Assembly (NCBI RefSeq): GCF_041886205.1
Contig: NZ_CP169029.1
DNA length: 64,000 nt
Source of the DNA: Escherichia coli
GTDB lineage: Bacteria; Pseudomonadota; Gammaproteobacteria; Enterobacterales; Enterobacteriaceae
Strand: one strand, 5' to 3'
Shown here: positions 1-64,000 of the stretch, one piece after another
Layout of the letters: every line of letters starts with the position of its first letter
How positions within the stretch are numbered: position 1 is the stretch's first letter
Made by a program: the position numbers and the translations under genes
Notes under the pieces: generated by a model
What the model saw: the letters and a program-made list of their open reading frames with translations, nothing else
Told to the model about the DNA's origin: nothing
Database searches by the model: none

Positions 1-2
1 TA

Positions 3-1148
3 CTTTATTCGCCGGAATGGCTGGAAACCCAGCAGCAATTTAAAAAAAGAATGGCAGCAAGTGGGCTGGAAACACGTTTCGATGAAGTAGGGAATTTATA
101 CGGTCGCCTGAATGGTACCGAATATCCACAGGAAGTGATTCTGAGCGGTTCGCATATCGATACCGTGGTTAACGGCGGTAACCTCGACGGGCAATTCGGC
201 GCGCTGGCGGCGTGGCTGGCAATTGACTGGCTGAAAACGCAATACGGCGCACCGTTACGTACGGTCGAAGTGGTGGCGATGGCAGAAGAAGAAGGCAGCC
301 GCTTCCCGTATGTCTTCTGGGGCAGTAAAAATATCTTTGGGCTGGCGAATCCTGACGACGTGCGGAATATCTGTGATGCCAAAGGAAATAGTTTTGTCGA
401 TGCGATGAAGGCTTGCGGATTTACTCTGCCGGACGCCCCGCTAACTCCGCGTCAGGATATTAAAGCCTTTGTCGAACTGCATATCGAACAGGGCTGTGTG
501 CTGGAAAGTAATGGGCAATCAATTGGCGTGGTGAATGCAATTGTCGGGCAACGTCGCTATACGGTGACGCTGAACGGCGAATCAAACCATGCAGGCACCA
601 CGCCGATGGGTTATCGTCGTGATACGGTTTACGCTTTCAGTCGCATTTGCCATCAGTCGATCGAAAAAGCGAAAAAGATGGGCGATCCGCTGGTTCTGAC
701 CTTTGGGAAAGTAGAGCCGCGCCCGAATACGGTGAATGTGGTGCCGGGTAAAACCACGTTCACCATTGATTGTCGTCATACCGACGCCGCCGTGCTGCGT
801 GATTTCACCCAACAGTTAGAAAACGACATGCGGGCGATTTGCGATGAAATGGACATTGGTATTGATATCGATTTATGGATGGACGAAGAACCCGTGCCGA
901 TGAATAAGGACCTGGTCGCCACCCTGACAGAATTGTGTGAAAGTGAAAAACTGAATTACCGGGTGATGCACAGTGGTGCCGGGCACGACGCGCAAATTTT
1001 CGCGCCTCGCGTGCCGACCTGCATGATTTTCATTCCCAGCATCAACGGGATCAGCCATAACCCGGCGGAACGCACCAATATTACCGACCTTGCCGAAGGG
1101 GTCAAAACGTTGGCACTCATGCTTTATCAACTTGCCTGGCAGAAATAA
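3..1148 (+). CDS. allC: allantoate amidohydrolase, 5' end lies upstream of the window
   Basis: Frame 3 reads LYSPEWLETQQQFKKRMAAS... continuous with the 365-aa track ORF; M20 peptidase-like sequence; position next to allE. Confidence 0.9.
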   Translation, partial: LYSPEWLETQQQFKKRMAASGLETRFDEVGNLYGRLNGTEYPQEVILSGSHIDTVVNGGNLDGQFGALAAWLAIDWLKTQYGAPLRTVEVVAMAEEEGSRFPYVFWGSKNIFGLANPDDVRNICDAKGNSFVDAMKACGFTLPDAPLTPRQDIKAFVELHIEQGCVLESNGQSIGVVNAIVGQRRYTVTLNGESNHAGTTPMGYRRDTVYAFSRICHQSIEKAKKMGDPLVLTFGKVEPRPNTVNVVPGKTTFTIDCRHTDAAVLRDFTQQLENDMRAICDEMDIGIDIDLWMDEEPVPMNKDLVATLTELCESEKLNYRVMHSGAGHDAQIFAPRVPTCMIFIPSINGISHNPAERTNITDLAEGVKTLALMLYQLAWQK

Positions 1149-1158
1149 GGAGTCATAA

Positions 1159-1944
1159 ATGGGATATTTAAATAACGTCACCGGTTACCGCGATGATTTA
1201 CTGGCTAACCGTGCGATTGTGAAACACGGTAATTTCGCACTGTTAACCCCGGACGGTCTGGTAAAAAATATTATTCCGGGCTTTGAAAATTGTGACGCGA
1301 CAATCCTCTCCACGCCAAAGCTGGGTGCCTCTTTTGTTGATTATCTGGTCACACTGCATCAAAACGGCGGCAACCAACAGGGCTTCGGTGGCGAAGGCAT
1401 TGAAACGTTCCTGTATGTGATCACTGGAAATATCACTGCCAAAGCCGAAGGCAAAACATTTGCCTTAAGCGAAGGTGGCTATCTTTATTGCCCGCCAGGC
1501 TCCTTAATGACGTTTGTTAACGCCCAGGCCGAAGACAGCCAAATCTTTTTATATAAGCGCCGCTATGTTCCGGTAGAAGGCCATGCACCGTGGCTGGTTT
1601 CTGGCAATGCCAGCGAACTGGAACGCATTCACTATGAAGGTATGGATGATGTGATCCTGCTGGATTTTCTGCCCAAAGAGTTAGGTTTTGATATGAACAT
1701 GCATATCCTCTCTTTTGCACCAGGTGCCAGCCACGGTTATATCGAAACACATGTTCAGGAACACGGTGCCTATATTCTTTCCGGTCAGGGGGTTTATAAC
1801 CTCGACAATAACTGGATCCCGGTGAAAAAAGGCGATTACATCTTTATGGGCGCTTATTCTTTACAGGCTGGTTATGGTGTAGGGCGTGGTGAAGCGTTCA
1901 GCTATATTTACTCGAAAGATTGCAACCGCGACGTAGAGTTTTAA
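1159..1944 (+). CDS. allE: (S)-ureidoglycine aminohydrolase (cupin)
   Basis: 261-aa ORF, RBS aggagt upstream, synteny with allC. Confidence 0.88.
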   Translation: MGYLNNVTGYRDDLLANRAIVKHGNFALLTPDGLVKNIIPGFENCDATILSTPKLGASFVDYLVTLHQNGGNQQGFGGEGIETFLYVITGNITAKAEGKTFALSEGGYLYCPPGSLMTFVNAQAEDSQIFLYKRRYVPVEGHAPWLVSGNASELERIHYEGMDDVILLDFLPKELGFDMNMHILSFAPGASHGYIETHVQEHGAYILSGQGVYNLDNNWIPVKKGDYIFMGAYSLQAGYGVGRGEAFSYIYSKDCNRDVEF

Positions 1945-1986
1945 GTCATACCACTCGCCTGATTATTTTTAGCTATGTTGGATTTT

Positions 1987-2013
1987 GCCACGGTTTATAC
2001 CGTGGCTTTTTTT
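1987..2013 (+). terminator. rho-independent terminator after allE
   Basis: gccacgg/ccgtggc stem with tttata loop followed by T7 run. Confidence 0.6.
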
Positions 2014-2020
2014 GTAACAT

Positions 2021-2050
2021 TGCCTGATGCGCTTCGCTTATCAGGCCTAC
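2021..2050. repeat. REP element
   Basis: gcctgatgcg...cttatcaggcctac REP consensus. Confidence 0.7.
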
Positions 2051-2097
2051 ATGATCTCTGCAATATATAGAATTTGCGCGATTTTCAGGAAGGATAT

Positions 2098-2127
2098 AGT
2101 ACTCATGCCGCATCCGGCATGAGTACT
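2098..2127. repeat. perfect 13-bp-stem palindrome between convergent allE and glxK
   Basis: agtactcatgccg-catc-cggcatgagtact read directly. Confidence 0.6.
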
Positions 2128-2171
2128 GCGCTCTTATGCGATATACATCGCATCCACTTTAAAGGTAAGAG

Positions 2172-3317
2172 TCAGTTTTTAATTCCCTGACCTATTTTAA
2201 TGGCGCAGGCAATATTTCGCGCGCTGTTGAAGAGATTGGTTTCACCGCTGGCGAGCACTTCGGCTAAAGGTGCCAGACGTGGCAAAATGCTGAATACCGC
2301 ATCAATGCCGTACTGGTGCACCACTTCCACGCCATCACCCAATACGCCAGCAATCCCAATCACCGGTACATTAAACTGTTTCGCCACCGACGCCACACCC
2401 AGCGGCGCTTTACCGCCTGCCGTTTGCGAGTCGATGCGCCCTTCCCCGGTGATCACCAGTGCTGCCCCCTGCACCGCCTGCTCCAGGTTGACCGCCCGCA
2501 GTACAATCTCAATACCCGGTTTAATATCCGCATTGAGAAATACCGCCGCCGCAATACCCATACCGCCCGCAGCGCCGCCGCCCGCCATCTGGCAGACATT
2601 AATTTCAGTTTGCTGTTGTAAAACACGGGCGTAATTTTGCAGCCCCTGTTCCAGTTCTTCGACCATCTCCGGCGTTGCCCCTTTTTGCGGGCCAAACACC
2701 GCCGCCGCGCCGCGTGCCCCTACCAGCGGGTTATCAACGTCACATGCTACTTCAATATGGCAGTTCGCCAGACGCGGATCGCATTCCTCCATCTCAATGC
2801 TTGCCACGCGCGCTAAATTGCCGCCGTTAGCTGCCAGCACCTGACCGTCGGCATCAAGGAAACGCACACCGAGCGCCTGCGCCATGCCCATACCGCCGTC
2901 GACCGTCGCACTGCCGCCAATGCCGAGAATAATATGGCGAATGCCGTTATCCAGCGCATGACGAATTAACTCCCCCGTACCAAAACTGGAGGCCAGCAAC
3001 GGATTACGCTTTTCAGGCGCGACCAGCATCAGACCACTTGCTGCCGCCATCTCAATCACCGCTGTTTTCCCGTCGCCGTTAAGGCCATAAAAAGCATTCA
3101 CTTTTTCGCCCATCGGCCCGCAGACTTCAAGCGTCACGATGTTGCCGCCCGTCGCGGCGACCATCGCATCCACCGTTCCTTCGCCGCCATCCGCTATCGG
3201 CAAACAGATATAGTTCGCATCGGGAAAGAGGGCCGAAAACCCGGCTTTAATTGCCTGACAACATTTTTCTGCACTTAAGCTCTCTTTAAAAGAGTCTGGC
3301 GCAATGACAATCTTCAT
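2172..3317 (-). CDS. glxK: glycerate 2-kinase
   Basis: ORF starting [14 protein letters not shown] (381 aa from second Met), glycerate kinase family. Confidence 0.9.
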
Positions 3318-3338
3318 TATCAATCCTTTTTCAACAAA

Positions 3339-4640
3339 TTATTCGATGCGTTCCCACGGAATAAGGTTATCCATAAGAACAGCCAGTAAAATCCCGACCA
3401 ATAAGCCGTTACTGAGCAGAGGACGAAGCGTTAATGGAAGGTCTTGCAGATACACAGGCGGTAATGCCATTAAAAATATACCGACAAATAACGGCAATGC
3501 GAGTCGATAAATATTGCGAGCGGTAAAGGTTATTTGCTGGCTAAACACCAGCGCGGAAAAGAGTAAAGGCAGATAAGAAACCAGCATGACCGCACTACTC
3601 ACGGGTAAAGGGATACTGCAAAACAGTCGCGTGAGTGCCGGAACCAGCGCCACCAGCAGGCAAATAACGCTGCCATAAATAAACGAACGCCGCGTGTAAT
3701 CGCCAGTCTGGGTTAATAAACCAATGGATGAAACAAACGGTGAAAATGGAATTACCGCCAGCGGTACGGTTATCAGCGTCATAAATCCGGTCGCCACAAA
3801 GCTACGACGATAACGCGTATTCCCCGCGCCCTGCTGCGGATAAAAAACATCCGTGCCCCGAATCGCACCGTAGGTATTGCTGATATTTACCAGACCTGTA
3901 ATCACCGCCGTCAGAATAATTCCCGGCGACAAAGCACCGCCACTGCCGAGCGGGAACCACTGCCAGTGCAACTCACCGGAGAGCGAATGCGAAGAAGGAA
4001 AGCAAAAGTACCACAACAACCAGCCGGTTATCGTGCCGACCAGCAGGCCATAACGGGCAAAACGTTGCGGCAGGAAAATAATCATCGCCAGTACCAGGCA
4101 CATCACCGCCACCGAAAGCGCGAACGGTGGTAACTGAATTTTAAAATTTGGGTCGGCTATGCCAAACGGCAGCCCGAGCATACCTTTGAAAAAGATAGTG
4201 GTCAGCTGCGCGCCCAACATCAACATAAACAAGACCATCACCGACGGCGTAAATAACCGCGCCAGGCGATGGCCTAATCCGCTAAAACCAATCAACATCG
4301 TTAGCACGCCGGAGAGTGCAATCCCCACCGCCAGACTGGTAGCGATATCGTTGATCGGTGTCCCGCGCGATGCTTCGCCAAGGGTGATAGTAAGGATGGT
4401 TCCCCACCACAGGCCACCCGGCCCTTCCATAATAGCGCGACGATGACCGCAGAACGCCTGAGCGAAGCAGGCCAGTGCGGTAGCAAGAAAAGCATATTGC
4501 GTGAGCGTAAGCAGGCTACTTTGCGGCAACTGAAAAGCAGAAAGTAGCGTAGGAGGAACCACAACAGTGTTGCAAAAAATAAAGAAAAACCACTGAAATC
4601 CTGATAACAGGCTTTCGCGGCTGACTGCAAAATTGAACAT
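3339..4640 (-). CDS. ybbY: putative purine/xanthine-family permease (NCS2)
   Basis: 433-aa polytopic membrane ORF, synteny in the allantoin cluster. Confidence 0.85.
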   Translation of the reverse strand: MFNFAVSRESLLSGFQWFFFIFCNTVVVPPTLLSAFQLPQSSLLTLTQYAFLATALACFAQAFCGHRRAIMEGPGGLWWGTILTITLGEASRGTPINDIATSLAVGIALSGVLTMLIGFSGLGHRLARLFTPSVMVLFMLMLGAQLTTIFFKGMLGLPFGIADPNFKIQLPPFALSVAVMCLVLAMIIFLPQRFARYGLLVGTITGWLLWYFCFPSSHSLSGELHWQWFPLGSGGALSPGIILTAVITGLVNISNTYGAIRGTDVFYPQQGAGNTRYRRSFVATGFMTLITVPLAVIPFSPFVSSIGLLTQTGDYTRRSFIYGSVICLLVALVPALTRLFCSIPLPVSSAVMLVSYLPLLFSALVFSQQITFTARNIYRLALPLFVGIFLMALPPVYLQDLPLTLRPLLSNGLLVGILLAVLMDNLIPWERIE

Positions 4641-4696
4641 AAACACACCTTAACCGGAGAATGCCCGCCGCAAGGACGGGCATTGCAGGGGCCAGA

Positions 4697-6058
4697 TTAC
4701 TGCTGATGTTTAAGGATAAATTGACCTTTCGGCGCAACAGGGAAGCCCTGTTCAATGTCGTAAATCACATCACCACGTAAGATGGTTTTCGTGATACGCG
4801 CGCCAATGGTACGGCCAACATACGGGCTGACTTTGTGGCGATATTCCAGATCGTCATTGGTAAGAACATAGCTGCTATTCGGCTGAATGAAGACGAAGTC
4901 GGCATCTTTTCCTGGGGCGATACGGCCTTTTTGCTGCAGACCGAAAATATCTGCTGCGTTAGTCGCCATTAATTTGCCGAACATTGGCAGAGACATTCCG
5001 CGTTTCTGTACCGCTTCATCGAACATCACGTCCATACAGTTTTGCAGACCGGCAATACCGCCCCATGCTTCCATGATGTTGCCGGCTTTCATTTCCGGCG
5101 GGCATGGTGAGTGGTCGGAAACCAGGCAGTCGATTTCACCGTTAAACAGTTTTTCCCACATGCCTTTCTGGTTTTCCAGATCGCGGATCGGCGGTGAACA
5201 CTTCGCCAGAGTACCGATTTCTTCGAACTGATCGGTATCCAGTACAAAGTAATGCGGGCAGGATTCACAAGTAACGTCCTGACCTTCCTGACGTGCACGA
5301 GTCACTTCTTCAACGCCTTCCGGGCTGCTGATATGGCAAACGTGCAGACGGCAACCGGCAACTTTCGCCAGATACAGCACGCGGCGAATCGCTTCCACTT
5401 CGGTAAATACCGGACGCGAAGCCACATAGTCATGGGCAGTTACGCGACCTTCACGTTTCGCTTCTTCGCCCAGTGCGTCACAGATCAGCGCGTTTTCGCA
5501 GTGCACCAGCACCGGCTGCCCCAGTTCGCCCAGCTTCTGCGCACCTTTGAAGAACTGCCAGTCGTTTACATCACGGAAGTCGTTGTCGATACCGCGATCG
5601 CCACAGGTCGCAACGAAGCATTTGAAGCCGACAACGCCCACTTCATCCAGCTCATGCAGACGGTCGATGTTGTAAGACACCAGGCCACCGAGTTGTGCCG
5701 CATCGATAGTCAGCTTGCCTTTAGCGGCATCGAACTTCAGTTCAATTGAAGCGCGGTCAACCGTTGCAGGCAGCTGGTTGAGCGGCATTTCGATCATGGT
5801 GGTGATACCACCTTTTGCCGCTGCGCGAGTACCGTTTTCATAACCTTCCCAGTGGCTACGACCCGGTTCAGAAATATGGGTGTGCGCATCAACCATGCCC
5901 GGCGAAACCACCAGACCAGACGCATCCATAACTTCTTTTGCATCGCCCAGATCCTGACCGATAGCAGCAATTTTGCCGCCTTTAACGGCGATATCTACAA
6001 CGCGAGCTTCGTTTTCTAAAATAACGGTGCCGTTTTTAATGATTAAATCAAAAGACAT
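4697..6058 (-). CDS. allB: allantoinase
   Basis: [12 protein letters not shown]... amidohydrolase with DAHTH metal motif; 453 aa from internal Met. Confidence 0.9.
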
Positions 6059-6118
6059 AACAAACTCCTTGTAAAATACAGATTGGTTTTTTAACTCAAT
6101 GTTCAATATCGGGATTAA

Positions 6119-7573
6119 TTAACCTGTGACTTTTTGTTCTCCTGTTTTTTCTGCTGCTGTACGTTTTTTTAATAACGCGTAGGCAGCGAATGCGACAATA
6201 ACGCCGACAAACCATGAAACGCGAGATAAAGGCTCCATGAACGGAATAAATTTACCACCGAGAGATAAAATAACGGCGACCAAAGTTACTGAGAACGCGG
6301 TAAGATTAAAGCCGTTATCGTAATATTTGAAATCACCTGCTGCGGTATACAGTTCATCAAGATTAATTTGTCCGCGCATTACCACAAAATAATGCGCCAT
6401 CATGACACCAATTACCGGACCAAGCATTCCGCCGATAATATCGAGGAACAGATAAATACTGTCCTGATTTTCCATTAATTTCCACGGGCAGATCAGCAGG
6501 CTGATAATACTGGCAATCAGTACGCCGTTTTTATAGGTCAGTTTTGTCGGTGCAATGGCGGCAATCTGATAACCGGCCGGAATAATATTACCGGTGGCGT
6601 TAGTGGAAATGGTCGTCATCAGAATAACCAGTACCGCAAAGAACGAGGCAAACAGGCTGTCCCAACGCTGAACAATATCCAGCACGTTCCAGGTATCAGC
6701 GCCGTAGTGAATACTGGCTCCGGCAATAATACATACCCCAGCGACCGCAAACAGAATATAGGCCACAACTAAACCCAGCGTTTGCCCCAGCGCTTGCTCA
6801 CGAAACGAGTGGGCGTTTTGCGTAAAGTCGGATGCGCTCACCGCCGGTGCCGCCCAGACCGCAACTACCGCGTTAATCACTACCAGGAACAAGAATCCAC
6901 TGTTTTCTGCTTTCTGAATACCGCTCGGAATGTAGTCAAAGATTGGACCGAGCCCGACCAGCGAAATCGCCCAAATCGCCATACCGCCGAAAACGATATA
7001 GATGCACGGGTTAAGAATGGCAGTGAATTTATTTAAAACTTTGCCACCGCCAAAACCTATACCAACGTTGACCAGCCAGAAGAGTAAGAAAGTAATTAAG
7101 CCCGGTAGAGAAAGGCCTAACAGAGTGAAATCACCACCGAGAGTCAAAAATCCCGGCCAGATTTTGCCAATCAGAATCAAGCAGGCCAGTGACCCCGCGT
7201 AACATTGCAGGCCAAACCACATAATGGCAGCAATACCGCCTCTTAATAATCCGGGAAACAGTGCGCCACGTACGCCATAAGAAGCACGCAGGATCATGGC
7301 AAACGGTACGCCGTATTTACTGCCCGCAGCGCCGTTTAATACCATTACCGCGGCAATGAAAAAGGCGCTGAGGATAATTGCCAGCATAATACTAAAGGTA
7401 GACAAGCCGAGAATAAAAAAGCCGCCGACCATCACATAATTGGGAACGTTATGAACCGAACCCATCCATAAGGTAAAATAGTTAAATGTTTTCCAGGTCC
7501 GCTGGCTTTGCGTTTTCGGCAATAGATCTTCGCTATAGCCGCGTTGCTGGAATAGTTTTCTCTGATGTTCCAT
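6119..7573 (-). CDS. ybbW: allantoin permease (NCS1 family)
   Basis: 484-aa membrane transporter ORF, synteny. Confidence 0.85.
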   Translation of the reverse strand: MEHQRKLFQQRGYSEDLLPKTQSQRTWKTFNYFTLWMGSVHNVPNYVMVGGFFILGLSTFSIMLAIILSAFFIAAVMVLNGAAGSKYGVPFAMILRASYGVRGALFPGLLRGGIAAIMWFGLQCYAGSLACLILIGKIWPGFLTLGGDFTLLGLSLPGLITFLLFWLVNVGIGFGGGKVLNKFTAILNPCIYIVFGGMAIWAISLVGLGPIFDYIPSGIQKAENSGFLFLVVINAVVAVWAAPAVSASDFTQNAHSFREQALGQTLGLVVAYILFAVAGVCIIAGASIHYGADTWNVLDIVQRWDSLFASFFAVLVILMTTISTNATGNIIPAGYQIAAIAPTKLTYKNGVLIASIISLLICPWKLMENQDSIYLFLDIIGGMLGPVIGVMMAHYFVVMRGQINLDELYTAAGDFKYYDNGFNLTAFSVTLVAVILSLGGKFIPFMEPLSRVSWFVGVIVAFAAYALLKKRTAAEKTGEQKVTG

Positions 7574-7741
7574 AAATCCCTCTTAATTTCACGTATCGAA
7601 TAACGTTGTTTTAATCTAGCTATGAGGAACAAATAAAATAAAAATATTATTTTTAATACTGAAGCAACATCTTTGGCTGCTTTCTTTTTTAATATTGCTG
7701 GCCGATTCATTTTCTGATATCAGCCATTTTTATTGCGGGTA

Positions 7742-8620
7742 TCAGGCCAGTTTATGGTTAGCCATTAATTCCAGCGCCTGCACTAACGCAGAGTGATCCA
7801 ACTGGCTGCCACCGTTTGCCGCACAGGTATTAAATAACTCCTGGCAGGTCGCGGTGTTTGGCAGGTTCAGCGCCAGTGCCTTCGCACTTTGCAGTGCCAG
7901 GTTGAGATCTTTCTGGTGCAGAGCGATTTTGAAGCCCGGATTAAAGGTGCGTTTAATCATACGCTCGCCATGAACTTCCAGAATACGTGAGGAAGCAAAG
8001 CCGCCCATCAGCGCCTGGCGCACACGTACCGGGTCCGCACCGGCTTTTGAAGCAAATAGCAGGGCTTCAGAAACCGCTTCAATATTGAGCGCCACGATAA
8101 TCTGATTTGCCACTTTGCAGGTTTGACCATCGCCGTTACCGCCCACGAGGGTGATATTTTTACCGAGCAGTTCAAACAGCGGTTTAACACGTTCAAATAC
8201 CGCTTCATCACCGCCAACCATAATCGACAACGTCCCTTCACGCGCACCGATTTCACCGCCGGAGACTGGCGCATCGAGATAATCGCCGCCCAGTTCATTC
8301 ACCTGACGAGCGAAACGCTTAGTTTCAATCGGGGAAATGGAGCTCATATCAACAATGGTTTTGCCCTTCAGCGAGGCTTTGGTACAACCATTTTCACCGA
8401 ACAGAACTTCTTCAACCTGAGGTGTGTCCGGCACCATAATAAAAATGATGTCCGATGCTTCCGTTACCTGGCGAGCAGTTTCAACACTGACGGCACCCAG
8501 TGACAGTAATTCATCAGCAACCGGTCCAATGGTCGTGACATGTAATTGATGACCGGCACGCGCCAGATTAATGGCCATCGGTGTACCCATAATGCCTAAG
8601 CCAATAAATCCCAGTTTCAT
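7742..8620 (-). CDS. glxR: tartronate semialdehyde reductase
   Basis: MKLGFIGLGIMG NAD-binding N-terminus, 292 aa. Confidence 0.9.
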   Translation of the reverse strand: MKLGFIGLGIMGTPMAINLARAGHQLHVTTIGPVADELLSLGAVSVETARQVTEASDIIFIMVPDTPQVEEVLFGENGCTKASLKGKTIVDMSSISPIETKRFARQVNELGGDYLDAPVSGGEIGAREGTLSIMVGGDEAVFERVKPLFELLGKNITLVGGNGDGQTCKVANQIIVALNIEAVSEALLFASKAGADPVRVRQALMGGFASSRILEVHGERMIKRTFNPGFKIALHQKDLNLALQSAKALALNLPNTATCQELFNTCAANGGSQLDHSALVQALELMANHKLA

Positions 8621-8719
8621 AATTAACCTCTTTTAAATTTCGCTTTTCCTGAATTCAGACAACACGATCCCCTGCCAACTTAGCGGCCTAAAAAAGCATT
8701 GTCTGAATAGCGTTACGTT

Positions 8720-9496
8720 TTAACGGTACGGATCCATCCAGCGTAAACCGGCTTCCGTGGTGGTTTGGGGTTTATATTCACACCCAACCCAACCGTTGTA
8801 GTCAGAATTTTCGATTACCTTAAAGAGATAATCATAATTAATTTCTCCGGTTCCCGGTTCGCCGCGATGCGGATTATCGGCAATTTGCAGGTGACCAATT
8901 TTATCAGCCCACTGAGTCATGGTGTTGGTTAATTCACCTTCCATCCGCTGCATGTGATAAATGTCATACTGAATTTTCAAATTGCAGCAACCAACATCAT
9001 CAATCAATTTCAGCGCCTGCCGAGTTCCGGTGAGATGGAAACCAGGAATATCAAAATGGTTAATAGGTTCAATCAGTAATAAAATATCTTCTTTCATCAG
9101 CATATTCGCGGCATAACGCAGGTTTTCTACAAGCGTTGCGTGAATCTGTTCACTGCTGAAACCAGCCGGCGTTTTACCGACCAGACAGTTAATTTTTTTA
9201 TTACCCAGCGCACGGGCATAACGAATCGCTGCTGCTACGCCATCCCGAAACTCTTCTTCACGGCCAGGAATACAGGCAATACCGCGCTCCCCCGCCGCCC
9301 AGTCACCCGCCGGTAAATTGTGCAGCGTATGTTCGAGTTTATTACTCGCCAGCACCTGTTTTAATTCTTCAATGTCGTAGTCATAAGGAAACATAAATTC
9401 AACGCCGCGAAAACCACACTGCGCAGCTTTCTCAAAACGGGCGAGAAAATCATATTCTCCAAATAACATCGATAAATTAGCAGAGAAACGTAACAT
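8720..9496 (-). CDS. hyi: hydroxypyruvate isomerase
   Basis: 258-aa TIM-barrel isomerase ORF, synteny. Confidence 0.9.
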   Translation of the reverse strand: MLRFSANLSMLFGEYDFLARFEKAAQCGFRGVEFMFPYDYDIEELKQVLASNKLEHTLHNLPAGDWAAGERGIACIPGREEEFRDGVAAAIRYARALGNKKINCLVGKTPAGFSSEQIHATLVENLRYAANMLMKEDILLLIEPINHFDIPGFHLTGTRQALKLIDDVGCCNLKIQYDIYHMQRMEGELTNTMTQWADKIGHLQIADNPHRGEPGTGEINYDYLFKVIENSDYNGWVGCEYKPQTTTEAGLRWMDPYR

Positions 9497-9508
9497 TATT
9501 TATCTCCC

Positions 9509-11290
9509 TTATTCATAGTGCATGAAGCAGGTTTCAGTCGGTGCATCCGCTGCGTTATCGGCGATATCTTCAAATTCCATGACGTTATCCAGTTCGCTGC
9601 CCATCGAAATATTGGTCACACGCTCGAGAATAACTTCCACGACTACCGGTACCCGATATTGCGCCATTAAGGCTTTCGCCTGTTCAAAGGCTGGCGCAAT
9701 ATCTTCCGGTTTGAAGACGCGAATCGCTTTACAACCTAAACCTTCCGCTACTTTTACGTGGTCGACGCCGTAACCGTTCACTTCGCTGGAGTTGATATTC
9801 TCGAAAGCGAGTTGCACGCAGTAGTCCATATCAAACGCGCGCTGCGACTGGCGAATCAGCCCCAGATAAGCGTTGTTGACCAGCACATGGATGTACGGAA
9901 TGTTGAACTGCGCGCCAACAGCTAACTCTTCAATCAGGAACTGGAAGTCAAAGTCGCCAGAAATCGCCACCACATTGCGTTTCGGATCAGCGGCACAAAC
10001 CCCCAGCGCAGCCGGAATCGTCCAGCCTAACGGACCAGCCTGACCACAGTTGATCCAGTGGCGGTCTTTAAAGACATGCAGCATTTGTGCCGCAGCGATT
10101 TGTGACAGACCAATGGTGGTGACATAACAAACATCGCGACCAAAGGCTTTGTTCATCTCTTCATACACACGCTGCGGTTTCACCGGCACGTTGTCGAAGT
10201 GGGTTTTGCGCAGCAAAGTGCGTTTACGCTGCTGGCAGTCGGCGACCCATTCTTTACGACACGGCAGACGACCCGCTTTTTGCATCTCCTGCGCCACTTC
10301 AACCAGCAGTGTCAGCGCCGCTTTAGCATCAGAGACAATGCCGAGATCCGGACACAGCACGCGACCAATTTGCGTCGGCTCAATATCGATATGAACGATT
10401 TTGCGCCCTTCGGTGTATTTCTCTACCGAACCGGTATGACGGTTAGCAAAACGGTTACCGATACCAAACACCATGTCGGACGCCAGCAACGTTGCGTTAC
10501 CGTAACGATGCGCGGTTTGCAGACCGACCATCCCGGCCATCAGTTCATGATCGTCCGGGATACAGCCCCAGCCCATTAGCGTTGGGATCACCGGAACGCT
10601 GGTCAGTTCAGCAAACTGTTGTAACAGTGCAGCTGCGTCAGCATTAATTACCCCGCCCCCGGCAACAATCACCGGACGTTCGGCCTGGATTAACATTTCT
10701 ACAGCTTTTTCGATCTGCATACGGCTGGCAGCAGGTTTGTAGACCGGCAGCGGTTCGTACATGTCAGGATCAAACTCGATTTCCGCAACCTGAACGTCGA
10801 ACGGTAAATCCACCAGTACCGGACCCGGACGACCAGAACGCATCAGGTGAAATGCCTGTTGCAGCACGCGAGGCACCAGCGCCGCTTCACGAACTGTAAC
10901 CGCCATTTTGCTGACCGGTTTAGCAATTGCTTCAATATCTACGGCCTGAAAATCTTCTTTATGCAGACGGGCGCGCGGTGCCTGGCCGGTAATGCACAGA
11001 ATAGGAATGGAATCAGCAGAAGCGGAATAGAGCGCGGTGATCATGTCCGTGCCCGCAGGACCGGAAGTCCCCAGACATACGCCGATATTTCCTGCCGTTG
11101 CGCGGGTATAACCTTCCGCCATGTGCGAAGCACCTTCCACATGACGCGCCAGAATGTGACGAATACCGCCGTGCTTACGCATCGCTGAGTAGAACGGATT
11201 GATTGCAGCTCCCGGAACACCGAAGGCGGTGGTGATACCTTCTTTCTCCAGCACATACATTGCCGCGTCAACGGCTCTCATTTTTGCCAT
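9509..11290 (-). CDS. gcl: glyoxylate carboligase (TPP enzyme)
   Basis: [18 protein letters not shown]... 593 aa from internal Met; track ORF extends further upstream. Confidence 0.9.
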
Positions 11291-11379
11291 TTTATTCCTA
11301 CCTCTATTTATTGGAAAATTTTTCCAACTTTCAAATTTTGTCAAAAAAACCCGCTCCGCAGAGCGGGATGCGACAGACA

Positions 11380-12195
11380 TTATGGATGTGCTTTCAGTCC
11401 CAACGCCGTGCTGATATCGCGGGCGGTGTCTCTTACCAGCTCACCCTGACTGACAAAACGATCTTCTGTCAGTCTTGATGAAGGCCCGGAGATGGAGATA
11501 GCGGCAACAACACTACCGACATCATCGTAAATTGCTGAAGCTATGCAATTCAGACCTACAACATGCTCTTCTTTATCTACGGTATAGCCCAGTTCACGCG
11601 CTTGTTCCAGGTCCTTCAGCAAGGTGGGCATATCCACAAGCGTAGTTGGCGTAAACTGCTGCAAACCGGTTTGCAGAATGATGCTCATCAACTCCTCTTC
11701 CGCCAGCGGATAAAGCAGCGCTTTGCCCGCACCGGAAGCATGCAGTGGCAGACGACTGCCCAGTGGCGCACACATCCTGACCATCGATTTACACTCTAAC
11801 TGACCAATTAATACCGCTTCATTGCCGTTACGGATCGCGACATTGACCGTTTCGCCGGAAAGTAACATCAGGCGGCGCATAAACGGCCCGGCGACGGAGA
11901 GGACATCGCGGTTATGGATGTACGCCGCACCGACGTTAAAGACACCTAATCCTATATGCCACCAGCCTAATTGACTGTCCTGATAGACAAAATCCGCTGC
12001 CTGTAAAACCTTCAGCAAGCGAAAGGTCGTGGAGAGCGGCAAATCCAGATTGAGAGAAATATCGCTAACCGACGAACTTCCCCCACTTTTTTCCAAATAT
12101 TGCAGAATCGCAATTCCCCGCTCTAACGCCTGTGCGCCCTTCTGTACCACAGGCTCCGCCTGTCCTGGCCTGCCGCGCCGTCTAACTTCCGTCAT
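11380..12195 (-). CDS. allR: IclR-family repressor of allantoin/glyoxylate genes
   Basis: 271-aa ORF with IclR HTH and effector domain. Confidence 0.9.
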
Positions 12196-12272
12196 ACCTA
12201 CGTTAACTCCGACCTACAAGTGAGCATAAACAATGAACAATTAGTTTATCTTATGCAAGTCGGTTGCAGGCG

Positions 12273-12755
12273 TCACGCAAAACAGAGTTCCTGTTCAGGA
12301 ATACTTTCAACATCACAGTTGTCACTGCCGCCGCGATCGATGGTCAGAAAATCGGTGACGCGCTGCCAGGCGAAAAGTGGGTGATGCCAGACGTTACGAT
12401 GGTAATTCACTCCCTGTTCGCCGTTGGTGATAAACGCCCGCAGCGTTGACAGGTCTGGTTTGTCGTCACCTAACGCCACGACCACCACAAACACCTCACC
12501 TTTCATCGGGATAAAGGCCTGAGTACCCAGCGGATGACGTTCGAGTTCGTGAATGGTCAGCGGCAGATTCGCCGGTTGCGCGCGGTTAATGCTGATAAGC
12601 GTACGGTCTTGCTCAAGAATCTCAACCAGCGCCAAATCGTGGTAACGCTCCACCAGGCCATTGTTAATATGGAAAAAATCCCGTTGCTGCGTTTCGATTA
12701 CGTCGCCATAAGCACTAAAGGCTTCCTGACTTAACGGTAATACCTGAAGTTTCAT
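12273..12755 (-). CDS. allA: ureidoglycolate lyase
   Basis: 160-aa ORF, synteny. Confidence 0.9.
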
Positions 12756-12984
12756 CTTTTTGTCCTTGTAACATAATTCCGTTCAACCACCGCCGACCGG
12801 TCAGCTTGGTTTCAATAACAGGCAATCTAAAACCTTAAGAGAACAACATCAATACAAAAGTTGGAATATTTTTCCAAAACTAGATTTAGTCCACAAATTG
12901 AACAGGGTTATCATGTAAAAATACTGATAAATCAGAGGATAAGAAAATCACGCAACTTGCGGATTTAAAAGGGGATACCTGAAG

Positions 12985-13911
12985 ATGTTCGATCCAGAAA
13001 CCTTGCGGACTTTCATTGCGGTTGCTGAAACAGGAAGTTTTTCAAAAGCGGCAGAACGATTATGTAAAACCACGGCGACGATCAGTTATCGCATTAAACT
13101 TCTGGAAGAGAATACCGGAGTAGCGCTGTTTTTCCGTACGACTCGCAGCGTGACGTTGACAGCGGCTGGCGAGCATCTACTTTCCCAGGCCAGAGACTGG
13201 CTGAGCTGGCTGGAAAGTATGCCAAGCGAGCTGCAACAGGTGAATGATGGCGTGGAACGCCAGGTGAATATTGTCATCAACAACCTGCTCTACAACCCCC
13301 AGGCCGTCGCCCAGTTGCTGGCGTGGCTGAATGAGCGTTACCCCTTTACCCAGTTTCACATCTCCCGACAAATCTATATGGGCGTCTGGGACTCGCTATT
13401 GTACGAAGGTTTTTCGCTGGCTATCGGCGTCACGGGAACTGAGGCGCTGGCAAATACCTTTAGTCTTGATCCCTTAGGATCGGTGCAATGGCGCTTTGTC
13501 ATGGCGGCGGATCATCCGCTGGCGAACGTTGAAGAGCCGCTAACAGAAGCGCAGTTGCGGCGCTTTCCGGCGGTCAATATTGAAGACAGCGCCCGCACCT
13601 TAACCAAACGCGTCGCCTGGCGATTGCCAGGGCAAAAAGAGATTATTGTTCCCGATATGGAAACGAAAATCGCCGCCCATCTGGCGGGCGTTGGCATTGG
13701 TTTTTTGCCAAAATCGCTTTGCCAGTCAATGATCGATAATCAACAACTGGTCAGCCGGGTAATCCCAACGATGCGCCCTCCTTCGCCATTGAGTCTGGCA
13801 TGGCGCAAATTTGGCAGCGGCAAAGCGGTAGAAGATATTGTGACCTTGTTTACCCAGCGCAGGCCGGAAATCAGCGGATTTTTAGAAATTTTCGGCAACC
13901 CACGCAGTTAA
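12985..13911 (+). CDS. allS: LysR-family activator of allD operon
   Basis: 308-aa ORF with LysR HTH N-terminus, divergent from allA. Confidence 0.9.
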
Positions 13912-13964
13912 AAATCAAGTTTCCTTGCGCGTTGGCGCGTAAAATAGCGCGCAAGCTGATTTGA

Positions 13965-15074
<1,110 letters not shown>

Positions 15075-15137
15075 TGGGCGGTATTCTGAAACGGCGATTG
15101 TCGTGAGAACAGAATGGTTGCACCAGAATACAGATAT

Positions 15138-15167
15138 AAAAAAACCGACATGACAGTCGGTTTTTTT
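15138..15167. terminator. bidirectional rho-independent terminator (A7-ccgac-atgaca-gtcgg-T7)
   Basis: 5-bp GC-rich stem flanked by A-run and T-run, 64 bp downstream of selU stop. Confidence 0.6.
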
Positions 15168-15226
15168 ATTTTTTCCGCCCAAGACTTGGTGGTTCCGGGC
15201 AGAAATGAAACAGTCCTCATCTAGCA
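15138..15226 (-). ncRNA. putative antisense sRNA (candidate type I antitoxin); ends approximate
   Basis: Minus-strand TTGAAT-17bp-TATAAT promoter (15232-15260), predicted transcript contains UGCUAGAUGAGGACUG complementary to 15397-15412, ends at the bidirectional terminator. Confidence 0.35.
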
Positions 15227-15231
15227 AGTGA

Positions 15232-15260
15232 ATTATAAGTCAGGATGCCTCCATATTCAA
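15232..15260 (-). promoter_or_regulatory. candidate sigma70 promoter for the putative sRNA
   Basis: -35 ttgaat (15255-15260), 17-bp spacer, perfect -10 tataat (15232-15237) on the minus strand. Confidence 0.35.
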
Positions 15261-15376
15261 ACAGCTATGTTGGCGATACAATCCCGACGCTAGTAGTGAT
15301 ACTGCCTCAAGGGATTACCGCAGTGCGGAAAAGTACTTTTAAGTCCTGGTCAGGATACAGGTGGTGCTGATTCTGG

Positions 15377-15385
15377 TGCTCTAAT
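15377..15385 (+). promoter_or_regulatory. candidate extended -10 promoter for the small-peptide mRNA
   Basis: tgctctaat resembles TGnTATAAT; -35 is poor. Confidence 0.25.
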
Positions 15386-15485
15386 TTGGAGAGAGGCAGT
15401 CCTCATCTAGCACATGAAGAAAATCATAGTTACAGGCAACGTAAGGGTAAGCTGTGATTGTCTTTCTCCCTTAAGGGAGCAACGG

Positions 15486-15569
15486 ATGAAAACTTTTCTC
15501 GATAAAGTTCTCATCGTTCTTAAGGCGCTAATCGCGCTGCTGGAACTGATCCGTCAGTTTATTGAATAA
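15486..15569 (+). CDS. 27-aa hydrophobic peptide MKTFLDKVLIVLKALIALLELIRQFIE, DinQ/TisB-like candidate type I toxin
   Basis: ATG preceded by aagggag SD 7 nt upstream; single amphipathic helix; own hairpin terminator; in-frame upstream ATG at 15414 would give 51 aa. Confidence 0.5.
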   Translation: MKTFLDKVLIVLKALIALLELIRQFIE

Positions 15570-15587
15570 CTGAGGAAACGTAGCTAA

Positions 15588-15615
15588 GGCCGAAGGTTTA
15601 CCACCTTCGGTCTTT
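15588..15615 (+). terminator. hairpin terminator after the small ORF
   Basis: ccgaaggt-ttacc-accttcgg stem-loop followed by TCTTT. Confidence 0.5.
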
Positions 15616-15670
15616 AAAAAAACCGACATGACAGTTGGTTTCATATTTATTGCCAAAATGCACACTGTTC

Positions 15671-15771
<101 letters not shown>

Positions 15772-15786
15772 ATCTAACACCTGTCA

Positions 15787-18201
15787 TCACCCCGCAAACT
15801 GCCTGAACAGCGCCTTACCCTTAACCAGTCTCGCGCCCAGCCAGCCGCCGAAAAGCGACAGCAGCAGCGCACCGCTGCACGGCAGAACAATCCACAATCG
15901 CCAGTCTGGCTCCCACGGGAAATCAAACACTTTCGCCTGCAACACTGCCAGTGCCGTTTCCGCACCAATTGCGGCCACCAGGCCGGAAACAAACCCAAGC
16001 ATGGCGAACTCACACCACAATGTCGTGCGCAGCAGTTTTTTCCCCGCACCGAGTGTGCGCCATACCACCAGCTCCTGATGACGCTGGCGCATTCCCACCT
16101 GCACCTGTGCCAGCAACAGCAACATACCGCAGGCGGTGACCAGCACCACCATCACCTCCAGCGCCCGACTTACCTGCTCCAGCACCTGACCGACCTGTTT
16201 TAAAATCGCGCCAATATCTAACAGGCTAATGGTCGGGAACTGGCGGTTGAGTTGCGTCAACATGCCGTTGCCATTCTCCCAGCGGAAACTGGTAAGCCAG
16301 CTCTGCGGTTGCCCGTCTAATGCCCCTTCCGGGAAAATAAAATAGAAATTAGGCCGCAGACTTTCCCAGTCCACTTTGCGCAGGCTGGTCACTTTAGCGC
16401 GGAACTCCTGGGTATCGCCCATAAAAGTCACGGTATCACCGAGGGCAACGTTTAAGCGTTTCGCCAGCCCCTCTTCCATCGACACTTCATCGGCTTTTGG
16501 CGGCCAGTTACCGGCGACAATCGGATTATGATCGGGCCGCGTATTTTGCCAGGTAAGATTGAGTTCGCGATTAAGCGCCTCATCTTCATTACCTTCTGTC
16601 GGCTTATCGTTAATCGCCGTCAGCCGCGCCCGCACTACCGGATAAAATGATTCCGGGACTATATGATGTTCCGCGAGGAACGCTTTTAGCGGTGCTACCT
16701 GTTCTGTGGCGATGTTAATTAAAAAGTAGTTCGGGCTTTCTGGCGGTAGCTGCTGCTGCCAGCGGTCGAGCAGATCGCCACGCAATACCAGCAACAGCGC
16801 CAGCAGCATAAAGGAGAGCGAAAATGCCGAAAGCTGACTTAACGTTGACCACGGCTGACGTAACAGGCGGCTAACCGCCAGGCGCAGAGGCAGCGATTTC
16901 AGCGTCATGCGGCGAAGTACATTCAGCAGCATCCAGCCCAGCACACCGCACAGCAAAGCCAGTACTACCGCGCCAGCCAGCACCGCCCAAAGCAGCATGC
17001 TGCCACCCATTAATCCGGCGAGCAGCAGCACAACCACCACACTGACAATCGGCAGATAAAACTTCAGCGGCCAGACGTTCGCTACCACATCATTACGTAA
17101 TACGCGTAAAGGCTGCGTTGCCAGCAACAAGCGATATGGTCGTAGCCCCACCAGCAGCGAGATGACCGTCATGGTGCCCAGCGCCCACAACCACGGCCAG
17201 AGGCTGGCTGGCGGTAGTGCAGCAGGCAGAACGGGCTTGAGCAGCACCATCAACACGTTTTCGAACAACAGGCCTATGGCCCCACCGGTAACGGCTGAAA
17301 GCGCCAGCACCATCAACCACTGACCGACGATTAGCTTACGCAGTTGCGCTCGCCCTGCCCCCAGCGTTTTGAGGATCGCCACCAGATCGTAGCGACTGCG
17401 ACAGTAATGATTCATCGCCACCGCCACCGCTGCCACTGCCAGCAGCAAGGTCAGAAGCGCCGAAAGCAGCAGGAACTGCTGCGAGCGTTCCATCGATCGC
17501 CCCAGCGCGCCTTCGTCCTGTTCCAGACCGTACCAGCGTTGTTCGGGTTTAAGCTGGGGTAACAACCATTTCTCATAGCCGTCGAGCTGGTTCTCGTTGC
17601 CGCCGAATTTATAACGCCAGGTGACCCGACTCCCCGGCTGCACGGCTCCGGTTTTATCGACATCCGCCAGATTCATCATCAGACGCGGAGCCATCTGGAA
17701 GGGGTTAAAACCAGAATCCGGTTCCTGAATCACTTCTCCGGCAATCCGCAAGGTGGCATCGCCCACGTCGATGGTGTCGCCTGTTTTCAGGTTAAGCAGC
17801 GCCATCAGGCGTGGGGCCAGCAATACGCTGCCCGCCTGCGGTTTCAGGCCAGGGGGATTAGTTTGCAGATCGCCATACATCGGGTAGATATCATCCACCG
17901 CTTTGACGTTCGCCAGCTGCGGTGTGTCGCCTGCAAATGTCATGGTGGCGAAAGTCAGCTGCTTGCCGACTTTCAGGCCGCGCTTTTGCGCTTCCTCCAG
18001 CCACGCTTGCGGCACTTCGCGCGAACTGCGCAACGCCCGATCGCCCGCCATAAACTCACGGCTTTGCTGGCTTAAGCCCTTCTCCATGCGATCGCTGATA
18101 TTGCCCAGCGCCAGCACGCAGGCCACCGCCAGGCTTAGCGCCAGCCAGACAATTAATAGCGACGGCGAACGCCATTCGCGCCAGAACCAACGTGCAATCA
18201 T
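15787..18201 (-). CDS. ybbP: ABC transporter permease (FtsX-like)
   Basis: 804-aa ORF with two FtsX-type membrane domains, overlaps ybbA by 4 bp. Confidence 0.88.
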   Translation of the reverse strand: MIARWFWREWRSPSLLIVWLALSLAVACVLALGNISDRMEKGLSQQSREFMAGDRALRSSREVPQAWLEEAQKRGLKVGKQLTFATMTFAGDTPQLANVKAVDDIYPMYGDLQTNPPGLKPQAGSVLLAPRLMALLNLKTGDTIDVGDATLRIAGEVIQEPDSGFNPFQMAPRLMMNLADVDKTGAVQPGSRVTWRYKFGGNENQLDGYEKWLLPQLKPEQRWYGLEQDEGALGRSMERSQQFLLLSALLTLLLAVAAVAVAMNHYCRSRYDLVAILKTLGAGRAQLRKLIVGQWLMVLALSAVTGGAIGLLFENVLMVLLKPVLPAALPPASLWPWLWALGTMTVISLLVGLRPYRLLLATQPLRVLRNDVVANVWPLKFYLPIVSVVVVLLLAGLMGGSMLLWAVLAGAVVLALLCGVLGWMLLNVLRRMTLKSLPLRLAVSRLLRQPWSTLSQLSAFSLSFMLLALLLVLRGDLLDRWQQQLPPESPNYFLINIATEQVAPLKAFLAEHHIVPESFYPVVRARLTAINDKPTEGNEDEALNRELNLTWQNTRPDHNPIVAGNWPPKADEVSMEEGLAKRLNVALGDTVTFMGDTQEFRAKVTSLRKVDWESLRPNFYFIFPEGALDGQPQSWLTSFRWENGNGMLTQLNRQFPTISLLDIGAILKQVGQVLEQVSRALEVMVVLVTACGMLLLLAQVQVGMRQRHQELVVWRTLGAGKKLLRTTLWCEFAMLGFVSGLVAAIGAETALAVLQAKVFDFPWEPDWRLWIVLPCSGALLLSLFGGWLGARLVKGKALFRQFAG

Positions 18202-18884
18202 GCTTCCTCCTGCAACTGCCCGTTCACCAGCCGTAAGCAGCGGTCGCAGCGTGCCGCCAGTTGCAGGTCGTGGGTCACCATAATCAACGTGGTGCCATGT
18301 TCACGGTTGAGGGAAAACAGCAGGTCGGCAATTTTATCGCCCGTCTGGCGGTCAAGGTTGCCGGTGGGTTCGTCGGCAAACAGCACATCAGGTCGACCAT
18401 TAAAGGCTCGTGCCAGCGCCACTCGTTGCTGTTCACCGCCGGAAAGCTGTGCCGGAAGATGATCCAGACGTTTACCCAGCCCTAACTGTTCGAGCAACGC
18501 TTTCGCCCCGTTACGACTTTCCGCGCTACTCTCACCGCGCAGCAGAGCCGGAAGCTCGACGTTTTCCAGCGCGTTAAGGGTAGGAATTAACATAAATGAC
18601 TGAAAAACAAAGCCGACGTGCTTCGCGCGCAACTTTGCCCGCGCTTCTTCGTCCATATTATGTAGCGGTTGTCCCACCAGACTCACTTCGCCACTGCTGC
18701 CGTCATCAAGCCCGGCGAGGATCGCCAGCAAGGTTGACTTACCCGATCCCGACTCGCCCACCAGTGCGATGGTCTCGCCACGTTTGACAACCAGCTCAAC
18801 TCCGGTGAGGATGGAGAGTTCATGCTCCCCCTGACCGACGGACTTCTTAAGATGATGAACTTCAACAATGTTTTCCGCTGGCAT
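18198..18884 (-). CDS. ybbA: ABC transporter ATP-binding protein
   Basis: Walker A GESGSGKST, signature LSGGEQQRVALARA, 228 aa. Confidence 0.9.
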   Translation of the reverse strand: MPAENIVEVHHLKKSVGQGEHELSILTGVELVVKRGETIALVGESGSGKSTLLAILAGLDDGSSGEVSLVGQPLHNMDEEARAKLRAKHVGFVFQSFMLIPTLNALENVELPALLRGESSAESRNGAKALLEQLGLGKRLDHLPAQLSGGEQQRVALARAFNGRPDVLFADEPTGNLDRQTGDKIADLLFSLNREHGTTLIMVTHDLQLAARCDRCLRLVNGQLQEEA

Positions 18885-19478
18885 TTGCCCTTCCTGTTCC
18901 TGGTCCTGTTAACCTTCCGTGCCGCCGCAGCGGACACGTTATTGATTCTGGGTGATAGCCTGAGCGCCGGGTATCGAATGTCTGCCAGCGCGGCCTGGCC
19001 TGCCTTGTTGAATGATAAGTGGCAGAGTAAAACGTCGGTAGTTAATGCCAGCATCAGCGGCGACACCTCGCAACAAGGACTGGCGCGCCTTCCGGCTCTG
19101 CTGAAACAGCATCAGCCGCGTTGGGTGCTGGTTGAACTGGGCGGCAATGACGGTTTGCGTGGTTTTCAGCCACAGCAAACCGAGCAAACGCTGCGCCAGA
19201 TTTTGCAGGATGTCAAAGCCGCCAACGCTGAACCATTGTTAATGCAAATACGTCTGCCTGCAAACTATGGTCGCCGTTATAATGAAGCCTTTAGCGCCAT
19301 TTACCCCAAACTCGCCAAAGAGTTTGATGTTCCGCTGCTGCCCTTTTTTATGGAAGAGGTCTACCTCAAGCCACAATGGATGCAGGATGACGGTATTCAT
19401 CCCAACCGCGACGCCCAGCCGTTTATTGCCGACTGGATGGCGAAGCAGTTGCAGCCTTTAGTAAATCATGACTCATAA
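18852..19478 (+). CDS. tesA: acyl-CoA thioesterase I / lysophospholipase L1 (SGNH hydrolase)
   Basis: MMNFNNVFRW... signal peptide then GDSLSAG motif; 208 aa from internal Met. Confidence 0.9.
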   Translation: MMNFNNVFRWHLPFLFLVLLTFRAAAADTLLILGDSLSAGYRMSASAAWPALLNDKWQSKTSVVNASISGDTSQQGLARLPALLKQHQPRWVLVELGGNDGLRGFQPQQTEQTLRQILQDVKAANAEPLLMQIRLPANYGRRYNEAFSAIYPKLAKEFDVPLLPFFMEEVYLKPQWMQDDGIHPNRDAQPFIADWMAKQLQPLVNHDS

Positions 19479-20277
19479 AGCAACGGAGATCCTGACAGGT
19501 AAAGTTATGCAAAAATCGGTCTTAATTACCGGATGTTCCAGTGGAATTGGCCTGGAAAGCGCGCTCGAATTAAAACGCCAGGGTTTTCATGTGCTGGCAG
19601 GTTGCCGAAAACCGGATGATGTTGAGCGTATGAACAACATGGGATTTACCGGCGTGTTGATCGATCTGGATTCACCAGAAAGTGTTGATCGCGCAGCAGA
19701 CGAGGTGATCGCCCTGACCGATAATTGTCTGTATGGGATCTTTAACAATGCCGGATTCGGCATGTATGGCCCCCTTTCCACCATCAGCCGTGCGCAGATG
19801 GAACAGCAGTTTTCCGCCAACTTTTTCGGCGCACACCAGCTCACCATGCGCCTGTTACCCGCGATGTTACCGCACGGTGAAGGGCGTATTGTGATGACAT
19901 CATCGGTGATGGGATTAATCTCCACGCCGGGTCGTGGCGCTTACGCGGCCAGTAAATATGCGCTGGAGGCGTGGTCAGACGCGCTGCGCATGGAGCTACG
20001 CCACAGCGGAATTAAAGTCAGCCTGATCGAACCCGGTCCCATTCGTACTCGCTTCACCGACAACGTCAACCAGACGCAAAGTGATAAACCAGTCGAAAAT
20101 CCCGGCATCGCCGCCCGCTTTACGTTGGGACCGGAAGCGGTGGTGGACAAAGTACGCCATGCTTTTATTAGCGAGAAGCCGAAGATGCGCTATCCGGTAA
20201 CGCTGGTGACCTGGGCAGTAATGGTGCTTAAGCGCCTGCTGCCGGGGCGCGCGATGGACAAAATATTGCAGGGGTGA
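19468..20277 (+). CDS. ybbO: short-chain dehydrogenase/reductase
   Basis: TGCSSGIG NAD(P)-binding motif, YxxxK, 269 aa. Confidence 0.88.
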   Translation: MTHKATEILTGKVMQKSVLITGCSSGIGLESALELKRQGFHVLAGCRKPDDVERMNNMGFTGVLIDLDSPESVDRAADEVIALTDNCLYGIFNNAGFGMYGPLSTISRAQMEQQFSANFFGAHQLTMRLLPAMLPHGEGRIVMTSSVMGLISTPGRGAYAASKYALEAWSDALRMELRHSGIKVSLIEPGPIRTRFTDNVNQTQSDKPVENPGIAARFTLGPEAVVDKVRHAFISEKPKMRYPVTLVTWAVMVLKRLLPGRAMDKILQG

Positions 20278-20295
20278 GTTGAAGCGCGCGCTTAA

Positions 20296-21192
<897 letters not shown>

Positions 21193-21221
21193 TATTCCGT
21201 TGATCGGCACATGAACCACAA

Positions 21222-21252
21222 CGCCGGATGCGATGCTGCGCATCCGGCATCG
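21222..21252. terminator. REP-like palindrome between convergent cnoX and fetB
   Basis: gccggatgcg-atgct-gcgcatccggc inverted repeat. Confidence 0.55.
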
Positions 21253-21254
21253 CA

Positions 21255-22034
21255 TCATTTCTTCTTCAATTGCGTCACCACCAACTGGTGGCGCGAATTA
21301 TAAAACTTACGATAGGTTAAATAGCAGGCAATAATGGTCGACAAGCTGGCGGTTGAGAGCAGCATAAAGGTCACCATAATCTGATATTTAATCGCCTTCA
21401 CCGGATCAATCCCGGCAAATATCAGCCCGGACATCATTCCTGGTAAACTCACTAAGCCAACCGTTTTTGCTGAATCGACCGTCGGAATTAAAGCCGCGCG
21501 AATACTGTCGCGAATCAATATCGCTGAAGCCTGCTTCGGCGTCGCACCAAGACTCAGTTTCTCCTGAATCTGTTGCTGTTCGCTAATGACCCGTTGCCCT
21601 AAATTGTTGTAACACAACCCCACCGCTACCATGGCGTTACCGGCAATCATCCCGGCGATAGGGATCACCTGCATCGGGATAAATTCAATCGACCCTGAGA
21701 GAATCAGCACCGCCAGGGTAATTCCCGCCCCGACCGTAATGGCAACAAACGATGAGATAAAAGCTTTAGCAATATATTTACTGCGTTTTTGCGCGTTCCA
21801 CGCCGCATTAAAGCAGATAAATAACACCATCAATAATGTCAGGCTGGCATCATCCACGCTGAAAATATACTTCAGCACATAGCCGACAATAATCAGCTGA
21901 ATTATCGCTCGCCCGACGCTCCAGAGAATATCTTTCTCCAGCGCCAGTTTTTCTTTATGGCTAATTAAGATTGCCACCACCACCAGCATTAATGCCAGTG
22001 CTAATGATTCGTTAGTAATATTATGCGAGTTCAT
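21255..22034 (-). CDS. fetB: iron export ABC permease
   Basis: 259-aa membrane ORF from MNSHNITNE, overlaps fetA stop. Confidence 0.85.
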   Translation of the reverse strand: MNSHNITNESLALALMLVVVAILISHKEKLALEKDILWSVGRAIIQLIIVGYVLKYIFSVDDASLTLLMVLFICFNAAWNAQKRSKYIAKAFISSFVAITVGAGITLAVLILSGSIEFIPMQVIPIAGMIAGNAMVAVGLCYNNLGQRVISEQQQIQEKLSLGATPKQASAILIRDSIRAALIPTVDSAKTVGLVSLPGMMSGLIFAGIDPVKAIKYQIMVTFMLLSTASLSTIIACYLTYRKFYNSRHQLVVTQLKKK

Positions 22035-22698
22035 AGCGTGCTTCCTGCATTTCTCCGGCATGCGGTTGCAGTGTAATCACTTTATCCGCATGATTAATTT
22101 CGTCTTTATCGTGTGTCACCCACAGCACGGCAATATTTTGCTCGCGCACATAACGATGGATCATCTCATTGACGTTATGTTTATTACTTTCATCCAGCGC
22201 ACTGGTTATTTCATCCAGCAATAAAACCTTCGGCATAAATTGCAGGTTACGAATCAATGAGATGCGTTGTTTTTCACCACCAGATAGCTCGGCGATATTC
22301 TTCGTCAAAATGCTGTCCGGCAAAGCGAAGCGTTCGAGAAAATCGAGAAAAATGGCCGGGTCAGGCTGCCGGTTACGGATCTGCCAGGGAAAGATCAGAT
22401 TATCGTATACCGTATCGCCAAACAGCGTCGGCGTCTGGGCGCAGTAAGAGACTTGTTGGCGGTAGATTTCTGGCTTTAGTGTGCTGACATCCTCACCTTC
22501 AAACAGTAACGTTCCGCTGGTTGGGCTGATCAATGAAGCAACTATTTTTAGCAGCGTACTTTTGCCACAACCAGAAGGACCGGTAATTAACTTAAATTCG
22601 CCAGCACGCAGCGAAAAATTGATGTTATTAAGAATCTTCGCATCACCCGCCAGATATCCTACGTTTTGTAGCTGAAGCAAAGGACTATTTTCCTGCAT
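22021..22698 (-). CDS. fetA: iron export ABC ATP-binding protein
   Basis: Walker A GPSGCGKST and LSGGEKQR signature. Confidence 0.88.
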   Translation of the reverse strand: MQENSPLLQLQNVGYLAGDAKILNNINFSLRAGEFKLITGPSGCGKSTLLKIVASLISPTSGTLLFEGEDVSTLKPEIYRQQVSYCAQTPTLFGDTVYDNLIFPWQIRNRQPDPAIFLDFLERFALPDSILTKNIAELSGGEKQRISLIRNLQFMPKVLLLDEITSALDESNKHNVNEMIHRYVREQNIAVLWVTHDKDEINHADKVITLQPHAGEMQEARYELA

Positions 22699-22843
22699 CG
22701 CTGTTCCCTTTTTCTGATTTTTACTAAAAACAGTTTATCCTTCGCAGGAATAAGGGGGAACTCTCTTTCAGTAATCAGGTATAATTTGTTTAATCAAGCA
22801 GCAATTTTGCTGATTATGGACGGTACAACAGGAGGTTTTTCCG

Positions 22844-23761
22844 ATGCTTATCTTTATCCCGATTCTCATTTTTGTCGCGCTGGTCATTGTCGGCGCGGGT
22901 GTCAAAATCGTACCGCAGGGCTATCAGTGGACAGTAGAACGCTTTGGTCGCTATACCAAAACGTTACAGCCGGGGCTCAGTCTGGTGGTGCCGTTTATGG
23001 ATCGCATTGGTCGCAAGATCAATATGATGGAGCAAGTGCTCGATATCCCTTCCCAGGAAGTTATCTCGAAAGATAACGCCAACGTTACCATCGACGCCGT
23101 GTGCTTTATTCAGGTGATTGACGCGCCGCGCGCGGCTTATGAAGTCAGCAATCTGGAGCTGGCGATCATCAACCTGACCATGACTAACATCCGTACCGTG
23201 CTGGGTTCAATGGAACTTGACGAAATGCTCTCTCAGCGCGACAGCATCAACTCACGCCTGCTGCGTATTGTCGATGAAGCCACCAACCCGTGGGGGATTA
23301 AAGTCACCCGTATTGAAATTCGCGACGTGCGCCCACCGGCAGAGCTTATCTCTTCAATGAACGCGCAGATGAAAGCGGAACGTACCAAACGCGCTTACAT
23401 TCTTGAAGCGGAAGGGATCCGTCAGGCGGAAATCCTCAAAGCCGAAGGTGAAAAACAGTCGCAAATCCTGAAAGCGGAAGGCGAACGTCAGTCGGCGTTT
23501 TTACAGGCTGAAGCGCGTGAACGTTCCGCCGAAGCAGAAGCCCGCGCCACCAAAATGGTGTCTGAAGCCATCGCCTCCGGTGATATTCAGGCGGTGAACT
23601 ACTTCGTAGCGCAGAAATACACCGAAGCGTTACAGCAGATCGGTTCCTCCAGTAACAGCAAAGTAGTGATGATGCCATTAGAGGCCAGCAGCCTGATGGG
23701 GTCGATTGCCGGGATTGCCGAGCTGGTGAAAGACAGCGCCAACAAGCGGACTCAGCCATGA
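22844..23761 (+). CDS. qmcA: SPFH/stomatin-family membrane protein
   Basis: 305-aa ORF with N-terminal TM and band-7 domain. Confidence 0.88.
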
Positions 23762-24216
23762 TGGAGTTAATGGTCGTTCATCCACATATTTTCTGGCTCA
23801 GTCTCGGCGGTTTGCTGCTGGCAGCCGAGATGCTGGGCGGAAATGGTTATTTGTTGTGGAGCGGCGTGGCAGCGGTGATTACCGGCCTGGTGGTCTGGCT
23901 GGTGCCGCTGGGTTGGGAGTGGCAAGGGGTAATGTTTGCCATCCTGACGCTGCTCGCCGCCTGGCTGTGGTGGAAATGGTTGTCGCGGCGGGTGCGCGAA
24001 CAAAAGCACAGCGATAGTCATTTAAACCAGCGCGGGCAGCAGCTGATTGGCCGACGTTTTGTGCTGGAATCTCCGCTGGTCAACGGGCGCGGTCATATGC
24101 GCGTCGGTGACAGTTCATGGCCTGTCAGCGCCAGCGAGGATCTCGGTGCAGGTACGCATGTTGAAGTCATTGCGATAGAAGGGATAACCCTACATATCCG
24201 AGCCGTCTCGTCTTAA
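23758..24216 (+). CDS. ybbJ: NfeD-like inner membrane protein
   Basis: 152-aa ORF overlapping qmcA stop by 4 bp (ATGA). Confidence 0.85.
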
Positions 24217-24624
24217 TCACCCTGCCCGATGATGACAGCAGCCGGAGAGATTTTCGATAATCGGGCAGTCGGCGCTGTCATCGCCAGGGCAGGCATTCGC
24301 CAGTGCCAGCAGCTGGTCGCGCATGGATTGCAGCTCCTCAATGTGTCGTTCGATCTCCGCCACCTTCTCCAGCGTGCGCCGTTTGACGTCGGCGCTGTGC
24401 CGCTGCGGGTCGTTAAACAGATTCACCAGCTCGCCGCTCTCTTCCAGGTTAAAGCCCACCTGCCGTGCCTGGCGCAGTAAGGTCAGTTCGTTGAGATGCT
24501 GCTGCGTGTAGGTGCGATAACCGTTTTCGCTGCGCATCGGCGGCGTCACCAGCCCCTTCTCTTCATAGAAGCGAATGGCTTTGCTGGTCAGGCCGGTAAT
24601 TTTTGCTACATCGCTGATGTTCAT
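24217..24624 (-). CDS. cueR: MerR-family copper-responsive regulator
   Basis: [24 protein letters not shown] and C-terminal Cys pair, 135 aa. Confidence 0.92.
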
Positions 24625-24748
24625 CGTTCGCGCAACGCCTCCTGTGCTTTGTTAAAGGGTTTCAACAGATATTCAAGCACGTTTTTTTGCCAGTGCGAAT
24701 ATCGACCGCCACCACAATAATACAGGAAGTACTGCGCACAGAGAGATG

Positions 24749-26041
24749 TTATACGGTTTTATTGCGCTTCATGACCATTGCCACAATAAGGCTGAGTAAG
24801 AGTGAGCCAATAATCCATATCAACGCACGGCTACCCTGGGACCACAGACTGTAGATAAAGCCAACGATCACCAACAACATCACCAACGTACCAACGATAA
24901 GAATCGGCAACGAGGCGTGAATATCATGACGCAGGCGGATCGCCACCACAAACACCGCCAGGTAGCAAATCAAAAAGGTGGCGCTGGCAACGCTGGCGAG
25001 TGAGCCTAAATTCAGTGCCGCCGTCATCAGCATAATCAACACCACGACAATAATGTTGCCCCAGGTACTCTGCCGCCACAGGGATTTATTCATTAGCTTC
25101 GGCAGTTCGCGTTCGCTGCCCATGTTGTCCATGATGTTAAACACGGCGAACAGGTTCGCGTTAATGGCTGAAGCCGTCGCCAGTAAAGCGCCGATGACGA
25201 CGATCACATAACCCACATGCCCGAGCAGCGGAGAAGCAGCCTGCGCTACGGCGGTATCGGCATATTTTTCTAACTCTAATGCCGATACATCGCTAAGCAA
25301 AACCAGTGCCAGCGAGATATAAAGCAACGTGGTAACGCCAATCGCCACCAGAAACGCCCGCGGCATAATGACCTGCGGATCTTTCACTTTATCCGCCGCG
25401 TTCGCCATCATGCCAAAGCCCGCATAGGCAAGGAAAGTTATCCCAATACAGGAGAAGAACGCACCGGAGCTGGGGGGCGCAGAGACGGAAATATGCGCCG
25501 GTTGCAGCGACCAGACACCGGCAATAATCAGCAATAACAGGATCATCATTTTAATGCCGACGAGGATCACTTCCAGCCGCCCTACCGCATGGTTGCTTAA
25601 GGAGTTGAAAAGCGTCATCACCGCAATGATCCCCAACGCGTAGAGCAAAATAAGGTGCTCCTCCTGGCTGCCTTCATGCAAAAACTGCACGGCATAAGCG
25701 CCAAAAGCACGGGCGACCATGGCGATGCTCACCGCCAGCGTCAACAGGTACAGTAACGAGAGCGCCAGCGAAAAGACGCCGTTACCTAATCCGCGACGAA
25801 AGAAGTCGATAATGCCGCCATTGCTGGGATAGCTCGCCCCCAGGCGCGCATAGGCATAACCGGAAAACATCGCCACAATACCGCCAAAAGCAAAGGCGAC
25901 CCAGGTCGAGGCTTCCATTAGCAATGCAGCCTGCCCCAGCAGCGCGAAGATCCCCGCCCCCACCATTGCCCCAATGCCGATGGAAACGACGTTCCATAGA
26001 CCGAGAGGTTTGTTACCGTTATTACCTTCCGTGTTCATCAT
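24749..26041 (-). CDS. ybaT: APC-family amino-acid transporter
   Basis: 430-aa polytopic membrane ORF, directly downstream of glsA. Confidence 0.85.
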   Translation of the reverse strand: MMNTEGNNGNKPLGLWNVVSIGIGAMVGAGIFALLGQAALLMEASTWVAFAFGGIVAMFSGYAYARLGASYPSNGGIIDFFRRGLGNGVFSLALSLLYLLTLAVSIAMVARAFGAYAVQFLHEGSQEEHLILLYALGIIAVMTLFNSLSNHAVGRLEVILVGIKMMILLLLIIAGVWSLQPAHISVSAPPSSGAFFSCIGITFLAYAGFGMMANAADKVKDPQVIMPRAFLVAIGVTTLLYISLALVLLSDVSALELEKYADTAVAQAASPLLGHVGYVIVVIGALLATASAINANLFAVFNIMDNMGSERELPKLMNKSLWRQSTWGNIIVVVLIMLMTAALNLGSLASVASATFLICYLAVFVVAIRLRHDIHASLPILIVGTLVMLLVIVGFIYSLWSQGSRALIWIIGSLLLSLIVAMVMKRNKTV

Positions 26042-26043
26042 GA

Positions 26044-26976
26044 TCAGCCCTTAAACACGTTATAGCCGAGTTGCTTAGCGACCGATGCCACCATTTTTTG
26101 ACCGCGAACACTGTTGCCTTCTTCGTCCAGCGGTGGTGAGAACGCGGCAATTCCCATCACGCCAGGGACGACCGCCAGAATACCGCCACCTACACCGCTT
26201 TTGCCCGGTAAACCAACGCGATACGCCCAGTCACCGGAGCGACCATACAGCCCTTCCATCATCATTTCGGCCAGAATATACGGCACGTTGTCGGCCTGAA
26301 GAACGCGTTCATGCGTCAGCGGATTCACCCCCCCCGCCGCCAGCGTCGCGCCAAGCGTTGCTAGTTCAACAGTATTGATGAGCGTGGAGCACTGACGGGT
26401 ATACACGTCACAGGCTTCCATTGCATCACAATAGAGATATCCGGCGGAGTACAGCAGCCAGGCAATGGCCCGGTTATGGAAGTTGGTTGTTTGTTCCGAC
26501 AGGTTGACTTCGTCAGAGAGCGCTACCAGCTCACCAGCCAGTTGCTGTTGGATATGTAAAATTCGCTGCCAGCGTTGTTCGGCATTTTCAGCGTTAATCA
26601 GGCTGGTGGTGGCAATAGCGCCAGCATTTACCAGTGGCGAAAGCGGTTTGCCGCCATGCAACTCTAAGGCGATAACTGAGTTAAAGGGCAATCCGGTCGG
26701 GTCAGCGCCAATTTTGTCCTGTACCGCCTGCGGGCCGACATCTTCTAACGCGAGGGCTAACGTACAGACTTTCGAGATGGATTCCAGCGCAAAGCGGTAA
26801 TCACTGTCACCCGCACTATAGACGTTGCCATCGCTGGTCACGATAGCCACTGCTGCCAGTTGACCAGGCACATTCGCCAGAAAGGGAATGTAATCGGCAT
26901 TTTGTCCGCCGTTAAGTGAGTGAAATTGGGTGTGAGCCTGATCCACTGCCTGCTGTAATTTGTTTGCATCTAACAT
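26044..26976 (-). CDS. glsA: glutaminase 1
   Basis: 310-aa serine-dependent glutaminase ORF. Confidence 0.9.
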   Translation of the reverse strand: MLDANKLQQAVDQAHTQFHSLNGGQNADYIPFLANVPGQLAAVAIVTSDGNVYSAGDSDYRFALESISKVCTLALALEDVGPQAVQDKIGADPTGLPFNSVIALELHGGKPLSPLVNAGAIATTSLINAENAEQRWQRILHIQQQLAGELVALSDEVNLSEQTTNFHNRAIAWLLYSAGYLYCDAMEACDVYTRQCSTLINTVELATLGATLAAGGVNPLTHERVLQADNVPYILAEMMMEGLYGRSGDWAYRVGLPGKSGVGGGILAVVPGVMGIAAFSPPLDEEGNSVRGQKMVASVAKQLGYNVFKG

Positions 26977-27167
26977 CTTTTGTTAACTCCTTTTTATAGA
27001 TGCGGGAGGTAATTCCTCACCCCGGTGCCGATTTTCAGGCATCCTGATTTAACTTAGCACCCGCAACTTAACTACAGGAAAACAAAGAGATAAATGTCTA
27101 ATCCTGATGCAAATCGAGCCGATTTTTTAATCTTTACGGACTTTTACCCGCCTGGTTTATTAATTTC

Positions 27168-27198
27168 TTGACCTTCCCCTTGCTGGAAGGTTTAACCT
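27168..27198 (+). promoter_or_regulatory. CueR-dependent copA promoter (MerR-type, 19-bp spacer with dyad)
   Basis: ttgacc -35 followed by inverted repeat ccttccccttgctggaagg, about 45 bp upstream of copA ATG. Confidence 0.7.
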
Positions 27199-27237
27199 TT
27201 ATCACAGCCAGTCAAAACTGTCTTAAAGGAGTGTTTT

Positions 27238-29742
27238 ATGTCACAAACTATCGACCTGACCCTGGACGGCCTGTCCTGCGGTCACTGCGTTAAACGCGTG
27301 AAAGAAAGTCTTGAACAGCGTCCGGATGTTGAGCAGGCGGATGTGTCTATCACTGAAGCGCACGTTACCGGGACTGCCAGTGCAGAACAGCTGATCGAAA
27401 CCATCAAACAAGCGGGTTATGACGCATCTGTAAGCCACCCAAAGGCTAAACCGCTGGCGGAGTCATCAATCCCGTCGGAAGCACTGACAGCGGTTTCTGA
27501 GGCGCTTCCGGCAGCGACCGCCGATGACGATGACAGCCAGCAGTTGCTGCTGAGCGGCATGAGCTGCGCCAGCTGTGTCACCCGCGTACAAAATGCGTTG
27601 CAAAGCGTACCGGGCGTCACTCAGGCACGGGTAAACCTGGCGGAGCGTACTGCGCTGGTGATGGGCAGTGCCTCCCCACAAGATTTAGTGCAGGCGGTGG
27701 AAAAAGCGGGCTACGGTGCGGAAGCGATTGAAGATGACGCTAAACGCCGCGAGCGCCAGCAAGAAACCGCCGTAGCTACGATGAAGCGCTTCCGCTGGCA
27801 GGCAATTGTTGCACTGGCTGTGGGTATCCCGGTAATGGTCTGGGGGATGATCGGCGATAACATGATGGTCACCGCTGACAACCGCAGCTTGTGGTTAGTT
27901 ATCGGCCTGATAACCCTGGCAGTGATGGTTTTCGCCGGCGGCCATTTTTACCGCAGTGCATGGAAAAGCCTGCTGAACGGTGCAGCGACGATGGATACGC
28001 TGGTGGCGCTGGGAACGGGTGTGGCGTGGCTCTATTCGATGAGCGTCAACCTGTGGCCGCAGTGGTTCCCGATGGAAGCGCGGCATCTTTACTATGAAGC
28101 CAGTGCGATGATTATCGGTCTGATTAATCTCGGCCATATGCTGGAAGCGCGCGCACGTCAGCGTTCTTCTAAGGCGCTGGAGAAATTACTCGATTTAACC
28201 CCACCGACGGCGCGAGTGGTCACCGCAGAGGGTGAAAAAAGCGTGCCGCTGGCGGAAGTTCAGCCAGGGATGTTACTGCGCCTGACGACCGGCGATCGCG
28301 TGCCGGTAGATGGCGAGATTACCCAGGGCGAAGCATGGCTGGATGAAGCGATGCTGACGGGCGAACCAATCCCACAGCAAAAAGGCGAAGGCGAAAGCGT
28401 CCATGCCGGGACAGTGGTACAGGACGGCAGTGTGCTGTTTCGTGCCAGTGCGGTTGGCAGCCATACCACGCTGTCACGGATCATTCGCATGGTGCGCCAG
28501 GCCCAGAGCAGCAAGCCAGAAATCGGTCAGCTGGCGGATAAAATCTCAGCCGTATTTGTACCTGTGGTGGTGGTGATTGCGCTGGTCAGTGCGGCAATCT
28601 GGTACTTCTTTGGTCCGGCACCGCAAATTGTTTATACCCTGGTGATTGCCACCACGGTACTGATTATCGCCTGTCCGTGTGCGCTGGGGCTGGCGACGCC
28701 GATGTCGATTATTTCCGGCGTCGGGCGGGCGGCTGAGTTTGGCGTGCTGGTGCGGGACGCCGACGCGCTGCAACGCGCCAGTACACTCGATACCGTCGTG
28801 TTCGATAAAACCGGGACGCTGACCGAAGGGAAGCCGCAGGTTGTCGCAGTGAAAACGTTTGCTGATGTTGATGAAGCGCAGGCATTGCGTCTGGCGGCGG
28901 CACTGGAGCAAGGTTCCAGCCATCCGCTGGCACGGGCGATCCTCGATAAAGCAGGTGATATGCAGCTGCCGCAGGTCAACGGTTTCCGCACATTGCGCGG
29001 GCTGGGCGTGAGCGGTGAAGCTGAAGGTCATGCGTTATTGCTGGGCAATCAGGCGCTGTTAAATGAGCAACAGGTTGGTACCAAAGCTATCGAAGCGGAG
29101 ATTACTGCTCAGGCATCGCAAGGAGCAACGCCTGTGCTGCTGGCGATTGACGGGAAAGCAATAGCCCTGCTGGCTGTACGCGATCCGTTGCGTAGTGATA
29201 GCGTGGCGGCGCTGCAACGCCTGCATAAAGCGGGATATCGTCTGGTGATGTTGACCGGGGATAACCCAACCACCGCCAATGCGATCGCCAAAGAAGCCGG
29301 GATTGATGAGGTGATAGCCGGGGTGCTGCCGGACGGTAAAGCCGAAGCGATCAAACGTCTGCAAAGTGAAGGACGTCAGGTGGCAATGGTGGGCGACGGC
29401 ATTAACGATGCGCCAGCGCTGGCCCAGGCAGATGTCGGCATTGCAATGGGCGGCGGCAGTGATGTTGCCATTGAAACCGCGGCGATTACCCTGATGCGCC
29501 ATAGCCTGATGGGCGTTGCGGATGCGCTCGCTATTTCCCGCGCAACGCTGCGCAACATGAAGCAGAACCTGCTCGGCGCGTTTATCTACAACAGTATCGG
29601 TATTCCGGTCGCCGCCGGTATTTTGTGGCCGTTTACTGGAACACTGCTTAACCCGGTGGTTGCCGGAGCGGCAATGGCGCTCTCGTCGATTACCGTAGTG
29701 AGTAACGCCAACCGGTTGCTGCGGTTTAAACCGAAGGAATAA
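27238..29742 (+). CDS. copA: Cu(I)-exporting P1B-type ATPase
   Basis: Two GMSCxxC metal-binding domains, [16 protein letters not shown] motifs, 834 aa. Confidence 0.95.
27438..27444 (+). promoter_or_regulatory. copA programmed -1 frameshift slippery site
   Basis: CCCAAAG at codons 68-69; -1 frame reads GGC then TAA stop, giving the short CopA(Z) product. Confidence 0.6.
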
Positions 29743-29749
29743 GTACGTC

Positions 29750-30038
<289 letters not shown>

Positions 30039-30057
30039 ATGAAGCGATGTTTTGGCC

Positions 30058-30399
30058 TTACGCGACCTTTTTTGCACGCTCTTCACGGCGTGCCAAATAT
30101 TCAGCCACTGTTTCAATCCGTCCCAATTCTTCCTGGGTGCGCATGTTGTTTTCAACTTCCCAAAGATCAACTGCCGCCTGGAGGTTTAGCCTAAAATCGA
30201 CTGTGGTATCAAAAACTTTCGCCAGACGGAATGCCATCTCAGTGGTGAGTTTACGATTGTTATTGATCAGTGCACTGACGCTATTACGATGAACATGCAG
30301 CAACTCTGCTAACTCATTGATTTTCAAATCGAGCGGTTCCAGATATTCATAGAGAAGAATATCTCCGGGTGTCGTCGGTTTTCTTGTTGCCTGTTTCAT
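30058..30399 (-). CDS. ybaQ: XRE-family HTH protein (HigA-like)
   Basis: MKQATRKPTTPGDILLYEYL... 113 aa from internal Met. Confidence 0.85.
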   Translation of the reverse strand: MKQATRKPTTPGDILLYEYLEPLDLKINELAELLHVHRNSVSALINNNRKLTTEMAFRLAKVFDTTVDFRLNLQAAVDLWEVENNMRTQEELGRIETVAEYLARREERAKKVA

Positions 30400-30536
30400 G
30401 GTTTTTAACTGTTGCTTCCTTGTGAATAGCGATGCAAGAACATACTGAATCATACAAACACATTAAACAAGTCCCCAACTCCATTTGCGCCATCCCTCAC
30501 CGCGCGCTAGCATGATATTTCACAAAGGGAGGTCGT

Positions 30537-31331
30537 ATGGATCTGTTGTACCGGGTAAAAACGCTTTGGGCCGCGCTGCGCGGTAATCATTACACCTGGC
30601 CTGCCATCGATATCACCCTCCCCGGCAATCGCCATTTTCATCTGATTGGCAGTATTCATATGGGTAGCCACGATATGGCTCCCCTGCCCACCCGTTTGCT
30701 CAAAAAGCTCAAAAACGCCGATGCGCTGATCGTCGAGGCGGATGTTTCCACCAGTGATACGCCTTTTGCTAATTTGCCTGCCTGCGAGGCGCTGGAAGAG
30801 CGCATTAGCGAGGAGCAACTCCAAAACCTGCAGCACATTAGCCAGGAGATGGGCATTTCTCCCTCGCTCTTTTCTACCCAACCGCTGTGGCAAATCGCGA
30901 TGGTTCTTCAGGCGACGCAGGCACAAAAACTGGGGCTGCGGGCAGAATACGGTATCGATTACCAGCTATTGCAGGCGGCGAAGCAACAACATAAACCCGT
31001 GATTGAACTGGAAGGGGCTGAAAACCAGATTGCCATGTTGCTCCAGCTCCCTGACAAAGGACTGGCGCTGCTGGACGATACGCTGACCCACTGGCATACC
31101 AACGCACGGTTGCTGCAACAAATGATGAGCTGGTGGCTGAATGCACCGCCGCAAAATAATGATATAACGCTGCCCAATACGTTCAGTCAGTCGCTGTACG
31201 ATGTGCTGATGCATCAGCGAAATCTCGCCTGGCGGGATAAATTACGCGCCATGCCGCCGGGGCGATATGTGGTCGCGGTCGGTGCACTACACCTGTATGG
31301 AGAAGGGAATTTGCCGCAAATGTTGCGCTAA
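30537..31331 (+). CDS. ybaP: TraB-family protein
   Basis: 264-aa ORF, synteny. Confidence 0.85.
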   Translation: MDLLYRVKTLWAALRGNHYTWPAIDITLPGNRHFHLIGSIHMGSHDMAPLPTRLLKKLKNADALIVEADVSTSDTPFANLPACEALEERISEEQLQNLQHISQEMGISPSLFSTQPLWQIAMVLQATQAQKLGLRAEYGIDYQLLQAAKQQHKPVIELEGAENQIAMLLQLPDKGLALLDDTLTHWHTNARLLQQMMSWWLNAPPQNNDITLPNTFSQSLYDVLMHQRNLAWRDKLRAMPPGRYVVAVGALHLYGEGNLPQMLR

Positions 31332-31413
31332 AAAAATGGCCAATATCGCTATTGGCCCGTCAAAGAGGAATTTCATTTTTTTATTATTATGCCGTCACTT
31401 TAAGCGACGGTGT
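31331..31413 (-). ncRNA. chiX: sRNA ChiX (MicM/SroB)
   Basis: Minus-strand sequence acaccgtcgcttaaagtgacggcataataataaaaaaatgaaattcctctttgacgggccaatagcgatattggcc + U-run matches ChiX from memory; terminator hairpin ggccaata/tattggcc. Confidence 0.85.
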
Positions 31414-31533
31414 AACTCGATTGTCGCTCAATCTCACCATCCTGCCAATACTCTTAGGCAAGATGACTCTTTTTTTGGACCGCCATCAGGCGTATGCTTG
31501 CTTCGTTTTTTTGTTTAAGGCAGGAAAATTACC

Positions 31534-32013
31534 ATGACACCCGCAGTTAAATTACTCGAAAAAAACAAGATTTCGTTTCAAATCCATACCTACGAGCACG
31601 ATCCGGCTGAAATCAATTTTGGCGATGAAGTCGTCAAAAAATTAGGTTTGAATCCGGATCAGGTCTACAAAACGCTGCTGGTGGCAGTGAACGGTGATAT
31701 GAAACACCTTGCCGTGGCCGTTACGCCGGTCGCAGGTCAACTGGATCTTAAAAAAGTAGCAAAAGCGCTGGGTGCCAAGAAAGTTGAGATGGCCGATCCG
31801 ATGGTCGCGCAGCGTTCGACGGGATACCTGGTTGGAGGGATTAGCCCACTGGGGCAGAAAAAACGTCTGCCAACGATTATCGACGCCCCCGCACAAGAAT
31901 TTGCCACTATTTATGTTTCCGGCGGCAAGCGCGGACTGGATATCGAACTGGCGGCAGGCGATCTGGCAAAGATCCTCGATGCCAAATTTGCTGATATCGC
32001 CCGCCGCGATTAA
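31534..32013 (+). CDS. ybaK: Cys-tRNA(Pro) deacylase
   Basis: 159-aa ORF, YbaK-type editing domain. Confidence 0.88.
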
Positions 32014-32018
32014 GCATT

Positions 32019-32042
32019 GTGCCGGATGCAAACATCCGGCAC
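32019..32042. terminator. bidirectional hairpin between convergent ybaK and ushA
   Basis: gtgccggatg-caaa-catccggcac. Confidence 0.6.
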
Positions 32043-32049
32043 TTTCGGA

Positions 32050-33702
32050 TTACTGCCAGCTCACCTCACCTTTCGGTTCATAAACACTCACATCCAGCGG
32101 CGAGCTTTTCTGGATATACGCTTTCAGCACTTCGGCATCAATAAAGCCGGTATTCACATAGCCCGGTTTGTTATCAAGGCGCGGATATCCATCACCGCCG
32201 GTGGCATTGAAGTTTAATGTCGCCATACGGTAAGTTTTCGCTGGATCGACCGGTTCGCCTTTGATTTTAAGGTCGTTCAGTTTGCCGTCTTTCGCCACAA
32301 AGCTAACGTTGGCAAATTGCGGGTAGGCACCTGAATCTGGCTTCATCTGCGCGACGGCGGTCAGGTAATCAATCACCTCTTTACCGGTCATGTCGGCATA
32401 CACCACCACATTGCCGAATGGCTGCACTTTCAGTACGTTTTTATAGCTGATATCGCCTGCTTCGATAGAATCACGAATTCCTCCTCCACTCATCACCGCA
32501 AAGTCGGCACCAGTGCGATCCATTTGGGCTGCCAGAATCAACCGCCCCATATTGGTCTGTACAAAACGCACTTTGTCACGATCGCCTTCCAGACGACCAT
32601 TGGTTTCGCCTATTTTCACTTCCAACTGCGCTTTGCCTTTGTTCTGGAACGGCGATAACAGCGAGATCATTTGCTGGTTTTCAGCGATTTCAGGGGTGTA
32701 CAGCACGCGCTCGCTTTTCCCGTCTTCCCAGGTCACTTTCTTCTTCAGGTTCACCGGAATCAGCTGGTAGTTAACCATTTTCATTTCGCCATTACGAAAC
32801 TCAAAATCAGCCCGTCCCACGTATTTGCCCCACTCATGCGCCTGCACAATCCAGATGCCGTTTTGTTGATCTGGTTTGCATGGCGTACCCGGCACGTAAT
32901 CGACCTGTTTTTTGTTTTCTGCCGCCATGCAGACCGGATCTTGCGAGTGACCACCGACGATCATCGCCAGCGATCCGGCAGGCAGCGCGCGTGCCATCTC
33001 CACATCGCCCGGTGCGTTAGAGCCGTGCTCACCATTATCGTAATGCCCCATATGGGTCGCCGCGATAATAATGTCTGGCTTTTCTGTCTGTTGCAGCTCC
33101 TGAATCACCAGCTTCGCTTCATCGGCGGGCTTACGAAATTCGATATCAGTGAAGTATTCCGGGTTACCAATTTTTGCTGTGTCATCGGTTGTCAGCCCAA
33201 TAACGGCAATTTTCAGATCCTGACGCTTAAACAGCGCCCACGGTTTAAACAGGCGCTCGCCAGTACTTTTCTGGTAGATATTCGCGGAAAGCAACGGGAA
33301 CTTGGCCCACTTTTCCTGCTGGCGTAATACGGTGAGCGGATTATCAAATTCATGATTACCGATCGCCATCGCGTCATAGCCCACCAGATTCATACCGCGA
33401 AAATCAGGTTCGGCATCCTGTAAGTCAGACTCGGGCACGCCAGTGTTAATGTCGCCACCGGAAAGTAGCAGCACGCTACCGCCTTCAGCCGCAACCTCTT
33501 TGCGGATACCATCCACCAGCGTTTTTTGCGCCGCCAGACCATATTCGCCATATTCATTGCGCCAAAAATGCCCATGATGATCATTGGTATGCAGAACTGT
33601 AATTTTGTAGGTTTTATCCTGCTCATACGCCAGAGCAGTTTCACTCGCCAGTGTAAATGTGGTTAACAGCGCTAACGCCACGCCCCGCTGCAATAATTTC
33701 AT
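32050..33702 (-). CDS. ushA: periplasmic 5'-nucleotidase / UDP-sugar hydrolase
   Basis: 550-aa ORF with signal peptide and metallophosphatase motifs (DHH, GNHEFD). Confidence 0.92.
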   Translation of the reverse strand: MKLLQRGVALALLTTFTLASETALAYEQDKTYKITVLHTNDHHGHFWRNEYGEYGLAAQKTLVDGIRKEVAAEGGSVLLLSGGDINTGVPESDLQDAEPDFRGMNLVGYDAMAIGNHEFDNPLTVLRQQEKWAKFPLLSANIYQKSTGERLFKPWALFKRQDLKIAVIGLTTDDTAKIGNPEYFTDIEFRKPADEAKLVIQELQQTEKPDIIIAATHMGHYDNGEHGSNAPGDVEMARALPAGSLAMIVGGHSQDPVCMAAENKKQVDYVPGTPCKPDQQNGIWIVQAHEWGKYVGRADFEFRNGEMKMVNYQLIPVNLKKKVTWEDGKSERVLYTPEIAENQQMISLLSPFQNKGKAQLEVKIGETNGRLEGDRDKVRFVQTNMGRLILAAQMDRTGADFAVMSGGGIRDSIEAGDISYKNVLKVQPFGNVVVYADMTGKEVIDYLTAVAQMKPDSGAYPQFANVSFVAKDGKLNDLKIKGEPVDPAKTYRMATLNFNATGGDGYPRLDNKPGYVNTGFIDAEVLKAYIQKSSPLDVSVYEPKGEVSWQ

Positions 33703-33919
33703 ACTTCTCTCCCTGACCTGATTTCAACGTGTTGAAAAATAGTATGACGCGACATCATAGACAAGTCTGCGTCCGGTGAAGATAAATCTGCATCCAGATT
33801 AGAAATTCTGTATTCGGCGTTGAGACTTCCTTCAGACGACGCATACAGGTATGTTAGTCGGGTAATAATCACAAATAAGATCATTCTTTACATCGCAACC
33901 CTGAAAAAGTGACTTTCCT

Positions 33920-35140
33920 ATGGCAATGAGTGAACAACCCCAGCCTGTGGCGGGCGCGGCTGCGTCAACGACCAAGGCCCGAACATCGTTTGGTATTTTA
34001 GGTGCTATCAGCCTCTCGCATCTGCTGAACGACATGATCCAATCGCTGATTCTGGCGATTTATCCGCTGCTTCAGTCAGAATTTTCTCTGACATTTATGC
34101 AGATTGGCATGATAACCCTCACCTTCCAGCTCGCCTCTTCGCTACTGCAACCAGTGGTCGGCTACTGGACCGATAAATATCCGATGCCGTGGTCGTTGCC
34201 AATTGGCATGTGCTTTACCTTAAGTGGTCTGGTGCTGCTTGCGCTGGCGGGCAGTTTTGGCGCAGTTCTGCTGGCGGCGGCGCTGGTCGGTACCGGTTCA
34301 TCGGTCTTTCATCCGGAATCTTCTCGCGTGGCCCGTATGGCTTCCGGCGGGCGGCATGGCCTGGCACAATCTATCTTTCAGGTCGGCGGCAACTTTGGCA
34401 GTTCCCTGGGACCCTTGCTGGCGGCGGTGATTATCGCGCCTTATGGCAAAGGCAACGTTGCCTGGTTTGTGCTTGCGGCACTGCTGGCGATCGTGGTGTT
34501 GGCACAAATCAGCCGTTGGTACTCGGCACAGCACCGAATGAATAAAGGAAAACCCAAAGCGACGATAATCAATCCACTGCCGCGCAACAAAGTGGTACTG
34601 GCAGTCAGCATTCTGTTAATCCTCATTTTCTCGAAATATTTCTATATGGCGAGCATCAGCAGCTATTACACCTTTTATCTGATGCAAAAATTCGGATTAT
34701 CTATCCAGAATGCCCAGCTTCATCTGTTTGCCTTCCTGTTTGCCGTTGCGGCAGGTACGGTGATCGGCGGGCCTGTAGGGGATAAAATTGGACGGAAATA
34801 TGTGATTTGGGGCTCTATCCTCGGCGTTGCGCCGTTTACGCTGATTTTACCCTACGCCAGCCTGCACTGGACGGGGGTTTTAACGGTGATTATTGGATTT
34901 ATCCTCGCTTCGGCATTCTCTGCCATTCTGGTCTACGCTCAGGAGCTACTTCCGGGACGTATCGGTATGGTTTCTGGACTCTTTTTCGGTTTTGCTTTTG
35001 GCATGGGAGGTCTGGGAGCGGCAGTTCTGGGGCTTATCGCCGATCACACCAGCATCGAGTTAGTCTATAAAATCTGTGCTTTCCTGCCACTATTGGGGAT
35101 GTTGACCATATTCCTGCCTGATAACCGGCATAAAGACTGA
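33920..35140 (+). CDS. fsr: MFS transporter (fosmidomycin resistance)
   Basis: 406-aa 12-TM MFS ORF. Confidence 0.88.
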   Translation: MAMSEQPQPVAGAAASTTKARTSFGILGAISLSHLLNDMIQSLILAIYPLLQSEFSLTFMQIGMITLTFQLASSLLQPVVGYWTDKYPMPWSLPIGMCFTLSGLVLLALAGSFGAVLLAAALVGTGSSVFHPESSRVARMASGGRHGLAQSIFQVGGNFGSSLGPLLAAVIIAPYGKGNVAWFVLAALLAIVVLAQISRWYSAQHRMNKGKPKATIINPLPRNKVVLAVSILLILIFSKYFYMASISSYYTFYLMQKFGLSIQNAQLHLFAFLFAVAAGTVIGGPVGDKIGRKYVIWGSILGVAPFTLILPYASLHWTGVLTVIIGFILASAFSAILVYAQELLPGRIGMVSGLFFGFAFGMGGLGAAVLGLIADHTSIELVYKICAFLPLLGMLTIFLPDNRHKD

Positions 35141-35147
35141 TTTCATT

Positions 35148-35180
35148 GCAGCCAAAGGCAAACTTTGGCTGCATCGTTTT
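35148..35180 (+). terminator. rho-independent terminator after fsr
   Basis: gcagccaaag/ctttggctgc 10-bp stem then T-run. Confidence 0.6.
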
Positions 35181-35377
35181 ACAGTCGCCATAAGCCTTTC
35201 CTCTGTTAAACCGCCTTCTGTTTTCCGATCCGTGCTTTTTTTGCAGCTAATTCCATTTTTCTGCAAAATTCAATAATTATTCATGAACATCATCAATGAA
35301 ATTGTCATAAACTATTACCTGTAATTTTGGTTTTCCCGGCCAAAAATGGACAATAACCACCAGGAAAAGGAGACGGA

Positions 35378-37054
35378 ATGCATCACGCCACCCCGCTTAT
35401 CACCACCATTGTTGGCGGCCTTGTGCTCGCCTTTATCCTCGGCATGCTGGCCAATAAACTACGTATTTCTCCTCTGGTGGGATATCTGTTAGCGGGTGTG
35501 CTGGCAGGACCATTCACTCCGGGCTTTGTTGCCGATACCAAGCTTGCCCCGGAACTGGCTGAACTGGGCGTCATTCTGTTGATGTTTGGCGTCGGTTTGC
35601 ACTTTTCGCTGAAGGATTTGATGGCGGTAAAGGCCATCGCCATTCCCGGTGCGATCGCCCAGATAGCCGTGGCGACGCTGCTGGGTATGGCGCTCTCTGC
35701 CGTGCTGGGCTGGTCGTTAATGACCGGTATCGTGTTCGGTTTATGTCTTTCCACCGCCAGTACCGTGGTGTTACTGCGCGCACTTGAAGAACGGCAATTA
35801 ATTGACAGTCAGCGTGGGCAAATCGCCATCGGTTGGTTGATTGTGGAAGACCTGGTAATGGTTCTGACGCTGGTGTTGCTGCCCGCAGTGGCAGGAATGA
35901 TGGAACAGGGCGATGTGGGCTTTGCCACTCTTGCAGTCGATATGGGGATCACCATCGGCAAAGTGATCGCATTTATCGCCATTATGATGCTGGTAGGTCG
36001 CCGTCTGGTGCCGTGGATTATGGCACGCAGCGCGGCAACCGGTTCTCGCGAGCTGTTTACCCTGTCGGTGCTGGCGCTGGCGTTAGGGGTTGCCTTTGGT
36101 GCGGTAGAGCTGTTTGATGTCTCCTTTGCACTCGGTGCGTTCTTTGCCGGGATGGTACTGAACGAGTCTGAACTGAGTCACCGTGCCGCCCACGATACGC
36201 TGCCATTGCGCGACGCGTTTGCGGTGCTGTTTTTTGTCTCCGTCGGGATGTTGTTTGATCCGTTAATTCTGATTCAGCAACCGCTGGCAGTGCTGGCGAC
36301 GCTGGCGATTATTCTGTTTGGTAAGTCGTTAGCCGCATTTTTCCTGGTGCGACTGTTTGGTCACTCCCAACGTACGGCATTAACCATCGCCGCCAGCCTG
36401 GCGCAGATTGGTGAGTTCGCGTTTATCCTGGCGGGACTGGGAATGGCATTGAATTTACTGCCGCAGGCCGGACAAAACCTGGTACTGGCAGGGGCGATCC
36501 TGTCGATTATGCTCAACCCGGTACTGTTCGCACTACTGGAGAAATATCTGGCGAAGACCGAAACGCTGGAAGAGCAGACGCTGGAAGAGGCAATCGAAGA
36601 AGAGAAGCAGATCCCAGTGGATATTTGCAACCATGCGCTACTGGTGGGTTACGGTCGTGTAGGCAGCCTGCTGGGGGAGAAATTGCTCGCCTCTGATATT
36701 CCGCTGGTGGTGATTGAGACGTCACGAACCCGTGTTGATGAGCTGCGAGAGCGCGGGGTCCGCGCAGTATTGGGCAATGCGGCGAACGAAGAAATTATGC
36801 AACTGGCGCATCTGGAATGTGCAAAATGGCTGATCCTGACGATTCCCAACGGTTATGAAGCGGGTGAGATTGTGGCATCTGCCCGCGCGAAAAATCCGGA
36901 TATTGAGATTATTGCCCGCGCCCATTATGACGATGAAGTGGCGTATATCACCGAACGTGGTGCGAATCAGGTAGTGATGGGCGAGCGTGAAATCGCCCGT
37001 ACCATGCTGGAACTGCTGGAAACGCCACCGGCGGGTGAGGTGGTGACGGGGTAA
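35378..37054 (+). CDS. ybaL: CPA2-family cation:proton antiporter with TrkA-N domain
   Basis: 558-aa ORF; membrane domain plus GYGRVG Rossmann motif. Confidence 0.88.
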   Translation: MHHATPLITTIVGGLVLAFILGMLANKLRISPLVGYLLAGVLAGPFTPGFVADTKLAPELAELGVILLMFGVGLHFSLKDLMAVKAIAIPGAIAQIAVATLLGMALSAVLGWSLMTGIVFGLCLSTASTVVLLRALEERQLIDSQRGQIAIGWLIVEDLVMVLTLVLLPAVAGMMEQGDVGFATLAVDMGITIGKVIAFIAIMMLVGRRLVPWIMARSAATGSRELFTLSVLALALGVAFGAVELFDVSFALGAFFAGMVLNESELSHRAAHDTLPLRDAFAVLFFVSVGMLFDPLILIQQPLAVLATLAIILFGKSLAAFFLVRLFGHSQRTALTIAASLAQIGEFAFILAGLGMALNLLPQAGQNLVLAGAILSIMLNPVLFALLEKYLAKTETLEEQTLEEAIEEEKQIPVDICNHALLVGYGRVGSLLGEKLLASDIPLVVIETSRTRVDELRERGVRAVLGNAANEEIMQLAHLECAKWLILTIPNGYEAGEIVASARAKNPDIEIIARAHYDDEVAYITERGANQVVMGEREIARTMLELLETPPAGEVVTG

Positions 37055-37088
37055 ACGGTGGTTGCCGGATGTAAAATATGAAAAATAT

Positions 37089-37173
37089 GTAGGCATGATA
37101 AGACGCGCCAGCGTCGCATCAGGCATCGAGAGCCAAATGCCAGATGCGGCGTGAACGCCTTATCTGGCCTACG
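37089..37173. repeat. BIME (REP pair)
   Basis: gtaggcatgataagacgcg...catcaggca and tgccagatgcggcgtgaacgccttatctggcctac. Confidence 0.75.
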
Positions 37174-37186
37174 AACCGACGATAAC

Positions 37187-38491
37187 TTAACGATCCCAGT
37201 AAGACTCTTCCAGGCTGTCTTCACGCTCCGGCAAGCCGCGCGTTAAACGAGGTGAATGCTGGTTCAGTACCTGATAGCTCACACGGTTAGCATATTTACA
37301 CACCTGCGCTAACGATGAATAAGTTAACCAGGTGAATTTATGTTTGCTGGAGTTTGGTACGTTGCTACGATGGTAGCTGTTGGCGGTAATGTCATGCAGC
37401 AACGCTGCCAATGCGCCATCCCCCGCTCCATTAGTGTTCATGATTTTTTCCGGCCCGCCCATGTACGGCGCAATGTGCGAATATACACGCAGCGGATTCT
37501 GGCAATCCTTGTGGCGCATGGCGCGGCTAAACTCATACTGGTTGAATTCCGCTATAGCGCCCGGCAGCAGCGGATGCTGGGTTTTACGTTTCGCTTCGTC
37601 TTCGGTAAAGCCCGCCATATACAAGCCGATTGGCCCTGCAGTGCACAGCACCAGATCAACCCAGTCCAGCGCCTTGTCAGATGCTAACAACGGATCGCTT
37701 TCTCCGGTCAACGCTTCGGCTTCATCTTCGTTCATCGCAAGGATAGAGACGTGGTCTTTGAGGAATTGCTGCCACCACTGCGGATTCTCGGCAATGACAA
37801 ACTTGGTGCCCAGCGTCAGCACCACCGGTACGTTATATTTCTTCGCGTACTCAATGGCTTTCATGGTTGCTTCCGGCATGGGTTCACCCGGCTTGCAACG
37901 CACCAGATAAGAGGTGAGAACCAGTGCCGAGGCTCCGGCAATCACATCTTCCGGAATGCTTTCAGCCCGCAGCTGGTTCATGTGGCCAGGACTGATAGCA
38001 AAGGTACGTTCCCCGGACTCGCCAATCAGCGTAAAGCAACGACCAATCGGACCATCCACGCCTTGTAGATAGTTAAGATCGGTACGGCTGGAGGTGTTAC
38101 ACAGGTAACGATAGGCATAGCTGCCAATTTCAATATTGCTGCACATCACACCCAGCAGCACCGAACGGTCGTCCGCGAGCACCGAGTAGTTGTGCATGGT
38201 GTTGCCAATGGTGCCACCCGCAAACTGATGGGTAATCAGGTTTTTCTGTTTTAGTTCCTGATAAAGCGCTTCGGCTACGTCATCCTCAATCACCAGTGAA
38301 TGCCCGGCGCTTAATCCATAACGCTCAATGAATTCATCATCCACTTTCGCTTCAATATCGACCAGCGTCTGGTCAATACCTACGACCCAGGCGGCGCTGG
38401 TTTCGTTTTCTGGCTGGAATTGCTGAAGCAGCGGATCGCGTGCATTTACAGGGAAGTAATGTTTGGATTTACGTTTACCGGGAAATTTCAT
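37187..38491 (-). CDS. gsk: inosine-guanosine kinase
   Basis: 434-aa PfkB-family ORF. Confidence 0.9.
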   Translation of the reverse strand: MKFPGKRKSKHYFPVNARDPLLQQFQPENETSAAWVVGIDQTLVDIEAKVDDEFIERYGLSAGHSLVIEDDVAEALYQELKQKNLITHQFAGGTIGNTMHNYSVLADDRSVLLGVMCSNIEIGSYAYRYLCNTSSRTDLNYLQGVDGPIGRCFTLIGESGERTFAISPGHMNQLRAESIPEDVIAGASALVLTSYLVRCKPGEPMPEATMKAIEYAKKYNVPVVLTLGTKFVIAENPQWWQQFLKDHVSILAMNEDEAEALTGESDPLLASDKALDWVDLVLCTAGPIGLYMAGFTEDEAKRKTQHPLLPGAIAEFNQYEFSRAMRHKDCQNPLRVYSHIAPYMGGPEKIMNTNGAGDGALAALLHDITANSYHRSNVPNSSKHKFTWLTYSSLAQVCKYANRVSYQVLNQHSPRLTRGLPEREDSLEESYWDR

Positions 38492-38642
38492 GGTTGTTTT
38501 TACGGGTGGTTAACTGAGCGGCGAATGTTAACACAATCTGACGGGAGCGCGCGAGACGCAGCCAGTTTCAATATCAGCAGGCGGGATCGCATTTTCATGG
38601 CAGTGGTTCCTTACAATGACCTCATTTGAAAGGAGTTTTTGC

Positions 38643-39602
38643 ATGAAGCCGGAAAACAAATTACCCGTTCTGGACCTTATCTCTGCTGAAATGAAGACCG
38701 TTGTGAATACTCTTCAGCCGGATTTACCGCCCTGGCCTGCAACGGGAACGATTGCTGAGCAACGACATTATTACACGCTTGAGCGCCGATTCTGGAATGC
38801 GGGCGCTCCAGAAATGGCAACCAGCGCTTACATGGTTCCAACAAAATATGGGCAGGTGGAAACACGTCTCTTTTGTCCGCAGCCAGATAGTCCGGCGACG
38901 CTATTTTATTTGCATGGCGGCGGTTTTATTCTCGGCAATCTCGATACCCACGATCGCATCATGCGCCTTTTGGCAAGCTACAGCCAATGTACGGTGATTG
39001 GCATTGATTACACCCTTTCACCTGAAGCGCGTTTTCCGCAAGCGATAGAGGAAATTGTGGCTGCCTGTTGTTATTTCCACCAGCAGGCGGAGGATTATCA
39101 AATCAATGTGTCCCGCATTGGCTTTGCCGGTGATTCCGCAGGTGCCATGCTGGCGCTCGCCAGTGCGTTGTGGTTGCGTGATAAACAGATCGATTGCGGT
39201 GAAGTTGCGGGCGTTTTGCTGTGGTATGGGCTTTACGGATTACGGGATTCCGTGACACGTCGTCTGTTGGGCGGTGTCTGGGATGGCTTAACGCAACAGG
39301 AGTTGCAGATGTATGAAGAGGCGTATTTAAGCAACGACGCGGACCGCGAGTCGCCGTATTACTGTCTGTTTAATAACGATCTCACTCGCGAAGTTCCGCC
39401 CTGTTTTATTGCCGGGGCGGAGTTCGATCCGCTGCTGGATGACAGTCGTCTGCTTTACCAGACGTTAGCGGCGCATCAGCAGCCCTGTGAGTTCAAACTC
39501 TATCCAGGCACGCTGCACGCCTTTTTGCATTATTCACGGATGATGAAAACCGCCGACGAGGCTCTTCGCGACGGCGCTCAGTTCTTTACCGCTCAGCTTT
39601 AG
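38643..39602 (+). CDS. aes: acetyl esterase (HSL family)
   Basis: [12 protein letters not shown]..., HGGGF oxyanion motif and GDSAG nucleophile; 319 aa from internal Met. Confidence 0.9.
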
Positions 39603-40561
39603 CGATACGCGGCAACAAGATTAGCCATCATTTCAATATGTTCCGGCGTGGCATTAAGCGACGGAATATACTCATATTTTTTCCCGCCCGCACCGAGGAA
39701 GACCTCACGGTTTTGCTCAGCAATCTCTTCCAGCGTCTCCAGACAATCCGCAGCAAAGCCCGGGCACATCACCTGAATATGACCTACGCCTTTTTCTCCG
39801 AGCATTTTCAGCGTTTCGTCGGTATAAGGCATCAGCCAGGGTTCCCGACCAAAGCGCGACTGAAAGGTCATCATCACTTTTTCCGGTGCCATCCCCAGTG
39901 CGGAAGCCAGTTCGCGAGTCGTTGTGCGGCAACGTTGCGGGTAATCATCGCCTTCATCGGCATAACGCTGGGGAATGCCATGATAAGAGAGCAGCAGCAG
40001 ATCCGGTTCGCCATGTTTGGCAAAAGAAGCGCGTACGCTGTTCGCCAGTGCATTAATGTAATCGTGGTTATCGGCGTAATCACGAATAAACGATATGCCC
40101 GGAATGCTACGTTTGCGCGCCAGAATGCGTGCCAGTTCATCCCATACCGCACCGACCGTAGAACAGGAGAATTGCGGATAAAGCGGCAGCACCACAATAT
40201 GATCTACATGCTCTGCCAGGAGTTCATCTACGGCGCTTTCCAGTGATGGCGAGCCGTAGCTCATTCCCAGCGCTACGGGCGTCTCCGGTAAACGTTGTGC
40301 CAGCGCCTGCTGTTGCTGGCGGCTGTAAACCATCAGCGGCGAGCCACCTTCCATCCAGACAGAGGCATACAGCTTCGCCACACGCGGCGAGCGCAGCGGC
40401 AAAATCACGCCGCGTAATAAGGGCCACCATAACAGTCGTGAGGTATCGACCACACGTCTGTCGCTTAAAAATTGTTTCAGGTAGCGTTTTACCGCTTCAG
40501 GAGTGGGGGCATCGGGTGTACCCAGGTTTGCCAGCAGAATACCAGTTTTAGTCTGACGCAT
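39599..40561 (-). CDS. hemH: ferrochelatase
   Basis: 320-aa ORF, synteny next to adk. Confidence 0.9.
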
Positions 40562-40692
40562 TACCGCCTCTTATCGATTCAACTTGTTGATAATTGTAGC
40601 GGAAAAGTGAAGAAGAAGAACTAATTGCTGTAAGAGGTATTGCCTGAGGAGGATGAGCAGACCTGCCCGAAAGCAGATCTGCTGCGGCTTGA

Positions 40693-41409
<717 letters not shown>

Positions 41410-41517
41410 TCAAGAAAGGCACCTGGGGCTGAAACGGTTAATGGCGAGATAAATTGCGGAAAGTGCAGATGATGAAAAGAAAAATGCCGGATGACACGAA
41501 GGTCATCCGGCATGACA

Positions 41518-43392
41518 TCAGGAAACCAGCAGCTGGTTCATACGACGAATAAACAGGTTCGGATCTTCCAGCGTGCCGCGTTCTGCCAGCAGCGCCTGAT
41601 CCAGCAGCAGTTCTACCCACTCGCTGAACTTCGCTTCATCTTCAGTATCTGCCGCACGTTTCACCAGTACGTGATCCGGGTTCAGTTCGAAGATGTATTT
41701 CACTTCCGGCACTTTCTGGCCCGCTGCGGCAAACAGTTTCGCCATCTGAGTGCTCATTTCGTCCGCATCGGTAGAGACAATCGCTGGCGTATCGGTCAGA
41801 CGGTGAGTCAGACGGACATCTTTCACGCGCTCGCCGAGCAGGGCTTTCACACGGTCGATGAACGGAGTCAGTGCTTTCTCCGCTTCTTTCGCGCTCTCAT
41901 CAACTTCGTCAGCCAGTTTTTCCAGCGACTCGTCAACTTTAGACACCGACTGGAACGGTTTACCGTCGAACTCAGTCAGATAGTTCATCATCCACTCATC
42001 GATGCGGTCGGAAAGCAGCAGAACTTCGATGCCTTTCTTACGCAGCAGTTCCAGGTGCGGGCTGCTCTTCGCTGCCGCATAGCTGTCTGCAGTGATGTAG
42101 TAGATTTTCTCCTGCCCTTCTTTCATGCGGGAAACGTAGTCTTCCAGAGACACGGTCTGCGCAGAAGAATCGGTATGAGTAGAAGCAAAACGCAGCAGTT
42201 TGGCGATCGCTTCCTGGTTAGCGAAATCTTCCGCCGGACCTTCTTTCAGTACCAGGCCAAACTGTTGCCAGAAGGTCTGGTATTTTTCCGCGTCGTCTTT
42301 GGCCAGTTTTTCCAGCATTTGCAACACACGCTTGGTCAGCGCATTGCGCAGGTTACGCGTTACCGTGCTGTCCTGGAGGATTTCACGGGAAACGTTCAGC
42401 GGCAGATCGCTGGAGTCAATCAGACCACGCACGAAGCGCAGATAGTTCGGCATGAACTGTTCTGCGTCGTCCATGATGAACACGCGCTGGACGTACAGTT
42501 TCAGGCCGTGTTTATGATCGCGGTTCCACATATCCCACGGAGCCTGGGACGGGATGTACAGCAGGCTGGTGTACTCCTGCTTACCTTCAACACGGTTGTG
42601 GCTCCAGGTCAGCGGATCGTTAAAGTCGTGGGCGATGTGTTTGTAGAACTCTTTGTACTCTTCATCGGTGATTTCCGACTTGTTACGAGTCCACAGCGCC
42701 TGCGCTTTGTTAATTTTCTCCCAGGAGATAACGGTTTCGCCGTCTTTCTCTTCGCGTTTTTCGATCTCTACCGGCAGCGCGATATGGTCGGAGTATTTGC
42801 TGATGATGGAACGCACACGCCAGTCATCGAGGAACTCGTCTTCGCCTTCACGCAGATGCAGGGTGATTTCAGTACCACGATCTTCTTTGGTGATGTCGGC
42901 AACGGTGTATTCACCTTCGCCAGCCGATTCCCAGAACACGCCATTTTCTGGTTTTTCGCCTGCCGCGCGAGTACGCACGGTCACTTTGTCGGCCACGATA
43001 AACGCAGAGTAGAAGCCAACACCAAACTGACCGATCAGCTGGCTGTCTTTCGCCTGGTCAGAACCCAGCGATTCAAGGAATGATTTGGTGCCGGATTTAG
43101 CGATAGTCCCCAGATGGTCAATCACTTCGTCGCGGGTCATCCCCACGCCGTTATCGGAGATGGTCAGCGTACGCTTGTCTTTATCGAAAGAGACACGAAC
43201 GCGTAGTTCGCCATCACCTTCGTACAGGTCCGGGTTAGAGAGCGCGCGGAAACGCAGCTTGTCCGCCGCATCGGAGGCGTTAGAGATAAGCTCACGCAGG
43301 AAGATTTCTTTATTGGAATAGAGAGAATGGATCATCAGGTGCAGAAGCTGTTTCACTTCTGACTGAAAACCACGAGTTTCTTGTCCTTTCAT
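41518..43392 (-). CDS. htpG: Hsp90-family chaperone
   Basis: 624-aa ORF with GHKL ATPase N-terminus. Confidence 0.95.
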
Positions 43393-43501
43393 GTAGGTCT
43401 ACCTCAATAATGCCATTTTAAGGTTAAAAACAGGATGAGGGAGAGATGGGGACAAGGGAGAATAATTTCAAGCGAGAGCAGGTGATCCTGCTCTCGTTTG
43501 C

Positions 43502-44106
43502 TTAAAAACGAATCTTATGACGCCCGGCAAGGGAGTGTGACAGCGTGGTGCCATCGACCATTTCCAGTTCGCCGCCAACCGGTACGCCATGAGCGATTCG
43601 GCTGGCTTCCACGTCATATTGCGCGCAAAGCTCGGCAATGTAGTTAGCGGTAGCTTCACCTTCAACCGTGGGATTGGTGGCGAGGATCACTTCAGTGATT
43701 TTTTCCTCTGCCAGACGCTGTTCCAGACGATCAAGCCCGATATCATCCGGACCGATGCCGTCCAGCGGTGACAGATGCCCCATCAACACAAAATAACGAC
43801 CTGAAAACTGCCCCGTCTGCTCAATGGCGTAAATGTCCGCCGGACTCTCCACCACACAGATTTGACCGTTTTCCTGACGACGCGGATTCGAACAGATGTT
43901 ACAGACTTCCTGTTCGGTGAAAGTGCGGCAATCGGCGCAGTGGCCGATTTCCGACATCGCCCGGGTGAGCGCCTGCGCCAGACGCATCCCGCCGCTACGA
44001 TCGCGCTGAAGCAGCGTGAACGCCATACGCTGCGCCGACTTCGGGCCAACGCCCGGCAGACAGCGCAGTGCTTCCATAAGCTGTGTTAACAGCGGGCTGG
44101 TTTGCA

Positions 44107-44107
<1 letters not shown>
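43502..44107 (-). CDS. recR: recombination protein RecR
   Basis: 201-aa ORF with C4 zinc finger and Toprim domain. Confidence 0.92.
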
Positions 44108-44451
<344 letters not shown>

Positions 44452-44488
44452 TCACGTTAAGGATGACGAACGTAAGCTGTGCTTACGA

Positions 44489-46420
44489 TCAAATGGGGCG
44501 GATACTTTCTTCATCCAGCTCCGCATCGAAAAACCGACGCAGGGTCTGAATATTATTATCCGCAATAATGGACTCGCGCGCCTGCGCAAGTTTTTCTTCG
44601 TATATCGCCTGACGCCACTCCAGCGGCGTACGCACCGCGGGATTATCATCTTCAACGATAGTCAGTTCAACCGTTGAACCTTTTAACATGCTCAACGCTT
44701 CAGCCAGTTTTTGCTGTGCACCGCGGTTGTTCAAATGCCGCTGAGAGGAGCGCAAATGCAGACATACTGCGTTGTCGCTCTCCTCTTTCCAGGCATTTAA
44801 CGCCACCTGTTCGACCAGTTTTGGTAGCGAAAGTTGGCTCACCTGTGCCGCCCACGGGTCGCGCTCAATGGCTTCTGCCGCCAGCTTCGCCGCCAGTTCC
44901 GGCGTTTTTTCATGTTCCAGCGCTTTTTTCAGCGCCTTCGGCGTGGCGACCACTTCTTTTTGCTGCATCACTGGAGTGGTAGCCTTCCAGCGATACGCTT
45001 CTTTTTTGGCTGGCGCTTTTTCCAGCGCCGATGGCACCGGACGCGCCTGAACGCGATCGGTGACCGAAGCCAGTCTTTCCAGCGCAGCGTTATTCACCGG
45101 CCGCGCGCGGGTAGCGGCTGCCGGTTCACTCTTTTTTGCTTTGGTTGCTCCCTGCACGCGCTGCAACTGCTGGCGCGCCGCCAGCACCTGGCTGGTGGTT
45201 TCCGGGAGCGGTACAGTCGGTGCCTGCTGCGGCGCTGATTGCGGTTGCGGCGGCACCTGGGTTGGCGTCATTACTGCCGTTGGCGCGACGGGCGCAAAGG
45301 ACTGGCGTGGCACTTCTGGCTCAGGCAGAGGCATACGTGGATGGAACGCCAGCGCGCGCAGCAGCGTCATCTCAACGCCCATGCGGCGGTCCGGCGCATA
45401 CGGTAATTCTTTGCGACCAATCAACAGCGTCTGATAGTAAAGCTGAATATCCGTCGGCGGTATGGTGCGCGCCAGTTCACGCATCCGCAGCTCAATGGCG
45501 GCCATGTCGTTGCCAAGTGCAGCAGGCGAAAGTTGTACCATCGCAATACGATGCAACAGGCCGAGCATTTCCACCAGCAACGCTTCCCACTCGATACCAC
45601 GGGCAGCGGCTTCATTAATCAGCGCCATTACGCGCTCGCCGTTGGCCTCGACCATCGCTTCAACCAGCGACAGCGCCTGATCGTCATCAAGCGTACCCAG
45701 CATCGCACTGACTGCCTGGGTTGAAACCTGGCCGTCACCGCTGGCAATCGCCTGGTCGGTCAGACTTAAGGCATCTCGCAGGCTGCCTTCAGCGGCGCGC
45801 GCCAGCAATTGCAACGCCCGCGGCTCGTGAGCGATATGTTCTTCGTTGAGGATGTGCTCAAGTTGATGGCGAATTTGCTCGACATCCAGCGCCTTGAGAT
45901 GAAATTGCAAACAGCGCGACAAAATCGTCACCGGCAATTTCTGTGGATCGGTCGTCGCCAGCAGAAACTTAACGTGCTCCGGCGGCTCTTCAAGGGTTTT
46001 TAACAGTGCGTTAAAGCTGTGGCGCGACAGCATATGCACTTCGTCGATCAGATAAACTTTGAAACGACCACGCGCCGGAGCGTACTGGACGTTATCCAGC
46101 AGGTCGCGGGTATCTTCAACTTTGGTGCGCGAGGCGGCGTCGATTTCAATCAGATCGACAAAGCGCCCCTGCTCGATTTCACGACAGTTATCGCACACGC
46201 CGCACGGCGTCGCGGTAATGCCGGTTTCGCAGTTTAGCCCCTTCGCCAGCAGTCGGGCGATAGAGGTTTTTCCGACGCCACGGGTGCCGGAAAAAAGATA
46301 AGCATGATGAATACGCCCTAACGACAAGCCGTTCGCCAGTGCGGTCAGCACATGTTCCTGGCCGACGACGTCAGCAAAGGTTTGTGGGCGCCATTTTCGG
46401 GCTAAGACCTGATAACTCAT
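44489..46420 (-). CDS. dnaX: DNA polymerase III tau/gamma subunits
   Basis: 643-aa ORF with AAA+ Walker A GTRGVGKT. Confidence 0.95.
   Translation of the reverse strand: MSYQVLARKWRPQTFADVVGQEHVLTALANGLSLGRIHHAYLFSGTRGVGKTSIARLLAKGLNCETGITATPCGVCDNCREIEQGRFVDLIEIDAASRTKVEDTRDLLDNVQYAPARGRFKVYLIDEVHMLSRHSFNALLKTLEEPPEHVKFLLATTDPQKLPVTILSRCLQFHLKALDVEQIRHQLEHILNEEHIAHEPRALQLLARAAEGSLRDALSLTDQAIASGDGQVSTQAVSAMLGTLDDDQALSLVEAMVEANGERVMALINEAAARGIEWEALLVEMLGLLHRIAMVQLSPAALGNDMAAIELRMRELARTIPPTDIQLYYQTLLIGRKELPYAPDRRMGVEMTLLRALAFHPRMPLPEPEVPRQSFAPVAPTAVMTPTQVPPQPQSAPQQAPTVPLPETTSQVLAARQQLQRVQGATKAKKSEPAAATRARPVNNAALERLASVTDRVQARPVPSALEKAPAKKEAYRWKATTPVMQQKEVVATPKALKKALEHEKTPELAAKLAAEAIERDPWAAQVSQLSLPKLVEQVALNAWKEESDNAVCLHLRSSQRHLNNRGAQQKLAEALSMLKGSTVELTIVEDDNPAVRTPLEWRQAIYEEKLAQARESIIADNNIQTLRRFFDAELDEESIRPI
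45129..45135 (-). promoter_or_regulatory. dnaX programmed -1 frameshift site (A AAA AAG)
   Basis: Plus-strand cttttttt = minus-strand AAAAAAG; -1 frame reads GAG then UGA. Confidence 0.8.
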
Positions 46421-46548
46421 TGGCAGGCTCTGAAACGCTGGAAGGTGGATTCACGAAGGGGTAATGCTAACACAGCCCCGTCAGAACGGCGAGGCTGAAT
46501 GCACATCTTGTGCTGTCCGTAGCGTGGGCAGCACAAGACTGGCGATAA

Positions 46549-47100
46549 TTAATGGCCCGGGAACGGGACAAGGCTGTAGCTGGTAATGCCCTGTTTTTCG
46601 AGACGCTGTTCGCCGCCGAGATCGAACAGGTTGATAATGAACGCAGCGTCAGCCACTTCACCACCCAGACGACGGATCAGTTTAACGGTCGCTTCAATAG
46701 TGCCGCCGGTTGCCAGCAGATCGTCCACCACCAGAACTTTGTCGCCCGGTTTGATGGCATCAACGTGGATCTCCAGCTGATCGGTGCCGTATTCCAGATC
46801 GTAAGTTTCACTGATAGTTTCACGCGGCAGTTTGCCCGGTTTACGGACCGGCACAAAGCCAACGCCCAGACCCAGAGCTACCGGAGCGCCAAACAAGAAG
46901 CCACGCGCTTCGGTGCCGACAACTTTGGTAATGCCCGCATTTTTGTAACGCTCAACCAGCAAGTCGATGCTGAGAGCGTAAGCTTTCGGGTCTTCCAGTA
47001 AGCTGGTGACATCGCGGAAAAGAATGCCGGGTTTTGGGTAGTCCTGAATGCTTTTGATGCTATTTTTGAGATACTCAAGCTGCTGTGCAGTCGCGGTCAT
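46549..47100 (-). CDS. apt: adenine phosphoribosyltransferase
   Basis: [16 protein letters not shown]... PRPP motif [11 protein letters not shown]; 183 aa. Confidence 0.92.
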
Positions 47101-47252
47101 AAGTGTATGCCTGCTTGTTACGGTGGTACTCACGGCGCGTTTTAAACGTATCAAAAGTAACAGTTGTTTAACCTTTGACCGCCTGCGCCTGTGCTCGAAA
47201 ACGCCAGAATGTACTGGCTGTACGCAATAATTGCAACTGCGATTGTTGTGCT

Positions 47253-47630
47253 TCAGTGCTTTTCTTGCTTTTCATCAATCACCGGAATTCGCCACATATA
47301 GAAAAGCAAACAGGCGAGAATTACCAGCAACATGATGCGCACCCATGGCATCTGGACGAACCACAGAGAAATGGCAAACGTGAGCAAAATAAGCAAAATC
47401 GCCCGCGGTTTGACGCCGCGCGGCATCGCATGATGTTTCTGCCAGAAACGTAGATAGCTGCCAAACCATGAGCGGTACAGCAACCAGGCGTGAAAGCGCG
47501 GGGAAGAACGGGCAAAGCACCAGGCCGCCAGCAGGATAAACGGCGTCGTCGGTAATACCGGTAATACCACGCCCAGCGTACCCAGCACTACCGCCAGCCA
47601 GCCAATGATGATTAAAATGATTCGTTGCAT
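47253..47630 (-). CDS. ybaN: DUF454 inner membrane protein
   Basis: 125-aa hydrophobic ORF. Confidence 0.8.
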
Positions 47631-47699
47631 ATTGAGTGTTGTCAGCTTACAGAGTGGCTACTTTAGCATAACAATTATCATTTTCATTGAGGTCTTATC

Positions 47700-48227
47700 G
47701 TGAAAACCGCCCTGCTGCTGGAAAAACTGGAAGGACAGCTCGCTACGCTGCGTCAGCGTTGTGCCCCGGTGTCACAGTTCGCCACGCTAAGTGCTCGTTT
47801 CGACAGGCATCTTTTTCAGACTCGTGCGACAACACTACAGGCTTGTCTCGACGAGGCGGGCGATAATCTGGCTGCGCTTCGTCATGCAGTTGAGCAGCAA
47901 CAGCTGCCGCAAGTGGCCTGGCTGGCGGAACATCTGGCGGCACAACTGGAAGCCATCGCGCGTGAAGCCTCCGCCTGGTCATTGCGCGAGTGGGACAGTG
48001 CGCCACCGAAAATTGCCCGCTGGCAGCGTAAACGTATTCAGCATCAGGATTTTGAGCGGCGGCTACGTGAGATGGTTGCCGAACGCAGAGCCCGCCTGGT
48101 GCGGGTGACCGATCTCGTGGAACAGCAAACGCTGCATCGTGAAGTGGAAGCCTATGAAGCGCGCCTGGCACGCTGCCGCCATGCGCTGGAAAAAATCGAA
48201 AACAGGCTAGCGCGCTTAACCCGCTAG
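47700..48227 (+). CDS. priC: primosomal replication protein N''
   Basis: 175-aa ORF, synteny. Confidence 0.85.
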
Positions 48228-48240
48228 CAATGGAGAGAGT

Positions 48241-48402
48241 ATGTCACTTGAAAATGCCCCTGACGATGTCAAACTGGCTGTCGATTTGATTGTGCTGCTG
48301 GAAGAAAATCAGATCCCAGCCCGCACCGTGCTGCGCGCGCTGGATATTGTAAAACGCGATTATGAAAAGAAATTAACGCGCGATGATGAGGCGGAAAAGT
48401 GA
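48241..48402 (+). CDS. ybaM: small protein YbaM (53 aa)
   Basis: [31 protein letters not shown]... found by manual translation, SD ggagag upstream. Confidence 0.75.
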
Positions 48403-48455
48403 GAAATAAATGGGGCCGCTAAATGTCCCCTAAGATTGTGGGCAAACGCAAAACT

Positions 48456-48554
48456 GCCTGATGCGCTACGCTTATCAGGCCTACACCGCTCCTGCAATAT
48501 ATTGAATTCTTGCGGTTTCGTAGGCCGGATAAGGCGGTCACGCCGCATCCGGCA
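48456..48554. repeat. BIME (REP pair)
   Basis: gcctgatgcgctacgcttatcaggcctac and gtaggccggataaggcg...catccggca. Confidence 0.75.
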
Positions 48555-48613
48555 TGAACAACGCGCACTTTGTCAGTAATCTCGGGGCAACTAAATGTCG
48601 CCCCCTTTGGTTA

Positions 48614-51600
48614 TTACCCAACCGCTGGTGTCGGATCGTCGCCTTTGTAGTCGCGTTTTACTTCCGTCACCTCATCGCCCTTCTCGTTGTGCAGATGCAC
48701 TTCAAGCTGGTTAAAGGCAATGTTGATGTCGTTTTCACGGCACAGCTGATCGATAGTACGGTTCAGCTCATCGACAGTACGACTACGGTCACGCAGTTCA
48801 CGCACATACAGACGCAGCTCATGATCCAACGTGCTGGCACCAAACGCCGTAAAGAAGACTTCCGGCATTGGTTCGTGCATCACTCTTGGGTGCTCAGTCG
48901 CCGCCTTCAGTAACACTTTACGCACTTTTTCCAGATCGGAGCCATAGGCCACGCCGAGACGGATCACCAGACGCGTAGTAGTGTCAGTCAACGACCAGTT
49001 GATCAGACGCTCGGTAACAAACGCTTTGTTCGGGATGATCACTTCTTTGCGATCGAAATCGGTAATCGTTGTCGCACGAATACGGATCTTACTTACCGTC
49101 CCCGAGAAGCTACCAATGGTTACCGTATCGCCAATACGCACCGGACGTTCGAATAGAATGATCAAACCGGAGACGAAGTTACCGAAAATTTCTTGTAAAC
49201 CAAAACCAAGACCTACGGATAATGCTGCGGCCAGCCACTGGAGTTTATCCCAAGAGACGCCCAGCGATCCGAACACCGTCATCGCACCAACAGCAATAAT
49301 GATGTAGTTAAGGATGGTAGTAATGGCATACGACGCGCCCTGGCGCATATTCAGTCGCGAGAGCACCAGCACTTCCAGTAAACCAGGCAGGTTGCGAATC
49401 AACGCCCAGGCCACCATTGAGGCGATAATCGCAAACAACAGACTGCCCATGGTGACGTTTTTCACCACCGCAGCGCCAGCTTCAGTGCCGTTGTAATGCC
49501 AGAGCGTGATGCTGTCGAGATAGCTGAACACGGTGATCAAATCGGACCAAATTGCCCAGAACATGACACCGAACAGCGCAAACATCAGCAACATGGTAAT
49601 ACGCAGCGTCTGCTGGTTAACTTGCTCCAGTGCAATGGTGGGTTCTTCCGGCGGTTCAGCACCTTCTGCGCCCTCTTTCACCAGATTCTGCCGACGCGCC
49701 AGCGCACGACGCCAGGCGATACGCCGCGCCGCTACGCTTAAGCCACGCAGTACCGTCTGGTACAGCAGGTTCCAGATGATCACCAGATAAACGGTTTCAA
49801 TCCAGCGTCCTGCCAGACGCAGCGTAGTGTAGAAGTAGCCTGTAGCAGTCAGCACCATCAGCGCAATCGGGATTATCGACAGCACGGTAATGGTGACCAG
49901 TCGCATGGTGTGCGACTCTTTATCACGCCAGCTTTCGCGGCACATCGGCCATACCAGGAAGGCAATCAGCAGCAGGTTGAAGAAAATCATCGCTTGCCCC
50001 AGCACATCATCCATCAGATGCAGCGGGGAAAGTTCTGCCACCACAGACCAGAAATGGATAGGCAGCAATGCGAGACTGATGCGGACAATTTGCCGACGCC
50101 AGTGGCTGGTCTGCTGTTCCGGCATGCCGAAGTGACGTACGGCAACGCCGTTTTTCTCCAGTACCTTCCAGCACAGGCCAAACACCAGCCAGAATATCGC
50201 CAGTTTTTTGCTGAACGACCATAGCAGTTCGCTGATGTTGAGCTGCATGGTCAACAGAATCAGGCCAACCGCGAGAATAATCAGGCACACCGGCAGCGCA
50301 CGGATCAGGTCGATAAGGATCGCTTTTGGTGTGTTGAGCTGGCTGTCGTTACGCAGGGAACCCACAGCGGAAGCCAGTTTTTGTTGATACGCTTTCAGCC
50401 AGCCCAGACGCCAGTGGATCAGCCCGGCAATCAACAGCAGCGGCAAACCAGCGAGGAAAGCGATAAAAACGGCGGGCCAGGCTTTTTGCCAGTTCACCGT
50501 GATTTTCATCGACTTAAATTCATCTTTCAGGCTTTGCGGGAACGCTTTGATCCAGTCCCAGTCCATTGGACGGTTACTGTTCACCCAAAAGATTTGCTGA
50601 GTCAGGATGGATTTCAGGTTTTTCGACACACTCATTAACTGCTGCTGGTTGATTTGCAGGTTAATGGCCATCATCAGCTGGTTACCCAACTGTTTGTTGA
50701 GTTGATCCAGCAATTCGCGACGCATATCAACCACTTGCAATAACGCATCGTGAACTTCGCTGTTGACTTCGTTGGTGTGACCTTCTTCCAGTTTGTTGAC
50801 GAACGCATCGCTCTGGAAGAGTGCATCACGCTGCTGGTTAACTTCAAACTGTTCGAGACGCAAATCCGCGATGCGGTTGGTCATGTTTTCCAGTTCATCC
50901 GCCGAGGGCAGCGTTTGTTGTTGCTGGTAAAGGATACGAGACAACAGCAGGCTGCCCTTCAGGACGGCAATCTGCTCTTTAATATTGCGTTCCGATTGCA
51001 GCGCCCGCTCCAGCCAGTTTTTGACTTTAATGTTTTGCTGCATCAACTGATTACCGTTTTCAGTCGCGGTAATCAGACGCTGACTTAACTGCTGGTTAAT
51101 TTCCAGTTCCTGCTTCACCAGCGGATTAGCCTGAATACGCGCGGCTTCATCCGGGGAGACGGCTTCCTGCGCCGTTTTTTCGGTTAAAGTCAGGCGCTTG
51201 CTGTTTACCGCTTCTTGCAACAGTTGTAACTGGTGCTCCAGACGAGCGCTGTTCGCCGTCACGTAATCACGTTGCTTTTGCAAGGTATCCTGCAAGACGG
51301 TGTTCCCTTCCAGGCTTTTACGCTGCTGGTCAATCTCCGCATTCAGCAACGCCTGCTGGGCCTGCATTAACACTTTCTGGCTGGGACGTAAGGCTGTCTC
51401 GCCGACATCAGTCCCATCCAGACGACTGCGAATTTGTTGCAGCTGCTGCGAAGCGTTATACATCGCATTTTGCACGCGTTCGGGCTGCGTCTGTAACGAA
51501 ACCAGCTGGCTGTTATAAGACGCCAGATCGTTTTGTGCGTTTTGCAAATCGTCCAGCGCCTGGGCAACGCGAGTTTCCAGCTGGCGCAACGAAAGCGTGC

Positions 51601-51976
51601 TCAGAATTTTGCGCGTTTCTTCGTCGTTATCGACATCGCTAAGTGCTGTTAACGCCGCGGTCGCCTGGCGCATTTTTTCCGGCGCTTCAGCGACTTTTTG
51701 CCGTAGCTGAACTGTCTCTTCTTTTATGCGATCGATTTTATCGAGGGTGGCTAATGTATCTGTCAGATCCTGCTGCACCAGTTTGTCCTGAGCAGAAAGA
51801 TCTTTTTGTTTATTTAGTGAGTCAAGTTGCGCCTGCAGGTCCGCTTTTGTCGGCAGATCACCATTCGATGACGCCCGCGCAAACGCCGTGTTCTGGCATA
51901 ACAAGACAAAAACAAAAGCAATAAATGCTGAAAAAACAAAATGCCGTGATCGTTTGTAATACTGGAACATAGTCAT
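48614..51976 (-). CDS. mscK: potassium-dependent mechanosensitive channel
   Basis: 1120-aa ORF with signal peptide, coiled-coil periplasmic region and MscS-like C-terminal domain. Confidence 0.92.
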   Translation of the reverse strand: MTMFQYYKRSRHFVFSAFIAFVFVLLCQNTAFARASSNGDLPTKADLQAQLDSLNKQKDLSAQDKLVQQDLTDTLATLDKIDRIKEETVQLRQKVAEAPEKMRQATAALTALSDVDNDEETRKILSTLSLRQLETRVAQALDDLQNAQNDLASYNSQLVSLQTQPERVQNAMYNASQQLQQIRSRLDGTDVGETALRPSQKVLMQAQQALLNAEIDQQRKSLEGNTVLQDTLQKQRDYVTANSARLEHQLQLLQEAVNSKRLTLTEKTAQEAVSPDEAARIQANPLVKQELEINQQLSQRLITATENGNQLMQQNIKVKNWLERALQSERNIKEQIAVLKGSLLLSRILYQQQQTLPSADELENMTNRIADLRLEQFEVNQQRDALFQSDAFVNKLEEGHTNEVNSEVHDALLQVVDMRRELLDQLNKQLGNQLMMAINLQINQQQLMSVSKNLKSILTQQIFWVNSNRPMDWDWIKAFPQSLKDEFKSMKITVNWQKAWPAVFIAFLAGLPLLLIAGLIHWRLGWLKAYQQKLASAVGSLRNDSQLNTPKAILIDLIRALPVCLIILAVGLILLTMQLNISELLWSFSKKLAIFWLVFGLCWKVLEKNGVAVRHFGMPEQQTSHWRRQIVRISLALLPIHFWSVVAELSPLHLMDDVLGQAMIFFNLLLIAFLVWPMCRESWRDKESHTMRLVTITVLSIIPIALMVLTATGYFYTTLRLAGRWIETVYLVIIWNLLYQTVLRGLSVAARRIAWRRALARRQNLVKEGAEGAEPPEEPTIALEQVNQQTLRITMLLMFALFGVMFWAIWSDLITVFSYLDSITLWHYNGTEAGAAVVKNVTMGSLLFAIIASMVAWALIRNLPGLLEVLVLSRLNMRQGASYAITTILNYIIIAVGAMTVFGSLGVSWDKLQWLAAALSVGLGFGLQEIFGNFVSGLIILFERPVRIGDTVTIGSFSGTVSKIRIRATTITDFDRKEVIIPNKAFVTERLINWSLTDTTTRLVIRLGVAYGSDLEKVRKVLLKAATEHPRVMHEPMPEVFFTAFGASTLDHELRLYVRELRDRSRTVDELNRTIDQLCRENDINIAFNQLEVHLHNEKGDEVTEVKRDYKGDDPTPAVG

Positions 51977-52103
51977 GATGAATGAAGGTTTCTGAACCTG
52001 AAGAACGACCTGAAAAAGTCAAACCGCAAGAATATCACGACGCAGTGAACCAGAATAGCAACGACGAAAATGTCCAGGAAAAATCCTGGAGTCAGATTCA
52101 GGG

Positions 52104-52751
52104 TTATTCGTTAGTGGCAGGATTACGAAGCGTGGGGCACAGGAGATACATCTCCAGTAAGATGGCAACGTAATCGCGGGCTTCTTTTTTAAGATCAAAA
52201 GATTGCGGGGCAAAGAGCCAGTTTTCCATCAGGCCGGAAATATAGCCGCGCATAATAATTGCTGCGCGACGCGTCATTAAATCCGCAGGCAACATTTTCG
52301 CTTCAATACAATGTTTTAACGTTTGTTCTATACGGTCATAACTTTCCAGACAGAGATTACGTTGTGCCTGTTGCACAACAGCCATTTCTCCGACAAATTC
52401 GCATTTGTGGAATATAATCTCCATCAATAATCGACGCCGTTCTTCTGTCACCGTGGATTCAAGAACATGAATTAATATCTCTCTTAATACTGAGAGTGGA
52501 TCGCCAGGGAATTTTGCCTGATACTCAAGCTCTAGTTCACCAATATTGGATTCTGACAGTTCCCAGATCTCACTGAACAAATCCGACTTGTCTTTAAAAT
52601 GCCAGTAGATTGCACCGCGCGTAACGCCAGCTGCTTTTGCAATCTCGCCCAGCGAGGTGGATGATACCCCCTGCTGTGAGAAAAGACGTAGAGCCACATC
52701 GAGGATGTGTTGGCGCGTTTCTTGCGCTTCTTGTTTGGTTTTTCGTGCCAT
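52104..52751 (-). CDS. acrR: TetR-family repressor of acrAB
   Basis: 215-aa ORF with TetR HTH, divergent from acrA. Confidence 0.92.
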
Positions 52752-52779
52752 ATGTTCGTGAATTTACAGGCGTTAGATT

Positions 52780-52803
52780 TACATACATTTGTGAATGTAT
52801 GTA
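52780..52803. promoter_or_regulatory. AcrR operator (24-bp inverted repeat)
   Basis: tacatacatttgtgaatgtatgta palindrome in the acrR-acrA intergenic region. Confidence 0.75.
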
Positions 52804-52892
52804 CCATAGCACGACGATAATATAAACGCAGCAATGGGTTTATTAACTTTTGACCATTGACCAATTTGAAATCGGACACTCGAGGTTTACAT

Positions 52893-54086
52893 ATGAACAA
52901 AAACAGAGGGTTTACGCCTCTGGCGGTCGTTCTGATGCTCTCAGGCAGCTTAGCCCTAACAGGATGTGACGACAAACAGGCCCAACAAGGTGGCCAGCAG
53001 ATGCCCGCCGTTGGCGTAGTAACAGTCAAAACTGAACCTCTGCAGATCACAACCGAGCTTCCGGGTCGCACCAGTGCCTACCGGATCGCAGAAGTTCGTC
53101 CTCAAGTTAGCGGGATTATCCTGAAGCGTAATTTCAAAGAAGGTAGCGACATCGAAGCAGGTGTCTCTCTCTATCAGATTGATCCTGCGACCTATCAGGC
53201 GACATACGACAGTGCGAAAGGTGATCTGGCGAAAGCCCAGGCTGCAGCCAATATCGCGCAATTGACGGTGAATCGTTATCAGAAACTGCTCGGTACTCAG
53301 TACATCAGTAAGCAAGAGTACGATCAGGCTCTGGCTGATGCGCAACAGGCGAATGCTGCGGTAACTGCGGCGAAAGCTGCCGTTGAAACTGCGCGGATCA
53401 ATCTGGCTTACACCAAAGTCACCTCTCCGATTAGCGGTCGCATTGGTAAGTCGAACGTGACGGAAGGCGCATTGGTACAGAACGGTCAGGCGACTGCGCT
53501 GGCAACCGTGCAGCAACTTGATCCGATCTACGTTGATGTGACCCAGTCCAGCAACGACTTCCTGCGCCTGAAACAGGAACTGGCGAATGGCACGCTGAAA
53601 CAAGAGAACGGCAAAGCCAAAGTGTCACTGATCACCAGTGACGGCATTAAGTTCCCGCAGGACGGTACGCTGGAATTCTCTGACGTTACCGTTGATCAGA
53701 CCACTGGGTCTATCACCCTACGCGCTATCTTCCCGAACCCGGATCACACTCTGCTGCCGGGTATGTTCGTGCGCGCACGTCTGGAAGAAGGGCTTAATCC
53801 AAACGCTATTTTAGTCCCGCAACAGGGCGTAACCCGTACGCCGCGTGGCGATGCCACCGTACTGGTAGTTGGCGCGGATGACAAAGTGGAAACCCGTCCG
53901 ATCGTTGCAAGCCAGGCTATTGGCGATAAGTGGCTGGTGACAGAAGGTCTGAAAGCAGGCGATCGCGTAGTAATAAGTGGGCTGCAGAAAGTGCGTCCTG
54001 GTGTCCAGGTAAAAGCACAAGAAGTTACCGCTGATAATAACCAGCAAGCCGCAAGCGGTGCTCAGCCTGAACAGTCCAAGTCTTAA
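52893..54086 (+). CDS. acrA: RND efflux periplasmic adaptor
   Basis: MNKNRGFTPLAVVLMLSGSLALTGC lipobox; 397 aa. Confidence 0.95.
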   Translation: MNKNRGFTPLAVVLMLSGSLALTGCDDKQAQQGGQQMPAVGVVTVKTEPLQITTELPGRTSAYRIAEVRPQVSGIILKRNFKEGSDIEAGVSLYQIDPATYQATYDSAKGDLAKAQAAANIAQLTVNRYQKLLGTQYISKQEYDQALADAQQANAAVTAAKAAVETARINLAYTKVTSPISGRIGKSNVTEGALVQNGQATALATVQQLDPIYVDVTQSSNDFLRLKQELANGTLKQENGKAKVSLITSDGIKFPQDGTLEFSDVTVDQTTGSITLRAIFPNPDHTLLPGMFVRARLEEGLNPNAILVPQQGVTRTPRGDATVLVVGADDKVETRPIVASQAIGDKWLVTEGLKAGDRVVISGLQKVRPGVQVKAQEVTADNNQQAASGAQPEQSKS

Positions 54087-54105
54087 CTTAAACAGGAGCC
54101 GTTAA

Positions 54106-57258
<3,153 letters not shown>

Positions 57259-57277
57259 TACAACGTGTAATCACTAA

Positions 57278-57299
57278 GGCCGCGTAAGCGGCCTTTTTT
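57278..57299 (+). terminator. rho-independent terminator after acrB
   Basis: ggccgc-gtaa-gcggcc followed by T6. Confidence 0.7.
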
Positions 57300-57447
57300 A
57301 TGCATAACCTACGAACATTAAGGAGTAATTGAACCACCAACTCAGGATCTCATACGAAAACCAGTATTAACCTCGCATAAAATTCATAAAAAATACTGAT
57401 TGTTAGTTAATTTATATTAAGTAGCGCTAATAGGTAATGACTCCAAC

Positions 57448-57951
57448 TTATTGATAGTGTTTTATGTTCAGATAATGCCCGATGACTTTGTCATGCAGCT
57501 CCACCGATTTTGAGAACGACAGCGACTTCCGTCCCAGCCGTGCCAGGTGCTGTCTCAGATTCAGGTTATGCCGCTCAATTCGCTGCGTATATCGCTTGCT
57601 GATTACGTGCAGCTTTCCCTTCAGGCGGGATTCATACAGCGGCCAGCCATCCGTCATCCATATCACCACGTCAAAGGGTGACAGCAGGCTCATAAGACGC
57701 CCCAGCGTCGCCATAGTGCGTTCACCGAATACGTGCGCAACAACCGTCTTCCGGAGCCTGTCATACGCGTAAAACAGCCAGCGCTGGCGCGATTTAGCCC
57801 CGACATAGCCCCACTGTTCGTCCATTTCCGCGCAGACGATGACGTCACTGCCCGGCTGTATGCGCGAGGTTACCGACTGCGGCCTGAGTTTTTTAAATGG
57901 CGGAAAATCGTGTTGAGGCCAACGCCCATAATGCGGGCGGTTGCCCGGCAT
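57448..57951 (-). CDS. insB: IS1 InsB (expressed as InsAB' by -1 frameshift at A6C, 57888-57894)
   Basis: 167-aa ORF overlapping insA; AAAAAAC motif on the minus strand. Confidence 0.9.
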
Positions 57952-58145
57952 CCAACGCCATTCATGGCCATATCAATGATTTTCTGGTGCGTACCGGGTT
58001 GAGAAGCGGTGTAAGTGAACTGCAGTTGCCATGTTTTACGGCAGTGAGAGCAGAGATAGCGCTGATGTCCGGCGGTGCTTTTGCCGTTACGCACCACCCC
58101 GTCAGTAGCTGAACAGGAGGGACAGCTGATAGAAACAGAAGCCAC
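57870..58145 (-). CDS. insA: IS1 InsA
   Basis: 91-aa [46 protein letters not shown]... Confidence 0.92.
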
Positions 58146-58580
58146 TGGAGCACCTCAAAAACACCATCATACACTAAATCAGTAAGTTGGCAGCATCACC
58201 GCGCTAATAGATTTAATAATCCATAATCATTTAGAGGCTATTCTTAATTATTTGCGGTAATTCTTTATTCATTCCTCGGTTATTACGTCATATTCAGAGC
58301 AATCCTGGTATTAGTGTCACCAATGTCATCTGGCGATAATCCTGAAATGTTATGAACTGTTCGAGCAAACTGCTTTTACCTACTGCGGGTTGGTGCTAGT
58401 ATGAAAAAGTGAGTCCTGTCCTGCTTCCTTCCTAATTGTAATTTTTCGTAATAATGCGATGAAAACCTGCAAAGAGTGGCTTATAGTTAAGCTAACAAAC
58501 GAGAGGGCAAGTCTAGGTCAGTAAGTTTTTTCCATCCCGAAAGGTGTCCGTTAGTTCAACCACTAAGAAGGGGACGCGTT

Positions 58581-58955
58581 ATGGATGAATACTCACCCAA
58601 AAGACATGATATCGCACAGCTTAAGTTTCTCTGTGAAACCCTGTATCATGACTGCCTTGCAAACCTTGAAGAAAGCAATCATGGCTGGGTAAACGACCCA
58701 ACCTCGGCGATCAACCTCCAGTTGAATGAACTGATTGAGCATATTGCGACCTTCGCACTTAATTACAAAATTAAGTATAATGAAGACAATAAGCTCATTG
58801 AGCAGATCGACGAATATCTGGATGACACCTTTATGTTGTTCAGTAGTTATGGTATTAATATGCAGGATCTTCAGAAATGGCGGAAGTCAGGTAATCGACT
58901 ATTCCGTTGTTTTGTCAATGCGACGAAAGAGAATCCTGCGAGTTTATCTTGTTAG
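58581..58955 (+). CDS. tomB: Hha toxicity modulator TomB
   Basis: 124-aa [28 protein letters not shown]..., directly upstream of hha. Confidence 0.9.
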
Positions 58956-58980
58956 AATTATTACAACCATGGGTAGAAGT

Positions 58981-59199
58981 ATGTCCGAAAAACCTTTAAC
59001 GAAAACCGATTATTTAATGCGTTTACGTCGTTGCCAGACAATTGACACGCTGGAGCGTGTTATCGAGAAAAATAAATACGAATTATCAGATAATGAACTG
59101 GCGGTATTTTACTCAGCCGCAGATCACCGCCTCGCCGAATTGACCATGAATAAACTGTACGACAAGATCCCTTCCTCAGTATGGAAATTTATTCGCTAA
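58981..59199 (+). CDS. hha: haemolysin expression modulator Hha
   Basis: [39 protein letters not shown]...; 72 aa from internal Met of the longer track ORF. Confidence 0.92.
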
Positions 59200-59370
59200 T
59201 AAATAATTCGCTTTCGGAGCTATAACCGGCTGTTTATTAAGAATTTTATACTTTTTCGCCATGAAGACATACCCTATGTGATCTTTATCACACAGATGTA
59301 ATGGGAACGTTCTCTTCACTGACTTTTCGTCTTACTGTGTTGCCGCATTTTCAGCAACCAGAGGTCAGTA

Positions 59371-59958
59371 ATGAGCACAGAAAAAGAAAAGATGATTGCT
59401 GGTGAGTTGTATCGCTCGGCAGATGAGGCGTTATCTCGCGATCGCCTGCGCGCTCGTCAGCTTATTCACCGATACAATCATTCCCTGGCGGAAGAGCACA
59501 CATTACGCCAGCAAATTCTCGCTGATCTATTCGGTCAGGTGACAGAGGCTTATATTGAGCCAACGTTTCGCTGTGACTATGGCTATAACATCTTTCTCGG
59601 CAATAATTTTTTCGCCAACTTCGATTGCGTGATGCTTGATGTCTGCCCTATTCGCATCGGTGATAACTGTATGCTGGCACCAGGCGTTCATATCTACACG
59701 GCAACACATCCCATCGACCCTGTAGCACGTAATAGCGGTGCTGAACTGGGGAAACCCTTCACCATCGGTAATAACGTCTGGATTGGCGGACGCGCGGTCA
59801 TTAACCCTGGTGTGACCATTGGTGATAACGTCGTGGTAGCCTCAGGTGCAGTTGTCACAAAAGATGTCCCGGACAACGTTGTCGTGGGCGGTAATCCAGC
59901 CAGAATAATTAAAAAATTGCAATCGGTTTTTCGCAACTGTTATGCAAAATTGTGGTAA
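59371..59958 (+). CDS. maa: maltose O-acetyltransferase (hexapeptide repeat)
   Basis: [21 protein letters not shown]...; ORF is 195 aa here. Confidence 0.88.
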
Positions 59959-60037
59959 ATCTGTTACTTTCCCTCTACTATTCCCACGTTAAAATAGGGT
60001 GTTCCCTAGAAAGTTGCAGATACCACGAAGGCAAACG

Positions 60038-60508
60038 ATGACCGAAATACAACGCCTGCTGACCGAAACGATTGAGTCTCTGAATACCCGCGAAAAACGC
60101 GATAACAAACCCCGCTTTAGTATCAGTTTTATCCGTAAACATCCGGGGCTGTTTATCGGTATGTATGTTGCTTTTTTTGCCACCCTGGCGGTGATGTTGC
60201 AGTCCGAAACGCTTTCAGGCTCTGTCTGGTTACTGGTTGTATTATTTATCCTGCTTAATGGTTTCTTCTTTTTCGATGTCTACCCACGCTACCGCTATGA
60301 AGATATCGACGTGCTGGATTTCCGCGTTTGCTATAACGGCGAATGGTACAACACGCGCTTTGTACCTGCCGCGCTGGTTGAAGCCATCTTGAACTCTCCG
60401 CGTGTCGCGGATGTTCAAAAAGAACAACTGCAAAAAATGATCGTCCGTAAAGGTGAATTGTCTTTTTACGATATTTTTACCCTTGCTCGCGCCGAATCAA
60501 CATCTTAA
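60038..60508 (+). CDS. ylaC: inner membrane protein YlaC
   Basis: [27 protein letters not shown]...; 156 aa from internal Met. Confidence 0.85.
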
Positions 60509-60665
60509 GTTAGAGTTACATACCAGGCGTAAAGCTCTGCGCCTGGTCAAATGACAACGTTCGTTTCCACCCATCACTTCATGAAATACCGGTTCTACCT
60601 CCTTATCTCCTGCCAGCCTTTTTCCACAATCGGATATACTTTCTCTACACTGTGTTAATAAGGAT

Positions 60666-62222
60666 ATGCTGGTGAGAACACGACATCTGGTCGGCCTTAT
60701 TTCGGGAGTACTGATTCTTTCAGTATTGCTGCCTGTCGGCTTAAGCCTCTGGCTGGCCCATCAGCAGGTAGAAACATCATTTATTGAAGAGCTGAATACC
60801 TATTCCTCCCGCGTCGCTATTCGGGCCAATAAGGTGGCGATACAAGGGAAAGATGCGCTGCAAGAGCTGGAAAGATGGCAAGGCGCTGCCTGTAGCGAAG
60901 CCCATCTCATGGAAATGCGTCGGGTATCTTACAGTTATCGCTATATTCAGGAAGTGGTTTATATCGATAACAACGTTCCCCAGTGTTCGTCTCTGGAGCA
61001 TGAAAGCCCGCCCGATACCTTCCCCGAGCCAGGTAAAATTTCGAAAGATGGTTATCGTGTCTGGTTAACATCGCATAACGATTTAGGCATTATCCGTTAC
61101 ATGGTCGCCATGGGAACGGCACATTATGTCGTCATGATCGACCCCGCTTCCTTTATTGATGTCATTCCCTATAGCTCATGGCAAATTGATGCCGCCATTA
61201 TTGGCAATGCCCATAACGTTGTGATAACCAGCAGCGATGAAATTGCTCAGGGAATTATTACCAGGCTACAAAAAACACCCGGTGAGCATATCGAAAATAA
61301 TGGAATCATTTACGATATCCTGCCCTTCCCGGAGATGAATATTTCGATCATCACCTGGGCTTCAACGAAAATGTTGCAGAAAGGCTGGCATTGGCAAGTC
61401 TTTATTTGGTTACCGCTCGGGTTGGTGATTAGCCTGCTGGCAGCGATGTTTGTGCTGCGTATTTTGCGCCGTATCCAGTCACCGCATCATCGGCTGCAGG
61501 ATGCTATCGAAAATCGTGATATTTGCGTGCACTATCAGCCAATTGTCTCCTTAGCCAATGGCAAAATTGTCGGTGCTGAGGCACTGGCGCGCTGGCCGCA
61601 GACAGACGGTAGTTGGTTGTCACCAGATAGTTTTATTCCGCTGGCACAGCAAACGGGCCTTTCTGAGCCATTGACGCTACTGATTATAAGAAGCGTCTTT
61701 GAAGATATGGGCGACTGGCTGCGTCAGCATCCACAGCAGCATATTTCGATCAATCTTGAATCCACCGTGCTCACCTCGGAAAAAATCCCGCAATTGCTGC
61801 GTGAAATGATCAATCACTATCAGGTTAATCCCAGACAGATCGCGCTTGAACTCACTGAACGCGAGTTTGCCGATCCGAAGACAAGCGCCCCGATAATTTC
61901 TCGCTACCGGGAGGCGGGCCATGAAATTTATCTTGATGATTTTGGTACGGGATATTCAAGTTTAAGTTATTTACAGGATCTGGATGTCGACATTCTGAAG
62001 ATCGATAAATCTTTCGTTGATGCGCTGGAATATAAAAATGTCACGCCGCATATCATCGAAATGGCAAAAACACTGAAACTGAAAATGGTAGCGGAGGGAA
62101 TCGAAACCAGTAAACAAGAAGAGTGGCTACGCCAGCATGGCGTGCACTACGGTCAGGGCTGGCTCTACAGCAAGGCATTACCGAAAGAAGATTTCTTACG
62201 CTGGGCCGAGCAACATTTGTGA
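60666..62222 (+). CDS. pdeB: c-di-GMP phosphodiesterase (CSS-motif sensor plus EAL domain)
   Basis: N-terminal TM and periplasmic domain, C-terminal EAL domain (EGIET, DDFGTG). Confidence 0.88.
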   Translation: MLVRTRHLVGLISGVLILSVLLPVGLSLWLAHQQVETSFIEELNTYSSRVAIRANKVAIQGKDALQELERWQGAACSEAHLMEMRRVSYSYRYIQEVVYIDNNVPQCSSLEHESPPDTFPEPGKISKDGYRVWLTSHNDLGIIRYMVAMGTAHYVVMIDPASFIDVIPYSSWQIDAAIIGNAHNVVITSSDEIAQGIITRLQKTPGEHIENNGIIYDILPFPEMNISIITWASTKMLQKGWHWQVFIWLPLGLVISLLAAMFVLRILRRIQSPHHRLQDAIENRDICVHYQPIVSLANGKIVGAEALARWPQTDGSWLSPDSFIPLAQQTGLSEPLTLLIIRSVFEDMGDWLRQHPQQHISINLESTVLTSEKIPQLLREMINHYQVNPRQIALELTEREFADPKTSAPIISRYREAGHEIYLDDFGTGYSSLSYLQDLDVDILKIDKSFVDALEYKNVTPHIIEMAKTLKLKMVAEGIETSKQEEWLRQHGVHYGQGWLYSKALPKEDFLRWAEQHL

Positions 62223-62262
62223 ATTTTTGGGCTGACGGCACGCCGCACAGCCCGTCCGCTAC

Positions 62263-62616
62263 CTATTCGTCGATGATTGACTCGAATCCGCCATAGATCA
62301 TTCGCTTGCCGTCAAACGGCATGGACTCGCCGAACTCTTTCATCCGTGGGTCCGACATCATCTTTTGATTAGCAGCGTCGCGGACCTCTTTTGAAGGGTA
62401 TTCAATCCAGCTAAAGACAACCTCTTCATTCTCTTCCGCTTTCACCGCCATACGAAAATCGGTCACTTTGCCATCCGGTACATCGCTGGCCCAGCATTCG
62501 ACAATACGAAGCGCGCCAAACTCTTTAAACAATGGCGCAGCCTTAGCGGCCATTTCCCGATAGGCATCCTTTTTATCGGCAGGAACGGCAACCACAAAAC
62601 CATCAACATACTTCAT
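62263..62616 (-). CDS. ybaA: DUF1428 protein
   Basis: 117-aa ORF MKYVDGFVVAVPADKK... Confidence 0.85.
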   Translation of the reverse strand: MKYVDGFVVAVPADKKDAYREMAAKAAPLFKEFGALRIVECWASDVPDGKVTDFRMAVKAEENEEVVFSWIEYPSKEVRDAANQKMMSDPRMKEFGESMPFDGKRMIYGGFESIIDE

Positions 62617-62726
62617 CAGACATACCTCCGAAGCGTACTGCGCAGCCAGACAATTCTTGCGACGTCAGTTGTGGTTAAAGTTTAGCCATGTTGGGATTTT
62701 TTGACGAAACGGTGGGAGGCAGAAAT

Positions 62727-62840
62727 GGGTGGGGGCCCTGCCAGCTACATCCCGGCACACGCGTCATCTGCCTTGGCTGCTTCCTTCCGGACCTGACCTG
62801 GTAAACAGAGTAGCGTTGCGGGAGAACCAACAGAGCCCCC
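62727..62840 (-). ncRNA. ffs: 4.5S RNA (SRP RNA)
   Basis: Reverse complement reads GGGGGCUCUGUUGGUUCUCCCGCAACGC...GGCAGGGCCCCCACCC, 114 nt, matching 4.5S RNA from memory. Confidence 0.95.
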
Positions 62841-62916
62841 ATTGAGAGCGTTGAGAACCAACGCGCAGGCGCATTATCACTGCTGCCCCGGCTAATTGCA
62901 ACCCATCGCGTGCCAG

Positions 62917-63306
62917 ATGCTGGTTTCTTGCGCAATGCGACTTCACTCGGGCGTTTTTCCAGATTATGCTGAAAAATTACCTCAGGAAGAAAAGATGGAA
63001 AAAGAAGATTCATTTCCCCAACGCGTCTGGCAAATCGTCGCCGCTATTCCCGAAGGCTATGTCACCACTTACGGTGATGTGGCGAAACTGGCGGGATCGC
63101 CCCGCGCCGCGCGCCAGGTGGGCGGTGTGTTAAAGCGTCTCCCTGAAGGCAGCACCTTACCCTGGCACCGGGTGGTTAATCGCCACGGCACAATTTCGCT
63201 AACCGGACCGGATTTACAGCGTCAGCGACAGGCATTACTGGCAGAAGGTGTGATGGTATCGGGAAGCGGGCAAATCGACTTGCAGCGTTATCGCTGGAAC
63301 TACTAA
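62917..63306 (+). CDS. atl: alkyltransferase-like protein (MGMT-like DNA-binding domain)
   Basis: MLVSCAMRLHSG... with VWQIVAAIPEGYVTTYGDVA and PWHRVV motifs; 129 aa. Confidence 0.85.
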   Translation: MLVSCAMRLHSGVFPDYAEKLPQEEKMEKEDSFPQRVWQIVAAIPEGYVTTYGDVAKLAGSPRAARQVGGVLKRLPEGSTLPWHRVVNRHGTISLTGPDLQRQRQALLAEGVMVSGSGQIDLQRYRWNY

Positions 63307-63336
63307 CCCTCTCCGGGCGGAGAGGGTTAACGTCGC

Positions 63337-63909
63337 TTAATATTGCGTAGGAGCTGGAACTGCCGAAGACGGATTCACCTGAGTTGGTGAAGTCGAAGGT
63401 ACGGTAGTCGTTGCACCACCGCTGGCCTGAACCGGCACGGCGGTTTGCTGCACCGGCACCAATGTCAGGTCGGCTTTAGTTCCGCCCTTGTTGATCACCG
63501 GCTGAACGGTATCGGTAATAAATACCAGTTTGTCATTCACGGTAATCGCCGCACTCAACAGAATACGCGCGTTCGGCTGAACATCTGCCGGGTTAAATGG
63601 CAGAACAAAGCTGAATGGTGACTGTTTACCTTCGGTACGCACCGCTTTCTGCGCCAGCACTTTTGACGGTGCATCGGCTAACGACGCGTCAGAAAGTGTC
63701 ACGGTCAGCACAGCATCAGGCGGCAGTGCGACTTTCTGACGGATCCAGACGGTACCGGAGACATTCGGTTGCTGGATAGCAGGTTGTTGTGTTGCTGAAA
63801 TAGACGTATTTGCAGCCGGGGCTGGCGTCTGAATATCCGCGCTTTTATCTGCGCAAGCCGCCAACGCAATCGCAACCGCTAAACCACTGGCCATGTGCAC
63901 GAGTTTCAT
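63337..63909 (-). CDS. ybaY: lipoprotein YbaY
   Basis: 190-aa ORF with lipobox LAACA and Pro/Ala/Thr-rich tail. Confidence 0.85.
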   Translation of the reverse strand: MKLVHMASGLAVAIALAACADKSADIQTPAPAANTSISATQQPAIQQPNVSGTVWIRQKVALPPDAVLTVTLSDASLADAPSKVLAQKAVRTEGKQSPFSFVLPFNPADVQPNARILLSAAITVNDKLVFITDTVQPVINKGGTKADLTLVPVQQTAVPVQASGGATTTVPSTSPTQVNPSSAVPAPTQY

Positions 63910-64000
63910 TCATTTCTCCTTATTATCAATGCACCAGCGGGCTAACTTTCCTCGCCGGAAGAGTGGTTAACAAAATAGTAACGTCAATAAGTGTGGCACA

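Follow-up and report, generated by a model that had tools for sequence, protein, structure and literature searches.

Programmed -1 ribosomal frameshifting in dnaX is a founding example of this kind of recoding in bacteria and has become a standard model for mechanistic work. In Escherichia coli ~50% of the ribosomes change to the -1 frame and stop one codon further on, and tau and gamma are made in similar amounts (PMC5009743). The codons AAA and AAG of the slippery sequence are decoded by a sole tRNA-Lys, and both tRNAs re-pair on AAA AAA (PMC6771820, PMC5389563). Two stimulators act on the ribosome in this process: a downstream hairpin retards the EF-G-driven translocation of both tRNAs, and an upstream Shine-Dalgarno (SD)-like element pairs with 16S rRNA (PMC6771820, PMC5389563). 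The role of this internal SD-like element in dnaX shifting has been described (PMC5389563, PMC5009743).

The same gene can reach two products by another route. In Thermus thermophilus one dnaX ORF likewise gives tau and gamma in roughly equal amounts (PMC5009743), but there the mRNA itself carries the altered frame, at a longer stretch of A's, whereas the E. coli site has six A's and stimulators that act on the ribosome. IS1 insAB' and copA resemble E. coli dnaX in carrying -1 heptamers of the X XXY YYZ type within the coding sequence that lead to a second product, although their heptamers and stimulators differ from those of dnaX. The outcome of the shift also differs, since IS1 gains a longer fusion protein (the transposase) and both dnaX and copA give a truncated product.

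Here we describe the dnaX shift site in a stretch of 64,000 nucleotides of E. coli DNA, referred to as the window. The initial annotation had filed the site as known biology, and rightly so: it is almost certainly the canonical cassette for programmed -1 ribosomal frameshifting in E. coli dnaX, which was already known and is found unchanged here, with nothing new added. Heptamer, phase, Glu-stop, AGGGAG spacing, hairpin spacing and the lengths of tau and gamma are all the same as in K-12; elsewhere in the gene, 18 synonymous substitutions are all that sets the two sequences apart.

The dnaX gene and its tau product

Judged from its sequence, the 643-codon minus-strand ORF that holds the site is dnaX (Table 1). 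Its match to the NCBIfam equivalog NF005942 “DNA polymerase III subunit gamma/tau” reaches 981.9 bits, where the cut-off is 613, and the gene order around the ORF, apt-dnaX-ybaB-recR-htpG, is that of K-12. A protein comparison found the encoded tau to be that of K-12 MG1655 over all 643 aa, with no residue changed; each of the 18 nucleotide differences between the two genes (1932 nt) is synonymous. Five RefSeq E. coli chromosomes carry an annotated dnaX that is 100% identical at the DNA level to the gene in the window. Across complete E. coli genomes, 5424 of 5426 match the window gene at 95-100% identity, and for 2274 of these 5424 the identity over the whole of dnaX is merely 95-99%.

Table 1. 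Position of the dnaX frameshift cassette, its products and other features in the window
Feature	Position	Strand	Basis or remark
dnaX 0-frame ORF (tau, 643 aa + stop)	44489..46420	-	ORF list, translation, NCBIfam, K-12 comparison
Gamma coding region	45126..46420	-	Shift modelled by script; K-12 CDS join
Rfam RF00382 DnaX ribosomal frameshifting element, 65 nt	45092..45156	-	Rfam match
SD-like stimulator AGGGAG	45148..45153	-	Sequence; positions 4-9 of the Rfam DnaX model alignment
Slippery heptamer A AAA AAG (Lys429-Lys430 codons)	45131..45137	-	Phase X XXY YYZ, computed
-1 frame codons GAG UGA (Glu, stop), end of gamma	45126..45131	-	Sequence, modelled shift
3' stimulatory stem-loop	45096..45125	-	Minimum-free-energy fold, Rfam consensus, covariation
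copA -1 site C CCA AAG	27438..27444	+	Shift phase; copA starts at 27238
IS1 copy, 768 bp	57433..58200	-	InsA 91 aa, InsB 167 aa; NCBIfam IS1 family transposase
IS1 heptamer A AAA AAC	57894..57888	-	X XXY YYZ phase with insA
DinQ-like type I toxin ORF	about 15486..15569	+	NF041472, 38.4 bits
AgrB antisense-RNA match	15136..15224	-	Rfam

The slippery heptamer, its phase and the end of gamma

The minus-strand sequence of 45156..45092, UGCAGGGAGCAACCAAAGCAAAAAAGAGUGAACCGGCAGCCGCUACCCGCGCGCGGCCGGUGAAU, lies inside the dnaX ORF, and the minus-strand reading around the shift site itself is CAGGGAGCAACCAAAGCAAAAAAGAGTGAACCGGCAGCCGCTACCCGCGCGCGGCCGGTGAAT. Both elements that the initial annotation had named, a minus-strand A AAA AAG heptamer in dnaX and GAG UGA after it in the -1 frame, are present at the positions listed in Table 1. 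The heptamer is also in the phase that such a site needs in the dnaX 0 frame, X XXY YYZ: counted from 46420, the first base of AAAAAAG is position 1284 of the ORF, a third codon position, and the 0-frame codons across it read GCA AAA AAG AGU GAA. The range first given for the signal, 45100..45135, spans GAG TGA and most of the hairpin but is too short on its upstream side, where it omits the A's at 45137 and 45136 and the whole of AGGGAG.

Gamma was modelled by reading the 0 frame from 46420 to 45131, re-reading 45131 in a -1 slip and continuing with GAG TGA. The product is 431 aa long and has the C-terminus ...TKAKKE, with ...Lys-Lys-Glu where tau reads ...Lys-Lys-Ser-Glu. Its endpoint is that of the K-12 gamma CDS (join 492092..493386), which stops at gene position 1295. 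Gamma production, as initially proposed, is thus supported by the identity of the gene, by the phase of the heptamer and by a Glu-stop that is the one of K-12 gamma.

The heptamer alone was dropped as evidence, as the window holds 22 copies of bare AAAAAAG where 14.8 would be expected, two extra ones being in dnaX itself. These two runs, at 45007..45001 (-) and 44929..44923 (-), are in phase 0 (AAA AAA G) and not in the shift phase; both lie downstream of the shift site and at positions at which the window equals K-12. The composite of heptamer and GAGTGA, AAAAAAGAGTGA, has a single copy in the window and an expectation of 0 in shuffles.

Stimulators and the full cassette

AGGGAG is separated from the heptamer by a spacer of 10 nt (45147..45138 (-)), and the stem-loop starts 5 nt (AGUGA) past the heptamer; both distances agree with those in the literature. 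The outer helix of the stem-loop, 6 bp long (ACCGGC/GCCGGU), encloses an inner helix that is imperfect and G+C-rich. The minimum-free-energy fold has -19.1 kcal/mol and accounts for 46% of the ensemble, and its base pairs are those of the Rfam consensus structure. Compared with dinucleotide shuffles the hairpin reaches z = -2.6, with 3 of 200 shuffles folding equally well, a modest value because the region is G+C-rich; the comparative evidence given below supports the hairpin more strongly than this z-score does. When a longer stretch of 55 nt was folded in ViennaRNA, outer pairs overlapping the heptamer appeared, which are weak and were discounted, the core hairpin being the constant feature.

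All of these elements are taken in by a single covariance model. The match to RF00382 runs over model positions 1-65 of 65 with 96.8 bits (gathering score 35) and E = 9e-21; a scan of the whole window against Rfam returns the same match. No sequence feature contradicting the reading as a frameshift cassette was found.

Conservation of the cassette

Of 5426 complete E. coli genomes, 5423 contain the 65-nt element, each in one copy. In 5372 of these 5423 the identity is at least 99%, and RefSeq labels the element “DnaX frameshifting element” in those genomes. Aligned with K-12 dnaX, the cassette of the window is identical, in agreement with the conservation claimed for it at the outset, and it sits within a 311-nt block of zero differences; the nearest differences from K-12 lie at distances of 156 nt on the upstream and 150 nt on the downstream side of the heptamer. 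We considered this block as a sign of constraint and dropped it: ~2.9 differences would be expected over its length, and the chance of finding none is ~5%.

Species-representative genomes were scanned with the pattern AGGGAG-N10-AAAAAAGAGTGA, which gave at least 120 matches. The pattern fixes the SD-like element, the heptamer and GAGTGA, so the cross-species set is informative on the conservation of the stem alone. Among the matches listed, the cassette is found in Citrobacter, Enterobacter, Kosakonia, Kluyvera, Pluralibacter, Pantoea, Erwinia, Mixta, Serratia, Buttiauxella and others. When 41 distinct sequences from these matches are aligned, the stem shows compensatory exchange: at its foot 25 sequences have an A-U pair and 14 a G-C pair, both sides being changed, and another pair goes from G-C to A-U in one Mixta sequence. 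The inner helix varies in sequence and retains its pairing in the enterobacterial sequences listed. In all but one of the enterobacterial cassettes listed the hairpin begins at the same place, and the sole exception, with a shortened hairpin, is Candidatus Pantoea persica (locus L055, minus strand).

This Candidatus Pantoea persica sequence retains the heptamer and GAGUGA, and its hairpin of ~5-7 bp (GCCGG...UCGGC) is shorter than that of other Pantoea. The short hairpin may reflect erosion of the stimulator in a symbiont.

Two groups of matches were set aside. About one third of the 120 matches listed are Collinsella contigs, which were excluded as they combine a real Shine-Dalgarno sequence with a GTG start and hold no frameshift cassette. 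This look-alike reads GTG CCA AAA AAG AGT GAG AGC... at the start of a conserved gene and is near-invariant among the matches listed (loci L005, L006, L015 and L016 and ~35 further contigs). A few scattered matches in Pirellulaceae, Thermoplasmata, Flavobacteriales, Clostridium and others come without the hairpin and look like chance.

Proposed mechanism and alternative origins of gamma

The elements described above suggest the following course of events. When the ribosome reaches A AAA AAG, two tRNA-Lys would occupy AAA and AAG; the hairpin 5 nt downstream would hinder translocation, and AGGGAG 10 nt upstream is predicted to pair with the 3' end of 16S rRNA. Jointly, the stimulators would favour a move of the tRNAs back by one base, to pair anew with AAA AAA. 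Ribosomes that have shifted would then read GAG (Glu) and UGA (stop) and release a 431-aa gamma that lacks the C-terminal domains of tau, and those that have not shifted would go on to the 643-aa tau. Because the cassette and its surroundings are identical to those of K-12, we infer that ~50% shifting, the production of gamma and the kinetic route described for K-12 would hold in this strain as well. The annotation of dnaX ought to list two products, tau and gamma.

The departures from this reading that we weighed are each improbable. It is very unlikely that trans-acting factors, or synonymous changes far from the site, give the strain a tau:gamma ratio unlike that of K-12, or that minor shift products come from the phase-0 runs downstream; the data give no hint of an altered ratio or of extra products, and the cassette with its 311 nt equals K-12.

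Less probable still, to a degree that makes it scarcely credible, is an origin of gamma in which RNA polymerase, and not the ribosome, slips on the A run. What speaks for it is that the site is a homopolymer of A and that T. thermophilus dnaX is documented to use transcriptional slippage (PMC5009743), but the run consists of six A's, and transcriptional slippage in bacteria has been described on runs of ~9 A or T (PMC5009743). Two stimulators that are specific to the ribosome are moreover conserved at the correct spacing, with 10 nt between the SD-like element and the heptamer and 5 nt between the heptamer and the hairpin, and defined dnaX mRNAs translated in vitro undergo ribosomal -1 shifting (PMC6771820, PMC5389563).

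Proteolysis of tau, which would make the cassette irrelevant to the short DnaX product, deserves the same very slight credence. This route has a precedent in Caulobacter crescentus, where a proteolytic origin of gamma is documented (PMC5009743), but the identical E. coli sequence has been reviewed as a case of 50% -1 shifting with a stop one codon later (PMC5009743). The C-terminal Glu of gamma (...KKE) is encoded in the -1 frame only and is not obtainable by cleaving tau, and RefSeq annotates a joined gamma CDS in K-12.

Least probable of all, and in effect refuted, is a chance pairing, devoid of programmed function, of heptamer and -1 stop in a lysine-rich linker. AAAAAAG is common by itself, as the surplus in the window and the two other copies in dnaX illustrate, but only the copy at 45137..45131 is in X XXY YYZ phase among the dnaX runs. 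Together with GAGTGA this copy forms a composite that occurs once in the window, where 0 would be expected, and the match of the whole cassette to a curated covariance model has the E-value given above. The cassette is near-invariant in 5423 E. coli genomes even though the identity of dnaX as a whole falls to 95-99% in 2274 of 5424, and it is retained in other genera with compensatory changes in the stem.

Other features of the window

The window is colinear with K-12 475,288-545,000 in inverted orientation, save three differences, and contains three known -1 recoding sites (dnaX, IS1 and copA). The presence of the dnaX cassette confirms that this stretch is a normal piece of E. coli chromosome. 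The copy of IS1 is inserted in the tomB-acrB intergenic region, at about 481,079-481,088 of K-12, where K-12 has none, and is flanked by a 9-bp target duplication, GCGCTAATA, at 57424..57432 and 58201..58209. The -1 product of copA is the 70-aa CopA(Z), ending ...SHPKG; the 100 nt around the copA site equal K-12, whose annotation names the joined CDS “soluble Cu(+) chaperone”.

The rhsD-ybbC-ylbH-ybbD-ylbI-ylbG block of K-12 (7.3 kb) is missing, and 707 bp are found instead at 15077..15783, the stretch that holds the DinQ-like ORF and the AgrB match of Table 1. This 707-bp stretch is found in 1314 complete E. coli genomes, and in the records of the best 10 of these 1314 a RefSeq dinQ is annotated under the match in 10 of 10. 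It would be a second locus of the dinQ/agrB type, apart from the arsR-gor site of K-12. The adk-hemH spacer (40639..40691) measures 53 bp, compared with 157 bp in K-12 (497,821-497,977), a length difference that may come from the presence or absence of a repetitive element.

Further Rfam matches at the gathering score are STnc480, ES036, three naRNA4 (REP-derived), sroB/ChiX and the 4.5S SRP RNA (ffs), with coordinates 1951..2085 (-), 29854..30032, 31330..31413 (-), 37092..37169 (-) and 62736..62832 (-). The sroB/ChiX and ffs matches coincide with chiX and ffs as annotated in K-12.

Follow-up and report, generated by a model that had tools for sequence, protein, structure and literature searches.

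IS1 has a loose target motif and a strong preference for AT-rich targets of 8 or 9 bp, with 9-bp duplications in about 78% of cases (PMC10359306), and H-NS helps its transposition into AT-rich DNA (PMC3000339). H-NS and IS1 are also the subject of Shiga et al. 2001, as listed among the references of PMC12428005, a source that covers the role of the A6C motif in IS1 frameshifting as well. Fusion promoters built on an outward-facing TTGGCA in the gene-facing end of IS1 have been documented (Prentki et al. 1986, together with the acrEF and blaTEM cases, as cited in PMC9330008), and IS1 or IS5 activates bgl from an AT-rich, H-NS-associated region upstream of its promoter (PMC9678765 and PMC8836124). 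A literature search returned no paper naming tomB, acrB and IS1 together. Here we report an intact IS1 on the minus strand between acrB and tomB in a 64-kb stretch of Escherichia coli DNA (hereafter the window, meaning the whole 64,000 nucleotides analysed), and show that the spacer between these two genes has received IS1 many times over.

The element itself is an already known, textbook IS1. Its length, its inverted repeats, insA and insB' with the A6C motif, the score of its transposase and a target duplication of the 8- or 9-bp kind all identify it as such (Table 1). The two inverted-repeat arms are 23 bp each and imperfect, matching at 18 of 23 positions, and the canonical IRL sequence, GGTGATGCTGCCAACTTACTGAT, is found a single time in the 64 kb, while 100 shuffles contain no copy. 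An in silico -1 shift at the A6C motif gives a 232-aa InsAB' protein that matches the NCBIfam model NF033558 (transpos_IS1) with 243.8 bits (E 1.4e-72; cutoff 100), and the N-terminal zinc-binding domain model NF050000 is matched as well. Abutting both ends of the element is a perfect 9-bp direct repeat, GCGCTAATA, for which the probability of arising by chance in exactly these positions is about 4^-9; a repeat finder gives its length as 10 nt, because IS1 happens to begin with G, the base that also follows the right copy of the duplication. From the acrB stop (ending at 57258) to IS1 there are 174 nt, and from the end of IS1 to the tomB ATG (58581) 380 nt. The first-pass annotation, which had described a complete IS1 with both inverted repeats, insA, insB, the A6C motif and a 9-bp duplication, and had given its distances to the acrB stop and the tomB start, is borne out on each of these points.

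In size, inverted repeats, insA/insB' organization with the A6C motif, IRL promoter and 9-bp duplication, the copy is like other members of the IS1B/IS1R-type isoform of E. coli and its plasmids. Its DNA is identical at 767 of 768 positions to many chromosomal and plasmid copies, which RefSeq labels "IS1-like element IS1B family", and it differs from the known IS1B-type copies by a single private base (A for G at IS1 position 648, window 57553, a synonymous change) and by its insertion site. At the protein level, InsAB' does not differ from the RefSeq IS1B-family transposase found in TUM1857, FCI23, HB37 and 36C_1_fosA3. Judged from the protein sequence, this identity to four independently inserted copies argues for an element that may well be active.

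Table 1. Features around the insertion and IS1 copies mapped in the acrB-tomB spacer. Rows from acrB to hha give positions in the window; rows labelled spacer IS1 give locus coordinates, in which the window IS1 begins at 1934 and the empty site has the tomB ATG at 2305, and their sign is the orientation of insA relative to tomB.
Feature	Position	Strand or sign	Details
acrB, upstream neighbour	54109..57258	+	1049-aa ORF; so annotated in all related genomes
acrB intrinsic terminator	57276..57301	+	8-bp stem, 4-nt loop, U-run; hairpin 57276-57295
Target-site duplication, left copy (GCGCTAATA)	57424..57432		Once in empty-site genomes
IS1	57433..58200	-	768 bp; IS1B-type isoform; 767/768 identity to widespread copies
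IRR terminal inverted repeat, acrB side	57433..57455	-	Inverted-repeat comparison
insB' frame	57951..57448	-	Expressed only as InsAB' fusion
A6C (AAAAAAC) -1 frameshift motif	57894..57888	-	IS1 positions 307-313
insA	58145..57870	-	91 aa, GTG start; repressor, also forms the transposase N terminus
IS1 promoter CTGCCA-16-TATGAT in IRL	58193..58166	-	Transcribes in the direction of acrB, not of tomB
IRL terminal inverted repeat, tomB side	58178..58200	-	Identical to canonical GGTGATGCTGCCAACTTACTGAT
Outward-facing -35-like TTGGCA in IRL	58187..58192	+	Motif scan
Target-site duplication, right copy (GCGCTAATA)	58201..58209		Once in empty-site genomes
Predicted tomB-hha sigma-70 promoter ATGAAA-17-TATAGT, intact	58459..58487	+	Consensus scan; hexamers in PMC3946193
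tomB, intact	58581..58955	+	124 aa; NF007948, 234 bits
hha, intact	58981..59199	+	72 aa; NF008191, 169 bits
Spacer IS1	~1863	+	TUM13773, with 384-bp adjacent deletion
Spacer IS1	1878	+	ET776, TUM9812, ES9
Spacer IS1	1898	+	14EC007
Spacer IS1	1928	-	CP52E, LHM10-1
Spacer IS1	1928	+	SEV1, SEV4
Spacer IS1	1931	-	TUM1857
Spacer IS1	1934	-	Window
Spacer IS1	1947	-	B19695, Nord58
Spacer IS1	1953	+	2 HS-C
Spacer IS1	1954	+	36C_1_fosA3
Spacer IS1	1955	+	KW21
Spacer IS1	1959	-	AVS0968
Spacer IS1	2025	+	HB37
Spacer IS1	2033	+	88COLEC
Spacer IS1	2035	+	TUM11356
Spacer IS1	2052	+	E02
Spacer IS1	2149	-	C236-04A
Spacer IS1	2181	+	GF4

The insertion is recent and simple. Compared with E. coli wlxctx60, the left flank (window 19934-57433) shows 3 mismatches plus 1 gap over 37.5 kb, the right flank (58201-64000) 0 differences over 5.8 kb; window 1-20000 is likewise 100% identical, and the IS1 with its duplication is the sole structural difference from this strain in 64 kb. 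An empty site with a single GCGCTAATA is present in wlxctx60, 6EVA and VE-T9. K-12 MG1655 has an acrB-tomB spacer of 545 bp that carries no IS1, which confirms what the first-pass annotation had stated of K-12. We regard the insertion as recent because its flanks are essentially identical to those of empty-site strains, and as a simple transposition with no later rearrangement, the course which that annotation had read from the intact duplication, because both flanks are collinear with those of wlxctx60.

Several other features of the window and its relatives were recorded alongside the insertion. The maa gene (59371-59958) encodes 195 aa (588 bp) here, in 6EVA and in wlxctx60 (WP_000102544.1), and is 552 bp long (183 aa) in K-12 and most of the other loci fetched; the C-terminal extension presumably stems from loss or shift of the usual stop codon. 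Three Rfam naRNA4 matches (REP/BIME-type, on both strands) lie at 29854-30032 and 37092-37169, two of which stand in tandem downstream of copA; these repeats also account for a spurious additional matching piece in one of the sequence comparisons. Matches that reach the Rfam gathering score comprise STnc480 with ES036 beside it, AgrB antisense RNA, sroB, the dnaX frameshift element and ffs (SRP RNA), at window positions 1951-2085, 15136-15224, 31330-31413, 45092-45156 and 62736-62832, and all are expected for the region; no tRNA genes were found in the 64-kb window. An additional IS3-family element, absent from the window, is present in the ybbP-allantoin region of LHM10-1 and CP52E (search hits H110 and H111), close relatives whose match to window 1-20000 spans 22.1 kb for a 20-kb query; this is a further IS difference within the lineage.

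The acrB-tomB spacer is a regional IS1 hot spot. We queried 5,426 complete E. coli genomes with this IS1 plus flanking DNA, once as found and once with the IS1 flipped, the flipped query being needed because matching pieces were joined on one strand only. IS1 lies near acrB-tomB in 30 of the 5,426 (11 with the query as found, 18 with the flipped query and 1 partial). An orientation bias was considered and rejected, since the result with same-orientation copies only was an artefact of how pieces were joined, and the flipped query added 18 genomes. We fetched 26 loci and mapped their insertions (Table 1). Within the 545-bp spacer there are IS1 copies in 22 genomes, at 17 distinct combinations of site and orientation with the window left out of the count; nine combinations, this time with the window included, fall within 32 bp (1928-1959), and both orientations are represented among them.

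The other spacer copies (those of CP52E/LHM10-1, SEV1/SEV4, TUM1857, B19695/Nord58, 2 HS-C, 36C_1_fosA3, KW21 and AVS0968, among others) have in common with the window's the element family and the AT-rich block in which they sit. The clustered ones lie 3-25 bp from the site used in the window, each with its own intact 8- or 9-bp duplication. Their duplications differ from that of the window, they occur in both orientations, and they represent variants 93-99.6% identical to the window's IS1; because duplications, orientations and variants all differ, the spacer insertions are independent events. Independence is clearest for CP52E and LHM10-1, which match the window at 100.0% (as reported) over 25 kb upstream and yet carry a different IS1 variant (8-9 nt differences) placed 6 bp to the left of the window site.

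If IS1 were spread uniformly, the 32 bp would be expected to hold about 0.4 copies over all genomes together, where 11 genomes have one, and the 545-bp spacer about 6.5, where 22 genomes do; this rough expectation derives from 59,359 chromosomal IS1 places at about 5 Mb per chromosome and ignores shared descent and purifying selection elsewhere. The sole control, the fsr-ybaL spacer (75% AT over 100 bp, ranking third in AT content among the window's blocks), yielded by the same method 4 genomes for one query orientation and none for the other, and all four of these IS1 copies lie about 1 kb away, with none inside the control spacer. The allele of the window, an IS1 at GCGCTAATA in either orientation, occurs in 0 of the 5,426 complete E. 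coli genomes, and its exact IS1 junction is absent from the metagenome contigs; the junction by which the allele can be recognized reads GTTGGCAGCATCACC followed by GCGCTAATAGATTT. The exact insertion site is new among the genomes searched, yet unremarkable, being one of many in a local hot spot.

The search also brought to light IS1 alleles that reach into tomB-hha or its upstream region. In TUM13773 (NZ_CP128912.1; locus 1863-2630) the IS1 runs in the direction of tomB and lacks a target duplication, and the spacer resumes 57 bp before the tomB ATG; this amounts to a 384-bp IS1-adjacent deletion in which the predicted promoter is lost, so that tomB-hha must be either silent or transcribed out of IS1 in this strain. 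In GF4 (NZ_CP172217.1; locus 2181-2948) the IS1, flanked by an 8-bp duplication, TAATAATG, lies against the predicted tomB -35, 132 bp from the ATG, and of the natural alleles this is the one most likely to change promoter activity. Elsewhere the genes themselves are broken: hha is interrupted by IS1 in 19213 and UID2309220009, and tomB in COL60J and FCI23 as mapped, and in two more genomes (hits H49 and H57) as deduced from match spans. Loss-of-function alleles of this toxin/antitoxin-like pair of H-NS co-regulators thus circulate in wild E. coli. Two further hits, going by match spans and annotations only, apparently have IS1 in maa (H41) and in the 3' end of acrB (H42).

In the window, IS1 landed in the most AT-rich 100-bp block of the entire 64 kb (top rank), and the spacer is 70-87% AT at locus 1870-2000, where 12 of the 18 events fall. 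A scan for the high-affinity H-NS motif TCGATAAATT that tolerated 2 mismatches at most gave no match in the hot spot and a single one close to the promoter, roughly what background would give, so that the motif lends no support to H-NS nucleation there; the H-NS flag of PMC3946193 covers the whole spacer, not the position of the IS1. IS1 entered the acrB-tomB spacer by ordinary transposition, in which the InsAB' transposase is made through a -1 frameshift at A6C and staggered cuts 9 bp apart in the target give rise to the GCGCTAATA duplication. The site was probably chosen through the preference of IS1 for AT-rich, H-NS-bound DNA, and the spacer, lying past a terminator and well ahead of the promoter that follows, should tolerate insertions. 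Target preference combined with tolerance is the best explanation for the location of the hot spot and for the presence of IS1 here.

RpoD holoenzyme binds the tomB-hha spacer in vitro, the spacer is flagged as H-NS-bound, and Shimada et al. 2014 give for it the hexamers ATGAAA-17-TATAGT, predicted within the bound fragment (PMC3946193). A consensus scan of the spacer found one plus-strand promoter-like site, 249 bp past the right copy of the duplication (Table 1). Peano et al. 2015 assign to tomB a sigmaS/RNA polymerase ChIP-seq peak at 479920-480115 (PMC4447067), which converts to about -183 to +12 of the tomB ATG, or roughly window 58398-58593; the conversion applies a 776-bp offset between two MG1655 versions, which we checked through the PdhR box (PMC7660256) in the window, and assumes that the older version was used in PMC4447067, the sole reading that places the peak beside tomB. 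In Salmonella, of three promoters predicted within 1 kb upstream of tomB, p922, the one nearest the gene, was alone in driving GFP, and deletion of p922 mimicked deletions of hha/tomB (PMC5133643).

These three lines agree in placing the tomB-hha promoter 190-250 bp downstream of the right end of IS1. The case is strong but not final, since the position in E. coli rests on a prediction, one ChIP peak and a reporter experiment in Salmonella, and our literature search found no mapped E. coli tomB transcription start site. The predicted -35 and -10 and the ChIP peak all lie downstream of IS1. The first-pass annotation had put the insertion in the region where the tomB-hha promoter should be, and had suggested that it could change hha/tomB expression while naming beforehand, as a finding that would speak against this, a promoter entirely downstream of 58209. 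That is where the predicted promoter, the peak and, by its proximal position, Salmonella p922 place it, and neither suggestion is supported. A PdhR box assigned to tomB (8/14 match, PMC7660256), which lies inside acrB at 56788-56804, was considered as a source of control and rejected as too weak and too distant. Outside IS1, the spacer is free of Rfam families, tRNAs and ORFs of at least 40 aa, and nothing is annotated in the acrB-tomB spacer of K-12 or wlxctx60. The DNA of tomB and hha is identical to that of wlxctx60.

The acrB terminator, with 6 G-C pairs in its stem (-18.8 kcal/mol, z -3.67), is untouched and lies upstream of IS1, and any read-through path from acrB is lengthened by 768 bp through an element that is polar in both orientations. 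Extra read-through from acrAB into tomB, another effect raised in the first-pass annotation, is unlikely: the terminator is intact, the path is longer, and the promoter of IS1, whose hexamers are those given for the K-12 insAB copies (PMC3946193), faces away from tomB. In the direction of tomB, the flank offers -10-like hexamers only at a spacing of 19 (TTTAAT) or 15 (TAGATT) from the outward TTGGCA, with none at 16-18. The locus resembles the IS1 fusion promoters cited in PMC9330008 in having this TTGGCA in the gene-facing end, but differs from them in its want of a -10 spaced by 16-18 bp, and in that the tomB start is 380 bp off with a promoter of its own in between. Because the -10-like hexamers are off-spacing, a fusion promoter towards tomB is possible but not favoured.

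We therefore consider it highly probable that this is an ordinary IS1 transposition into an AT-rich, insertion-tolerant hot spot, with consequences that are probably near neutral. Near neutrality would be expected with acrB and its terminator, tomB, hha and the core promoter all intact and with IS1 transcription running away from tomB. If tomB-hha were affected at all, it would be indirectly, through the splitting of the upstream AT-rich tract.

It is unlikely, by our estimate, that the insertion alters tomB-hha expression and has been kept by selection. Such a change could come about if IS1 parted the promoter from its upstream AT-rich, H-NS-bound DNA, as compared with bgl activation by IS1 or IS5, or if the outward TTGGCA of IRL gave rise to a weak fusion promoter. 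The first route is in keeping with the H-NS flag on the spacer (PMC3946193), and the bgl region is likewise AT-rich, H-NS-associated and upstream of a promoter; unlike bgl, however, tomB-hha is not silent, RNA polymerase binding its promoter both in vitro and in vivo. The second is in keeping with TTTAAT 19 bp downstream of TTGGCA and with the documented fusion promoters of IS1, but the -10-like hexamers stand at 15 or 19 rather than 16-18, and the core promoter is 249 bp away. IS1 hits in the spacer are far above those in the matched AT-rich control spacer, which would suit selection on expression, whereas the 32-bp cluster holds both orientations and sites only 1 bp apart (1953, 1954 and 1955), and mixed orientation with single-bp shifts is what target preference is expected to give, not the making of one particular promoter. 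Natural alleles in which IS1 disrupts tomB or hha, abuts the -35 or deletes the promoter suggest that some strains tolerate or favour a change in tomB-hha function; against this, the six insertions inside tomB and hha are close to the uniform expectation (roughly 7 for 594 bp). Since Hha silences jointly with H-NS, a changed Hha level, if the insertion did alter expression, would alter the silencing of acquired genes.

For the hot spot as a whole, positive selection on Hha/TomB levels is the main alternative, in that the density of insertions could reflect such selection and not target preference alone. That the recurrent spacer insertions, together with the alleles disrupting tomB, hha or their promoter, retune Hha and are favoured in some lineages strikes us as improbable. 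There is next to no likelihood that the IS1 is an assembly artefact (a misplaced repeat), a recombination or rearrangement breakpoint or the end of a composite transposon, for although IS1 is multi-copy (a median of about 11 places per genome) and such repeats commonly cause misassembly, the junctions fall exactly at the inverted-repeat ends around a perfect duplication of a sequence that is single in empty-site genomes, which is not something an assembler creates, the flanks are contiguous in wlxctx60, 6EVA and K-12, and the canonical IRL end occurs only once in the window, a composite transposon or rearrangement being rejected on the single IS1 and the collinearity of both flanks with relatives.

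Understood as an ordinary transposition into a tolerant hot spot, the insertion is of little importance in itself, both neighbouring operons and the tomB-hha core promoter being intact. As a strain marker it is clean: none of the 5,426 complete genomes, near-identical relatives included, has it. The AT-rich part of the acrB-tomB spacer has taken at least 17 independent IS1 events in public genomes in addition to that of the window, and this hot spot could be used as a natural test bed for setting IS1 target choice, as shaped by AT-richness and H-NS, against selection on Hha/TomB dosage. If the retuning of Hha were true, the IS1 of the window would be one instance of a recurrent, IS-mediated adjustment of xenogeneic silencing in E. 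coli.

Follow-up and report, generated by a model that had tools for sequence, protein, structure and literature searches.

The maltose O-acetyltransferase (Maa) of Escherichia coli K-12 (b0459; PDB entries 1ocx and 6ag8; NCBIfam equivalog NF007499) is a protein of 183 residues, and it shares both its locus and its architecture, a Mac domain followed by hexapeptide repeats, with the protein described here. Its paralogue LacA (galactoside O-acetyltransferase, 203 residues, PDB 1kqa) belongs to the same fold family and naturally extends about 20 residues past the end of Maa, and the fold therefore accepts a longer C-terminus. In the sister species E. albertii, Maa has 185 residues in all seven of the sequences seen and ends in ...KKLQP or ...KKLQL. 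Codon 184 of its gene is CAA, as in the gene analysed below. In contrast to that gene, however, the E. albertii frame stops two codons further on and the downstream sequence differs, and this is apparently the normal state of the species rather than a rare allele.

Loss of a stop codon with the gain of a short C-terminal extension encoded by formerly non-coding DNA has been described as a polymorphism in yeast and in Drosophila (PMC4494051). The maa gene presented here resembles these cases in that one base removes the stop codon, the next in-frame stop lies a few codons on, and the change is still polymorphic. Unlike them, it is bacterial and has no 3'-UTR, and what has been co-opted is a short intergenic spacer, which probably contains the promoter of the next gene. 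The gene lies in a stretch of E. coli DNA of 64,000 nucleotides, which was analysed as a whole and is referred to below as the window.

Results

Identity of the extended reading frame

The features of the gene are as follows.

59371..59958, + strand: maa (maltose O-acetyltransferase) coding sequence, 195 codons plus stop (ORF list, PGAP, NCBIfam and Pfam)
59758..59760, + strand: codon 130, TTC (Phe), which is GTC (Val) in K-12; G388T, non-synonymous and specific to the window haplotype (alignment)
59920..59922, + strand: codon 184, CAA (Gln), which is a TAA stop in K-12 and nearly all E. coli (alignments, genome census)
59920..59955, + strand: C-terminal extension of 12 codons, which is maa-ylaC spacer in other strains (translation; outside the 183-position NCBIfam model; AlphaFold pLDDT)
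59956..59958, + strand: new stop codon TAA, which is TAG in K-12 and CAA in strain A24 and so is not conserved (alignment)

The ORF listing of the window gives one open reading frame of 195 codons at 59371..59958 on the + strand, the length reported in the initial annotation. That annotation had also given K-12 Maa as a protein of 183 residues ending in KKL, had read the triplets ttg caa tcg at the corresponding site, and had proposed that a single T-to-C change at a TAA stop codon would explain the longer frame. All of this was borne out. The MG1655 coding sequence comprises 552 nt and encodes 183 residues ending in ...IIKKL, the triplets are found at 59917-59925, and a base-by-base alignment places TTG TAA of K-12 opposite TTG CAA of the window. 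The K-12 gene thus neither encodes 195 residues nor carries CAA at this codon, and the sole difference at its stop codon is the T-to-C substitution at nt 550 of maa, which is position 59920 of the window. As the alignment contains no gaps, the stop codon was lost by one substitution, TAA to CAA, and not by a frameshift, and positions 59920-59958 hold exactly 12 new codons plus the new stop codon. The 36 nt that were added belong to the maa-ylaC spacer in K-12, and the tail that they encode falls outside every family model (Pfam and NCBIfam). The window maa is a stop-loss polymorphism that is real, already catalogued and ordinary.

With regard to the remainder of the protein, residues 1-183 match positions 1-183 of the 183 positions of equivalog NF007499 with 391.6 bits (cutoff 314), compared with 395.9 bits for K-12 Maa, from which they differ by two substitutions, T20A and V130F. 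The Mac domain (PF12464) is found at residues 7-57 and the Hexapep domains (PF00132/PF14602) at residues 129-164, so that the N-terminal Mac capping motif followed by hexapeptide repeats, which form the left-handed beta-helix, is present. PDB entries 1ocx and 6ag8 both match the protein with an E-value of about 1e-122. The gene order tomB-hha-maa-ylaC-pdeB is the same as in K-12, and the position of maa between hha and ylaC is common to the window, K-12, E. albertii, E. ruysiae and Salmonella. His113, which we take from the Maa/LacA literature to be the catalytic base, is invariant across an alignment of 50 sequences including the window protein, and the other invariant residues are also kept. 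The gene does not qualify as a pseudogene, with its frame intact over residues 1-195 and its core matched at full length. The identical coding sequence of 588 nt in strain wlxctx60 is called maa by PGAP, whose annotation carries no pseudogene flag on maa in any of the five carrier genomes. By every test run, the protein is Maa; it may acetylate maltose or glucose with acetyl-CoA, an activity that V130F and the tail make uncertain.

Substitution at residue 130

Residue 130 is among the nearly invariant columns of Maa. It is valine in 133 of 135 homologues, and phenylalanine is found only in the window allele. The hexapeptide motif is [LIV]-G-x2-[STAV]-x, and V130 would occupy the small-residue position of one such repeat, L126-G-K-P-V130-T. 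A phenylalanine at this position could destabilise the beta-helix, and judged from the sequence its influence on the enzyme would be no less likely than that of the tail. The window protein may thus be impaired for a reason unrelated to its extension.

The co-occurrence of V130F and the stop loss could indicate that maa is decaying in the lineage of the window, where it would be dispensable and under relaxed selection, with a product of 195 residues that is partly or wholly inactive. The conservation of V130 and its place in the repeat speak for this reading, and the many damaged maa variants in the protein collection (truncated forms, and long forms of 206-223 residues) suggest weak constraint on the gene. 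However, the frame is intact, the core scores almost as high on the Maa equivalog as K-12 Maa does (391.6 against 395.9 bits), and His113 and the other invariant residues are retained. Moreover, the stop loss is found in strains O6:H16 and Z142-6, whose alleles lack V130F, so that the two changes are not a package, and the exact window allele is seen on 204 contigs, so that it has persisted and spread. Decay of the gene is consequently considered unlikely.

Other deviant forms of Maa were also observed in the collection. Some long alleles, of 206, 222 and 223 residues, diverge right after the A-run that precedes the stop codon (IIKNCNQ... and IIKKIV...), which would fit frameshifts; one form of 223 residues was seen on 22 contigs. 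One form of 208 residues has a leucine at the stop position, and truncated forms also exist. The match in strain YD786 is confined to 54% of the maa query, at the 3' end, and its annotation is that of a generic acetyltransferase.

Properties of the C-terminal tail

The 12-residue tail is probably tolerated, because the C-termini of Maa vary and because a chain with eight extra residues was crystallised. Orthologues from the Enterobacteriaceae end at 183, 184, 185, 187 or 188 residues and have unrelated tails. The chain in PDB entry 6ag8 comprises 191 residues, the last eight of which are additional and are assumed to be an affinity tag. Whereas the longer C-terminus of LacA has evolved together with the rest of LacA, the tail encoded in the window is unselected, translated spacer, and the two share no meaningful similarity.

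AlphaFold gave one confident model out of five (mean pLDDT 82.6, compared with 49-58 for the others), and this model represents a single chain, although the enzyme is a trimer. Models 2-5 were set aside, and model 1 was used cautiously and only for the low confidence of its tail. In this model, the pLDDT is below 50 at residues 187-195, whereas the blocks spanning residues 131-180 average 90-97; the tail is thus predicted to be disordered. The most probable outcome would be a folded enzyme with a disordered appendage that is near-neutral or slightly harmful. The tail is fairly hydrophobic and holds a cysteine, and it could lead to aggregation or misfolding. In the LacA family, CoA is bound at the interface of two subunits, in the part of the beta-helix nearer the C-terminus, and the tail may have an effect on the binding of acetyl-CoA. 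The rarity of the allele (0.09% of complete genomes) fits mild selection against it.

Frequency and haplotypes of the variant

The frequency of the change was determined in a census with queries of 55 bases, designed such that any megablast seed of 28 bases must include nt 550. These 55-mers classify 5,419 of the 5,424 complete E. coli genomes that have maa.

Window/K-12-type background with C at nt 550: 5 complete genomes
K-12-type background with T: 4,175 complete genomes
A24-type background with T: 1,239 complete genomes

Nucleotide 550 is accordingly T in at least 5,414 of the 5,424 genomes and C in five (about 0.09%). The A24-type 55-mer edited to C matched no complete genome, while its T control found 1,239; among the complete genomes, no stop loss was thus found on the divergent A24-type background. 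Beyond the complete genomes, the 195-residue protein of the window corresponds to RefSeq WP_000102544.1, which has already been deposited under the name maltose O-acetyltransferase and occurs on 204 contigs in public assemblies (NCBI, ENA and Logan). In the protein collection, the 195-residue allele of O6:H16 was seen on 175 contigs and that of Z142-6 on five, compared with at least 1,000 contigs for the K-12 protein. No paper discussing this allele was found in the literature searched on the Maa C-terminus or structure, or on maa together with ylaC.

The C at nt 550 occurs on three haplotypes. Within 1,655 nt, the window haplotype, represented by wlxctx60, ET201 and 6EVA, shows 26-27 differences from K-12, and V130F is one of them. 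In O6:H16 strain 2014EL-1346-6, by contrast, maa is identical to K-12 except at nt 550; this strain keeps G588 and C600, and its only other difference lies at position -25. Strain Z142-6 differs from K-12 at nt 550, 562, 588, 600 and 1241, and it shares 550C, 588A and 600T with the window type. This distribution suggests that the change probably had more than one origin. Recombination of the window C into the O6:H16 background would need a tract within nt 389-587, and at least two origins are more simply explained by independent transitions. The C of Z142-6 may derive from a short recombinant patch of the window type.

The maa-ylaC spacer

Two further features lie downstream of the gene.

59990..59995, + strand: TAAAAT box, conserved between E. 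coli and Salmonella (where it reads TAGAAT)
60038..60508, + strand: ylaC, the downstream gene (annotation of the identical wlxctx60 sequence, and K-12)

The extension shortens the maa-ylaC spacer from 115 nt in K-12 to 79 nt in the window. It runs through two blocks, AACTGTTATGC and ATCTGTTACTT (window 59935-59970), which are conserved as far as Salmonella, share a CTGTTA core and lie about 24 nt apart. The TAAAAT box is possibly the -10 element of a ylaC promoter, and together with the two blocks it may represent this promoter with a regulator site. A genomic SELEX peak of the RpoD holoenzyme has been placed in the maa-ylaC spacer and assigned to ylaC (PMC3946193, table entry). A simple consensus promoter scan of 59100-60700 returned no sigma-70-like site, and a terminator scan of the same interval returned no + strand terminator near the 3' end of maa. 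The conservation of the spacer is most likely regulatory rather than coding. It is also the reason why the 12-residue tails produced by independent stop losses on the window and K-12-type backgrounds are nearly identical; the tail of Z142-6 differs by one residue, R188C.

An imperfect inverted repeat, which could act at the level of the DNA, was observed in the spacer at 59949-60031, with repeat arms at 59959-59971 and 60009-60021. In the predicted minimum free energy stem, the 5' side begins around 59949, and the new stop codon of maa falls within it. Compared with shuffled sequences, the fold of the spacer RNA has z = -3.6 in the window and -1.5 in K-12. In the consensus of six species, the stem showed no compensatory pair and its covariation term was unfavourable (+0.98), and an Rfam scan of 59300-60600 at E<=1 gave no match. 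RNA structure was dropped as an explanation, given that the K-12 fold is unremarkable and that the consensus of six species lacks support from covariation.

These features bear on whether the change was selected, either because the tail gives Maa a new property or because ribosomes that travel 36 nt further alter the expression of ylaC. The recurrence of the T-to-C change on three E. coli haplotypes and its fixation in E. albertii would fit selection, and the extension passes through blocks conserved to Salmonella, ends within the predicted long-range stem and lies in the spacer to which the RpoD peak maps. Nevertheless, only five of about 5,424 genomes carry the allele, and they lie at lineage tips; with such deep sampling of the species, repeated transitions at one specific base are to be expected. 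In E. albertii, no more than two residues are added, of different sequence, and the 12-residue tail is conserved nowhere. The stem has neither compensatory pairs in the six species nor an Rfam match, and if TAAAAT is the -10 element of ylaC, then the transcript of ylaC itself would start downstream of the 5' arm. We therefore regard a selected change as very unlikely, and it is just as doubtful that the recurrence on three haplotypes and in E. albertii reflects selection on ylaC expression or on the stability or substrate handling of Maa.

Ancestral state of codon 184

The direction of the change was assessed by comparison with the divergent E. coli strain A24 and with three other species.

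E. coli A24 (divergent), codons 183-184: TTG TAA, stop at 184 (alignment)
E. ruysiae, codons 183-184: CTG TAA, stop at 184 (outgroup alignment)
Salmonella enterica, codons 183-184: TTG TAG, stop at 184 (outgroup alignment)
E. albertii, from codon 183: TTG CAA CCA TAG, 185 residues (alignment)

On this comparison, the stop at codon 184 is ancestral for E. coli and the C is derived, because termination at this codon is common to the two deep E. coli backgrounds and to two outgroups and because other sequences do not maintain the 12 downstream codons as a reading frame: the stop at +12 is missing from A24, and indels are present there in E. ruysiae, E. albertii and Salmonella. The presence of CAA at codon 184 in E. 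albertii would be in line with the opposite polarity, in which CAA came first and a premature TAA stop arose later in K-12 and most strains. This is extremely improbable, since E. ruysiae and Salmonella stop at codon 184, T is found in both deep backgrounds (4,175 K-12-type and 1,239 A24-type genomes), and none of A24, E. ruysiae, E. albertii and Salmonella retains the 12 downstream codons as a frame. As an observation in its own right, E. albertii CP070281.2 (1750-1760 of the locus) carries a fixed shift of the stop at the very codon that is affected in the rare E. coli allele.

Genomic context of the window

The protein of 195 residues is identical in three complete genomes, wlxctx60, ET201 and 6EVA, whose hosts were a bear (Japan), a frog (China) and a human (Singapore), and in wlxctx60 the DNA is identical as well. 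This strain, from an Asian black bear, is 100.000% identical to the window over 34975-57433 and 58201-64000. The only difference is an insertion of 768 bp at 57433-58200 of the window, between acrB and tomB. It begins with GGTAATGACTCCAACTTATTGATAG... and ends with ...CAGTAAGTTGGCAGCATCACC, and it is flanked by a target duplication of 9 bp, GCGCTAATA, with repeats at 57424-57432 and 58201-58209. The ends match what we take to be the inverted repeats of IS1. The insertion lies upstream of tomB-hha and could affect the expression of these genes. A mosaic origin of the maa locus, considered when wlxctx60 was absent among the top 25-kb matches, was rejected, as its match was merely split by the insertion and direct comparison gave 100% identity. 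Strain CP52E is colinear with the window across this site and has an IS1A-family transposase annotated at the place of the insertion; in the annotation of the same strain, ybaA contains an internal stop and is labelled a pseudogene (29365-29718 of the locus).

A sequencing or assembly error in the window, for which only the prior that single-base differences can be errors would speak, is practically incompatible with the identity to wlxctx60 over 28 kb apart from one insertion, with the same allele in ET201 and 6EVA, and with the exact protein on 204 contigs.

Discussion

This study indicates that the maa gene of the window is very probably an ordinary gene apart from the loss of its stop codon by a derived point mutation, with a tail that would be tolerated and near-neutral or slightly harmful and a change that would have arisen repeatedly. 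The mutation, its direction, its rarity, its occurrence on several haplotypes and the full-length match of the remaining protein to Maa follow directly from the sequence comparisons. In the sequence of events that we propose, a T-to-C transition at 59920 converted the ancestral stop codon 184 from TAA to CAA (Gln). Ribosomes would then read 12 more codons of the former maa-ylaC spacer and stop at the in-frame TAA at 59956-59958. The resulting Maa of 195 residues would carry its 12-residue tail as a floppy appendage that the enzyme tolerates, and the allele would persist as a near-neutral or slightly harmful polymorphism of low frequency, with repeated origins.

The calling of a maa gene of 195 codons in the carrier strains is thus genuine and is not an artefact of annotation or assembly, and the window belongs to the lineage of strains wlxctx60, ET201 and 6EVA. 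The locus provides a clean bacterial example of a stop-loss polymorphism, in which 36 nt of intergenic DNA have been made coding at a C-terminus that is naturally variable. With regard to the function of Maa in the lineage of the window, V130F merits more attention than the tail. The significance of the extension itself is small, as it represents a rare strain variant that is probably harmless.
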